A DNA stretch of 64,000 bases from Octopus bimaculoides (GCF_001194135.2 NC_068982.1:122974007-123038006), one strand, 5' to 3'; shown: positions 1-64,000, numbered from the stretch's first letter. Numbers and translations are program-made. The notes: generated by a model not told the origin, from the letters alone.

Positions 1-275
1 TTGTAATGGGCTACATTTAACACTAGCACACACACACACACACGCATACTCTCTCTCTCTCTCTCTCTTCATACATTCATATTTCTCTTGATAATTCTTG
101 AATCAGGAAAATCAATTATCTTTCACTTGATACAAGAGACAGTTATGAAAATAAAGTTCCACAATACCAAAAGAATTAAACATGACATTTTAAATTTGCT
201 TTATGGAGTGGGGGGGGGGGAGAAAGAAATCAAAGCTTTTCTATACATTATTCATGTAATAACAAAGTGACTCAC

Positions 276-387
276 TGTAGAATGCCTCCAATAAGCAATA
301 ATGTCGTGGATATTCTGGCTTGGATGAAGAAGGAGATATTCACGCCATTCGTCCCAATCAATTTTTAAAGTGCCATCCTTGTCCATT
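276..387 (-). CDS. SLC25A25: SCaMC coding exon 4 (EF-hand 4 and linker); gene continues past the left edge
   Basis: Acceptor TTCTTTAAG|A, donor TCTACA|GTGAGT, 112 nt. (R)[37 protein letters not shown] has the diagnostic SCaMC MDKDG...IDW.EWR...YWRHST signature. Confidence 0.95.
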
Positions 388-1606
388 CTTAAAGAAATAA
401 GTAGAAAAGAAATATTGTAAAGCAATATTAATATATACCTGAAAACAAATGACAAATGCTGTTTAGATTAAAAAGAATATACATTTAGAACTTATTTGAA
501 GTAGGTTGCTATCCCATTCGTCTATTTGCTTTATTTTTCATCACTGTCACTGTTTTAGGATCTATTTTTACCATCTGCAGGAGTCCAAAAAGAGTATGTC
601 AGGTTGGATTTTTCTACAACTGGATGCCCTTTCTGATGCCAACCCCCACCAGTTTCCAAATAAGGGAATAATCTCCCAGTCTATAGAACAACAAACAGTC
701 TAGACATGCTTACATGGAGATCAGGAAATAAATTACATCAAAATGAGCCTTTTGTTTACAAAGATTAGACATGTCAAGAAGCCTGCACATGCTTTCATAG
801 TGGACTGCAAACAAATGACATTAGTGAAACCACTTTTACAAACCAGCAAGTAAAGCACATATGGAGATGAGGGAAATACACAATCACTCATACATATACA
901 CATGATGAGTTCCTTTCAGTTTTGTCTATGAAAAACACTCACAGAACTTTGGTCAACCCAACATTTGTTCAAAGTGCAGGGAAACTGAACCTGAAACCAT
1001 GTGGTTGAGAAACAAACTTCTTTGGCATGGTTTCTTTGGCTTGATCCCCTTCCTAATGACAACCATTTTATAAGATGGACTGAATGCATATTTCATTGCA
1101 CCAACACTAGTGGGGTCACTGTGTAGCTTGGTGTGTTGGAAAGCCAAAATCTGAAGAAAGGAGCAAGAACAGGTTTCTTGCTGTATAGGAGATACATTGC
1201 TACTAGCATTACATGATAGTGGGCGGGAGTAATTCCAGCAGAGCTAGAAAGAGAGATAAAGATGGCAGTGACAAGGTGTCAGGGGAGCCCTCAAGGTATA
1301 AAAAGCTAAACAGAAGTGAGTGGAACAGGACAGGAAAAGTGGATGGGTAGAGGTTGCAAGAGTGTATGAGGAGAGAGAGTGAAGATTAGTAACAAGCAAA
1401 GATGGATGGGGAATGAATATGATGTATGGTGAACAAGGTTGATAATAAATATGAGTGGGAGGGAAAGTAGGAGAGAGTAGCTGATGGCAGAATAAGGTGA
1501 ATAATGGTGAATATGGGTGGAAGGGTGATTGATGGTATATGAGTTTGAGGGAAGGTACGAGAGGTGATTGTCAGTAAAGAAAGTGGAGAGACAGATGAAG
1601 TACACA

Positions 1607-1610
<4 letters not shown>

Positions 1611-1647
<37 letters not shown>

Positions 1648-1657
1648 AGAGAGAAAA

Positions 1658-1736
<79 letters not shown>

Positions 1737-1743
1737 AAGAGAA

Positions 1744-1786
<43 letters not shown>

Positions 1787-1787
1787 T
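1611..1787. repeat. (AG)n/(AAAG) compound microsatellite
   Basis: Direct reading; produces the spurious RE/LS ORFs. Confidence 0.95.
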
Positions 1788-2039
1788 GTACAGTGAATGT
1801 GTGATATGTGAATGGAGAGGGACAATGTTAAGAATGAAGGATGGATTTTAAGTGAAGTTATTCTGGAAGTGAGAAAGATGTAATTCTGTTCTCAGTTACA
1901 ACAGCAGTATACTGCAGTTATGCTAGTAATGGAGGGATCAGTGATAGGGGGTGAGAAGGTAGGAGGGAAGGGTTCACAAGCAAATTGGACACAATTTCCA
2001 GTTGTGTATGTACACATTTCCAGAACTTCAGCTTCTCTG

Positions 2040-3700
2040 AAATGAGTGGGTCTCCTCAGAGGCATCTCAGACCATTGTCATTTCCTCTGAGTTCAAAGTT
2101 TTGTCCCATATATTTTTCTGGATTTCCCTCTTTCACAAGTAATCAGCAATTGTTTATACAACTTTCTTCATCAATATGAATCACATGTCCATACCAGCAC
2201 AGTCTTCTCTTTTGCACACCACATATGATTCTTCTTATGCCCAACTTTCTCTCATCATATTTGCACTTTGTTGTACACACAAACACACCGATTATGCACA
2301 TCCAACAGAGCATACAAGTTTCATGTCTTTCTAGTTTCTGCATGTCCTCTACTTTCAGGGTCCATGTCTCAATACCATGTAGTAATGATGTTCATATACA
2401 AGCATCATGCAATCTGCCTTTCTCTGAGAGAAAGTCCTTTTTGTTACGAACAGAGGTAATAGCTCTCTGAGCTTTTCCCACCCTGTTCTTATTCTACAAA
2501 GTATACTTTTGAGAACATCCTCCTCCACTGCAAATTTGGCAATACCTAGGTAACAGAAAGTATCTACTATTTCCAAGGATCCTCCTGGGTATTCAAGAAA
2601 ATCTATTTCCCATGTATTCTTAGTGTCTATTGCTCCTGTACATTTGCCACATACAAAGTCTACTTTCTCTATGAACTTACCTATGATGTTACTGCACCTA
2701 TTGTGTTACCAGTTTGCATCAAGTACAATGTGTGGAATTTCTACATACTCTCTTTCTACATACTGAGCAAAGCCATTTCCCTGACAGACTCAGACTCTCG
2801 CTTGTTTTCCCCACTAACTAAAACTTCGATATTTGCTAAATTAACTTTCAAACCACTTGATTCCAGGCTTTGCTCCCAAGTATCATCATCATCGTTTAAC
2901 ATCCGCTTTTCATACTAGCATGGGTTGGACAATTTGACTGAGGACTGGTGAACCAGATAGCTGCACCAGGCTCCGTTTCTGATGTGGCAGAGTTTCAAAA
3001 GCTGGATGCCTTTCCTAACGCTAACCACTCTGAGAGTGTAGTGGGTGCTTTTACGTGCCACCGGCACGAGGGCCAGTCAGGTGGTACTGGCAATGTCCAT
3101 GCTCAACTGGTGTTTTTTATGTGCCACCTGCACAGGAGCCAGTCCAGTGGCAACAACCTCACATGAATGTTTTTTCCCGTGCTACCGGCACAAGTAAGGT
3201 GACACTGGTAATGATCACACTTGAATGGTGCTTTTTGCATTCCACCGGCACGGAAACCAGTCAGCTACTCTGGCAGCAATTACGCTCAGATGGTGCTCTT
3301 AGTGCTCCACTGGCAAGGGTGCCAGGGAATTTCTTTTCTAATTCTATGGGAGATTCAGCTATAAGAACAAGGTCATCAATATCCATGGGGAACTGGTCTT
3401 ATACCCCTCTGTTATGACCTGAAAACCTAAGCTAAGGATCAGGCCCTGATGAATTTACTTGCACACTAAATTCCTCAATCCTTGTTAACATTCACCTTAC
3501 TGACAGTGCCTCTCACAAGCCATTTGTCTAACCCTAGCATCATCAGCAACTACCAGATTACACAGTGAAGGGCCCCTGTTAAAGGCTTTCTCCAGAATGA
3601 TAAATGCTAAGTACAGCATCTTCCTTTCAGCTAAGTACTTCTGCAGTTGTCTCACCAGGAAAACAGTATCTAAGCTAATTCTAACACACACACACACTAA
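2040..3700 (-). mobile_element. Decayed RTE-clade LINE, RT and C-terminal region, interrupted by a younger insert
   Basis: Minus-strand fragments LVRQLQKYLA...LAFIILEKAFNR, IDDLVLIAES (YADD region), IVDTFCYLG, RIRTGWEKLRELLPL. Many stops and frameshifts. Confidence 0.8.
2881..3325 (-). mobile_element. RTE 3'-tail element (RTE-derived SINE or truncated LINE) with internal subrepeats, nested in the older RTE
   Basis: (CAT)n tail plus GGATGCC(C/T)TTCCTAA motif, shared with copies at 24655, 39642, 41595, 44010, 51260 and 63428. It splits the RTE reading ELEKKF / WEQSLES. Confidence 0.75.
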
Positions 3701-3944
3701 TTAATTAAGTGAACTACAACTTTCATGAACAGGTTCAGTAATTTGATACTTCTATAATTTCCTGTCTAAGACATCTTTCCTCTTGTAACAGTTGACTGTG
3801 ATGCTGCTATACTAGTCATTGGGTAAGAACATTCTTGGGCACAACTTAATCGATGTGTGTATATATACATACATACATATTTATATATATTTACATATAT
3901 ACACAGTATGTGTGTGCATGTGTGTGTGTGCATGTGTGTGTGTG

Positions 3945-4411
3945 TAAGGATTTATTTTTCATAATGAGATAAGAAACTAAGGCTGTGTGCATTATAGAAC
4001 ATTTATAAATAGGTCTTACAGTTATTTCCAGGATATTTATTATATCCCTTCATTGGAGACGGTGTGAGAGGATGGTTAAACAATAGTTAATTTAGATAAG
4101 ATAGGAAATAGAGAATGAATTCAGGGATATTGTATTTGTAAATTCATTGTTTAGGCAGAATGGTATACATATAAGATTCCAATACCTTGTGAGTAAAATC
4201 CAACAGTCTTTAAGATTGGTCATTGCATTTGTAAATCCATTATTAAGATTCCAATACCCTATGAGTAAAATCCAACAATCTTTGAAATTGGTCATTCCAA
4301 ATACAGAGTTTGAACCCTTGATTCAATAACACAGTGTATAAACTCTGTATTTGGAATGACCAATGCACACAGCCTTGGTTTTTTTATCTCATTACAAAAA
4401 ATAAATCCTTA
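3945..4411. mobile_element. MITE with about 48-bp terminal inverted repeats and TA ends (Tc1/mariner-type, non-autonomous)
   Basis: TAAGGATTTATTTTTCATAATGAGATAAGAAACTAAGGCTGTGTGCATT (3945-3993) is an imperfect inverted match to 4362-4411. Confidence 0.7.
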
Positions 4412-4643
4412 TATTCACACGCTGATATATGGCCTACGTTGGACCCCTTATTCGCATAATCACCGAACCTGGAGCTTAACTATGGTCTATCCATAGCACT
4501 TACTCAGCATTACCTGAAACCTCTGGGTCTAATTGACACCACTATCGCTCATAACCCCGAAATATATATATATGTATGTATGTATTTACATATATACACA
4601 GTATGTGTGTGTGTGTGTGTGTTTGTGCGTATGCACCTGTAAA

Positions 4644-4674
<31 letters not shown>

Positions 4675-4920
4675 NNNNNNNNNNNNNNNNNNNNNNNNNN
4701 NNNNNNNNNNNNNNNNNNNNNNNNNNNNNNNNNNNNNNNNNNNNNNNNNNNNNNNNNNNNNNNNNNNNNNNNNNNNNNNNNNNNNNNNNNNNNNNNNNNN
4801 NNNNNNNNNNNNNNNNNNNNNNNNNNNNNNNNNNNNNNNNNNNNNNNNNNNNNNNNNNNNNNNNNNNNNNNNNNNNNNNNNNNNNNNNNNNNNNNNNNNN
4901 NNNNNNNNNNNNNNNNNNNN
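4675..4920. other. Assembly gap (246 N) inside a (TA)n tract
   Basis: N run. Confidence 1.
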
Positions 4921-4921
4921 N

Positions 4922-4962
<41 letters not shown>

Positions 4963-4974
4963 AAAAAAAACAAC

Positions 4975-5150
4975 AAAAAACAACGTGAGGGCATGATACA
5001 GACTGTGTTACTAAACGCTCGGGAAAGGAAAGAAAGAGAATTTGACGTTTCGAGCGGAGCTCTTTGTCGGAAACAAAGAAAGTCCAGGGAAGGGAAAAAC
5101 GGACGAATAAAATATCGCCACCGATATCCACGAGGTTACAAATACACACA
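4975..5150 (-). mobile_element. Penelope-like element terminal fragment with a degenerate minimal hammerhead ribozyme
   Basis: Minus strand TTT-CCGACAA-A-GAGC-TCC-GCTC-GAAA-CG-TC-AAA at 5073-5041 has the type I minimal hammerhead layout typical of PLE ends, followed by a pyrimidine-rich tract. Confidence 0.6.
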
Positions 5151-5246
5151 CTCACTTTCACATACAAATATGCCAGACATAGGCATGGTCATGTGGTTAA
5201 AAAGTTCAACTGGCAACCAACTGGTTTTGGGTTCAGTGCCACTGTG

Positions 5247-5757
5247 CATCCTGTCAGAAAATTTTTCACTTTAGCTAAAATTAGTTTTCCAGCTGTTGCC
5301 ATCCTATCTTTTTTTTAAATTCAATATTCAACTCAAATAGATGCAATACATTGCAATTAATAAAACTGAATGCAATCTAAAGTAATAGATACAATTTATG
5401 AGAGAATCTTAAAACATTCTTCTGTCATGCATAACAATGAATTTTTTGAAAAGTGTCTCCTACTTCAGACTCATGCTGACCAAAGGTCTGTGAGTGAATT
5501 TGATAGATAGAAACTGAAAGAATCTACAAGTGGAGGTAGTGATGCTGACATTTCTCCTGCCAACAAATAATCCACCGACTTAGTACCTTTGAAAATGTGT
5601 GGAATAAGAGATTCATTACTTGAAAAACAAGTATTGTTTATACACAGGAAGGATGTCTGAGTGTAAAAGTGACAGGAAAGGTACCCAGCTGTAAAACAAT
5701 GTCACACTAATATGTAGCTGTCTAATCCATACTAACATAGGGAGACACATGTAAAGT

Positions 5758-5836
<79 letters not shown>

Positions 5837-6271
5837 CATTTTTATAAAAAATGGGTGCAAAGTGGTTGGTGATTGTAAGGCAACCAGCTATCCAGACATT
5901 AGCATTCAACACAGTCATCTGGCTTGTCAGATCCTGCTGAAACATCTAACATGGAAGCCAGACTTGGAATAATAATGATGATGATGGTGGTGATATGTGC
6001 ATGCTTATATACCTCCACATATTTTATAAGCATGTGACGTTATTTTGTCATAATGAAATTAATAGGGTGTAAAAAATTCATTGTTATGCATGACAGAAGT
6101 ATGCTTAAAGATTCTCTCATAAATTGTCTCCATTACTTTAGATTGCATTCAGTTTTATTAATTGCAACGTATTGCATCTATTTGAGTTGAATATTGAATT
6201 TAAAAAAAGATAGGATGGTAACAGCTGGAAAACTAATTCTAGCTAAAGTGAAAAAATTTTCTGACAGGATG
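5247..6271. mobile_element. Foldback/MITE-like element with 201-bp inverted arms
   Basis: 5247-5447 is the reverse complement of 6071-6271 with about 8 substitutions and 2 homopolymer indels (hand alignment). (TG)n at 5760-5828 lies inside. Confidence 0.8.
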
Positions 6272-6835
6272 ACAGCAGTTGGAATGCTTTCATTCTCACA
6301 AATGTTTCATAAATTGATCATTCCTGATTCCAAGTTGAAGTGACCACTGAGATTTACATATTTTTAGCATATATGAAAAGAAGAAATGATGATGTTCTGG
6401 AAACTGGGGTTTTTGGATCTTCTTTTGCTGCTGATTTCCATTATTTTCATTTTCCTGTTTTTGCTCAAATTTCGCAGTTCTTTGGAGCATTCAGCTCGAA
6501 AGTGTTTTTATTCTAACAAATACAACAACCAGGCTTTCTACTCTGTATTATCAATCTCATTCCCTTTGTCTCAGTGCCATCTACTGGACGAAGTTCTCGT
6601 ATTGCACTGTGGCCTATGATTGGGGTGAGGGTAAGGGCACTTACGCCTTGCAAATCCACTTTTATGCTTCCTGACCATAGGTCACCTTTGGTTAAGCCTA
6701 TTTTGACCACTCTCCCTTGCCAAAACACAAAAGTCACAACTATCTCTTATTGTGACTTTTATTTCTTTGGCCAACACACAAAGACACAACTCCTAGTGCA
6801 TAACCAATTCAGTAGTCAATATTTTATATATTCTA

Positions 6836-7052
6836 AGGCAGCAAGCTGGCAGAAACATTAGTTTGCCAGGTGAACTGCTTAACAGTATTTCGTCTGTCTT
6901 TACGTTCTGAGTTCAAATTCCGCTAAGGTCGACTTTGCCTTTCATCCTTTTGAGGTCAATAAATTAAGTACCAGTTGCATACTGGGGTTGATCTAATCGA
7001 CTGGCTGCCTCCCCCAAAATTTCAGGCCTGGTGCCTAGAGTAGAAAAGAATA
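6836..7052 (+). mobile_element. tRNA-derived SINE (family also at about 26640-26830 -, 28380-28590 -, 40290-40460 +, 58985-59155 -)
   Basis: Head with GAGTTCAAATTCC B-box-like motif. Body GGTCGACTTTGCCTTTCATCC...AAGTACCAGTTG recurs through the window. Confidence 0.75.
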
Positions 7053-7855
7053 TTCTATATTTCTGATTTAATATGAATGATGTCTTAAATAGAAAATTAG
7101 TGTCATGGAAAGCAACAAAAGAGTTCTTAATCTGAAATATCAGGACTAATTTTCCAGGTTCTAGTATAGCGAGTTCATCTTGGTAGTGGATATTTATTAC
7201 TACTAGTCCTAGTCATAGTCCATATCTATGGAGGTATTTTATTGTTTACATGGGCAAGATATTTGACTCGTTGTGCTCAATATACCTACCTATAGATATT
7301 CAGATAATATTACTTGAAACACTGGCCTTTTATCCACAAGTCAATCATTATTTCCTATTCAGTTAAGACATTAAACAGTTGCAAACTATTATCTTTAGGA
7401 GTCCCTACATCACCCGAAGACATTTACCATTAAAACAAGCAACATATAAAATGATAATTCAAAATAACACATAGTTATACTAAAAGCTATGATATTGCAA
7501 TCCTCTCTCTCAAAACAAAAATTTCAATTTTGTGTTAGAGATGAACACAAAGCTGAAAGGAAAAACAAACCCCACTAGAGTTCAGAAATATTAATGAAAT
7601 TCTGCATCAGTAGATATCACGTTAGAATGCATAAATAAAATAAGCTGGTTTAGATTCAAGAGAATTACAATGTTTCAAACAATGCTTGTTGTTGAAGAGT
7701 GTTTCTGTTTTGATAAATGGCACTTCCTGAAGCAATAACATTCTCTTCTTCATTTTTTTAATTATCTTCACAAATTGAACTAGAAAATATTTTTATAAAT
7801 TGCACAAGTCAAAACACTGAAAATAAACAAATACAATATTTTAAAGTATTGTACC

Positions 7856-8300
7856 NNNNNNNNNNNNNNNNNNNNNNNNNNNNNNNNNNNNNNNNNNNNN
7901 NNNNNNNNNNNNNNNNNNNNNNNNNNNNNNNNNNNNNNNNNNNNNNNNNNNNNNNNNNNNNNNNNNNNNNNNNNNNNNNNNNNNNNNNNNNNNNNNNNNN
8001 NNNNNNNNNNNNNNNNNNNNNNNNNNNNNNNNNNNNNNNNNNNNNNNNNNNNNNNNNNNNNNNNNNNNNNNNNNNNNNNNNNNNNNNNNNNNNNNNNNNN
8101 NNNNNNNNNNNNNNNNNNNNNNNNNNNNNNNNNNNNNNNNNNNNNNNNNNNNNNNNNNNNNNNNNNNNNNNNNNNNNNNNNNNNNNNNNNNNNNNNNNNN
8201 NNNNNNNNNNNNNNNNNNNNNNNNNNNNNNNNNNNNNNNNNNNNNNNNNNNNNNNNNNNNNNNNNNNNNNNNNNNNNNNNNNNNNNNNNNNNNNNNNNNN
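7856..8300. other. Assembly gap (445 N)
   Basis: N run. Confidence 1.
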
Positions 8301-11300
8301 GGGGGGGGGGGGTAAAACAAAAGTGGGAGGACTGAAATTCTGATTCGAACTACTCTAAGACCATATACTTACAAAGAAAAAGAAACACAAACATTTGTTT
8401 CTGAAGGTTGGCCTCTGTCTAGAAGAAAGAAATAAGTAGAAACTGATGAAGTAGACTGCATAGTTAATCAGTACACAAAAGATGTAATAAGATTTCACTT
8501 TTCAATTGTGCTGTGGTCACTTTGGGTTGCACCTGACAGTATTAGCACCCACTGTCTACAATTAGTCTAGAACCAATGATAATGTCTAAATGAAGTGAAA
8601 GAAGAAAGCATGGAGAAAATTGTTAAATGATAATCATGATAGAGTTGATAAACTGAAGATTATGAATAATGATGATAGGGTTGAGAACCTATTGAAACAA
8701 TGATATTGGTGACAATAATATAGAGAATAACGATGCTGATTATCAAGGCTCAATTTTTTTCTATTTTAGAAGACCTCAAACAATAATAGCAAAATAAGCT
8801 TAAAACTATACAGGCATTAGTTCAATGTTCTAATAATTGAAGGGGAAATCTTAAAATATGTATTACTTTGCCCAAATTTATTAGCTCCTTTTCATTAGAA
8901 GGATAAAATTTGAAAGTAGCTTCCACTAATGGAGCATCTGGAAATTTGTATTATTCAATTGAAGAATATAACTGTTAGTACATGCTAAACACTAAAATTG
9001 GTAATATAAAAGCAGGTGCAGTAATCAAAATATTTTAGCAAGAAATTAATTAAATGTGTACTGACAAATACCTAATAAATAGACAATGGATTAACTACAT
9101 CGAGCAAAAATTAAAATCATCCCATGGTTAAAATAAGGTAAAATAATTCAAAACTTTACAAAGCTAAATCAATTGATGTTTTCTATATTGGTTCTTGAGA
9201 ATGAGCACTAATCTTCAGTTCACATTCTGCACTACACAGAAACTTGCTTATAAACATAACCCACTTCAAAATTTTAAAATGTTTTATTACACACTTCTTT
9301 TTTTTCTTTCTTTTGTTGATACATCACTCATGATTATGAACCATTCTCAATGAGGTGAACTGAAGTTATTCTTCATTGTTTTTAGTTTAACTGGCCATGA
9401 CCAAACAGGCCACTCTTCCATTCATACTTTGTATATGTATCTCTGAGTGATTGCAATGTCATGCTGAATTACTGCCATCAAACTGTATGCTTTTCTTTTC
9501 TGAGTTCATGCTATTTCTACAAGCATTTCTTTGATTAATGATGATGAGCATTTCAGTGAGGGCATACACTAGTGTATGTTATGGAAATGCAGTATAATGG
9601 GACTTATGAACCTACTTCAATCTCTGAGAACTAATTAACTTACCCAAGTAAGATCAGCCAGTCAGAAGTTTGGATTAAAAGGTGTTTCACCAGTTTGACA
9701 GCTTATTTGCACATCACATGAAAACCTTTGTCTTCATGTGATGTGCAAATAACTCAATGACAAATGGGATAGTTTGTTACATTGTTACCACATGTGTGTG
9801 TGTGCGCATGTATAAATGTAAGTGCATAATTGTAACATATGTAGCAAAATACAAGCAACTATGAAAAACTAAATGAAAAAATGATTTTGACAATAGCATT
9901 CCAATGAAATTTTGGATTAGCAGTTCAGAGATCAATAACATAACCTGAAGGGTAACTAGCATTTTTTTCTTTAAGCAACATTATATTATTGATGATCTAT
10001 AGTAATTTTTTTTTATACATAAAGTCTGATAAATAAGGGCAGTGTTGAAAGCTTTTTGAGTTATCTTAGACAGGTGGAAGAGGTGAATTTCAGCAGACTG
10101 AACACTGTTATAAAAATTCTATGTTGTTGGTAGTTAAGGAATGAGATGGTTTTAGATAAGTTTTGTGAAAAATGTTGTTCTGGTGCTGTTGTGGAGGTGA
10201 TGAAGGAATAGAAGGTTAACCTCTCCAAATGGTCCGTTCGTATACATATAAAAGAAAAATCCATATAAATTGCATCACAAGTCTAAAGGAAATCCTATTA
10301 AGAGTTATACAAACCGCATTGTCTCACTAATCTATATGATCAATTAGTTGTTTCTATCACTAATTGAACTAAATGGGAGTAAAGATGGGGGTGGCAATAG
10401 GAACAAATACATAAAAAGAAATCTCAATCAATAATTACAAACAAAACACTAAAAGAAATACTGACACCAGCTAGCACTAATCTAATCATACTTGATATTA
10501 GGTTAATCTAAACATAAATCTACTTACGATCGTATTGGAAGAAGTGAAGAGCTAGCATGGATTAGACAGTTAAAAATTGAATATAAAAACATCAATACTT
10601 AAAATTGTGTTAAAAGATTACATAAAAATATAACTTGGGCTTTGTTCAAAGTACAAACTCACTCTCAGTTCATTACTTGATTGGAAGAAATATTTAAAAT
10701 AATCTTACATTACTCAAAAAGAAACTGCACCATAATTCTTCAATGGAACATGGCAATCTAATTTCTTTTACAGCATACAAACAGTACAAAAAATACGAGA
10801 AACAACTTGTACTCCACTCTTTCTACATATGGACAACATGCAACTAAAATTTTCTAAGTCTTTGCAAGTGTTAGTCATCACTGAGGGTAAACCTTATATA
10901 TCTAACATTCCCAAAACTGCTTCCGAAAGACTAAGCTTGCTCCCTGAAGTCACAAAATATTTTAGTCATCATACCTTTATAAAGCTCAAGTAAAATTTAC
11001 ATTGGAATACAGTTCACATGTATGGGACAGTGGTGGTGGTTGCACTGCTGCTACATATAACAAAGTCTAGATACTGCATTTAAAAAAGGCCATTCAACTG
11101 GCTGACAAATATTCACTCACCAACATACATCAATCACTGTCACCAATATGCTGTTTCTTTTAGTTGACTCTTCAACCAATAGCCTCTGCTTATCTGAAAT
11201 AACTAACTGCATACCCTGTTTGCTCTTCCTTCTTTTACCCCCACAGTATAACAGCATTTAGATCTTGCACAGAATATTTCAACCAATCCTTCTTCCTCTA

Positions 11301-11701
11301 AACTAGTCTGTTGCTACCCCCTCACCAGAAACATTTTTCTTGTAGACACTGACTTATAAGTATACAAACTACAGATTGACTAAATCAACATTTCAATGTG
11401 GGAGGATCTGCTGAATCAAGAATACTGCCCTTCCCCCTTCAATTTATAGTTTACCCAGTGTATGAGATGTTAAATAGAGCTCAAATATGTATTTTCAAAG
11501 AAAGTAAGGTTACATATTTTTCATAGTAATCATTAATAAAAAAAAACCTGAGCCTCCTAGCTTCTATAATTTCTGACATACTCTCTAACAAATACTCAAG
11601 CAAGTCAAAAACCAGCACCTAAATTTTTTTTATATTTGGATAGAGTAGTTAATGATAGTCAAATTAAAATTTGTCTGTTAAAAGACAAAAAATATTACTC
11701 A

Positions 11702-11897
11702 TTTACTTGTTTTAGTCATTTGACTGCAGCCATGCTGGAGCACCGCCTTTAGTCAAGCAAATCGACCCCAGGACTTATTCTTTGTAAGCCCAGTACTTAT
11801 TCTATCGGTCTCTTTGCCGAACCGCTAAGTTACAAAGACGTAAACACACCAGCATCGGTTGTCAAGCGATGGTGGGGGGGGACAAACAGACACACAA

Positions 11898-11944
<47 letters not shown>

Positions 11945-12138
11945 ACGGGCTTATTTCAGTTTCCGTCTACCAAATCCACTCACAAGGCTTTAGTCGGCCC
12001 GAGGCCATAGTAGAAGACACTTGCCCAAGGTGGGCAAACAGTACAAGAAATGGAAGTGGGACAAGAAGTGGGACAGTGGGACTGAACCCGGAACCATGTG
12101 GTTGGTAAGCAAGCTACTTACCACACAGCCACTCCTGC
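11702..12138 (-). mobile_element. tRNA-derived SINE with an internal (TA)n(TG)n microsatellite (related pieces at about 880-1030, 38020-38230, 44950-45310, 46975-47110)
   Basis: Minus-strand head GGAGTGGCTGTGTGG...GGGTTCAGTCCC (A/B-box-like), CORE-like TTGGGCAAGTGTCTTCTACTATGGCC, 3' end AAGGCGGTGCTCCAGCATGGCTGCAGTC. Confidence 0.75.
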
Positions 12139-13944
12139 AACTATAATTAGTTTAAAATATTTTACATGCTCATAAAGCAAAACAAAATTTAAATACGAAA
12201 ATGCAGGGCTAAAACTGGCAGTGGACTTAACAAAGAATTTAATACACAAAGGGATATCTATCAAAGTCATGTTATCTCTTAAAATTTGCTCATTTCCCTA
12301 GAAATAGCTGCCAAAAATCATTAAATCACACACACACAATTGTCTTAATGAAGTAGTGAAATATGCAGTTGCTTAATCCAAACAACTGTACAGAAGTGAG
12401 AAACTTGGAATACTATTACCATTAACCATCAGCTTTAACCCTCTAGTATTCAGATTACTCAGTCAAATGTAATGCTTATTTATTTACATTGTTTTGAATT
12501 AGCTATGCATTATCTTGTGGCCTCAAGATTTCAATAATATGATTGTTCATCTTTATTTGACATTGTAGGGTAGACGTGAGAGGCTAGATCTGGCCAGGTT
12601 CAGCATAAAACAGGTAAAATATTTTGGCTGGATAGGTAGAAACTCCATACACTCTAGCCATGTAAACTATGGAAGCACAAGAGGTGTATAGTGGAATCAC
12701 AAGTAAGCAAACAGGGAAGGAAGGCTTCATACAAAGCAGATATACAAGAACAATAGACAATGAAACAAAAGTAAAATAGATTCTCTCAAATGTAAGGGCA
12801 ACTGTAAATCTGTCCTATTCACTGCATCATACTGTCTGTGTAATGAGATGGACACTAGACTCATTCGTTTTTGGTATCCCCACCACCATTTTCTCTCATG
12901 AAAATGCTTATATAAGGGACTGCATGAGATCTGCTTCATGCTGCCATCACTCTTTCTCCCCAGCCTGTTCCATCAATCGATCTCTCATTCTCAATAGCAA
13001 AATTGTAGCTATTAATATTGCCTTTTTCCTATACTCTCACTATTGTTTGTCTCCCCCCATCACTCCCTGCCATTTCTGTCTCTTCCATTGAACTTATTTT
13101 CAGGGTTTTGTCTTTATCCACTCACCCTTGTTCTTCAGTCATAATGAAATGCACCTGTGGACTCTGTAAAGTGATCAACAGGCAGTAGGAAAGACTTCCA
13201 ACTGTAGAAACCATGCTGAAAGTGGAATGCATAAGTGAAATGTATCTAAAAGGGTAGTAACTCCAAATGAGAACCGACATTGAATGTGACAACCTGTCCA
13301 ACTCCTACCAGCATGGAAAACATGGGAAAATTATTATTATAATGATATGACTATCCAATCCATGCCAGCATGGAGAACGGGTGTTGAATGATGATGATGG
13401 TATAAACATACATAAGGAACAGCTTTTCTTTTCAACATGATATACTGAGTATATACTTGTGTTCAGGAGTTCAAATTTTTTTGGAACAGTGAAGTTCCCC
13501 AATGCGTTAACATCTCTAGACTTGTAAGTTTATGTGATTAATGATGGAAGCAGTACTCACAGCACATCACAATGCTAAATTAAACAGAGACCACACCTCC
13601 CAATCAGACAATAAAATAAACACTTGACTGAGAACATATACAGTTAAAATTCAAATTCTGGCAGTAATGTCTACACCAGTCACATTGGATCTACCTCCTA
13701 TAAAGAGGCAGTAACACATGCCAAGGTTACTTCACCCAGAAGAAAAAACTCAAGACTATGAAATGTTGATGGTAAATTTCGTAAATTTACCTTCCAAACA
13801 TGTATTTCATGCATAATTACAAAACATCTTGATAAAAAAGATAAAACTAGAACAGTCTTTCATTTATGTATCTAGGTTTTATAGAAAAATGATGTGATTG
13901 TAACGATTTGAATTGCTGAAACAATTTGGATTTAGAAGCTTTAA

Positions 13945-14137
13945 CACTTTTGTTATGACATTTCTTCAAAATAAACTGCTTGTGTTTCAATGAATTTTGA
14001 AAATAATGAAAAATTTAATAAAATAACTCATTATAAGCTGGTGTTTGGAATATAAATTAACATGAAATTTTGATGGAAGGTTTTAATTTAGATCATAGAA
14101 CTAGGGATGGTCTCTGATGGATTGATATCAGAAGGGT
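13945..14137. mobile_element. Possible piggyBac-type MITE
   Basis: Flanked by TTAA at 13941-13944 and 14138-14141. Degenerate ends CACTTTTGTTA / ATCAGAAGGG. Confidence 0.4.
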
Positions 14138-17100
14138 TAAATAATCCTTAAAACTTATCCTCTAATATACACAGTAATTTCAAAGAATTTTTGAAGATTT
14201 CTGCCATTCTTTATTATCCAATATGATTCTCATCTAGTATGATTCAAAGATAAAATCAGAATAGAGAAGTAAATGTCTGCGGTTCATAAAACACTTGCAG
14301 AATTTTCATTAAGATCTTAACAAAAACAAAGAACAACTTATTTAAAAAAGAAATATCTGTCTTATATAATCATCTATCTACTTTCCAGTATCTAAACTTC
14401 TGAACAATAAAGTTCCAAGTTTATTGTTATTTGTGTCATCAAATCAATATTTTCTATTCATTCCTAAACTGGTAAGGCAAGTAAAAGATCGTTTAAAAAC
14501 TGTAGCAGTAAATAGATTTTCAAAGAAACAAGTAGAGAAATAGCCAATGATGATTATCAGCAACATAGTTATTGTTAATTAAAAACTCATAAGCTAAGTA
14601 GATAACATGTTAGTAATATTCAGCAGTGAAATAACATTTAATAGCAATATTTAGAGAATAGCATGACTGTAAAGATAGGTTCTTGAAAAACTAAGTCCTT
14701 TATTAGTTTCTACATCTATTATATTTTTATAAATCACTCAGAGACGGACTCATTATGACAACAATGCCCAAACTGAACAACTTCATGAAAAACATAGGTG
14801 CAACAAAGTGAATATGATAAAAAAAAAAGTATAAAAACAAAAGGACTGGCAGAAAATTTTCAAGAGACAACAAGAGAGGGAATTCACCTGGAAAGAGAAC
14901 AAAATTGAATAGGGACCGAAGTTCAGCAGAAAAAGGACTGATGAGAGTTGGAGGACCATTATAGTTTTTTTGTTTTTTTTTACAAGTGCAACATCATCTG
15001 CATTGAATTTCTGCTTTTCCAAGTAATACAGAGTTCAACCAATGGAATAAATTTTACATTGTGAGGAACTGAAGTCTGTTTTAGACAGAACTTTTCATTG
15101 GAGAGAGATGAAGTGAAATGATGGACGAGCTAACATTTCATTTCTGCAATGAGAGGTTCTATCAAAATGTTAGACATCTTTTTCCTTTGGCATAAAATTC
15201 ATTCCATTGCTAAAATCATTTATATGTTAAGTGTTGAGACTCTTTCAATATCACATAAAACCACAATATACATTTTTACTCTGCACCCACTCATGATCAA
15301 TACACAATTCATACAACCATACATATTCTTTACACAGGCTAGGTTTCACAATCTCTAATAATTTATTCAAAAGTTAATGATGGAGCTCTACGCAGTATCT
15401 CAACTAGCCAAAAAAAAAACATCAAAAAAAAAAAAATCCATCAAACAACACCCTACCATCTTTTGAAAAACTATGGACACATTCAATGATGTAGGTTGCC
15501 TGATCAAAGCATGATTATGGCTTGAATACCATGGCCAACTTAGAGCTAAACATTAAAAACCACCTTTTAAAAACTTAGCATTATTCAAATAGCTAAAACT
15601 GCACACAAAACCTTGGCTCCCCTACTCCCCAAATATGATTTAATTCCAGTTCTTCATATACACTTTCCTCTTATTCAACTAGTTTTTGATATGAAAAGGA
15701 CTCAATTCACAGATTAATAAAGAAAAATAGATTGTGTGTGTCAAACAGTGGAATAAAAGTTTTATGCTAAAAGTCCCTTTTTTTCACTTGTAGAAAACGG
15801 AGGAAAGCAGGTATAAGAAGTTTACCAAAATTCCCTTTCTCTTTAAATATTTTTCAACTTTCATGAAAAAATAAAATCAAATTCAAAAATTTTTTTAAAT
15901 AAAGCGTGTAAACCTATATTAAACTCATGTTGCTGACATGCTTATTCAAATATGGTTTATAATAGAATTTTTTTTACTAACTGCACTGGTAGCATTTCAT
16001 ATTAATTACCAAAAAATGTAATTTATGATAATTGTGAAAAAAGAAAGGATCACAGACTAAGTCAATACACAAGATCACAGACTACGTCAATACACAATAT
16101 CACAAACGAAAATAATTCTGCAACAATATTCTAATTTACAAAAACATTAAAATTATACTTTTTCTGCTTTTAGAAGGTTAAAGAGGTAGACAGAGTATCT
16201 AAATCTCTTAGAAAACATTTTTCTAATGTGAATAAACACTAGGAAATTTTGTGTCTCAGATTTTGCATTCTCATTTAAATGCTGAAAAATTAATAGAAGA
16301 ACTTCGACAATTTTGAAAAGTGTTATACAATAAACGACAGTATAAGCAACAAATGAATTTTCTAAAACATAAGTTGTACAGTATTGACATGTAGATAGCA
16401 TGAAATAGGAAGGTCAGTGTTTAGCATAGACAGAAAACATAACAGTAGTAGCAGCTTCAATAACTAAAAATGAATGAAAATATGCATCAATAAAACAGAT
16501 TTCTTACCCTTTCAATTAAATCTTAAAACAGCACATTCTAGTACTTAATAGCTGAGGCAACCTCACATAAAAAAATTCACATTCTTTTTATCTTTGCAAT
16601 AAACTGTCTTCATGCCTTATAATTAATGATTACGTACACAACATATACAACACACGTGCAGCAAAAGCTTTACACTAGTTAGTAACTCAAATTATCTTTC
16701 AATATAAATTCCTTTAGCAACCAGATAAATTAAGAATTGTCATTTTAAAATTTGACGTGGATTTTATTTTTTTTTTTACGCATATAAGTGACCTGGGTCA
16801 TCACTCATATGATTAGGAAAAAAAAATTTATTAAGTAACGAAGCATGACCAACCTTCTTATGCTATCTGGGTGAGTGAACAATGCTAAATGTGACCAGAA
16901 AGATCTGTTTTGAACCCTAGCAGTTGGAAAAAATGTTGTAAACAGAGATTTACCTTGCTCTACTAAGTAAAGCAAACACAAAAAAAAAGCAACAAAATAC
17001 TGGGTATATCAGTTCTTAACACTAATTTGCTTTATTTACTGAGTAACAATAACAAAATAAAACAATAAACAGTTAAAGTAACATAGGGTGATGTTGGTTC

Positions 17101-17687
17101 AGACTGGCTATTTTGAATTAATCAACTTAAAATATACTGCAGTCATTCGTACATGGTATTGATATTAAGAGGGTTAGATAATTTTATAGAACAGGAAAGT
17201 CAATCTGATTCACTCACTCCACAAGTTTTCTCTTCCAAAGAAGTACTGAGAGAGAGAGAGAGAGCAAAAAAAATAACAATGAAGATGAAAACTGCTAATT
17301 AATGTTGAAGCTTATTTAGGAATATATATTCAGATATTAATTTAATAGACAAAAAATATGTACATTAAAAATAACTTGATGCAACACCTGGTGAAATTAA
17401 GTTGGAGAGAAGGTGCATGTTATTTTCACAGCGAACAAATAATGAATTCAATATTAACATCTAAAGTTTTGTTGGAGAAAGAAAGCAGCAATGACCTTTA
17501 CTTTAATTAGTCTTTACCAACAAGCTAATGGCATGAAGGAGAAATAGTGTGATGTTATTTAAAAAATAAAAATGTAAAATTTGTCAAAGGTATATAGTGG
17601 CAAAACAACAGAAATGTAAATTTTAACTACCTGAGAATACAAACACCTTGTTAGACAGTTAAAGATGCATGTACGTGTCTGTTTGAA

Positions 17688-17692
<5 letters not shown>

Positions 17693-17774
<82 letters not shown>

Positions 17775-17779
17775 GAGAG
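17693..17779. repeat. (AG)n microsatellite; reads (CU)n on the pre-mRNA
   Basis: Direct reading. Confidence 0.95.
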
Positions 17780-19324
17780 AGGAGACACATGGTATGTAAG
17801 CATGAGCTTGAAAAAGTAAAGCCATATTTTTATGTTTACAACTGTATTCTATATTCAATGAAATATCGAACAGTAGAGTCTTTGTTGCAGTACCAGAAGA
17901 ATTTATATTTTTTTGTTCCATGAATATGAGGAATGAGCAATGTTTATTACCTGAAATTACAACAAATAATTGATTTTGTGCTGCAAAATTCGAACGTATA
18001 TTGATAGCATGGGAATATTATTATAGGTGTGATATTTGATTAGAGACAGGAAGTAATTTTCTGAATTATAGGTGTGCATAAATACAAGCAGCTGGTAGCA
18101 GATTAGTGCTTAAACACTTAAGTACAGCAGAAAAACCGATAGTAATTTCCTTGACTTTCAAAGATGACAGAAGGTAAGATTTGAATACATAACACCAAAA
18201 AAATATAATTACAAATTAATACAATTATTTCAACAGTAATACTGAAATATCAGCTATAATAGACTTACAGATAAATCTACTGCTGCAGATGTGATAGAAG
18301 CTTCATGAATTATGCAGGCTTGTCTAAGCAACTGGAAGAAATATATACATATACGTAAGTATATGTATGTGAGAGAGAGAGAGAGACACAGAGAGAGATA
18401 TGAGGTTTCCCTACATTATCAGAAATGGGACAGCAGACAGCAACTGCGCCACAACCAGAAATATTGATTAAATCTATTGGGCAGTGGAAATATTGAGATA
18501 GGGGTGGCAGTTAGTGAAGGAATGCCAAACAGGTGGAACTGCTTAATCAGAATGACTTTTAATTTAAAAGGTAATAAATAAAATAATACAAAATAAAAGT
18601 AGAAAAGTATATAACACCCCTTATCTCTTTCAAAAAAAAAAAAAATTAACCATTATTATTATTTGACATCTACTTTTATTCTTATATTTATAATTCTTTA
18701 AAAATAAGATTAACATTTTTTTCCCCCAATTTTGTTTTTCCTACTATAGAGTTGCAACTAGCTAAGTTGATGCTGTAGCTTGGTAACATGAGGCTAAATA
18801 ATTCAAATCCCATTAGGGTCTCACAATATGCCCATAAGTGAGACAGTTGTTATCCAGCAAGTCCATATAACCAAAAATAAGTGTCATAAAAATTCACCAC
18901 TGCTGTTTAACTAATATAAGTGATACAATGATTTGCAGTGCAGAACAAAATTCTACCCGTACTTGAAGAAAACACTGTCCACAAGTCAATAGGACTAATA
19001 ATCATCCATTGAGAGAGGTATAGGAAAAAGATTATTTACAATTCTTATCCAAGTATTGACTTCTGTAGTGAAAACATATATGGTAAGATGGAATTTGAAC
19101 CTTTAAAAAAGATCCATAAACCTGGAGTTGCCTTAAACACCAAATATAAAATCTGAACCTTGACAGTCAGTGGTCTCATAAAATAAGACAATTCAAAAAT
19201 TCAAGAAGCTATCTGCAACATATTTTACACCAGTATTTGTAATATATTACAATATCACTGTATTGACCATACCACTGGATGTAGTTACACACTGCACTTC
19301 CTTGTATTGTTGTAGCTTTCAAAT

Positions 19325-19531
19325 GATGCCACCCCACTGGCCAAGCAACAGGCTAACATTCTTTCTGAATACGATGCCAGTCTGTCACAGAGTTACCAAT
19401 TTACAGCTGAGTGTGCTGGTGTAATGTGAAATGAGTTTTGCTCAAGAACACATCACACTGCTGATCTGGGAATCGAAACCACAATCTTGAAATTGTGAGT
19501 GCCACATCTTATCCACTTGGCCATGTGTCTT
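19325..19531 (-). mobile_element. Old tRNA-derived SINE
   Basis: Minus strand TGGCCAAGTGG (A box) and GGTTTCGATTCC (B box), then a CORE/V-like body GTGTTCTTGAGCAAAAC. Confidence 0.65.
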
Positions 19532-20020
19532 TACATCATACAATATATACTGTGATTAAATTTATTTTAAGTAAATGGTAAAATTATACTGGACACCATA
19601 TTAGTTTAGTTTCTGTAGAATAACTGATGCCTTATCAGTGTCTTGCTATTATTTGAAATGACTTAAATTTCAATAGTCAAGACAGTTTCTTAGCAGTATG
19701 CTTAACTGTAACATTTCACCTGTCATTAGGATGGTTGTTAAATTATCATCTCTCAGTAACTTTCAGCTGTATGTGCTAGATTCCAATGCCTATGTGACTA
19801 CTGAAATATCATCCCGATTGCCAGATAGAAACCTTTATGGTTTTTACTACTCTTCACACAACCTCACTTATAAAGATTGGTTTTGGATCAACATATATCA
19901 AAATATGCTAAAATCATGTACATTCTTCCTGTGAAAAAGTTTTGTACACTGAACCAAAAACCAAAAGTTGTAACCTGCTGTTGTGACATATTGTCAGATA
20001 GTGACAATATACAGTAAGTT

Positions 20021-21085
20021 TGAGATGGTATCAAAAAGTTCCCAGACTAATTCTGTACCATGAGAGCTAGCAGTGACTTTCGTGAGACTGTGCCGAGTGA
20101 CATCGCTGTGTCTACTTGTGAAATTTGTGATTTTGTGATCACAAGTATGCTGTATGCTGTAGTCTGCAATTGTCATGGACAGGAAGTTGGAAGAAAGAGC
20201 CAATGTGAAATTTTGCATTAAACTTGGGAAGTTTGCTACAGAGACATTGACCATGCTTTGGCAAGCTTATGGCAACATAACAATGGGTCATACGCAATGT
20301 TTCGAGTCAAAGAACATCCCCGGAAGACATGAGCGATCTGGAAGACCTACCACAAGTGTCATGTCTGGAAATGAGGAGAAAATTCAACAGCTTGTGTATA
20401 AGAATTGTCAGAGGTCAATCAATGACATTGCTGATGTTGGTCTGTCATACGAGTCCTTGCAGGCAATCCTAACATCTTGTAGTGATGCTTTTACAGCAGA
20501 CGACATTTTCGGAGTTTCTATCCACGCATGCACAGGGACTAGTTCCGGTAGGAATACAGGAAGAGTCTCATGCACATTGTGTAATCATCGATATCCAAGC
20601 TCCGCGTGGATTTTCATTCTCTTTCTTCGCTGGCCATCGAAGGGCCTGGACGTCGTCAAACAGCTCTCTTCAACATTCCAACTCTGGAGCTAGACAAATA
20701 ACCACGCAACATCATTGAAGGCGTCTCAGTAACCAAAGGGCGAAGTGCTGCCGATTTCCTCTAAATAAATATTGTTGTGTTGATAGTTCAGAATCTGCGT
20801 TCCGTTGTTTCTTCAAGAAATTTAATGTACGGAAGCGGAATACACCTAATGGTGTATAACCACTTCCCTACAATCTGAATTGAACATGCAGTGTATCTCT
20901 GCCAAGTTTGCCCCTCACATGCTGACCACTGAGCAGAAAGAACATCACAAAGTCTGTCAAGATCTCCATCAGCATGCCGCTGATGACCCATCCTTCATGT
21001 CGAAGATTATCACTGGTAACGGGAACTGGATCTACGGGTATGACCTTGAGACGCAACAGTCCAGGAACTTTTTGATACCACCTCA
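20021..21085 (+). mobile_element. Internally deleted mariner transposon relic
   Basis: 28-bp TIRs at 20021-20048 and 21058-21085, TA after the right TIR. Peptides ERANVKFCIKLGKFATET...AYG (N-terminal HTH) and SAKFAPHMLT...IITGNGNWIYGYD (decayed WVPH/TGDE motifs). The catalytic C-terminus is missing. Confidence 0.85.
20478..20872 (+). mobile_element. Solo LTR (395 bp) inserted in the mariner transposase
   Basis: TGTAG...CTACA termini, 4-bp TSD ATCT (20474-20477 and 20873-20876), AATAAA at 20764. The mariner reading resumes once it is removed (AILTS|ELNM). Confidence 0.75.
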
Positions 21086-24000
21086 TAGTTCAAAACCTAT
21101 ATTTTAAGACTAATGATCTGTAGGTATTTCGTTATGCAACCATGATATATTATAAAGTATATTAAATGTTTTTGTAAGTCAACACCACGTTCTACTGTGT
21201 TAGCAGTGCTTTTTTACATTATTTTGTTATGGTTGTTTCTATAGAATATCTGTAGAAATAACCTTAACCAATATTTTAAAAGCAAATTCTAAAAGTCATG
21301 TTATAACACCCAGTTGCCTTATACACCAAACCAGTACACTAACTACAATTGTTTTATGGCATTTATGGGTACTGGACTAATTAATTCAGCAAGTAATGTT
21401 ATGAGTATTTATAATCTGCACTGTGGAAATTGAATCTGGATTGTAACTAAAACTGGATTATTAGACTACTATTGAGTTTGTCCCCTAAAATATTTCATAG
21501 GTCTATGTTCATATAGAAACAAATTTAAATTATGCAGAATTTTGACTTATTGTTAGTCAGCAGTCTAGTTTTTAAAATGAGAACTGGAAATTAGTACTAT
21601 TTGTTTACTTCTGTATTATTTGTATTTTCATTTCATATTCTAGTCAATAGACAGATTGAAATGTAAGTGATTGATATGCTAAATGAGAAGTTGCTACGAA
21701 CTGGTAGAGGGAATCAAACAGTTGTTATAATATAAAATAATTACCTAAATGACAATCTTATAAGTCAGGATAATACTAGATACAAATGCGTAAAAATGGT
21801 GTACTGAAGACCCATTCAATTTCATGACACTATAGAAAAACAAATGCTGAATCAATGGAATAGGAAATCAAAGAAGTTTATAGTTAGAACTTTTAGGATA
21901 TAATACTAGGAACAAAATCAACTCTACATCAGATAATTCTTTTTATTCAGAAGAACTGGAAACAAAAAAAAAAAGCCAAAATTATTCCTCTTCCTATTAA
22001 TTATCTGTACAAAAAACATATCACAATTGTGGGTGCTTTTCCCTCTTTAATCAACATTGTAAAATATATCAATAAAACCAAGAGTAAAATTTCAGCATCA
22101 AAATATTGCAAGATGCCCTAAAATTTATAGTTAAATTAGAGTTGAACTCCCCTCTATAAAACACCTGCTAAGAAATCATGAAATATACTACCAAATAGTA
22201 GATAGGCAGGCTTTTGAAAACCAGTTAAGATCAGCAAGATAAAGAAATATAAGTAACTATGGGTTAGCAATGTGACGGTGAAAAACAAGCAGTAATGAAT
22301 AGTTAATATAATGCAAAACAATAGTATTTTTACCAGAGTTAAGCTAAAAAAGTATCTTCACTTATTTTTAGCCAAGTATTTCTATTTCATTTAGTTTGCT
22401 AAAAATAAAGCATCTTTTACTTCTCACCTTCTTGGATAATTCAGGTAAGACCTACTCTGTTTCTTATTATCCTCCCAAGTATTCTAAGTTCAACTTCATT
22501 GTTATTAGCATTTGTATAAATAAACTACTGATTGGACATTATTTATCCATTTGATTATCTAAATTCACTGCATGGATACGCAAAATGAACAAAACAACTA
22601 AATAACTTTACCTATTAAATTTTCTTTTTTACTATCCATAACAATCAATACATGACTATTATTTGAACTGGGTGAACTTGAGGTAGGCTGTCTCTTACCT
22701 AGTTTCCTTGTGAAAGATATAACTACCATAATCTCCCACTTCACTTCCTCCAAAAAACATTTACTTTTTCAGTAAGTGGTCATGTGTATTGATTGTTATG
22801 GATAGTAAAAGAGACTAATGCAAAGTTTAATTCTTATACGATTCTTATATGATGTCTTTATCAGATGAGTTACTCCTCAGTTACCTAACACTATTTTGTA
22901 ATGTTATATTATTGATTTCTTCTTCAAATACAACAACTATTGTTGTAAAAGAGGGATTGTCAAATAAATTAATTCCTGTATACTTCTGGTATCTACATTA
23001 TTAGATACCAGAACTGAGTGGAGAAAATATTTTCTATCTGAAGCAGCGAGTGAAAAAAATGGAGATATTAATGCATAAGATATTCAGATTTCATAATCTG
23101 ACATCTCAACAAAATTATTTATTTTGATAATTCAGTTTTTTTTTGTTTTTTTTGATAATTACAGCATTATATTAAAAATGGCAGTTTTCCAACTAATTAT
23201 TAATAAGTCTTCTACTAAAGCAAATATAAATTAGACTACGATTGGACATGTAACATACACTTTTTATAGACCTGTTTATCCGGTGTGGGTGTAGTTGTTT
23301 GACTCAGCTATTTCAAGAATGTTTTAAATGCTGGTTTTTGGCCTTTTTTTTTTCTGCAGAACTATAAGACAAAGCCAAGCATATTCAATGTCCATAGTTC
23401 TAGTGTGACAGCTGTTTTAAGTCAACACATTCTAAAGTTGACTGTGAAACTATATTTGTTACTGCTTTCAAGTAAAATTTTCTGAAGTCTGAATTTAAGT
23501 AAAAGAAGGTCAAACATTATTTTATTATTTTTTGCATTGAATTGTATCACAGTGGGAAACATTGCCTAATTTTTTTAATATTGGATTAACATTTCTGTCG
23601 CCAGAGAAACTTTTCCTCTTCTCATTAATTCAGTACATAAAAAGGTGTAATAAAAATAACATGATTGCTCAGAATTATTACTTACAGTTCCAATCTAATA
23701 TCTTTATCAGTATTAAAGAAATACCAAGGATGGCAGGGTGAACGCTTATCTCAGGATGTTGACCCCTTACAAAGCAAATGACAAAGGAACACAAGAAATG
23801 GCAAAAAGCTATTTTGAAGGACCCATTCAACCCATGCAAGCATGGAAAAGCAGGGTGTCAGGTGTATGAACTTGTTAGATTTGTGTAACAATGGACAACC
23901 ACATAAAGGGCTACCTGATGAGTTTTTTAGGCAACAGGCAATATAAATCATCACTAACTGCAGAAAATGGAAGAATATCCTTAATTTACCAAAAAGAAGC

Positions 24001-24654
24001 TTCAGTAGATATGATGCATGCATGTTAACCTATTAGACATGAATCATACAGTGAGTGTCCAATATATGGATTACTGAACATCACAGCTTACTAAATTTTT
24101 CTAACTGAAAAAATTAGAAATTTAAAAGGATAGCTAAATTACCAAACTAAAACCAGAAAAAAGGAAGAAAAAAAAACAATTCATCCAATATGTAACCTTT
24201 TTTTTTTCTTTTTCAGCTTATAGGTATCTCCTACCTTTAACTTATTCTATCATTATGACAATAGCTTCCCGTTTACTGAATTTCTCATATCCATCTCCTT
24301 GTAAAGCTATAAACTACAATTTTCTTTCCATTTTCCGCTGCTCCCCAACATGCTTAGACAGAAATTTAACAGAACTAAACCTTACTATTCAACTTTGCAG
24401 GCATTAATAGTTTCTAGATAAATTATTCTATTTATATACTTCTTTATGAGTTTTTAGTCATTTATTTTGTAAAAATAAGATAACTTTATACTACATTTTG
24501 ACTTTGAGAAAAGATATGCTGCTTTCAGGAAAAAACATGTGAAGGAAGTGTGAGGGTCAAATATGTTTAATACAAAAAATGTCGGTTAAAGATACAATAC
24601 AGTTTTATAGATTATGCTATTGAGAAAAGCATTAAGAAATTGTTATCTTAAAAT

Positions 24655-26634
24655 CATCATCATTTAACGTCCGTTTTCCATGTTAGCATGGGTTGGACAG
24701 TTTGACCGGGGTCTGATCTGGCAGTGTTTCTACAGCTGGATGCCCTTCCTAATGCCAACCACTCCATGAGTGCAGTGGGTGCTTTTTACGTGCCACTGGC
24801 ACGGAAGCCAGTCAAGGTGGCATTGGCATCGGCCACGTTCGGATGGTGTTCTTTACATGCCACCAGCACGGGTATCACAACTACAATTTCCATTTGATTT
24901 TTATTTTGGTGTTGATGTACTTGACTCAAGGTCTCCTCAAGCAAAACAGGGCACCCTATGATCCAAGGTACTTATGTGAAACTGGTGTAGGGTATGCCGT
25001 GAACTCACTTTATTTGTAGGGACTTCGCAGTCACAGCATATCTCTACAGGTCTCGGTCTTTCGTCATTGCCTCAGTGAGGCCCAACATTTGAAGGTCATG
25101 CTTGACCATCTCATCCCATGTCTTCCTGGGTCTACTTCTACCCCGGATTCCTTCAACTGTTTGAGAGTGGCACTTCTTCACACATCTCTCCCATGCATCC
25201 GTAGTACATGACCATACGAGCGCAGACGTCTCTCTTACATGCCACATCCGATGCTTCTTATGTCCAACATTTCTTTCAGGATGCTTACACTCTGTCGTGT
25301 GTGCACACTGACATTACACATCCAACGGATCATACTAGCTTCATTTCTTTCGAGCCTATGCATGTCCTTCGCAGTCATGGCCCATGTTTCACTGCTGTGA
25401 AGCATGGCAGTTCACACACATGCATCGTACAATCTACCTTTCACTCTGAGTGAGAGACCCTTTGTCACCGGTAGGGGTAGAAGATTTCTAAACTTTGCCC
25501 AGGCTATTCTTATTCTAATGGTAACACTCTCTGAGCATCCACCCCCACTATTAACTTGGTCACCTAGGTAGCGGAAGCTAGCAACTACTTCTAGTTTCTC
25601 CCACTGGAGTGTGATGGAATCTGTTTTCTGAGCATCTGTGGTGTCTATTGTCCCTGTGCATCTGCTGCATACAAACAATATCTTCTCGGTTAATCTTCTT
25701 TTAATGTTTCTTTTCTAATTCTGGTAGTGTTTCTGCTATGAGGAGCTCCCAGGGGCAACCTGTCTTGAATTCCTCTGTTACTGCCTGGAGGACTATGATG
25801 AATAAGAGGGGACTGAGGGCTGCTCCTTGGTGGACCCTTACTTCCACCTAGAATTCTTCACTATACTCATTGCCAACCCTAACCTTACTAACGGCATCTC
25901 TGTATAAGGCTTGTACAGCCCTTATCAATCATTCGTCAATCTCCAGTTTCCGCATCGCCCACCAGATAAGAGATTGGGGTACCCTGTCAAAGGCTTTCTC
26001 CAAGTCCACAAAAGTCAAATATAGGCGGTTTATCTTTGGCTAGGTATTTCTCCTGCAGTTGCTGTACCAGGAATATAGCATCAGTGGTGCTTCTCCCTGG
26101 CACAAAACTGAACTGCATCTCATCTAAGCAGACTCTCTCCCTAATGAGATGGGCTATGACCCTCTCCATGACCTTCATCACCTGATCCAGCAGTTTGATA
26201 CCTCTGTAGTTATTTCTATCTAGAGCATCGCCTTTACCCTTGTAGCAATTGACTATGGTGCTGCTATGCCATCATGAACTATCTGGTTTACAATGCGGGT
26301 GACTAGGCCATAGCCCACACCACCAGATGTTTTAAGCATCTCAGCAGTGATTCCTGATGGGCCAGGGGCTTTTCCTGGCTTCATACCCTTAATTGCCTTA
26401 TCTACCAGGGAGCTGTCTATTTGGATAGCTGGTCCCTCTACTGGGTCAACATTTGGCAGGCTCTCCTCCTCCCATTCATTCTCCACATTCAGCAGTCTTT
26501 CATAATGGCTTCTCCAAACCTTTCTTTTCAGTATCATTAAAAGCAGGTGCACCGTCATCCATGCGAACACATTTCTCTCCTGTGACATCACAATTTTCTC
26601 TCACACACTGTCTTGCAATCCGAAATACCTCAGT
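24655..26634 (-). mobile_element. 5'-truncated RTE-clade LINE: RT, C-terminus, 3'UTR and (ATG)n tail
   Basis: PGKAPGPSGITAEMLK, NYRGIKLL, QFSFVPGRSTTDAIF, FRYLGD, RGRSRPRKTW; tail at 24655. Frameshifted and non-functional. Confidence 0.9.
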
Positions 26635-28884
26635 TCAAATTTTAACACAAAGCCAGCAAATTTGGGGAAGTGGCGAAGTCAATTACATCGACCCAGTGTT
26701 TAACTGGTATTTATTTTACCTACCCCGAAAGGATAAAGGCAAATTCAACCTTAGCAGAATGTGAAGACAGATGAAATGCCACTAAGCATTTTGCCCAGTG
26801 TGCTAACAATTCTGCCAGCTGACCACCTTAATTATCTTAAAACATTGCAAATCCATCAAATATCTCAAAATGAGAAATACATTTTTTTTTTTGTTGTCAA
26901 AGAAGGCATTTGCTTAACTCTTTTGAGACAAACCTACTTGTGACTGCTTACTAGTTCTATAATACAAGCTTACTGTCTTAAAGTGATTTAAAACACTCCA
27001 TCAAAATTTCATGAAGATAATGGTCATGGGGTCCAATGAATGCCCATTTGTTCTATAACCCTCTATAACAAATAACAATTCACACTGTTAGCTACTTCAT
27101 TGCAAAAGTTTAAAAAATACCAGTGCTCTTCATGCATACTGAACTGCATTCTAATTTACTGTTTTCCTACATACCAAACAAGGTCACGTCCCTGATGCAG
27201 GATTTTTGTGGCCCCTGCAACAAAGTAATTCCTTAATCTTCGTAATTTCATATTTAATTACTACTGTTGCCTTTTCTCTTGGTCCTTTTTGGAGTAGGCT
27301 ACCTATCCCATTCTTATGTGTTTTACAATCTGTCATAGTGAGATGTACATATATCAATATTATTGATCGTAAGTAAATTCTTACCAGTTATAACATTTCT
27401 CTCTGTTTCACAATTCAATACATTACAACTATTATCCTCTTCACATAAAACACTGGTGATTTGCCAACTTTACTGTGCCAAAATGAGATCAAGTTCCCTC
27501 TTTCTTTCACTCATTTTAAGTTACTAGCTTAGCTTTAATAGTTTTAGCTGTTATCCTATATATTCTGTTGCTCAGTGCTTAGTCAAGCCACTGTTTCAGT
27601 TTCAATACCAGTAAGATTTGGTCATTAAGAACTCTCAACTATCCTCTATACTATATCAGTTCTCCATCTCTTTATAAGCATTAGCAAGTTTCTACACACT
27701 TCATTACCTAATATGTTATCTTAATACTTTCATTTCATTTTTCAGCCCAATGAATAATGTAATCACGTACTTTTTCAATACCTTCAACATGTGGAGTCAA
27801 CAGAAACAATGAAATGCCTTATGGTACATTCTGAAATTGAATTTTTCATTGTGATCAATTTTGCCTTTCATCACTCCAGTGTACAAATGAATATCAGTAA
27901 TATACCAAGCTTAATTCAAATGACCGTAACCATTCCCAACATTTAACTTCCAGCCTCCACAAATAGATGGAAAATATTATTTTGAACCAAAGAAGGAAAC
28001 CCTACATAGTCATTTTGTAAAATGAGATAGTACAGTCCAAGATAAACTAGGCCTGAAAAAGAGATAGGGTTGACTAAGCTGATAAATCTTTGATCATAAG
28101 TCAATAGGACTGATGAGGGGCTAAATAAAAACGATATCTTGTGTCTAAATGTCTAGAATTTGCTATTAAGTTTATTTTTCAGACTATGAACCTCATCTTT
28201 GACAACGAAGCATTGTCTATACTACATTTTGATCTCTGAGGCCATTGATGCATATACAATTACTGTAATTCATCTGAGATGGAACAACTCAAAAGAACTG
28301 ACTTGAACCATGATGACCTGTCTAACCTATACCAGCATAGAAAGGTATGCATTAAATAACAATGATGATAATTTTTTCCTATAGAAAGCCTGAATTTCTT
28401 TGATTTTTGTGGAGTGGAGGTAGTTGATTGCACCAAACCAAATGTGCAACTAGTACTTCATTTTATCAACTCCAAAGGGATAAAAGGCAAGGTCAACTTT
28501 GGTGGAATTTAAACTTAGAATGTAAAACCAGAAAAAAAAGCAGTCAAGCATTTTGTCTGACATGTTAATGATTCAGCTAGCTCACTGCCTTAACAATGGT
28601 GATAATAATGATAATGATGGCATAGATGCAGTTATGTTCTTAACATTTCTCAATAAGTTTGACTTTGCTGAAGAATCTACAAAGTGTGATGTTACTTCTA
28701 AACAGTTCTGACGCCTTTATGTGTATTTCAGAAGCTCTGAATTTTCTCAGACAGATTCATGCAGTAAGGTAGACAAACAGTAGATTTTGCTTTAACCCCT
28801 ATGCTTTAGATTGGTTGTAGGTCTTACATAATGGGTCTGATATTTGTTATACAGAAATGCATTCTTAACTCATTTCTCTATGTA

Positions 28885-30083
28885 CAAGGGGGAACTGAAA
28901 AGTTCATAGGCTGATTATGAAGGAGTGATGCTAGAGCTGTAAAATCTTACAAGCATTAATTTCAACCTTATTAATAACTGAATTGTTTCTTTTCAGATAA
29001 GCTCACATCTGATTATTCAAGGAAGATTTCAAAAGTAACTAGTAGCAACTTCTCTTCAAAGATCCACAAAATTTGGTACTGTCTGGTCATTAAATACCTG
29101 CAAACAGAGAGGGTTTGGCTCCCAAGGATATTCATGTTGACATTAGGCTACATTAGGGGAGGACACTCCAGCTTTATTAAAAGTGCAAAAATGGGAATCC
29201 GAATTTAAAAAGGGCAGAGAGAGTCTTGAATATGACTCAACATCTTGATGTCCTGCAACTACCACCACCAAGGAAAACATCCGTGTTCACAACATGGTGA
29301 CAGTTGACAGGCGACTGACTATAAATCAAATAGCCAATGCTCTTAGCACAACCTGTGAGAGTTGAGAATACTCTGCACAATGAAGTTGACATGATGAAGG
29401 TTTCTGCACAGTGGATGACACGTCATCTGACACTTGATCAAAAGTGCACCAGGCTGATCACATCACGGGAAAATCCTGCATTGCTTCAGGCAGATCCAGG
29501 TGGTTTCCAAACCTAGGATGAATGTTGGCTTCATCACTTTGATCCAGAGACAATCCATGCTGTGGAAACACCCTTCCTCACCTGCTCCAAAGAAGGTCAA
29601 CGGCCTTTCATCTGCAGGGAAGATGATGGCCTCAATTTTTTGAGAAACAAGAGGCACTGTGTTTATTAACTATCTTCAAAAGGGCCACACCATCAATGGA
29701 GGCAATTACAAAAATCTATAAAGACCATACGTCCAGGAAAACTGACAAAAGGGGTCTTGTTTCATCAGGTCAATGCTCCAGTAAAACAAGTCCTTGCTTT
29801 CAATGGGTTCTGTGCATGACAGTGGCTTTGAACTGATTGTTCACCCTCCCAATTCTCCTGATTTGGCCATATCTGACTCATCTATTCACCAACATGAAAA
29901 ATTACTTGGCTGGAAACCAGTATTGCAGTGATGAAAGTTTCTTCACCAATGAGATCCAAGAACTGCAACACTGAGAGAAGAAGCATGTGGACCACAAGTG
30001 GGACTATGTTGAAAAATAAACCTCATTTGTCACATTCCACGAGAGTATTTTGGTCAGCCTATGAACTTTTCAGCTGACCCTTG
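28885..30083 (+). mobile_element. Near full-length decayed mariner element
   Basis: TA target sites at 28883-28884 and 30084-30085. TIRs CAAGGGGGAACTGAAAAGTTCATAGGCTGA / TCAGCCTATGAACTTTTCAGCTGACCCTTG. Transposase remnants (VIKYL...PKDIH; HPPNSPDLA) with many stops. Confidence 0.85.
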
Positions 30084-30267
30084 TATAAGATGATACACCT
30101 TGAATCCAAACTGGTACTCTGCAATAGACCTGGATAATGTTTAGCAATCAAACTAATCAAAATGTGGTCCTGATGTAAATATTTAAACAAAATTTCATCA
30201 CTAAAGGTTAGTAGTCAAGAAAATTATTTATTGTATCATATATATATATATATATATATATATTTCA

Positions 30268-30521
30268 TTTATTTATATAAGGGCATTACTATATAATAAT
30301 GCCTCACGCTATGAGGGACTCTAAGGTCAGACTACCATAAAAAACACATTTTTACCGAACGCGAGGAATCATGATCTATAATTCAGTCTGTTTTTAAGGG
30401 GTTGGCTTTGAGAGTTGCATTTCCTCGCGTTCGGTAAAAATGTGTTTTTTATGGTAGTCTGATCTTAGAGTTCCTCATAGTGTGAGGCATTATTATATAG
30501 TAATGCCCTTATATAAATAAA
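30268..30521. mobile_element. Palindromic MITE: 101-bp inverted arms and a 52-bp spacer, in TA-rich flanks
   Basis: 30268-30368 matches the reverse complement of 30421-30521 with 3 mismatches. Confidence 0.8.
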
Positions 30522-30627
30522 AATATATATTTCGGGAATAAATGATGGATTTTTTCCCTTATGAGGTTTTTTTTCATGCTAGCTACTTGATAAATTCTTG
30601 TAAAAGAATTCGTCCTATTATTGAATT

Positions 30628-30659
<32 letters not shown>

Positions 30660-32236
30660 CATACATATATCTCCATTATAAATTTAAATCTTACAAGACA
30701 AGAAAAAAAGTGTAACTAAGTATTTACAGGAATGCTAGTATCAGTCCACTTTAAAAAAATTATCTATATTAATTAAATTTAAATAACTGTATTATGAATT
30801 AATTAACTGATGTTCAAAATAAAGTGATAGTAGCCATAGGTACCAACTTGAGTCAAAAAAGAAACAGACCTGCTGAAAATTATATTTTTCTAAATATGAG
30901 AAATTTTACTTCACATAATCTTGAGAACATTTATGAAAATAAGACATCTAGCATAAAGAATCTAAAAAAATACAGAGTCAGATTCAAATGAAAAAAACCT
31001 AAAAATAAAATCAAAAGTCACTTCAATGACTACCCAACTATCATGCTGTAAATATTTAACTATTTGAAATATAGTAAAAAGGAACAAAAGGAATGGAAAC
31101 TAGAGATCAAACAAAATTAAGTTCTTAAAGGAGGTTATTAGGTAAAACAGCTCACCAAATATGTAAGTATTATAAATTATATTTATTAAAAAAGATCTCG
31201 TGTTAATTTGAAAGTAGTATTATTAATTTAGTCAATTTCACAAAGTTTATAACTTTAATACACACCTAAAATGTGATGGTAAAGAATAGTCTAAAAGACA
31301 ACACAACTGAGTAAATAGCTATTCACAAAACCACAAACACAAATAGCTTAACAGAAGCTATCTAAGGATCTAATTCCAGGGTTTTTCACATAAACACCAC
31401 TCGATCTATCTTAGTTTACCTACATTTCCATGCAGATTGCTGACAAGCCATGACCTTACCCCCAGCACAATGGTGATATATAAGATGCATCAAAAGTCTC
31501 ATTTCTGGAAGAAAAGGTACACTCACATGGTTTAAAATTGGGCAACAAACAAGAGCATCAGTTATATTCTAATCACATATATCGTTCTGATGCAGTCATC
31601 TTAACAATAAAACTCAGAAAATAGAACAATCTTCATGCAACCTTTTCAGAAGTTTAGAGAAACTATTTGGTAACCTAAAACTTAAGTGTTTAGATTAATC
31701 AACTCAATAATATACTGCTACAGTGATTGAATAATAGCTCAAAGGTTAAAATCCAAAAAAAAAAAAAGTTTCAGAAAAAGAAAAGAAATATAAACATATT
31801 AGTATGTCATGTTTTCAACCACTTCTACATTTCTTTTTTAACAACATAAAAATGCCAGCAAAATATATACTTTGACCTTTGGTTTCTGAAAAAATATATT
31901 ATAAATTACAAAATAATTATGGTCAAATTCTAGTAACACAATGGGACAAATGAATGTAATTGGAACTTTTCTTCAATAAAGAAGATGGGAACAAATAAGA
32001 TAGTTGTCTATGGAGCTGTCACAAACAAATCCAAAGTGGTGAACCAGATCCTGCAGATAACCTTGTCCTAACTTTAATCCACGAAAAGTCAAATGATAAC
32101 AGCAGACTTTGGGCATCACATAATCAACAGACTAAACAGAAACAATAATAAATAACCTACAACCCAACAAGAAAGCATTTATGTTACTTGAGCTGTGGAA
32201 AATAAAGTCAAATTGCCTTCAAATCATACATGACCA

Positions 32237-32241
<5 letters not shown>

Positions 32242-32281
<40 letters not shown>
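32242..32281. repeat. Poly(A)40 inside a dispersed repeat (related copies at about 37190-37380, 43050-43215, 58700-58880)
   Basis: Direct reading. Shared flanks ...AATCACACC/ATCATAC... and ...GATCTGCTCAA...GGGCTAAA(C/T)AACAAC. Confidence 0.6.
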
Positions 32282-32283
<2 letters not shown>

Positions 32284-32490
32284 AAAGACATATTTGATAA
32301 TGTCATCATAAATACACAATGTCAAAAAAAAAAAAACCCTTGTTATGGCTGGAACATCATCGGTTGTAGATCTGCTCAATTAGGGCTGATCGGGAGCTAA
32401 ATAACAACTAATGGTAACTGAAAAACAGCTTGAAGATAACTGAAGGTGTGATATCCACTGACTAAGATAGGAATGGAGGAATTTCAACCA

Positions 32491-32860
32491 TGTTTCGTAG
32501 TCTGCTACCACAACAGCTCCTTTATAGGATCCAGTTAGCTCAAGACATCATCAGGAGGAACCACGTGCGGTTTCGGCCCCTACTCCTCTACCGTTTTGAC
32601 GTGGCACCCCCACCCCCCACTTTCGGAGGTGTCTTCAGCTCTGGTGTTGGGTGCATGTCTTCTTTCTTCTATTTCCTGGCTTCTTCGATGCAGCATCAAC
32701 GTGTCAGCGTCCGACTGACTGTCTTGTCAAATTCCCCTTTTTATACCTGCTGCTAGGCTCCAGCAAGCTGCCACAGCAAGTTGTCACGTGACACTGTCTA
32801 AACTTTAACTGATAATGGAGGGCGCGTAATCTTAGCCCACGCCCTCCATTATCAGTTACA
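32491..32860 (-). mobile_element. Unclassified 370-bp GC-rich insertion, solo-LTR-like
   Basis: TGT...ACA ends, TATAAAAA on the minus strand at 32745-32738, perfect 19-bp hairpin at one end, CpG-rich compared with its flanks. No clean flanking TSD. Confidence 0.4.
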
Positions 32861-33570
32861 TGCCTCAATTAACTCATCTAAAGACAAGAATCACTTTGAA
32901 AGTTGAAGGGATTAGTATCTAAAAAAAAAAAAAAAAAAAAAAGCCACAACAATGCCTGCAAATATCTATGCTTGAAGGACCAGCCAACATATTGCAAATA
33001 CAGGAAAAAAGATACATCTGAACACCAAACAGACATTGGACTTTTTCTTTTGAAGTTAGATGCTTTATATTTAACTGTATACAAGAGAAAAGCAAAAAAA
33101 GAATTATGAATATAAAGCTAAAATTTATACAATGAAACCACATTCTCTTCACTATCATACATGAAGCTTCATTAACTAACAATCACAACCCACCAAAAAA
33201 GTAAATATTGAGGAAAGACAAAGTTGATTAAATTAACCCAGATACTTGAAAAAATTTTTTTTTTTTTTTTTTTTTTAATCACAGACTACTGAAGGATAAA
33301 AGGTAAAGTTGGCCTTTGCAAGATCTGAACTTAGAAATGAAATACTGAAGATGATAAACCAAGTTTTGTTTTGAAATTAAACTAGAATTTGACCTATCTA
33401 ATATTGTAAAGATGGCAATATATATAGAAAGCAAAGAAGTATATAAGACAATGGTTTTAGGCATCCAGTGAGTTTCAACTGAAATAAATAACAACACTGA
33501 TGCAAAGAAACTGTTGGAATAGTCATCATAAGAATAACTACCATCACTGTATAGCTTTAAATATTCTAAC

Positions 33571-33658
33571 CTTTGCAGGAGCTTTTCAGCCTCGGCTTGA
33601 TCCACATGTAATCCCAAATTTTTGAAGGATGTGATGATTTCTGACACATCAATGGCTC
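33571..33658 (-). CDS. SLC25A25: SCaMC coding exon 3 (EF-hand 3)
   Basis: Acceptor TTTTAAG|GA, donor CAAAG|GTTAGA, 88 nt, phase 1 to phase 2. (G)AIDVSEIITSFKNLGLHVDQAEAEKLLQ(R). Confidence 0.95.
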
Positions 33659-35991
33659 CTTAAAAATGGAAAAATAAGTAGGGAAATAAAGATGTATTAA
33701 ATAATTTTTTTTTTTAAAAAGGAAGAAAACGAAATAGTACATATATATATATATATATGTATAAATACAAAATCAGAAATGTAGAGTATTGAAACTTCAT
33801 TTGCCGTACCTGCCATAAAAAAAAAAGATTTTTGTAAGTGGAAAATTAGTTATCAAAAAATTTGATATAAAAATACAAAGGAATCGATATTTTCATATCC
33901 TAAGTGAAAAAATATAAAGTTTTGAAAAAGTAAGGTTCTAATTAAAATAAATTACATTCATCCTGGAAGATACAAAATATAAACAAAACTGTGTTCCAAA
34001 ATTTTTCTATTAATTCTTATATTGCAAACTGGTGCTATTTTATGGTTGTTTTTGTTAAGATCCAGACCTATCTTTTCACCTTCTTCATAGAAGTATTAAC
34101 TAATGTTTGTTTCTGTTACTATGAGGACTGTGTTGCCTGCATAATGAATATTGTTGTTGGTGGTGTTTTGTCCTGTCTATATACCTGGATTCAACAGTTC
34201 GCATAATTATTCCTCTGCGAAAACATCTGAAAGCTTCGAGACTACAGGTTAAATTCAATGGACATTGCATGAGAACACAAAGCCTGAAAACTTGGTAATA
34301 GCCAAGAAACTGAAAGAAACCACTGTAGACAAGATTCTTGATGGCCTCAATAACCTGCTAAGCCTAACCACCAGATGTACGTATTCTTTACCTTCGCCGT
34401 GTAATGGACAGAACGGGTTGGAAATCCATGGTTACTGATGTCTGTAAGCATAGCACATGAAGATAAATGTAGAGCCTGTACATGCTCATTTGACCTGGTA
34501 AAAATAGTACACGTTAGATTATATATTTTAAGGTATCCTTAAAAAAGATGATCACGACCCGAAACTAAACAATTTATACAAAAAGAAAAAAATATAAATT
34601 CTAAGAAAAAATTACCTTCAAGTGATAATCAAACAGAATATACATATTCCATTAAAATACTTTCGATTATTAACTTCGTACAATAATAAAAGTAACAATT
34701 TCTTAATTAGCTTTTAAATATATAGAGTGAAGTTGTGACGTCTAATGCAATTTTTATAGGACATTATCAATCATCAAATAAAAAGAAATAGAAAACTACG
34801 ATAAAACCACTTCGTACTCATGAAACGTTGTTGAAACGGTTGCTCAACGGACGCTCACGACTGCCAGTAATTCGTGCCATTCAAAATAAGGGAGATAAAT
34901 GCAATTCTCTCCCCTACAAGTATAGTTGGGTGTTGGGGGAAAAAAATACCTCAACATTTTCATTTTTAATAAATTAAACTAATTACTTTCTAATATTTGA
35001 GGAAGGTTGTTTCACCGTAGTTGCAACAAGAAACGATCACTCTGGATACAATTCACAAACTAAAACTTATTTAATTCCATATATCGTGTATTCCAGGTCA
35101 GGAAAATACCACAAAAAATGATAGTAACAATAAACATTTCACCCACAAACAATCAACTGATGATTCTTTTACCTCTAAAATCGACCCTTTCATTGAATAT
35201 AAAACTGTACTAAGTGACAACAGGATTTATTTTTCCAATACAAACAGATTGAGCATATCTATGCAGCATAATTTCACTATATATCCAGTTCTTGTGCATA
35301 CCAACTAGGTACTGTCAAAAAGTCGTTTTTGGTCTTCTGTAGTTACACCTACATTCCAATTCCAGTTACTTTCAGCAACTTTGACTTGATAGACAGGGAT
35401 TTATATAAATATTTTCTCTTAGATAAAGCTAGAAAGCAAACAATACAGCTTATCAGCAATGTTAAACTTTATTATGACATCAACTACACAATGTTGGATA
35501 AACAAGCTCAAATTTGCTGGAGCAGGATATAGCAAGTAAAACACCTATTTTTGAGATGGTATTGCCCATTATCCAGAGTCAGAACTCAATACATTAGTTC
35601 TTTAAAGATAATAAGCAGTTTGTCGAGAGGTAAGGCTGCTAACTTGAGCTGGTCAGTAAAGTGATGTTGGTTTGTCACAAATATATTACTATATCGGTCA
35701 GAAAATATGTAATAATAACATAGATTTTTACTTAAAATGTGAAGAAAAATAAAAAAGAGAGTCATGAAGTATTCAAAGTGAAATATAAGAAAAGATAAGA
35801 AATATACTCTATCACTTAAGAAAACTAAAACACATTCAATATTGCAGTTGAATGCAAAATTACATGTTACAGAGTTTTCTTTTTCCTAGATAGATGCTGA
35901 AACAAAGATTAGGGGGTCTCTCACTCCCAGCTGTTAGATGGCTGTTAAGTTCATATGTTCTTTGGCAGGTTTTGTCTTTCATCTTGTAGGG

Positions 35992-36259
35992 CAGTGCTAC
36001 TCAAAGTGGTGGTTTGCGGACTGACACCGGTCCACAGCAAGTTTCCAGAAAAGAAAGAAACATTATAAAATGCTTATGTAATATTGTATTATTTGTTTAC
36101 AAAAAACATAAGATAAAAAAGTTGACAACTTTTATTATATTCATTTTATATATTGTTTCTGGTACAAATTAATATTACTAAGAAATATTACCGGTACCTG
36201 GCACATTGGGGGGGGGGGGGACTGCCGGTATGCCACATCAGATATTTTGAGAAGCACTG
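35992..36259. mobile_element. hAT (Charlie-like) MITE
   Basis: TIRs CAGTGCTACTCAAA / TTTGAGAAGCACTG. 8-bp TSD TTGTAGGG / CTGTAGGG with one mismatch. Confidence 0.8.
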
Positions 36260-37014
36260 CTGTAGGGTATCCAACGAAAACCACCCTTTTTGCCTGCTTG
36301 GCAGGGTTGCAGGTTTAGTTCTCAACAGCCTGATTATGTAACAGGTTGTACTTGGTTACATATTACTATTGGCACTAAGAGTGACCTGACATAGTATACA
36401 TACACATACACAAAAGACTGCTAGTTTTTATCAACCAAGTTTCACTCATAAGACTATAGTAAAAGACACTAGCTTAATGTACGAAGCAGTGGGATTGAAC
36501 CTGGAACATGAATGCATCAATTCCATCTACCACTCTCTATTTCTAAGTACTACATTTTGCTAACAGAAAGTGATAAAATAGGTATTTTAACTTCAATGAA
36601 ATTAATTCTGCTCGTAATTTTCATCATTATTTGATGTCAATATACCTTCCTAATGTTAAATGACATAAAGAGCTAACTTTTTGTTAGCTACCTGTTATTT
36701 TGTTGTCTAAAAGCAACATGGTGTGATGATACCTGAGATACCTGAAACTACTATAGATTCAAATCTAAATCTGAGATATGCATAAACATTCAAATCTTTT
36801 GTACCTCTGGCTTATAAACCTAAGGCTTATGTCTATGTATGGAAAACAAAATATCTGATAATTTTACTCAAAATGTCAGTTTGTAGTGGAGGGTTTGGAG
36901 AATATTCCACAAAATTATTATAATAAAATGGCTTAATGGGATGAAGTAACAGTTTGGGACAAACCACGATAAATTAATGTTTTACAACAATTTTCATTTA
37001 CAATTTGGTACTAA

Positions 37015-37048
<34 letters not shown>

Positions 37049-37480
37049 GATTACGGAATGATTTGAGGTCTAGATCAATAAAATGTTCCAAACATTATTT
37101 AAATACATGTAAATATTCATTAATGATTTCATCTGACCATATTCAATTTTTAGAAATAATTTCTTCAGAGATAAGCCAATAAGGGAGGCTATGCAGCCTC
37201 TTCACCTACTAAAATAGCAGTTAAATCTATCTCCCTTGAATCACAACCTATCATCTTAATAAAAAAAAAATGACACATTAGATCATATGTTGCTCCATAT
37301 ACCCCTAAAAAGTTAGGATGGTCTTGGTGGAATACTTTTGATCATAAGCCTGTTTGATTAACTTAGGGCTAAACAAGAACTACAGAAATGGCTGTTTCTC
37401 ATTGCAGAGCTCCTGAAGAAGAGATAGTTGAACAAAAGTCAAGAAATCGTGTAGAACAAAAAGAATAACTAAGCACTTAC

Positions 37481-37607
37481 CATCTTGATTTGTATCGATG
37501 TTACGGAAAAACAGCCGCAGTTTCTTCTCATGTTCAGCAACATATTGGACAAACTCAGCAAAGTTAACTTGACCATCTTTTGACACATCTGTCTTTTCAA
37601 AGAATCT
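37481..37607 (-). CDS. SLC25A25: SCaMC coding exon 2 (EF-hand 2 and start of EF-hand 3)
   Basis: Acceptor TTTCATCAG|AGA, donor GATG|GTAAGT, 127 nt. RFFEKTDVSKDGQVNFAEFVQYVAEHEKKLRLFFRNIDTNQDG contains the SCaMC-typical HEKKLRL.F...D.N.DG motif. Confidence 0.95.
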
Positions 37608-39641
37608 CTGATGAAAAGAAAGCATTAAAAATTGATAAATAAAAAAATTACATTTTTCAATCCATACCATCAGTATTTTAAGAGATAAATAGATATAAAT
37701 AAAAACAAAATTTTCATAAATTAAATCAAAATGTTAGAATTTATAAACTTCAAGAGCATGTGAAATAATTTTGTTCTGGAAAGGATGTTGAAGCAAAGCC
37801 ATAAATAATAGCTGTGAATATTAGGTTAAAAACCCTTTAGATTGAAGTCAACTTTGCCTTTCATCCATTTAAGGTCGATAAATAAAATACTAGTTTGGTA
37901 ATGGAATCAAGTCTGCTGCACTCTTTTTCTCTCTATCGCTCTCTCATATTACAGAGGAGTCCAACCCATGCTAGCATGAAATGTAGATGTTAAATGATGA
38001 TGATATAAGCACAGGAATGGATGGGTGGTTGAGAAATTTGCTTCCCAACCATGTGGTTTCAGGTTGTCTCATTACGTGGCACCTTGGGCAAATGTCTTCT
38101 ACTGTAGTCCTGGGTCAAGCAAAAACCTTGTGAATGAATTAGGTAGGCAGAAACTGTCATGTATGTCTTTAAGTAGATTGTGTATGTTCATGTTGCCTTC
38201 TTTTGACATCAAGTGATAGCTGTAGATGAATGAGTGTCACTGTCATAGCAGCAGTGTCATTTATTTCTAATATTCTGCCCAAAAATATAAATTTTCTTAA
38301 GAGCAAGAGTTATAACTATCTCTAACATCTTGCTGGTTTCCATTTGATTCATCATATGACAATGTTTGATCTGGGGAATTTTGAGAAAGAACTGAATCTA
38401 TTCTCAGCCTTTATAGCACAAATGAGTAATTAAACTCATGGTATACATCAACTTAAGTTGGAGTTAGATTCATATCACACATCTTGATAACATTAATAAC
38501 AATACAATACTATTAATACGATCTGGTTGTGAAGAATTACTGCACAGCTTTCATGAACAGGTGACAATTTTCAAAAGCAATTTGAATGATTTTCATTTCT
38601 TTCATTACTTCAAATATTTTGTTAATGTTAACAAATAAAATGAGACTTGCATTGTTTAATACATTCCTCACAATAATTATTGTATGGACTATCAAAGAGA
38701 TCTACAGCATACAATAGAAATTACAAATATTCATAACTAAACAATATTATTAAAATCACATATTGGGAGTCCGAATAAACAAAACATCACTAGTCTATAC
38801 AGCTTGGATTTTAAAATGCAACACACATTGTCTTCTCCACTATACCATAAATGTCAGTGTAGAAGGCAACTAATGTATATGACTCAATTTCCTGTATGAT
38901 TGCATAGAGGCTCCCTCAGTGGTTTTGCATATGTAACAAATATAAGTGACAATAGAGGGGGACAATCCTTTGTTACAAATGAAGTACTGTGAATATAGGT
39001 CAGGTTTGGACTGGACTACCTATGTTCAGTCCACTGCAGGACAAAGGCCTCAGCATGTTCCTTCCACCAACCACAGTCTGATGTGGAGACTGTGAATTTG
39101 AGCTCGAGATCATATTGGTTTCATGAGCCTACTCTGCCACACTGAATCAACAATGGATTGGTAGAGGAATGCATTTTTTATACGCTTACCCAGGAGTAGT
39201 TAAGTTGATTACATTGGCCCCAATGCTCAACTGGTACTTATTTTATCAGCCCCAAAAGGATGACATTTCAAGTCAGGATGTTAGTACAGATGAAATACCA
39301 TTAGACATTTCAGAGGTGGAGCACTAAGCAGTGATAAGTAAAATTGTAATATTATTATCAGTCCGAATATGCTTACAGAGTGTTCGAACTGGGGAACAAG
39401 CTACTCGCTGCATTTTGTCAGGGAAAGTATATCCAGTTGGTTGACAAATGATGTGTATACACCTAGATTGGCTCACAGTGCCACCTACGCAGACTGGAGA
39501 TGCTAGCATTTCGGAGTAGTTATCTCCTCTTCAGTCACAGACACTAGGCAGGTGGCACTATGAGCTGATTGAAGAGATTGACTCTCTTGTGCTTTTCCAG
39601 TCACCATATGGTAACTGGTAGCACTAAATGATGGATCATCA

Positions 39642-39850
39642 TCATCATCATCATCATCGTCGTTTAACTCCGCTTTCCATGCTAGCATGGGTTGGACGAT
39701 TTGACTGAGGACTGGTGAAACCAGATGGCTACACCAGGCTACAATCTGATTTGGCAGAGTTTCTACAGCTGGACGCCCTTCCTAACACCAACCACTCAGA
39801 GAGTGTAGTGGGTGCTTTTTACGTGCCACCAGCACGAAGGCCAGTCAGGC
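39642..39850 (-). mobile_element. RTE 3'-tail element
   Basis: (CAT)n tail and the conserved tail motif shared with 24655-24900. Confidence 0.75.
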
Positions 39851-41149
39851 GGTACTCAAGGCTCTTTCAAACTGGGGAACAAGCAACTCACTGTGTTTTG
39901 TCACGGAAAATATATTCCGTTTGTTGACAAATGGTGTGCGGATGATTTTTGCCAGCTTGCTGCCTTAAGTTTCTCTTAACTATCAATAAAAAGAAACTCT
40001 CTTACTAATATAGATCACATTTCTATTTCAAAGTTTAACTGTTCCTGTGATACAATTACTCTATTCATGCAGATATTTTTGACAGAATAGAAAATAAGGA
40101 CTTTGTAGACGAGTTATTAATCAAACACCTGAAACTAGCACAAATTAAAGCTTATTACACAATGGAATCAAACAGTATTACAGTGTTGGTGTTTCTTTCT
40201 ATCATTCTCAATTATTTTATGGGTTATTCTATGTTTACAATTTAATCTCAAATTAACTAAAATTAAATCGTTATCACCTCAGATAAAATTATTAGCAGCA
40301 TTTCATCCATCTTCATGTTCTGAGATCAAATTCCTCTGAGGCTGATTTTACCTTTCATTCTTTCAGGGTCGATAAAGTAAGTACTAGTTGAACACTGGGT
40401 TGATGTAATCAACTTATCTCCTCCTCCAAAATTGCTGACCTCATGCCAAAATTTGAAATCATTATTTTAAGTCCAACTTGGCTATCTTGGAAACACCGGA
40501 GTGTTTCCTGTGTTCAAACTGCTACTTCATCAGCAATAAAATTTGAAATTCCATTTATTTTTTAGTACAAAAAATCCCTACTGAAGTAGATGTATTATAT
40601 GACATTAAATGTACCATTTCATAATTTTTTCCCCCCATTTATTTCTACAATCTGGACCAGATTTGTATTTCCACTAAAGTTGATACAAAAGGCTTGTTCT
40701 TTGTTTCATTTTTTAATGTGCTTTTTATTAGTCATATGCTTTTAACAATTGTTAATCTAGCCTAGTAACATCTTCTTGATATGCAATACTTTAAATGCTT
40801 AAATAACCTCAGAATACTTAGATCATAATTATCACATACTCTCTCTCTTTTACTCTTTTACTTGTTTCAGTCATTTTGACTGCGGCCATGCTGGAGCACC
40901 GCCTTTAGATATGACACTTTTCTGGGTCAATATAATTTTGAAACCAATAAACAATAATTTTAGGATATAAATGCCAGAGAATTATTACATGACTTTTGTA
41001 AACTGTATCAGATTATTAAGACTGTTGCAACCAATGATTTAGTCTGAACATCTGCAGGAAAAACATGGGTGGGAGACCAAGAGTGTAGTGCAGTTGCTTG
41101 CAATGGAATGGAATCCCATTAAAGTTCCCCAGGTACCCTAACTGTGTCA

Positions 41150-41595
41150 GGTGATATGATATGCTTGAGATGACCTGTTGAGTCAAGTAAAACCAAAATC
41201 GTAGCTATGGCCAGTACCCCCTGGCTGGCTCCTGTTCCGGTGGAACATAAAATGCATCATCCAAACATGGTCAATGTCAGTGTCCCCTGACTGGCTTCCA
41301 TGCCAGTGGCATGTAAAAAGCACCATCTGAACATGGCCAATGCCAGTACCCCCTGACTGGCTCCTGTGCCAGTAGCATATAAAAAGCACTATCCAAACGT
41401 GATTGATGCCAGGCTCGCCTGACTGGCTCCTGTGCCGGTGGCACATAAAAAGCACCCACTACACTCTCAGAGAGGTTGATATTAGGAAGGGAATCCAGCT
41501 ATAGAAATATTGCCAGATCAGATTAGAACCCAGTGCAGCCGCTAGCTCTGTAGACCTCAGTCAAACCGTCCAACCCATGCCAGCATGGAAAACGG
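41150..41595 (+). mobile_element. RTE 3'-tail element with four tandem units of about 63 bp
   Basis: Units CCAGTACCCCCTGACTGGCTCCTGTGCC...AAAAAGCAC at 41211-41459, then the AGGAAGGG..TCCAGC motif and (ATG)n tail. Confidence 0.75.
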
Positions 41596-44173
41596 ATGTT
41601 AAATGATGATGATTTACAATATCTACTTACAATCTTATTTTATTGGTGAAACATGGAGAGAAAATAGATAATCTACTAGAGCTGGTTGGAGTAGGAAAAC
41701 AAAGATATGAAGGTGTCTATACTTAGTCTAAAATATAAATTTTACTTAAGCCAGAAGAGAAGCCGGCAAATTTTCTAATGCTTATTAGTGAGCCAAATCA
41801 TACGGGATGACACCAAGGGAAGAGGAGTCCACAATTACTAAAACTACACTAGTTTTCAATAAGGGTGAAAAGAAAAAGAAAAAAAACGGCATGAAATTAT
41901 CATTAAGAGGTATTGCTGAGAAAGAGGACACCATTACCAGTGAGAAATCATCAATGTCAGTAAATACAGCCATTAAAATCATGAAGTGAAAGAAAGAGAA
42001 ATCTGAGATAGATATGGATTTTAGTTTCTTCTACACAACATAATTATATAGTTTGTTGTTTTGTTATTTTTGCCCAAGACATTCCATCAGTACACCATTG
42101 GTAAGTAGTCTAAATAGAATACTACTAGATTTGCCCTGTCATTACTAATTAGGTCACTGTTGAAATCTTCAGGTTCATGTAGGTGTATCTAGGACAACTC
42201 AGTCCTTTCTTTACAAGATAAACAACACCAATGAGAGAATTCATAGGTGAATGTAGGAAATGTTAGAAACAAATTTACAAGTAGACTGAACCAGTAGTTA
42301 AGTCCTTCATTAGACAATAACCTCCCAATACACAGGAAATTTATGACTAGTGTTGAGTTGTCTATTAAATGTTTTTTATTTGCTAATATATTTTTTATAT
42401 AAAAAGATAGTTTAATAAAAACCACTGGTAGTATGAATACTAATATTTCATTGCAATGCTGGTTCTCCTTTCTCATAGACATTTCAGAATACATGCTTTT
42501 TTAGCTCTCTTATTTAGTTGCAGCTAGAATGTTTGTGAATCACTAAATTAGACTAAATGTTTTATGTAAAGCTGTTTCAACTGCATTGAAGTCTTAGATT
42601 ATTATAGCACTGGCATGAACAAAGTTATAGTGTAGTTATTTGTTCACATATCATTTAGAAGTCAGAATGTAAGACTAATTAAAAAAAAAAAAAAGTTATT
42701 TTTAATCTATGCCTGAAGACTGTAGATAGGAGTGAACATTTGTTTGCCTTTTACTTTTTCTTTTTTTAATACTGCTGACATGTTTTCCTATCTCAACCAG
42801 TACACTAGTATAGTGGTGCATATATTTTAAAATAAAAGAGCATTGCCATTAATGTTTAGAGCTATTTAAAGAAATTTTTTGAAATTGATTCCATCAGTCT
42901 TTTGCTACTACAGAAAGCTATAGAGTTAACATATTTTACTTTACATGTTATATCAACATCCCACACAAAGAATAATTATTTATCCAATTAACCAGCTTGA
43001 TAAATAAGCTAACAAGGGATGCTTTAAATAATCATTTAATATGCTAAAGACAGCAACAAAATATCCTTTGAATCACACCATAGTTTAAAAGAAAAAAAGA
43101 TAATGCAGTCCTAAATAAACACTGTCCAAAGAAAACAAAAAAAACACTGTCCAAAGCTGAAATAGCTTTTGTCATAGGTCTGCTCAGTCGGGGCTAGCCT
43201 GGGGCTAAACAACAACCAATGTGATAGCACCAACTACTTGATCTTCCTTTGTTTTTACCCAAAATTTAGTTGTTTTAATTTATTCTCTTCAAAGTAAAAA
43301 CAGACAATTAATGTAAACACATTTATTATAAAATTTGAGTAGGCAGGAACTTTAAGTTTTGTCTAACGACAAAAAATCCAACTAGTACAAATGTTATTAT
43401 GAATTCAATACTAATCTCAAGAGACGCTTTATGAGAAAATGTCCGGTTGTTATTCTTAAAATTGCTTTAAAATAATAATCTCAATTTGACAGATACTGTT
43501 ACCACATTTATACATTTCGCGTCACAGCAACTGAAGTGCTACAGTCAGAACCAAGTCGTAGCTGGCCACACACCAATATCTACACAATTAACTCATTAAA
43601 ACTCATACATTTAACTTTTCACTAATGCAGTGTACACATAGACATTGAATATTTGTATATAACAAACATCTACAGTTGAACACTTAAAGGAATCTAGCAG
43701 AAATATGTGCAAATTTTAAAAAAGCATACAACACCATAACATAAAATGTTGTCTCCCCATTCTTAATATAACCATCTCTTTTCTTTATTCAAAATGTCCT
43801 GACAGTGGAGTTTGATTAGAGAAAAATTTGGCAGCCGTTTCTAACAGGTCAAGTAACTACGTAAAAGTTTCTTGTAAACTCACATAAAAATATTTATATC
43901 TATGTATGTGTGCATATTCACTTTTTTTTCAATGGGTATTTCTATTTTTTTTTGATAATATCTGGAGTCAATAACCAGTGAATATTTTTCTCATGAAAGA
44001 GCCATCATTGTTATCATCATTTAATACCCATTTTCTATGTTGGCATGGGTTGGATGGTTTGACAGGAGCTAGCAAACTGGACCAGGCTCCAGTTGTCTCT
44101 AAGGTTGGATGCCCTTCCCGATGCCAACAATTTTGCAGAGTGTAGTGGATGCACTTTACATGGTGCCAGCACA

Positions 44174-44459
44174 GGTACCTTTTCTGCGATACTGGAGCAG
44201 ATGCCTTTTACACGACACCGGCATAGGTGCCTTTTATGTGACACCGGCATAGGTGCCTTTTATGTGACACCGGCATAGGTGCCTTTTATGCGACACCAAT
44301 GTGGGTGCCTTTTACGCGACACCAACGTGGGTGCTTTTTACGCTACACTGGCACGGGTGCTCTTTACGCGACACCAGCATAAGTGCTCTTTACGTGACAC
44401 CGGCACAGGTGCTCTTTATGCGACATTGGCATAGGTGCCTTTAACATGGTGCCAGCACC
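44174..44459. repeat. 26-bp minisatellite (about 11 units) inside an RTE 3'-tail element (about 44010-44480, -)
   Basis: Consensus GGTGCCTTTTATGCGACACCGGCATA; units counted by hand in exact 26-bp register. Confidence 0.9.
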
Positions 44460-45384
44460 AGTAAACTTTTATGTGGCACCAGTACCAATTGAGTAACCCA
44501 AGATAAATAAGTTTCATTAAGAAACATTTTACAATTTGAAAATCTATGTAAATGTATTTTCAGTGTCTGCTTGTTACATCTTTGTAGTTGGGAATTTTGT
44601 CACATAAAGAAGCACAAAGTCTAGAATGTAAAGTGTTTGACTATTGTCAAATCCAAAACTTGCTTGCAAAAGGTTGCCAGCAGTTATAATATTCTTTTTT
44701 TCAATCCAAAAGCTACTTGCATCATCATCATCATTTAACGTCCGCTTTCCATGCTGGCATGGGCTGGACAGTTTGACAGAAGCTGATCAGCTGAAGGGCT
44801 GCTCAGGTTTCATGTCTGAATGCCCTTGCTAAAGCCAACCACTTTACAGAGTGTAATGGGTGCTATGTGGCAAGATTAGGGATGCTCAGCTGGAGAGGGT
44901 TGCAGGGGATGAGCCTGGACGCAAGGGCACACTATGTAAAATTTATCACAGCCATGTAGAAAAATTAGCACCCTAGGCAAGTGTCTTATACTAAATCCCT
45001 GGGTCAACCATAATCTTTCAAGTGGATTTGGTAGAAGGAAACTGAAAGAAGCCCACCATGTGTATGTGTATGGAAAAAATGAGTGTGTGAGTGCATGTGT
45101 GTTTGTGTCTCCTCGTCTTGACATCACATGATAGTTGTAAATGAGTATCAATGTCATATAAGCCAGGTCATTCATTTCCAATATTCTGTGAGAATATGTC
45201 TGGCCATAGGGAAATATTACCTTGCTTGGAAATAGATAAGGGCTGGCAACAAGAAGGATATCCAAGCATAGAAACTTTGTTTCAAATAAACTGTCTAACC
45301 GAAGCAAGCATGGGAAAGTGGATGTTAAATGAGGAGTTCCAAACAAACATTATTTGCATTTTTCTTTTTCCTTATTAATAATAG

Positions 45385-45768
45385 GTGGAGGCGCAATGGC
45401 CCAGTGGTTAGGACAGCGGACTCGCGGTCATAGGATCGCGGTTTCGATTCCCAGACCGGGCATTGTGAGTGTTTATTGAGCGAAAACACCTGAAGCTCCA
45501 CGAGGCTTCGGCAGGGGTTGGTGGCGAACCCTGCTGTACTCTTTCACCACAACTTTCTCTCACTCTTTCTTCCTGTTTCTGTTGTGCCTGTAATTCAAAG
45601 GGTCGGCCTTGTCACACTGTGTCACGCTGAATATCCCCGAGAACTACGTTAAGGGTACACATGTCTGTGGAGTGCTCAGCCACTTGCACGTTAATTTCAC
45701 GAGCAGGCTGTTCCGTTGATCGGATCAACTGGAACCCTCGACATCGTAAGCGACGTAGTGCCAACATC
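45385..45768 (+). mobile_element. Young tRNA-derived SINE with intact TSD
   Basis: A box TGGCCCAGTGG (45397-45407), B box GGTTTCGATTCC (45440-45451), 8-bp TSD AATAATAG (45377-45384 and 45769-45776), many intact CpGs. Confidence 0.85.
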
Positions 45769-46677
45769 AATAATAGATATTTGACTAGGGAAAAACAAAA
45801 CTGACTCCCATCTATAATCAACCTTAATTTGGTTTATAAAATAAAACAAAGACAGTTTAATCAAGAACTTATCTCCCAACAAGAATTATTAAGAGTCTAT
45901 ACCTACATTAAAATAATGAGCTAGCTATTTAGAATATGCAGACTGTAATTTCTCAGATAGGCATGGCTGATACTCCAGCTTTAGAAGAGAAAGGTAATTA
46001 GGAACTGTTACGTTTGTGCCACTGTTAAATAAGCAATATTGTTTTAACTAGAAATTGAAACAGATGTTAAGCTTGGTTAGCTGAGAGCCAATACACTGAA
46101 ACTTACAACAAACGAATAAAAATACACTCATATACACACAATTCAAAAGAACCTAGAATGTCTCACAGAAGTCAAAGGAAACAGAGTAAACAAAAAATAC
46201 TGAATCATAAAAGAGAAAGCTAAACAAAGAGGAAATTTGGAACAAACTAGCAAAGCCTAATGTTTATTTAGTTATAGACTAAGTTAACACATAACTGAGT
46301 TGCATAATAACAGATATCCCTGTGCTACACCATTCAGAGACTGTTTGTATAGTGAGACGGGTCTAGCATCATACTTTAAATACTCCAACTTTGCTACTCC
46401 ACATACTAATTATTGCATATATGAACAATCACACAGAATGAGAAAAATGTCTGATTTTGAATCATCATCACCATCAACTTTACATCTGTTTTTTTTTTTT
46501 CCATGTTGGCATGACTTGAATAAGACCTGAGGCAGTATTTCACAGTTGGCTGTCCTTACTTTGTCTACAAGGTATTTATTCCACTACTTTGCATGTTTAA
46601 CTGCCAAGCTGCTGAACTTTTTCTTTTACGTGGGACAGAGTGGTACATACATACACATACAATATATATATACACAG

Positions 46678-46680
<3 letters not shown>

Positions 46681-46755
<75 letters not shown>

Positions 46756-46871
46756 NNNNNNNNNNATATATATATATATCATCATCATCATTTAACGTCC
46801 GCTTTCCATGCTAGTATGGGTTGGACGATTTGACTGAGGACTGGTGCAACCGGATGGCTACACCAGATATA

Positions 46872-46903
<32 letters not shown>

Positions 46904-46915
46904 CATATATATATA

Positions 46916-46975
<60 letters not shown>
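46681..46975. repeat. Microsatellite cluster (TG)n, 10-N gap at 46756-46765, RTE tail fragment, (TA)n, (AG)n
   Basis: Direct reading. Confidence 0.9.
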
Positions 46976-46976
<1 letters not shown>

Positions 46977-48549
46977 CTGTACAGCTTTCTGTCTATCAAA
47001 TTTCAGTCACAAAGTAATGGTCAACCTAAGGCTGTAGTAGAAGGTACTTGCCCAAGGTGTCACACAGTAGTTGTGAACCAAACTTGTTAACCACACAGCT
47101 ATGCCTTATGTCATATAACCCTTTGTAGTTTATGTCTTCTCACACTAGTCAAACTTTGACCTTGCTCTTATTTCTTTTACAAATAGGTATCTAAGACAAT
47201 TATTCCAAAAAATATGCTAAAATGCTTAATTACTGACCAAACTTGCAGCCACTCTAAAGAGTGAACTCAGAGATATATGAAGAAACTTAACTTCTTTATT
47301 AAAATGTACATAAGAAATTCAGTGACTCAAACTATATTGATGAATTTCTCAGATGTATTTTAATAAATAAACCTTCCCAAAAGATTGACATCCAGTGTAA
47401 CCATACCAGATCATCCCATAAATTGGATTTTTTTTTGTGTCAAGTTTATCAGCTGGATTAGCTGCTTGAGTGTCTGCTTTGATATCTCACAATCTATTGA
47501 AACTATGAAGTCAAGATATTTTATCAAAATTTTACCTATTCAACAGGTCAATATGCTGGACAAACCACAGATAAGGAAAGTGAATAAGTTATGCAAGAAA
47601 CAAAATCCAATAGAAAATATGTATATATATATCAGAATGATAAATAGACATAAAATGATGTGAAGGCGCTAAAACAAATACTTTCAGAAATTTGTGGCTA
47701 TAGTAGTAAGTTGTGCAAAGTATGTTCAAATGCAAATAAAAAGAATTCCTTTTAACTTATTGCTTAATGTTGGGTCAAATATTTATCACAACTAGAATAG
47801 GAAAGGGATGAACAAATACAGGCTTAATTCTGAAATTGGGATCATTTGATAAAAATAAATTCAATGTTAGTTGAAATATGGACAAACAATAAAACAGTTT
47901 TTAAACTGCTGATAATGGTGATAAAAATTATATTAATGAAAGTCATACAAAGGATAGGAAAAAGGTAAGAAAGACAAGAGGCCTGGGTGAGAACTAACTC
48001 AAAAGTAGATCACTGGATTATCATTGATGTTGGAAGATGTTTAACAGTTGTAATGGAAACATTGGTGTGCATGGAAACTATAGTGGCGTCCAAGAATAAT
48101 GGCTAGAAATTCATGTTTCTGAAATTGTGACAAATTTATAACAAACTTTGTTGGCAATCTGAATGTGTGAATATACATTTATAGACAATGAGTTTAAGCT
48201 GAGAATAGATGTATGATGAAGGAACACAACTAGAGAAATGCCATTGTAAAGAGCAGATCCTAAAATATAAACTATTGCAACACATTAGAGCTGGTAAGAG
48301 TGGGAAATGTGATGGAGAAATCTATTCTTAGTTTATGCATAGAGGTGGGTGTCAAATTTATTTAGCTAGAAGAGAAGCAAACAGAAGATTTTCTGCTGTT
48401 CACTGGGGTGATAAGACTGTGTTAGACCAATCATGATGGCATCAATGAAAGAAGCCCAAAATAAACAGAAGTACACTTGTTTTCAGTAAGAATAAAAAGA
48501 AAAGAAGGTATGCTATCATGAGACATTGCTAAGAAAGTAGAGAAAATGA

Positions 48550-50244
48550 TATCAATGAGGAAGAGAACAACTATGGAATTCACAACTGCAATGCTGCAAT
48601 GTCGCCTTAAGAATAAACGAAACTATGCTTCTTCGGGTCTTGATTGTGTTACCTGCTTCTCAAATGTGGTGGACACTTTCTTCTGCACCAGCTTTCACAA
48701 TTCTTTCAGTTCTGTCTTAACAATGGTGCTACTCCGGAGCAGTGGAAAACTGCCAGTGTATCATTCCTCTGTTCAAAAAGGGTGACCGCACGTCACCTGT
48801 CAACTATCATCCAATTAGTCTTAATAGCTGCATTGCCAAACTAATGGAATCCAGTGTCAGAGAAACACCCTGGAACTTCTGGAATTCTCACAGCCTTATC
48901 TGGCCATCACAATTCAGATTTATCCCTAACTCTAGCTGCTGTGATCAACTTATCGAGTTTCTTGAAGACATCACCTAGGTCGCTGATGGTGGCTCATGGG
49001 TGAATGTTGTTTACCTTGACTTTGCTAAAGAATTTAATTTTGTGTCACACAAGTGACTTATGGCAAAACTCTCTGCAATGGGTGTGAAAGATGATCTTTT
49101 TAACTGGTTGGAATCCTTCATTCTCAGCCGAAATGTTCTAGGACAGCATTCTTCACCCTATGAGATGTCATCTGGCATACCACAGGGATATGTTCTTGGT
49201 CCCCTTTTGTTTGTTGCATACATTTATGACATAAATGCCAACTTAAAGAATGTTACAGTGCTGAAATATGCAGATGACATCAGTGATGAAATATGCAGAT
49301 GTACCTTGAGATAAAAAGGACAGACCCTGAACAATATAGATCTTTCCTGCAATCAGACCAGGACACAATGCAATAATGGATCATGGACTGGCAACGCAAG
49401 CTGGCTGTGGACAAGTGTACCACCATGCATTTTGGGAGGAAAAAGCCGGTGTCCACATACTCTCTCCACAACACTAATAATGAAGTCTTCTTGTGAACGT
49501 GACCTAGACATTACTATCAACAGCGATTTGTGCTGGACAAAGCACATCTCTAAAATTTTCATGGCCAAGGGTGTCTTGGCATCACTCAGCAAGACCTTTG
49601 TCACCCACTCTCCAGCTATCTATTTAAGGTTGTACATGGCTATGGTACACACTTGGAATTTGCACCAACAGCCTGGAACCCCTATCTTGCTCAGGACATT
49701 CACCTCCTGGAAACTGTTCAGAGACGTGCAACCAAGTGAATACTCTCCATCAGGCATCTACCATACTCTGAGCACCTTGCATCCCTGGGCATAGATACAT
49801 TGAAACTCTGACGTCTGGCAACTGATTTGGTAAACACCCACAAAATTATTAACCATCATGCCAATAACCACCTTGAGCACCTTCTTGAGCTCCAAGTGTC
49901 TAACACATGTTGGCATGCCTACAAAGTCAGAAAACAGCACAGCTCCCATGACTTTCGGAAACATTTTTTCACACTCAGAGTAGCTGAAGCATGGAACAAA
50001 CCACCTGCATCAGGTGTTAGTTGCTGAGACATTGCATCCTTTAAAACCTCCATGCTTCCTAAAATTTGCCCACACTACACCTGATATCCCCCACTCCAAA
50101 CACATGCACAAGTGTATATCATGACTCATACACTGTTCACTTTCCTGACTTTTGTACATAATTCAATGTACTGTACATGCACCTTCCATGAGTTGTAGTG
50201 CACCTGAGCCCTATACACAATAATTTCATTATTATTATTATTAT
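48550..50244 (+). mobile_element. Decayed CR1-clade LINE: RT domain and 3' end
   Basis: PLFKKGDR...NYHPISL, VYLDFAK, SGIPQGYVLGPLLF..YI.D, LKYADD, ERDLDI, FFTLRV..AWN; (ATT)n tail at 50227-50244. Many stops. Confidence 0.9.
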
Positions 50245-51029
50245 AACCACTCCCAGTAAGAAATCACCTGTGATAGTAAATAAAGCAAGTAAGAACATGA
50301 TCTGAAAGCTAGAGAAAATTTAGAAATAGTTATTAAGATGTTGAAAATATTGTAATGGATAGGATTTAGTATGTGTTCGTAGTTAATGTGTCAGATAAAC
50401 CTGATAGCTTTAGGCTGGATAGAACCTAACAAAAATGTAGAACTATAAATACCATACTTTTAATGAGACTACTATAGAAACGTGATAATGGTGACAAAAG
50501 TTAGACAGTTGGATAAAATGCTTTACAGTATTTAGTAACAGCACTTTACATTCCAAGTTCAACTTTCTCCTGAATAGATAAAGTACAGTCAAGTACTCAA
50601 GTTAATCCTAGATGTCAATGGAATTATAGATTTTTTTTTTTTTATAAACTGAAATCAGGCTTCCAACAGTTTTTCTCACCTAGTGTTTATGCTGCTTGAG
50701 TGTAGAATCCACTCATCATATAGATGTGACCAGGGAGTAGCTCCAATCAGCCTGTTAGTTCACTTGACATTGGCAGCCTCAACTGCTAGTTGGGTCCTGA
50801 AAGATGTCTTTTCTAACCATGAAAAGGAGAGTGATAGGAGACAATATATAAACTCCAAATACAAGGAACCAAAACAGCTGCTGTGAGGCCTGTTATCATC
50901 ACTCAATTTTGTCAATCCATCTCTCTGTGCTGGTACTTTCCGAAAGGATGGAAAGTGAAGTTAACTTTGGTAGAAGTTGAACTCGGAGCAGAGAGAGTCA
51001 AAACAAATACTGCAAGGTATTACATGCTG

Positions 51030-51260
51030 GCACCATGTAAAAAGAACCCATGTTAGGACACATAAAATGCACCTATGCTGGGTCACAAAAAGCAAGCAGC
51101 ACACTCTGTAAAGTGGTTGGTATTAGGAAGGGCATCCAGCCACAGAAACCAACTCAAGTCAGACTGGAACCTGGTCCAGCTCTGCGGCTTGCCAACTTTG
51201 GTCAAACCATCCAACTCATGCCAGCATGGAAAATGGATGTTAAATGATGACGATGACGAC
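51030..51260 (+). mobile_element. RTE 3'-tail element
   Basis: AGGAAGGGCATCCAGCC motif and ATGATGACGATG tail. Confidence 0.7.
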
Positions 51261-52939
51261 TTATCCAAAGCTCAAATGACTGCCCATCCACTACCTTAAA
51301 CTTCTGACAGTACAATATATCAAAGTTCAGTGAGCAATAAAGAAATATAATTATAGGTAAATGTCATGTTCTACAAAGACATTACACTGTATTGAAATAA
51401 GAACCTATTTGTGAGTTTGCTTCAAGAGACTTTTTTTTTTCCTTGGCATAACTGATAATCACAGGCAAAATCATACATTTTTGTATTTCTGAGAAATTAC
51501 AACCAGTGATGAAAAATGGGTAAGAGTAGAGAGTAGATGAGGGTACAATATAAAACTACTTGACAGTTACCACAGTTTTTCTATGTTCAATGTCAACTAA
51601 TGAGGACATTTATTTTAAGTTATTTCTTTTGAAGTTTCTATCAATAAAAATATCTTTGTTAATTTATTATAATTCTGTATGCATAATTATTCAGTTTCTA
51701 TACAGCACAATATATATATATATATATATATANNNNNNNNNNATAAGAGTGGCTCAGTATTCTGGTTAGACTGTTGCACATTAGGAAATGAGTATGGCTT
51801 TGTGCAAGATGAAGTGAAGTGATGTGAGGTTAGGTTATGCATGTTGGAACCAATGTTCATGGGTTCCAACTGCTGCACACTGACTGGAAGGGAAGTTTTT
51901 ATTATTCAGAATCAAAGTAAAATCATGTGTTTTGCAAATATTTGGTATAATTTGATCTTTTACTTGTTTCTCTCATTAGACTGTGGCTATGCTGGGGCAC
52001 TGCCTTTATATGTTAGATATTCAAATATAAAATTTTACAAATACTTATTTCCATTCTCATGGCTGAGGGATGACAGATTCAGACACTCATTGTATCTTCA
52101 TGTTCTCTTCAGAATGAACAGGATCGCTCTAATTTACTGTTGGGAGTTAACACCCTTAACCTACACCTCTTTAAGGGCACTCACAGGCAGTGAGGGTTTA
52201 TGTTCTCACTTATTCTTCTCCAAGTCAGGCTGTCTTCCAATGCTGCAGAGCCCAGACCACCCACCTAATTATACTAATGTTAATATCACGTACCTGAGGG
52301 CAACACAGAAGAATTTTAAAATATTTAAAAAGTAATTATCATTATTATTAAGTGGGTGAATGTGTGTTTTTAAGGCTAAATTAAGAGATAAAAATGTCAT
52401 CTGACATCTCAAAAGCACACCAAAAGCTGCACTACTTTATTTTGTGGAAATGGAAAATGAATTAACTTACAAAATGAGTTAAAGTTAAACAGTTACGTTA
52501 CATATGCTGCATGCTTCAAAATGCCCAGTTAGCCATTTTATTCAGCAAAGCTTTTGTTATGCAATAGTTTTACATAATACCCATCCAACTTCTTTCCATT
52601 ATTCCTAGGAGGATTGTGGGGATAGAGTCCTCCATAGGATCCTATCAGAATCAACTATCATTAGACTTTCCAAGCATAACCAGTCGAGACTATGGATATT
52701 ATCTAACTATCTCATTCTTGAATTATTTCTAGGTTTCCTGCTCCATAATATTAGAGCCAAGACTTCTCAATGTGTCCTCCTGTATAGCAATGTATTGTGT
52801 GACTAACTTTTGGTGTGAGATGGTTTTATCCACTGGATACTTAACTTACTAGTAAATAGGTTTGTTTTTCATTTTGCAACTATTTTAATTAGAAATTACC
52901 ATGGTAGACACAAATTAGGCTGAGTAATAAGAGGGTGGG

Positions 52940-53388
52940 CTCACATGATCAATGGAGAGTACACCACCAATTTGCTGAGGTAGATACAAAAAGCTATCAA
53001 GACCAACCCAAACACTCAGGAAAACTGACAGAAGGAGCCTTGCTCCAGCACACAAGTCCTTCATTTCAATGACTGCTATGCAATGACTATGACTTTGAAC
53101 TGGTTGATTGTACATACCACCCCCTATTCTCCTGATTTGGCTCCATCTAACTGTCATCACTTCTTGGCTGAAAACCAGTAGCGCAGTGATGATGACATCA
53201 TACCAGCAGTTGATGACATTTTTTGATCAACAAGATGAAAGCTTCTTCATCAATAGGATCCAAGCATTGCAATACCAATGGAAGAAGCGTGTGGACTGCA
53301 AGCAGGGCTATGTTGAAAAATAAACCTCATTTGGACACATTCCATGAGAGTATCTTGGTCAGTCTATGAACTTTTCAATTGACCCTTG
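52940..53388 (+). mobile_element. 3' half of a mariner element of the same family as 28885-30083
   Basis: HPPYSPDLAPS-like remnant, right TIR TCAGTCTATGAACTTTTCAATTGACCCTTG followed by TA. Confidence 0.8.
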
Positions 53389-55723
53389 TATATGTATAAT
53401 TTAAGGCTTTTCTATTATCGCCCTTATTAAGAAATTGCATTTGTTAATTAAATGCCTGGTTTATATTAGAATGGACAAAAGCAAGTGAAATACAATTTTT
53501 TACAGCCAAAAACAAGAGAAATGAATATTTTAACAATGCAAGTAGAAATAATAATATTCCACAAATTTTAATATATAAATATCACTAGTATTAAATATCC
53601 ATTTCAGATTAGTGTGACCCTATCAAAATGAGCATACAATATTTTAAAGAAGAATTAACCAAGCTAAAAACATTCAGCCAATACAGAAGGTTAAGTTACT
53701 TGAAAGTGATGATCACACTCATGCTGATGGTCCATGAGATATTTAAAAAGATATTGAAAAGTACGATCTTCGAGACTAGTGCTTCTCAACCGGGGTTCCC
53801 TGGAACCCTAGGATTCCGCCAGAATCCTAATGCTAATTTCATGATCATAATATTACTATATATGCACAACATATTATTGGTTATTGTAATATAGACATCT
53901 TCCTAGTTAACCTATTATGTTATCAAAAAATATATACATGATATTTTACCACATGAACTATGAAAAAAATATGAGAAAGATATGGTATATAAAGATATGG
54001 AATAAGCTCTGATAAATAATTTGGACTTGCTGATGGACAGTTTGCTACAGCTGTTTGAACTGTCAAATTATAGAACCAAAATAGTGCACTTAATTAACTA
54101 CTTGAAGATATTAAATGAACTAGAATAGGTTTTGAATATCAAATAGGTTGGCCTTTTTTGTCGTTATCAATAGTATAGCAGAAACAGTGACTTAACCACT
54201 TTTGTTGTGCCAGAGTGGTTTCCTGAAACAAGTACCTCACTCCATATATGTTACCACCTCTTCACTCAAGGGTGTGTCATGAAGGAATGACAAGTCAATA
54301 CATTTGCAGCATCCATGGAGCTATAATGGAGGCCAGAAATAGTACATATCTGTCTTAGGGTACCTCCCTCTAGGTTTTCTATAGCGGTTAATTCCCTTAA
54401 CCTCTTTTTTAATGCTCAATAAATTACCCCACATGGCAGCAGGAGTTTATTATTATAGTGGGCATTATTTGTGCAGAGCCAATCCCACTTTCCCATCCTC
54501 AAAACTTGTATCAGTCTGATGCAACAAGTGCCACAAGCTCAGTAGTTATCAGGGTGCATAATTTGTATAGAGTTACCTTCTCTTAGACGAGCAGCTAAAT
54601 AGTTGAAGGGTCTCATCTGTCCTGGGCCTATCAGTGAGTGACCTATCTGTGTGTGACCAGTGAGTGACATTCTGGAGGCAATTCCATGACATGCTAATTA
54701 ACCCTGACAGGTGCTACTACTCCAGGTCAGAGCAGACCTGAGAACAATTTCTCAAAAATCATGGAACTCTTGAAATAGGGCTCTGCTACCAAAGCCAGTC
54801 TGAAGTCATACTCGGGACGTGAATGTCAAATAATGAGGACAGAAAAATACTATGCTTAAGTACGGAAGGCAATAAGTCGAATAATATTTAATGGGATAAC
54901 TTTGAAGGTCAGCTATCTATCAGAGCCTACAGAAAATTTAAGAGATCTAAAATGAAAATAATTTATGTACATTTTCAGCAGTTGCTAATGTCTATAAGTA
55001 CAATTTCAATGTCAACAGTGAACTATCAAAGCTTCCTTCAGTGGCATCAATATAGATATGTCGTCAAAACGTGCACGACTGTAAATTAATAATCTTTCAG
55101 GATAGAGGAGATTCCACTACCAAAATTAGAAACTGAAGAATATCAGGACGTGGTCTCTTGGTAGCTAAAGACGTTGAACAACGGTCAATATAAAGATTTT
55201 TACCAGTTAACGAAAAAAAAGAAAGTTTGTTGGTTGTTAACTGTGTAGAAAACGAATATGAAAAAAAAATATGCGCAAACGAACGTGGGGGGAGGACTAC
55301 CGGAAAATTCTCAAGGTCCGATTTTTCCGTCATAACTTTCAGGAAAATGGATATATACATTTTTTTTTTTTTACGGAATCCCACGTTTCCGTTTATGGAG
55401 AATTCGATTCTGAAAAAAAATTGTTTGTAAAATTTGAATTCTTCAAACCCCTCCCACCTCCCAATTCTACGGCCTTGGCCTTCAAGCAGGTTATCCACAT
55501 GCTAGAAGTAACAGCCAAATCTCACAAAACTGCGATAACATAATGAAAGAAATATGTAATCAATCTGCCCATTTTCAGTTCCACAAACACGATGTTTTGC
55601 GCTGGTCAAATGATTCTCTTTAATTTCACTTTGTCACAGTATTTCTTTGCTATTTTTACTTTTCTTCTGCACTCATATTTTTTGTAACTTTCAAAGCAAA
55701 AAAAAAAAAAAAAAAAAAAAAAA

Positions 55724-55774
55724 NNNNNNNNNNNNNNNNNNNNNNNNNNNNNNNNNNNNNNNNNNNNNNNNNNN
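55724..55774. other. Assembly gap (51 N) after a poly(A) run; another 10-N gap at 51733-51742
   Basis: N runs. Confidence 1.
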
Positions 55775-58022
55775 AACACTTTAATTTCACATTACTGTGG
55801 GAAATTACTCTGAAAGAAATCTTGCCGAAATCTTTTGCAGAAAGGTGAATAGATTGATTATATATTTCTTTCATCCATTTTCCTGAAAGTTATGAGGGAA
55901 AAATCGGATCTTGTGAATTTTCCGAAAGTCCTCTCCCCCTCGCCAGGTTCGTTTGCGCAATTAGTTTTCTACACAGTTGTTAACACCCAGCAAGCTGGGG
56001 GGAGGGTATGCTTTCGTTAACGAGTGTGAATCTTCATATTGACCGAAACAACATGCAGAAAGCGATGGCAACAAAAAAGTGAAGATTATATAGCTATAAA
56101 ACGTTCTATAACGCAAAGTGAATTGTAAAACAATAATGCATTTATACTTTAATTGGGAGGAATTTTAGAAATTCAGAATATACTTAAAGATTGGCTGATC
56201 GTCGTGTCTATATGCGAGTTAACATACATACATACAAACACACAATCGTACCCTCCCATCTTAAATATCAACACAAACATTAACAAGAAAAAACGATAGG
56301 CACTCCCTCTGATCTCAGAAATATAAAAAAATAAAAGAATCTGAATTTTTAAAAAAAATCAATAACAAACAAACCACCCACAACACAAAGGAAAAACTAC
56401 TTCAGCAAGCCAAATAAACTTACTAACGAAAGTTTGAGAAAGTGAAAGTGGGACACTAAACTCAAAGATTGCTACTTCCGTTATCTCACATTAGCTGGTA
56501 TTACTTTGTTGGTTACTGAAGAACTATTTTCTTTGACACTGTACTGTGACTGGCTTTTTTTCTTTTCTAGAGAATATTTTAAGGTCCTTGTGTTTAAGAT
56601 GTGTAGTGCAAATAAATTAATACCAACTCAGATTTGAGAAAGTGGTACGCTATTCTCAAAGATCGACAGTAATTGCTCTCAACATCTGAAATTTTCATTC
56701 GTAACTTTCCAATAAAAGCAGATTGAGGACGAACATTTTGTTGCTACAAAATATAAGGAGCAATCTCGTCCTTTTCCATATGGACATTCGTTTGAGTAGT
56801 AGCTTGCGGATATAACAGTGAGATTGAACTAGCAGATAAAAAGTTCGTGTATTACACACACTAAATTATACAGACTATTTTCAAGTAACGATTTAAAAGC
56901 ATTGAGTTTTTCTAAAATTTAGTGAAAACAACAGATTTAACTGTTTTACTGAAGGTCACAGCAACCTTCAATTGATCCCTTTCTGTATTTGAGTGCACAT
57001 ATTTGTAAAAGAATGCTTAGATAGCAAAAACAAGATTCCTTTTGTTCACAAATACCAAGTAACAATTATTTCACCCAAACATTATGGAAACTTGCACTTA
57101 TTTATAATTATTACACTCTCAGTAAATTATTAAATATTTCAGTAGAAAATGTTATATAAAATATAGGGAGGACGTCAAGATTATAATGACATCCATAGAA
57201 ACCGAATTAAACTGAGTCAAAATTAATTTCTAACAAAATGCACGAAGAAATGAACATAGTGCTCATCATGCATTTCTCAAAAGATCAAAATTAAATACAA
57301 TTTTGCATAACACTCTTAAAATTTACGGAGGCAATAAGACGTTGTGATGGTCATTCATTAATTAAGGACACTAGTGATTCGGACAAACTGTCGTAAACTT
57401 AATTAAAAACGTATGACCGCGAAACGGCAACCCAATTCTTTCAAGTAAAAATTCATACTAAATTCCTAATATGCTGCGTACACATGCACTCGGTATGTCC
57501 AGTGGAATTCAGCTTTGCCTCGTATCCTTCTTATTAACATGCATTAAGAAAAGGACTATAAAGAAACTGAGACATTAATTAATAAAACTAACCCCCACGT
57601 GTCCGTGAAAAAATTAAAAGATACGTGCTTCAATGTAAAAAGAAAATAAAAATACGATAAAGAATTATTATCATTAGGCATATAAATGCCTACACATAAT
57701 TAAATGAAGCTCACACAGTCAAAACTAGTTAAATGAAATAAACAGGAAGGCGCTTTCTTGATTAAGTTGAAATAAGTGTGACAAACAAATCGCTTAATTT
57801 ATGAAAGACCACGGACGATCGTTTTTGTAATACAAAAGCAAGATAGAAATAAAATTTGTGTGATATGGTAATAAATACTGTAAACAGAATAGTCTTATAT
57901 TAAACTAAGATCAGTTTAGATCTCCACGTAGAACTTATGAAAATATATTCATTGAGGCATACAACGTGAAAATTTTCCTAAGACAATAAAGGAGGGAAAA
58001 AATTATTTTAATTGGTTTCTAC

Positions 58023-58193
58023 CTGCGCCTGTCCCGGTACTTGAGGAACTTCCATCTGACTTAATGCTGCACTCAAATCATGAATGTCGATAGAACCATC
58101 TTTATTTACATCTAGACGGTTAAAAAGTGCTGACAGCTTTTCTTTTTCTTCGCGAGAAAGCTCATGATGAGTGTTATCCGGAGAAGACGACAT
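58023..58193 (-). CDS. SLC25A25: SCaMC (Ca2+-binding mitochondrial ATP-Mg/Pi carrier; invertebrate co-ortholog of SLC25A23/24/25), coding exon 1, EF-hand 1
   Basis: ATG at 58193 in AAAATGT context. 57 codons MSSSPDN...LFNRLDVNKDGSIDIHDL...PGQAQ with an EF-hand loop. Ends at CAG|GTAGAA, phase 0, in frame with exon 2. Paralog symbol is approximate. Confidence 0.9.
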
Positions 58194-59500
58194 TTTATAA
58201 TCACATGAAATACCACTTACGCTCGCAGACAAGCAGAGTAAGACCGCAGCAAATGATGACTGGTGTGCGTGTTACGATATAAAAACTTCATAATTATTTT
58301 ATTTTTAATTTATAACATATATAATATATAAATGTGTGTATTCCATTGTGTAGGAATAAATATCTCTGAAATTAAATTTAAGTTAATTGAAATATTATAG
58401 TATTTGTACTAATGTTTTTTCCATAAGTGTAATTAATGTTAATAATGTTATTATTATTAGTAATTTATGTTCATTTTCATAAGTTAGAAGTCCACTCCTT
58501 ACAAGTGAATTGTGGGTTTTTTAGCATATTCTTAATTATCTTCGTGACACACCATGCGAATAGCAGTCGAAGGTGTGGAAATTATACTGAACGTAGATTT
58601 TTTTTTTTACATTTTTTAAATTTCTTGCAACAATAAAAATTTGCAAACATCTGCATACGTTTTAAATTTTCCAACTCAGAAGGACCCTTTATTATGCGGT
58701 CGCTCAACCGACTAGAAATAGTAGTCAAATTTCTTTCAAACCACATCTAACCGTTTCAAAAAGGAATGTATACCTTTGAATGCCGTTTCCGATATATAAA
58801 AAGACATGAGTATCATGACTGGAACCCTTTTTTTTTTTTTGATTCTTGATATGCCTGCTTAATCAAGTCTAATCTGGAGTTAAACAAGAAATTACTTTTT
58901 TTAAATGAAATCTGAAAAAGAAACGACAAAATCCAGTCTTATTTTCTTCATTCTTTACAATAATTATAATAATCCTTTGTACTATAGGCACAAGGCCTGA
59001 AATTTGGGGGGAAGGGATCAAGTCGATTATATTGAATCCAGTGAGTAACTGGTACTTATTTAATCGGCCTCAAAAGGATGAAAGGCAAAGTCTAGATCGG
59101 CGGAATTTGAACTCAGAACGTAGCCACGGGCGAAATACCGCTAAGCATTTCATCCCGATAATGTTTATTTAATTTTGTTGTGTTTTGTTTCTATAGCTAA
59201 TTAATTAGCTTATGATCTTTTATTTCAGGGAAAATGAAGTGTAGCAGTGTTCAGAAAAGCTACAAGCGGCGTACTGACTGAGTCAAAGGAAAAAGTATTT
59301 GGAATACTAGAAGAATAGTGAATAGGATTCAGTTACTTAACGTCGGCAGAATTTCAGATTAGGCATCCCATCCCATCTTTCATGAGAAAGGAAAATGTAA
59401 TCTTTTTTTTTCTTTTTATCCTTGTTCTTTCATTCAACGGAAATTGCGATTCTGAGTTTTTGGGGTTATTTTTATTCAAAATTTCGATTTTTCACATTTT
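58194..59500 (-). promoter_or_regulatory. Probable 5'UTR and promoter region of the SCaMC gene
   Basis: Directly upstream of the start codon. CpG dinucleotides are retained across about 55.0-59.5 kb but scarce in most intronic DNA. AT-rich TATA-like stretch at about 58305-58330. TSS not determinable from sequence. Confidence 0.5.
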
Positions 59501-61569
59501 TGCCACCCACTTCCGTAACTTTCTTCGGGTGTAGTTTTGGTATAGCCGTCCCTCTAAGTTTCATTCTTCAGTGGGAAGGAAAAGGATGGTTTCTTTTCTT
59601 TTCTTCTGGTAGAGAGTGGGGCACAATGAGTAAGATTTTCTGCATTTTGACTTCGAGAAAAAGTATATTTTTTACAAATGTTCACTACCTTAAAAAAAAC
59701 TATACCATCTAAACAAATGACCTTCTCCAAATACATTAAAAACACTATAACATAATTTGAACGCTATCTCAGAAAACTATCTCCATTAGCTGGGGGGAAA
59801 TGAGGAAACTAAGTAAGGTAAATTTGTCTCTTCAGTTCTCCAGAACTGCATTCGAAAAATGACTCATGCATACCAATATCCATCCTTACACAGAAAAATC
59901 AGAAATGCAACAAAAGTTTTAAATGTTTAGGTCAAATTGAAAGAAGATCATAAAAATGGCACGATATGAAATCTGAAAACAAAACATTCTCTATAGTTTC
60001 TTCACGATCTGCTGGAGTGGATCTCTTCATGATACATTTACACACCATGTAGTTAAAGAGAAAAAATTATTGAAGTTAGTCATTACTCATTTTGCCCCAG
60101 TTAGACATCATGATTTGAAAGTTGTAGATTATCAAATTAGACATTAGTGTGGGAGAAAAATTGACTTGTAATCCAACAGAGAAAAGAATATTGATTGTTA
60201 AGTATTAAAAATTATCCAGATATTTTATTAACAACCTCAATTACAAATCGAGTTCGAGTTGAAGAAAAATTTCTCGAAAAATAAGTACCTGTCACCTGAC
60301 TATTTTTCAAACTCTTTCAACTTCAACAACTATGTTAACCAATTTTTACTCCCAAAAATGATGCCATGGTACAAAATTATTATGACGTAATACTTGATGG
60401 CTTCAAACAGGAAGGGAGAAAATAAGAAATCTGAAATTATTCATGTTGCCCCCTCATACAACGAAAATTACGATTTTGACCAATTTATTTTCCAAAAATT
60501 TCTTTTTATATTCTGCTTCTTTTTTCTGTACCTTTTTCCTTTCCCATTAGATGTGGCACTTTGAAGAATAGCTAATCCAAAATACCCTCTTCTATGGGTC
60601 ATGGGTCTCCTAATCCAAAACTCTGCCTCAAAATAATGGCTGCAAGATTAAATGGACATATTACATTCAGAAATTATGTATTCAACAAGCGAGGTAGTGG
60701 TTGTTTGTTATGTTTAAGAAACACATATTTGTTCAAGTAAGATTACCAGTCTTTTAAGGGATTAAAGTCAAGACCAAAACAATTAAACTGCTGTAAGAGC
60801 CCTACATTTCATCAAGAATGTAGAGAGATTAAATGAAATTATTCAAGGAGCTTGTAACAGGTTTCAAATTTGTGGTAATTTTAATTATAGCTTTATAGAC
60901 TGAACACTTTAAAAGGGCAAAATCTTTTGTAGATGTGTTGGATTCTTTCTAATACAGTATACAAATCAGATACTAAAATATACTGAATTTTGCTCTGACA
61001 AAAGGTTTGATTATAGAAATTTTAAAGGTAAATTCATCCTTCAAGTGGTTTTGATCATAATGGGTTTGAACAATCTGATCTGATCAGATCAGCTGATATG
61101 TTTCAGAAGACTAAGTGCATATGTTCCAGATTTCAAAACAGAAAAGGAGCAAAATCCCTGTTTTACATGGCTAACTTCTTAATCAAAGAACTTCCTCTAC
61201 TAAATGTGTATAAACACACCATTTCCAATTTATATTGACAAAAATGCATCAAAGAGATTTTGGTTTTCTCCTTAAAATCAAACAATATTTCAATCTTGAG
61301 TAGTTTTCCTTTTTTAAAGACTTAAATATATCCCACTGTGATTTACAGCTTCTATATTTGGTAGCTGGTACTGCATAGATTTAAAATAAAAATACAATGA
61401 GCTAAGGAAAATTATTTGAATGGGCAAACAGCATGAAATCAGTTAAGTTGCCATATGCAAAAAGTTTTTAATTGAAATTTTAATAAAACTAACTACAACT
61501 GTTAATTGTTTAACACTTTTTTTTTCTCACTTGGTTTATCTGTCTGATACCTCTATATTTACTTCCCTC

Positions 61570-63000
61570 AAGAGCAGCTTCTTGTCTTTGTAGTAGGTGA
61601 TGCTGCTAAGCCAGTCAGTAAGAATTACATGTTCTTGTACAATCTGATTTTCTATGTGAGTGACTTGCACATATGCTACCACACTAGATGTTTTCAACAT
61701 CTCAGCAACTATCCTTGATGGTCTAACAGCTTTCCCTGGGAAACCACACAGCTTGATTTCAATAGCTAATCTCTCTGCTGGATTGACTTCAGCTAGCCTG
61801 TTTTTCTCCTCTACACATTCTCCTTTTTCAGCAGCTTCTCATAATAATATATCATTCATTCCTTCTTCTCACAACCAGTCAGTACAGCAGCTTCACTGTT
61901 ATTATAGACAAACGTCTCACCAACAATGTCTTCATACTGTCGATGCTTTCCCATCTAATACACCTCACATGGAGGAATATTGGTAATCCTCTTACTTTCT
62001 GTTTCTTTACTGAGTATATCTGATGTTTGGCTTCTCATCTAGTTATCTGATATTGTTCTCATAGTGTTTTAGCTTTCATGGCTCTTTCTAGCATGTCACT
62101 TTCAATTGTGCTGGAACTTTGGTCCCACAGATCTGGTCTGTGACTCACTGCAAGTTGTCTCATTGAAGCTCCCAATTATCCTCAACATTTATAGATTTCT
62201 TTTGAGCCTTGTGCCTAGAGTAGAAAAGAACATTTATAGATTTCTATTTTCTCCTTCTTCTTAACATAAATATCACCAAATACTTCTTCGAATATACATC
62301 TGGCTCAAGAATCTGTCCCCATTTCTTCCTTCTCCAGATTGTCTTTTGCTTAACACTTACCTGCTTTGATATCACTAATCAGAGTATTCCAAGTGGGACA
62401 TTTTTCACTGGAGAAAATGGAGAAAATATAGTATTGACAAGTATCTATCTATTCCATTTATTCTTGAGTATTCTATCTAATTTGCACATTTACCTGTGTA
62501 GTTTGTGATTAGTTAGCTGGTTGTTTCCTGAAATTAGTGTTTCAGATGGTGAGTCATTTGCATCACAAAACTCCATGAGCCTTGATCTCTTAATTCCAGG
62601 CATTAAGCCATAGTCTCCATATACTTGGAACAATTATTATAGTGTTGCTCAGCATATCCATTAAAGTCACCAGTTGGAATAATCAGGACCCTGTCATCTA
62701 TTGTGAAGATAATGCACAAGAGAGGCCCTTAGAAATGGTCATTTTGCTCATCTGTAAATCCTGATTGTGATGCATATGCAGAGATCACTACTGTTGCATT
62801 TCCTATAAGTTGTCCAAGTTTAATTATTTTGTCACATTCTCTGACTACCTCACTTACTTTATCTATGCATTTATGCATTACTTTGCCAATAACATGCCAA
62901 CTCTAACCACCCTAGTTTTGTTATTCACGCAGAAGGATGTGTACTGATATTTCTGGCCTGTGAAGAGTCTGATTAAAACTCCCCTCCATTTTGACTTTTG
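61570..63000 (-). mobile_element. Old RTE-clade LINE relic: AP-endonuclease and pre-RT region
   Basis: Minus-strand remnants IIKLGQLIGNATVVISAYAS, IIPTGDFNG, YEKLLKKENV, PGKAVRPSRIVAEMLKTS; the last two resemble 26253-26591. Confidence 0.7.
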
Positions 63001-63427
63001 TCCACTTACACTTCCACTCAGCAATTCAACAATTTATCTAAACCAAACTTTCATTATGCCAATGCTTTTAGTGACATCTCTGAGATTTGCATTAAACAGG
63101 GAAAGGAAAATTTCTAATGGTGTCTGAGTTGTTTGGTGTGTATTTTCTACATCTGAAATCACAATTATTTGAGGACACTTAAGTGCTCTCTTGTACAAAG
63201 CCAGATGTTCCCACCTGGCATCTCACTGTTGTACACAACACTAACATGGCAAATGTTAGTCCTATATATGTAATTAGATGTTCTCATTGACTTGATTGTC
63301 ATATTTTCTTGTGTTTTACAGTTGGATACTCTTCCTCTCAGAAACAACTTTAAAGCCAGGACTGAGTGAATTTCATTGTGTCACTGGCACAAAAAGGGTT
63401 ATCTAATATGATATTGTCCTCTCTACA

Positions 63428-63660
63428 TCATCAGCATCATCATTTAACATCCGTTTTCCATGCTGGCATGGGTTGAACAGTTTTACAGGAGCTGACAATT
63501 CAGAGAACTGCACCGGGCTCTTTTGTCTGCTTTGGCATGGTTTCTATGGTTCAATGCTCTCCCTAATGCCATGCACTTTACAGAGTATACAGGGTACTTT
63601 TTATGTGGCACCAATGCTGGTGCTCTTTACATGGTACCAGCACCAGCAGGGTTGCCAACT
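63428..63660 (-). mobile_element. RTE 3'-tail element
   Basis: (CAT)n tail plus conserved tail and subrepeat motifs. Confidence 0.65.
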
Positions 63661-64000
63661 AACTTGACCCCCTAGGCTGGGAGAGGGAGTAGTACTGAGG
63701 GAGGTGACTTTGTGCTGTGCTGATTGAGAGGTTACAGTATTAAAGACGGGTAGAAATAGGTGTCTTACTATACATGAGATAGAATTCGAGCAGGAGAAAA
63801 TGAGTGTTTGTAACTTACCAATGGTGGGTGGCAGGGGTAAGCTGTTGTTGGTTTCACAAACCAGAGATGGTGAAGTCGCCATTAACAGAGTGAAGGCAGT
63901 ATGTCAACTGAGACAATTGTCCCTTTGAGGCAATCTTACTATGTCTGTCAACAGACTCAAGTCGGCTCACAGTTTTTTGTTTTATATTTTTGCATAGGAG

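What the first reader, a model, noticed from the sequence alone, without database searches (positions are those of the whole stretch)
34392..35330. Candidate internal promoter in intron 2 producing an SCaMC isoform without EF-hands 1-3
Seen: about 26 CpGs in 34200-35330 by hand count, versus about 3 in 8341-9600, peaking at 34810-34875, with no transposon I could recognise. On the minus strand downstream there is a donor TTGAAG|GTAATT (34616), a 174-nt intron ending GCTTACAG, and a 50-nt exon (34441-34392) with an ATG in a strong Kozak context (AACCATGG, 34429) encoding MDFQPVLSITRR and ending AG|GTAAAG. That end is phase 2, which matches exon 4 (giving MDFQPVLSITRR-R-MDKDG...) but not exon 3, where it would stop after RSH. 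Either route leaves only EF4 plus the carrier. Established: methylated invertebrate gene bodies lose CpG while promoters keep it, and mammalian SCaMC-2 has N-terminal variants lacking EF-hands. Inference: a Ca2+-insensitive or tissue-specific short isoform.
Basis: partly seen in the sequence, partly recalled or inferred. Interest (0 to 1): 0.72.

Follow-up and report, generated by a model that had tools for sequence, protein, structure and literature searches.

The report
CpG-preserved island in SCaMC intron 2
A roughly 1-kb stretch inside an intron of a calcium-regulated mitochondrial carrier gene has kept its CpG dinucleotides while the rest of the gene body lost them, which marks it as a likely unmethylated regulatory element, but the short protein isoform proposed from it is not shown and looks structurally unlikely.

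Summary
Positions 34200-35330 carry 26 CpGs (o/e 0.86, against 0.25 for the rest of the gene body; Poisson P about 2e-7). GC content equals the flanks. The only other stretch with this signature is the 5.1-kb zone around exon 1. I found no in-window copy, terminal repeat, target-site duplication, tRNA or Rfam match, Pfam domain or protein homologue, so nothing indicates a transposon, though the genome itself could not be searched. A TATA box lies exactly 30 nt upstream of an Inr, just downstream of the CpG peak. These exon and promoter features are only modestly rarer than chance (about 0.02-0.15 expected in the patch, with thresholds set post hoc), and an equally good decoy sits in CpG-poor intron 3. 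The isoform needs constitutive exon 3 to be skipped; otherwise the ORF stops after RRRSH. It would also lose the entering helix of EF4 while keeping the inhibitory amphipathic helix. No transcript, methylation or close-relative data were reachable. Most likely this is a germline-hypomethylated intragenic regulatory island, either a promoter or an enhancer. The short isoform remains speculative, at about 6%.

The parts
34200..35330 (.). CpG-preserved patch: 26 CpG, o/e 0.86, GC 0.33. The core 34380-34873 holds 18 CpGs.
34799..34873 (.). CpG peak: 8 CpGs in 75 bp, local GC about 0.45. Contains AACCGTTTCAACAACGTTTCA.
34751..34758 (-). TATAAAAA box-like motif; its first T is at -30 relative to the Inr A at 34728.
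34724..34730 (-). Inr-like TCACTCT (YYANWYY), with putative +1 at 34728.
34616..34728 (-). Hypothetical non-coding or partly coding first exon A (113 nt if the TSS is 34728). It has upstream ATGs at 34652 (uORF MEYVYSV*) and 34645 (in frame with exon B) and ends at donor AAG|GTAATT (7.2 bits).
34442..34615 (-). Hypothetical 174-nt intron (GTAATT...GCTTACAG). Its acceptor tract scores 12, against 13-14 for the real exons.
34392..34441 (-). Hypothetical 50-nt exon B. ATG at 34429 in the context AACCATGG; encodes MDFQPVLSITRR plus AG; donor AAG|GTAAAG (7.2 bits); ends in phase 2.
33571..33658 (-). Canonical exon 3, encoding (G)AIDVSEIITSFKNLGLHVDQAEAEKLLQ(R): the end of the EF3 loop with its exiting helix, plus the entering helix of EF4. 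The proposed isoform would have to skip it.
276..387 (-). Canonical exon 4, encoding (R)[37 protein letters not shown]: the EF4 loop and exiting helix, plus the amphipathic helix. Its Met has an A at -3 and a G at +4.
37481..37607 (-). Canonical exon 2 (EF2 and the start of EF3); upstream boundary of intron 2.
54700..59800 (.). Reference: the CpG-normal zone (o/e 0.91, GC 0.33) around exon 1 (CDS 58193-58023, minus strand). This is the canonical 5' hypomethylated zone.

Best explanation
The patch is most likely an intragenic island that has stayed unmethylated in the germline inside an otherwise methylated, CpG-depleted gene body. That makes it a protein-bound cis-regulatory element of the SCaMC locus.

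The proposed mechanism is inferred, not shown. Transcription-coupled gene-body methylation drives CpG to TpG decay across introns. Sites occupied by an active promoter or enhancer complex are protected from methylation and keep their CpGs, as the zone around exon 1 does. The CpG-dense 34799-34873 segment would be the factor-binding core.

If the element is a promoter, the best candidate start is the TATA/Inr pair (34758/34728) firing in the sense direction. Its transcripts would most probably splice into exon 3 and carry several upstream ORFs. They would then be regulatory or non-coding, or would translate only weakly from the exon-4 Met. They would probably not encode the MDFQPVLSITRR isoform.

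I put about 0.5 on the hypomethylated regulatory island. About half of that, roughly 0.25 overall, is a sense-strand promoter.
For: - CpG o/e is 0.86-1.07 in the patch against 0.25 in the gene body (P about 2e-7), with a matching drop in TpG/CpA excess.
- GC content (0.33) equals the flanks and matches the exon-1 zone (GC 0.33, o/e 0.91). The other CpG-excess patches are GC-rich (0.40-0.53) and overlap in-window multicopy repeats or long ORFs.
- CpG density peaks centrally and tapers to both sides.
- No insertion hallmark was found: no in-window copies, no TIR or LTR, no direct repeat of 10 nt or more flanking the patch, no tandem repeats, and no tRNA or Rfam family. There is also no Pfam domain in the six frames (positive control), no homologue among 5.8 billion proteins, and no open frames under the mitochondrial code.
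- A TATA box sits at -30 from a perfect Inr, with a donor at +113, in the sense orientation and just downstream of the CpG peak. About 5 independent such loci occur in 128 kb of strand.
- Published octopus methylomes show gene-body methylation with unmethylated TSS and promoter regions (PMC9476566).
Against: - There is no direct methylation, chromatin or transcript evidence.
- The species' genome could not be searched, so a low-copy or non-autonomous young element is not excluded.
- Bulinus truncatus has no CpG island in the orthologous intron 2, and Biomphalaria pfeifferi has one that is ambiguous and unalignable. The element is therefore not an ancient molluscan feature.
- Three other windows reach nearly the same CpG excess.
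- The motif coincidences were evaluated post hoc.
Confidence: 0.5

Rival explanations
1. An internal promoter fires at about 34728. Exon A is spliced to exon B (34441-34392), and exon B is spliced directly to exon 4, skipping exon 3. The product is MDFQPVLSITRR-R-MDKDG..., or MYILFDYHLKTSVT-MDFQ... if translation starts at the in-frame ATG at 34645, fused to the carrier domain.
For: - All the sequence elements exist, and the frame stays open from both ATGs through exon 4.
- The full model (Kozak context, open ORF, donor of at least 7 bits, acceptor, upstream donor) has an empirical rate of 0.018 per kb per strand per phase. That gives about 0.02-0.04 expected in the patch.
- It lies in the strongest CpG-excess window of the gene body.
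- Mammalian SCaMC genes have several splice variants, and the paralogue SLC25A41 lacks the regulatory domain (PMC6283063, PMC3391283).
Against: - It requires skipping exon 3, which lies 733 nt downstream with a better polypyrimidine tract (score 14 against 12), in favour of an acceptor 34 kb away. With exon 3 included the ORF ends RRRSH*.
- The thresholds were set at the candidate's own values. Without the Kozak criterion the rate is 0.068 per kb, and for ATG-to-donor alone it is 0.55 per kb per phase. An equal decoy exists at 13214/13125.
- Donor-like sites are not enriched in the patch: 2 observed against 1.7 expected.
- The product has no recognisable EF-hand. It keeps the amphipathic 'pin' helix (NIHDIIAYW) but lacks pocket 2, so the locking-pin model predicts an inhibited carrier (PMC6283063).
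- A fly SCaMC without its EF-hands barely rescues the mutant (PMC6095617).
- No homologous N-terminus was found, though these are weak negatives.
Confidence: 0.06
2. The patch is a recent insertion that has not yet had time to lose CpG in a methylated gene body. It would be a non-autonomous transposon, a solo LTR or other foreign DNA. Its TATA box and splice-like sites would be either the element's own or chance matches.
For: - Cephalopod and mollusc genomes are about half repeats (PMC9476566).
- Other CpG-excess patches in this window are repeat- or ORF-associated.
- A solo LTR would naturally carry a TATA box.
- Only 64 kb of the genome could be searched for copies.
Against: - A CpG o/e near 1 implies a very young element, which should still show intact hallmarks. 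None was found: no TIR or LTR, no direct repeat of 10 nt or more at the edges, no poly-A or microsatellite tail, and no coding remnant or homologue.
- There is also no tRNA-like head and no in-window copy.
- GC content is identical to the flanks, and CpG density tapers rather than stopping sharply.
Confidence: 0.22
3. The patch has no function. It would be a local fluctuation in CpG decay, for example a stretch poorly methylated for structural reasons, and the exon and promoter motifs are chance matches in AT-rich DNA.
For: - Several other windows show a comparable CpG excess.
- Every motif-level feature has a non-negligible chance rate.
- The shared 11-mer with the exon-1 upstream region has an E-value of about 1.
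Against: - The Poisson tail is 2e-7, and this is the top window outside the 5' zone.
- It is the only CpG-excess patch with background GC content and no repeat association.
- The central CpG peak, TATA/Inr pair and donor are arranged coherently in the sense orientation.
Confidence: 0.15

Closest known systems
Intragenic ('orphan') CpG islands or unmethylated regions that mark alternative promoters or enhancers inside methylated gene bodies
   Same: A short CpG-retaining island sits inside a CpG-depleted, presumably methylated transcription unit. It has the same compositional signature as the gene's own 5' zone, and core-promoter-like motifs lie next to the CpG peak.
   Different: It is known here only from a sequence proxy, with no methylome, CAGE or chromatin data. 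It is AT-rich (GC 0.33) and so would not pass vertebrate CpG-island criteria. No conservation could be shown.
Mammalian SCaMC (SLC25A23/24/25) N-terminal splice variants and the N-domain-less paralogue SLC25A41 (SCaMC-3L)
   Same: It is the same gene family, and the exon boundaries around EF3 and EF4 correspond to where a human SCaMC-1 probe aligns. The idea is likewise a carrier with a reduced Ca-sensing domain. SLC25A41 is described as a Ca-independent ATP-Mg/Pi carrier (PMC6283063).
   Different: SLC25A41 is a separate gene that lacks the whole regulatory domain. The proposed product would keep the EF4 loop and the amphipathic helix, lose the pocket that sequesters that helix, and need a constitutive exon to be skipped. 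The specific claim that SCaMC-2 variants lose EF-hands rests on memory of del Arco and Satrustegui 2004 and could not be read here.
Young transposable-element insertions in methylated gene bodies
   Same: A discrete CpG-normal block sits in a CpG-poor intron.
   Different: It has no repeats, termini, target-site duplication or coding remnant. Its GC content equals the flanks, whereas the recognisable repeats in this window are GC-rich (0.40-0.53).

Membership tests
Intragenic unmethylated island / alternative promoter | CpG retained relative to a depleted gene body (sequence proxy for germline hypomethylation) | tested here: met
   o/e 0.86-1.07 against 0.25; P about 2e-7; same signature as the exon-1 zone
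Intragenic unmethylated island / alternative promoter | Measured absence of 5mC, with open chromatin or H3K4me3 | not testable with these tools
   No methylome or chromatin data are reachable
Intragenic unmethylated island / alternative promoter | Transcript 5' ends (CAGE or long reads) mapping to the island | not testable with these tools
   The species' transcripts are absent from the protein and contig collections
Intragenic unmethylated island / alternative promoter | Core promoter motifs at canonical spacing | tested here: inconclusive
   TATA at 34758 and Inr A+1 at 34728 (spacing -30), with a donor at +113. About 0.04-0.09 such arrangements are expected per kb per strand, so about 0.05-0.1 in the patch, assessed post hoc
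Intragenic unmethylated island / alternative promoter | Conservation of the island at the orthologous intron in relatives | tested here: inconclusive
   Only distant gastropod orthologues were reachable. Bulinus intron 2 has no island. Biomphalaria has a CpG-normal stretch with no sequence similarity to this one
Coding alternative first exon giving an N-terminally truncated SCaMC | Usable splice sites and an ATG-initiated ORF in phase with a downstream constitutive exon | tested here: inconclusive
   In phase with exon 4 only. With exon 3 included the ORF stops (RRRSH*). Donors score 7.2 bits (real exons 5.5-9.9) and the acceptor scores 12 (real exons 13-14)
Coding alternative first exon giving an N-terminally truncated SCaMC | Clearly rarer than chance decoys | tested here: inconclusive
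   0.02-0.04 expected in the patch with all criteria and 0.15 without the Kozak criterion. An equal decoy exists in intron 3
Coding alternative first exon giving an N-terminally truncated SCaMC | Homologous N-terminus or transcript in any database | tested here: not met
   No hit for the 50-aa product or for any frame of the patch. This is a weak negative, because the word index missed known relatives and the species is absent from the database
Coding alternative first exon giving an N-terminally truncated SCaMC | The retained part forms a functional EF-hand or regulatory unit | tested here: not met
   Pfam finds EF-hands in the 166-aa canonical N-terminus but none in the short one. The entering helix of EF4 lies in exon 3
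Transposable element (young insertion) | Multiple copies | tested here: inconclusive
   No copy within the 64-kb window. The genome was not available
Transposable element (young insertion) | Terminal inverted or long terminal repeats, target-site duplication, or a poly-A tail | tested here: not met
Transposable element (young insertion) | Homology to a transposase, reverse transcriptase or integrase | tested here: not met
   Six-frame Pfam scan found nothing (control). Six-frame search against 5.8 billion proteins found nothing
Nuclear mitochondrial DNA insert (NUMT) | Open frames under the invertebrate mitochondrial code, or mitochondrial gene homology | tested here: not met
   16-30 stops per 500 codons in all frames under table 5. 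No Pfam or Rfam hit
Intronic small RNA gene (snoRNA, miRNA, tRNA) | Match to an Rfam family or a tRNA model | tested here: not met
   No match at gathering threshold. The only weak hit is SNORD12 at E 2.2 and 18.6 bits, against a 43-bit threshold. No tRNA

The most novel reading that the evidence does not exclude
A mollusc, possibly a cephalopod, SCaMC gene carries a germline-unmethylated internal promoter in intron 2. Its transcripts skip exon 3 and encode a carrier with no working EF-hands that still keeps the inhibitory amphipathic helix. This would be a built-in Ca-blind form, possibly constitutively locked or dominant-negative. It would have arisen independently of the mammalian N-domain-less paralogue SLC25A41.
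Probability: 0.06. Interest if true: 0.5.

Novelty: new member of a known kind. Interest (0 to 1): 0.3.

Why it matters
If the patch is a real unmethylated island, it is a concrete and cheaply testable candidate for an intragenic regulatory element in a lophotrochozoan with mosaic methylation. Few such elements have been mapped in these animals. It also shows that CpG o/e taken together with GC content can separate candidate regulatory islands from transposon-derived CpG patches using sequence alone. If the short isoform existed, it would offer a natural test of the locking-pin model of Ca regulation in ATP-Mg/Pi carriers, because the pin would be kept and its receptor removed. As it stands, this is an ordinary and plausible regulatory candidate, not a surprise.

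Tried and rejected
- **Searches for the proposed isoform.** A protein search with the 50-aa hypothetical N-terminus returned nothing. That search is insensitive: it also missed gastropod proteins sharing [11 protein letters not shown] that later found.
- **Search for the orthologous locus.** A metagenome scan found only a 27% identical EF-hand protein. Exact-match scans of the CpG core in viral and prokaryote genome collections were empty.
- **Distant orthologues.** L001, L002, L004 and L005 were fetched. None has sequence similarity to the patch, so they are uninformative for intron conservation.
- **NUMT hypothesis.** Rejected because stops are abundant under the mitochondrial code.
- **Small-RNA gene.** Rejected.
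- **Duplication of the canonical promoter.** Rejected, because the patch shares no similarity with 54.7-59.8 kb beyond one 11-mer at E about 1.
- **Cassette-exon reading of exon B between exons 2 and 3.** By hand reading, 50 nt shifts the frame, so this would only give a nonsense product.
- **Base rate from nearby transposon-like ORFs.** I tried to confirm by Pfam and PDB that the ORFs at 20175-20693, 26253-26591 and 49432-49794 are transposon-derived. There were no hits, so their mariner-like and RT-like look rests on memory only.
- **The SCaMC-2 variant claim.** The primary paper (PMC1180714) is not held. Only general statements on splice variants could be cited.

Full report
**Gene context**

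A tblastn probe with a human SCaMC-1 N-terminus, followed by direct reading, places four exons of an EF-hand mitochondrial carrier gene on the minus strand:
- Exon 1: CDS 58193-58023, encoding EF1.
- Exon 2: 37607-37481, encoding EF2 and the start of EF3.
- Exon 3: 33658-33571, encoding the rest of EF3 and the entering helix of EF4.
- Exon 4: 387-276, encoding the EF4 loop, its exiting helix and the amphipathic helix NIHDIIAYW.

The 166-aa product hits the Pfam EF-hand families strongly. Its nearest available relatives are gastropod SCaMC-2 proteins at 62-65% identity. So the gene is a mollusc-like SCaMC, but I could not verify that the window comes from a coleoid. The finding lies in intron 2 (37480-33659), 733 nt or more upstream of exon 3. 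Intron 3 is 33 kb long.

**The observation**

The hand counts are exact: 26 CpGs in 34200-35330, 3 in 8341-9600 and 7 in 34810-34875. The window as a whole has CpG o/e 0.31. Outside the patch and the exon-1 zone, the background is 0.252. Given local composition, 7.8 CpGs are expected in the patch and 26 are seen, a Poisson tail of 2e-7. It is the top 1.13-kb window outside the exon-1 zone. The complementary TpG/CpA excess falls from 1.28 to 1.04-1.11, as expected if deamination decay did not happen here.

Three other windows come close in significance: 20.05-21.2 kb, 4.05-5.2 kb and 45.25-46.4 kb. CpG-excess patches are therefore not unique in this gene body.

What sets this patch apart is its composition. 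GC is 0.33, the same as its flanks and the same as the 5.1-kb CpG-normal zone around exon 1 (54.7-59.8 kb, GC 0.33, o/e 0.91). The other patches are GC-rich (0.40-0.46) with o/e 0.35-0.64. Most of them overlap short GC-rich elements present in 2-8 copies within the window, or carry long ORFs.

**Is it a transposon or other insert?**

I found no sign of one:
- No second copy in the window.
- No terminal inverted or long terminal repeats.
- No flanking direct repeat of 10 nt or more; 9-mers are below chance expectation.
- No tandem repeat or tail.
- No tRNA-like sequence and no Rfam family. The only weak hit is SNORD12 at E 2.2.
- No Pfam domain in any of six frames. The tool was validated by the EF-hand control.
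- No homologue of any frame among 5.8 billion proteins.
- Frequent stops even under the invertebrate mitochondrial code, which argues against a NUMT.
- No exact match of the CpG core in the viral or prokaryotic collections.

CpG density peaks at 34799-34873 and tapers to both sides rather than ending abruptly. An element young enough to keep o/e near 1 inside a methylated gene body should still show its hallmarks, so their absence counts against the insertion rival. The real test is copy number in the whole genome, and that could not be run.

**Promoter-like anatomy**

On the sense (minus) strand, TATAAAAA begins at 34758, exactly 30 nt upstream of the A of a perfect Inr, TCACTCT (A+1 at 34728). 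This pair lies 70-145 nt downstream of the CpG peak and 113 nt upstream of the donor AAG|GTAATT. A second TATA/Inr pair follows at 34724/34693.

Window-wide there are 21 TATA/Inr pairs on the two strands, many of them inside TA microsatellites. About five independent loci also have a donor of at least 7 bits within 50-300 nt. The chance expectation for the patch is therefore about 0.05-0.1. The arrangement is coherent, but I evaluated it after seeing it. I treat it as modest support for a sense promoter, not as proof.

**The exon model**

The acceptor tract scores 12, against 13-14 for the real exons.

I scanned both strands and all three phases for models at least as good on every criterion. 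The criteria were a purine at -3 and G at +4, an open frame to a donor of at least 7 bits, an acceptor scoring at least 12 within 100 nt with no intervening ATG, and an upstream donor. Seven such models turned up, or 0.018 per kb per strand per phase. That gives 0.02 expected in the patch for phase 2, or 0.04 if either useful phase would have been accepted.

Because the thresholds are the candidate's own values, these figures are optimistic:
- Dropping the Kozak criterion raises the rate to 0.068 per kb.
- A bare ATG-to-donor ORF occurs at 0.55 per kb per phase.
- One fully equivalent decoy (ATG 13214, donor 13125, phase 2) lies in CpG-poor intron 3.
- Donor-like sites are not enriched in the patch: 2 observed against 1.7 expected.

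**Consequences for the protein**

Spliced products were built and translated.
- Only the route A+B+4, which skips exon 3, keeps an ORF running into the carrier. On that route an upstream ATG at 34645 in exon A is in frame, giving MYILFDYHLKTSVT-MDFQ..., and is preceded by a 7-codon uORF from 34652.
- Every route that includes exon 3 ends the new ORF (RRRSH*). It places three to five upstream ORFs ahead of the first in-frame Met, the M of MDKDG in exon 4.
- Skipping exon 3 means ignoring a strong acceptor 733 nt downstream in favour of one 34 kb away.

The Ca-binding loop and exiting helix are in exon 4, but the entering helix (AEAEKLLQR) is in exon 3. Pfam sees no EF-hand in the 50-aa N-terminus.

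Exon 4 also encodes the amphipathic helix. In the published locking-pin model this helix blocks the carrier unless it is sequestered by the Ca-bound EF3/EF4 pocket (PMC6283063). A product that keeps the pin and loses the pocket is predicted to be locked, rather than freely active and Ca-independent. In Drosophila, a SCaMC lacking the EF-hand region barely rescues the mutant (PMC6095617). [quoted passage not shown]

**Comparative and literature checks**

The species' own proteins and transcripts are not in the searchable collections. Two gastropod orthologous loci were retrieved:
- Bulinus truncatus has a 1.7-kb, CpG-poor intron 2 with no island.
- Biomphalaria pfeifferi has a 6.7-kb intron 2 with satellite arrays and a CpG-normal stretch. 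That stretch shares no sequence with the patch.

The element is therefore not an old molluscan feature, and its conservation among closer relatives is unknown.

Published octopus methylomes show methylation concentrated in the bodies of about 14,000 genes. A large class of those genes is unmethylated at the TSS and promoter (PMC9476566). Reviews confirm that mammalian SCaMCs have several splice variants (PMC6283063, PMC3391283). The specific claim about EF-hand-less SCaMC-2 variants could not be read.

**Verdict**

The CpG anomaly is real, and its best reading is a germline-hypomethylated intragenic regulatory island (about 0.5). Roughly half of that probability is a sense-strand promoter using the TATA/Inr pair at 34758/34728. 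A young hallmark-less insertion (about 0.22) and a functionless fluctuation (about 0.15) remain open. The specific EF-hand-less isoform is possible but unlikely (about 0.06). It would be a new instance of a known kind of element and is of modest interest. Genome-wide copy number, methylome data, 5'-end data and junction reads would settle it quickly.

Noticed in passing
window 54700-59800: A 5.1-kb CpG-normal zone (125 CpGs, o/e 0.91, GC 0.33) surrounds exon 1 (CDS 58193-58023, minus strand). It is presumably the canonical unmethylated promoter and 5' zone. CpG depletion resumes upstream of 59.8 kb.
   Followed up: partly
window 55182-55352 and 55873-56045: Inverted repeat pair (187 nt, 72% identity) flanking the assembly gap at 55724-55774 inside intron 1. 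Both arms keep their CpGs (o/e 0.9-1.8).
   Followed up: no
window 20175-20693 (+): A 172-aa ORF whose N-terminus looks, from memory, like a mariner-type transposase HTH region. It sits inside the CpG-excess patch at 20.05-21.3 kb. Pfam and PDB sequence searches gave no hit, so its identity is unconfirmed.
   Followed up: partly
window 26253-26591 (-) and 49432-49794 (+): ORFs with motifs that resemble LINE reverse-transcriptase fragments from memory. Pfam gave no hit.
   Followed up: partly
window 13214-13125 (-): A chance twin of the candidate exon in CpG-poor intron 3. It has an ATG in a strong Kozak context, an open frame, a donor of at least 7 bits in phase 2, an acceptor and an upstream donor.
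   Followed up: partly
window 4984-5131: A dense cluster of 12 CpGs in 150 bp, directly beside a TA microsatellite and the 247-nt N gap at 4675-4921. Its nature is unknown.
   Followed up: no
window 34831-34841 and 58749-58759: The 11-mer TTGAAACGGTT occurs in the CpG peak of the patch and about 560 nt upstream of the exon-1 ATG. AACCGTTTCA occurs only at these two places in the window. This is not statistically significant (E about 1).
   Followed up: partly
window 2881-3264, 24651-24872, 39648-39856, 41210-41615, 44013-44442, 51061-51259, 63428-63612: A family or families of short (about 200-400 nt) GC-rich (0.44-0.53) interspersed repeats, present in 3-8 copies in the window. They are SINE-like in size and have CpG o/e 0.2-0.6.
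   Followed up: no
L005 10600-12700 and 14000-15250 (Biomphalaria pfeifferi orthologue): Intron 2 of the gastropod orthologue holds two tandem satellite arrays and a CpG-normal stretch (o/e about 0.9-1.2). Bulinus truncatus (L004) has a short, CpG-poor intron 2 instead.
   Followed up: partly
L001 178-687 (Logan SRR29726840): This contig from an unidentified relative has exons 3 and 4 fused, with no intron 3, but intron-like sequence with proper splice signals on both outer sides. It is either a partly spliced transcript or a genome that lacks intron 3.
   Followed up: no
window 4675-4921, 7856-8300, 46756-46765, 51733-51742, 55724-55774: Assembly gaps (runs of N). None is near the finding.
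   Followed up: yes
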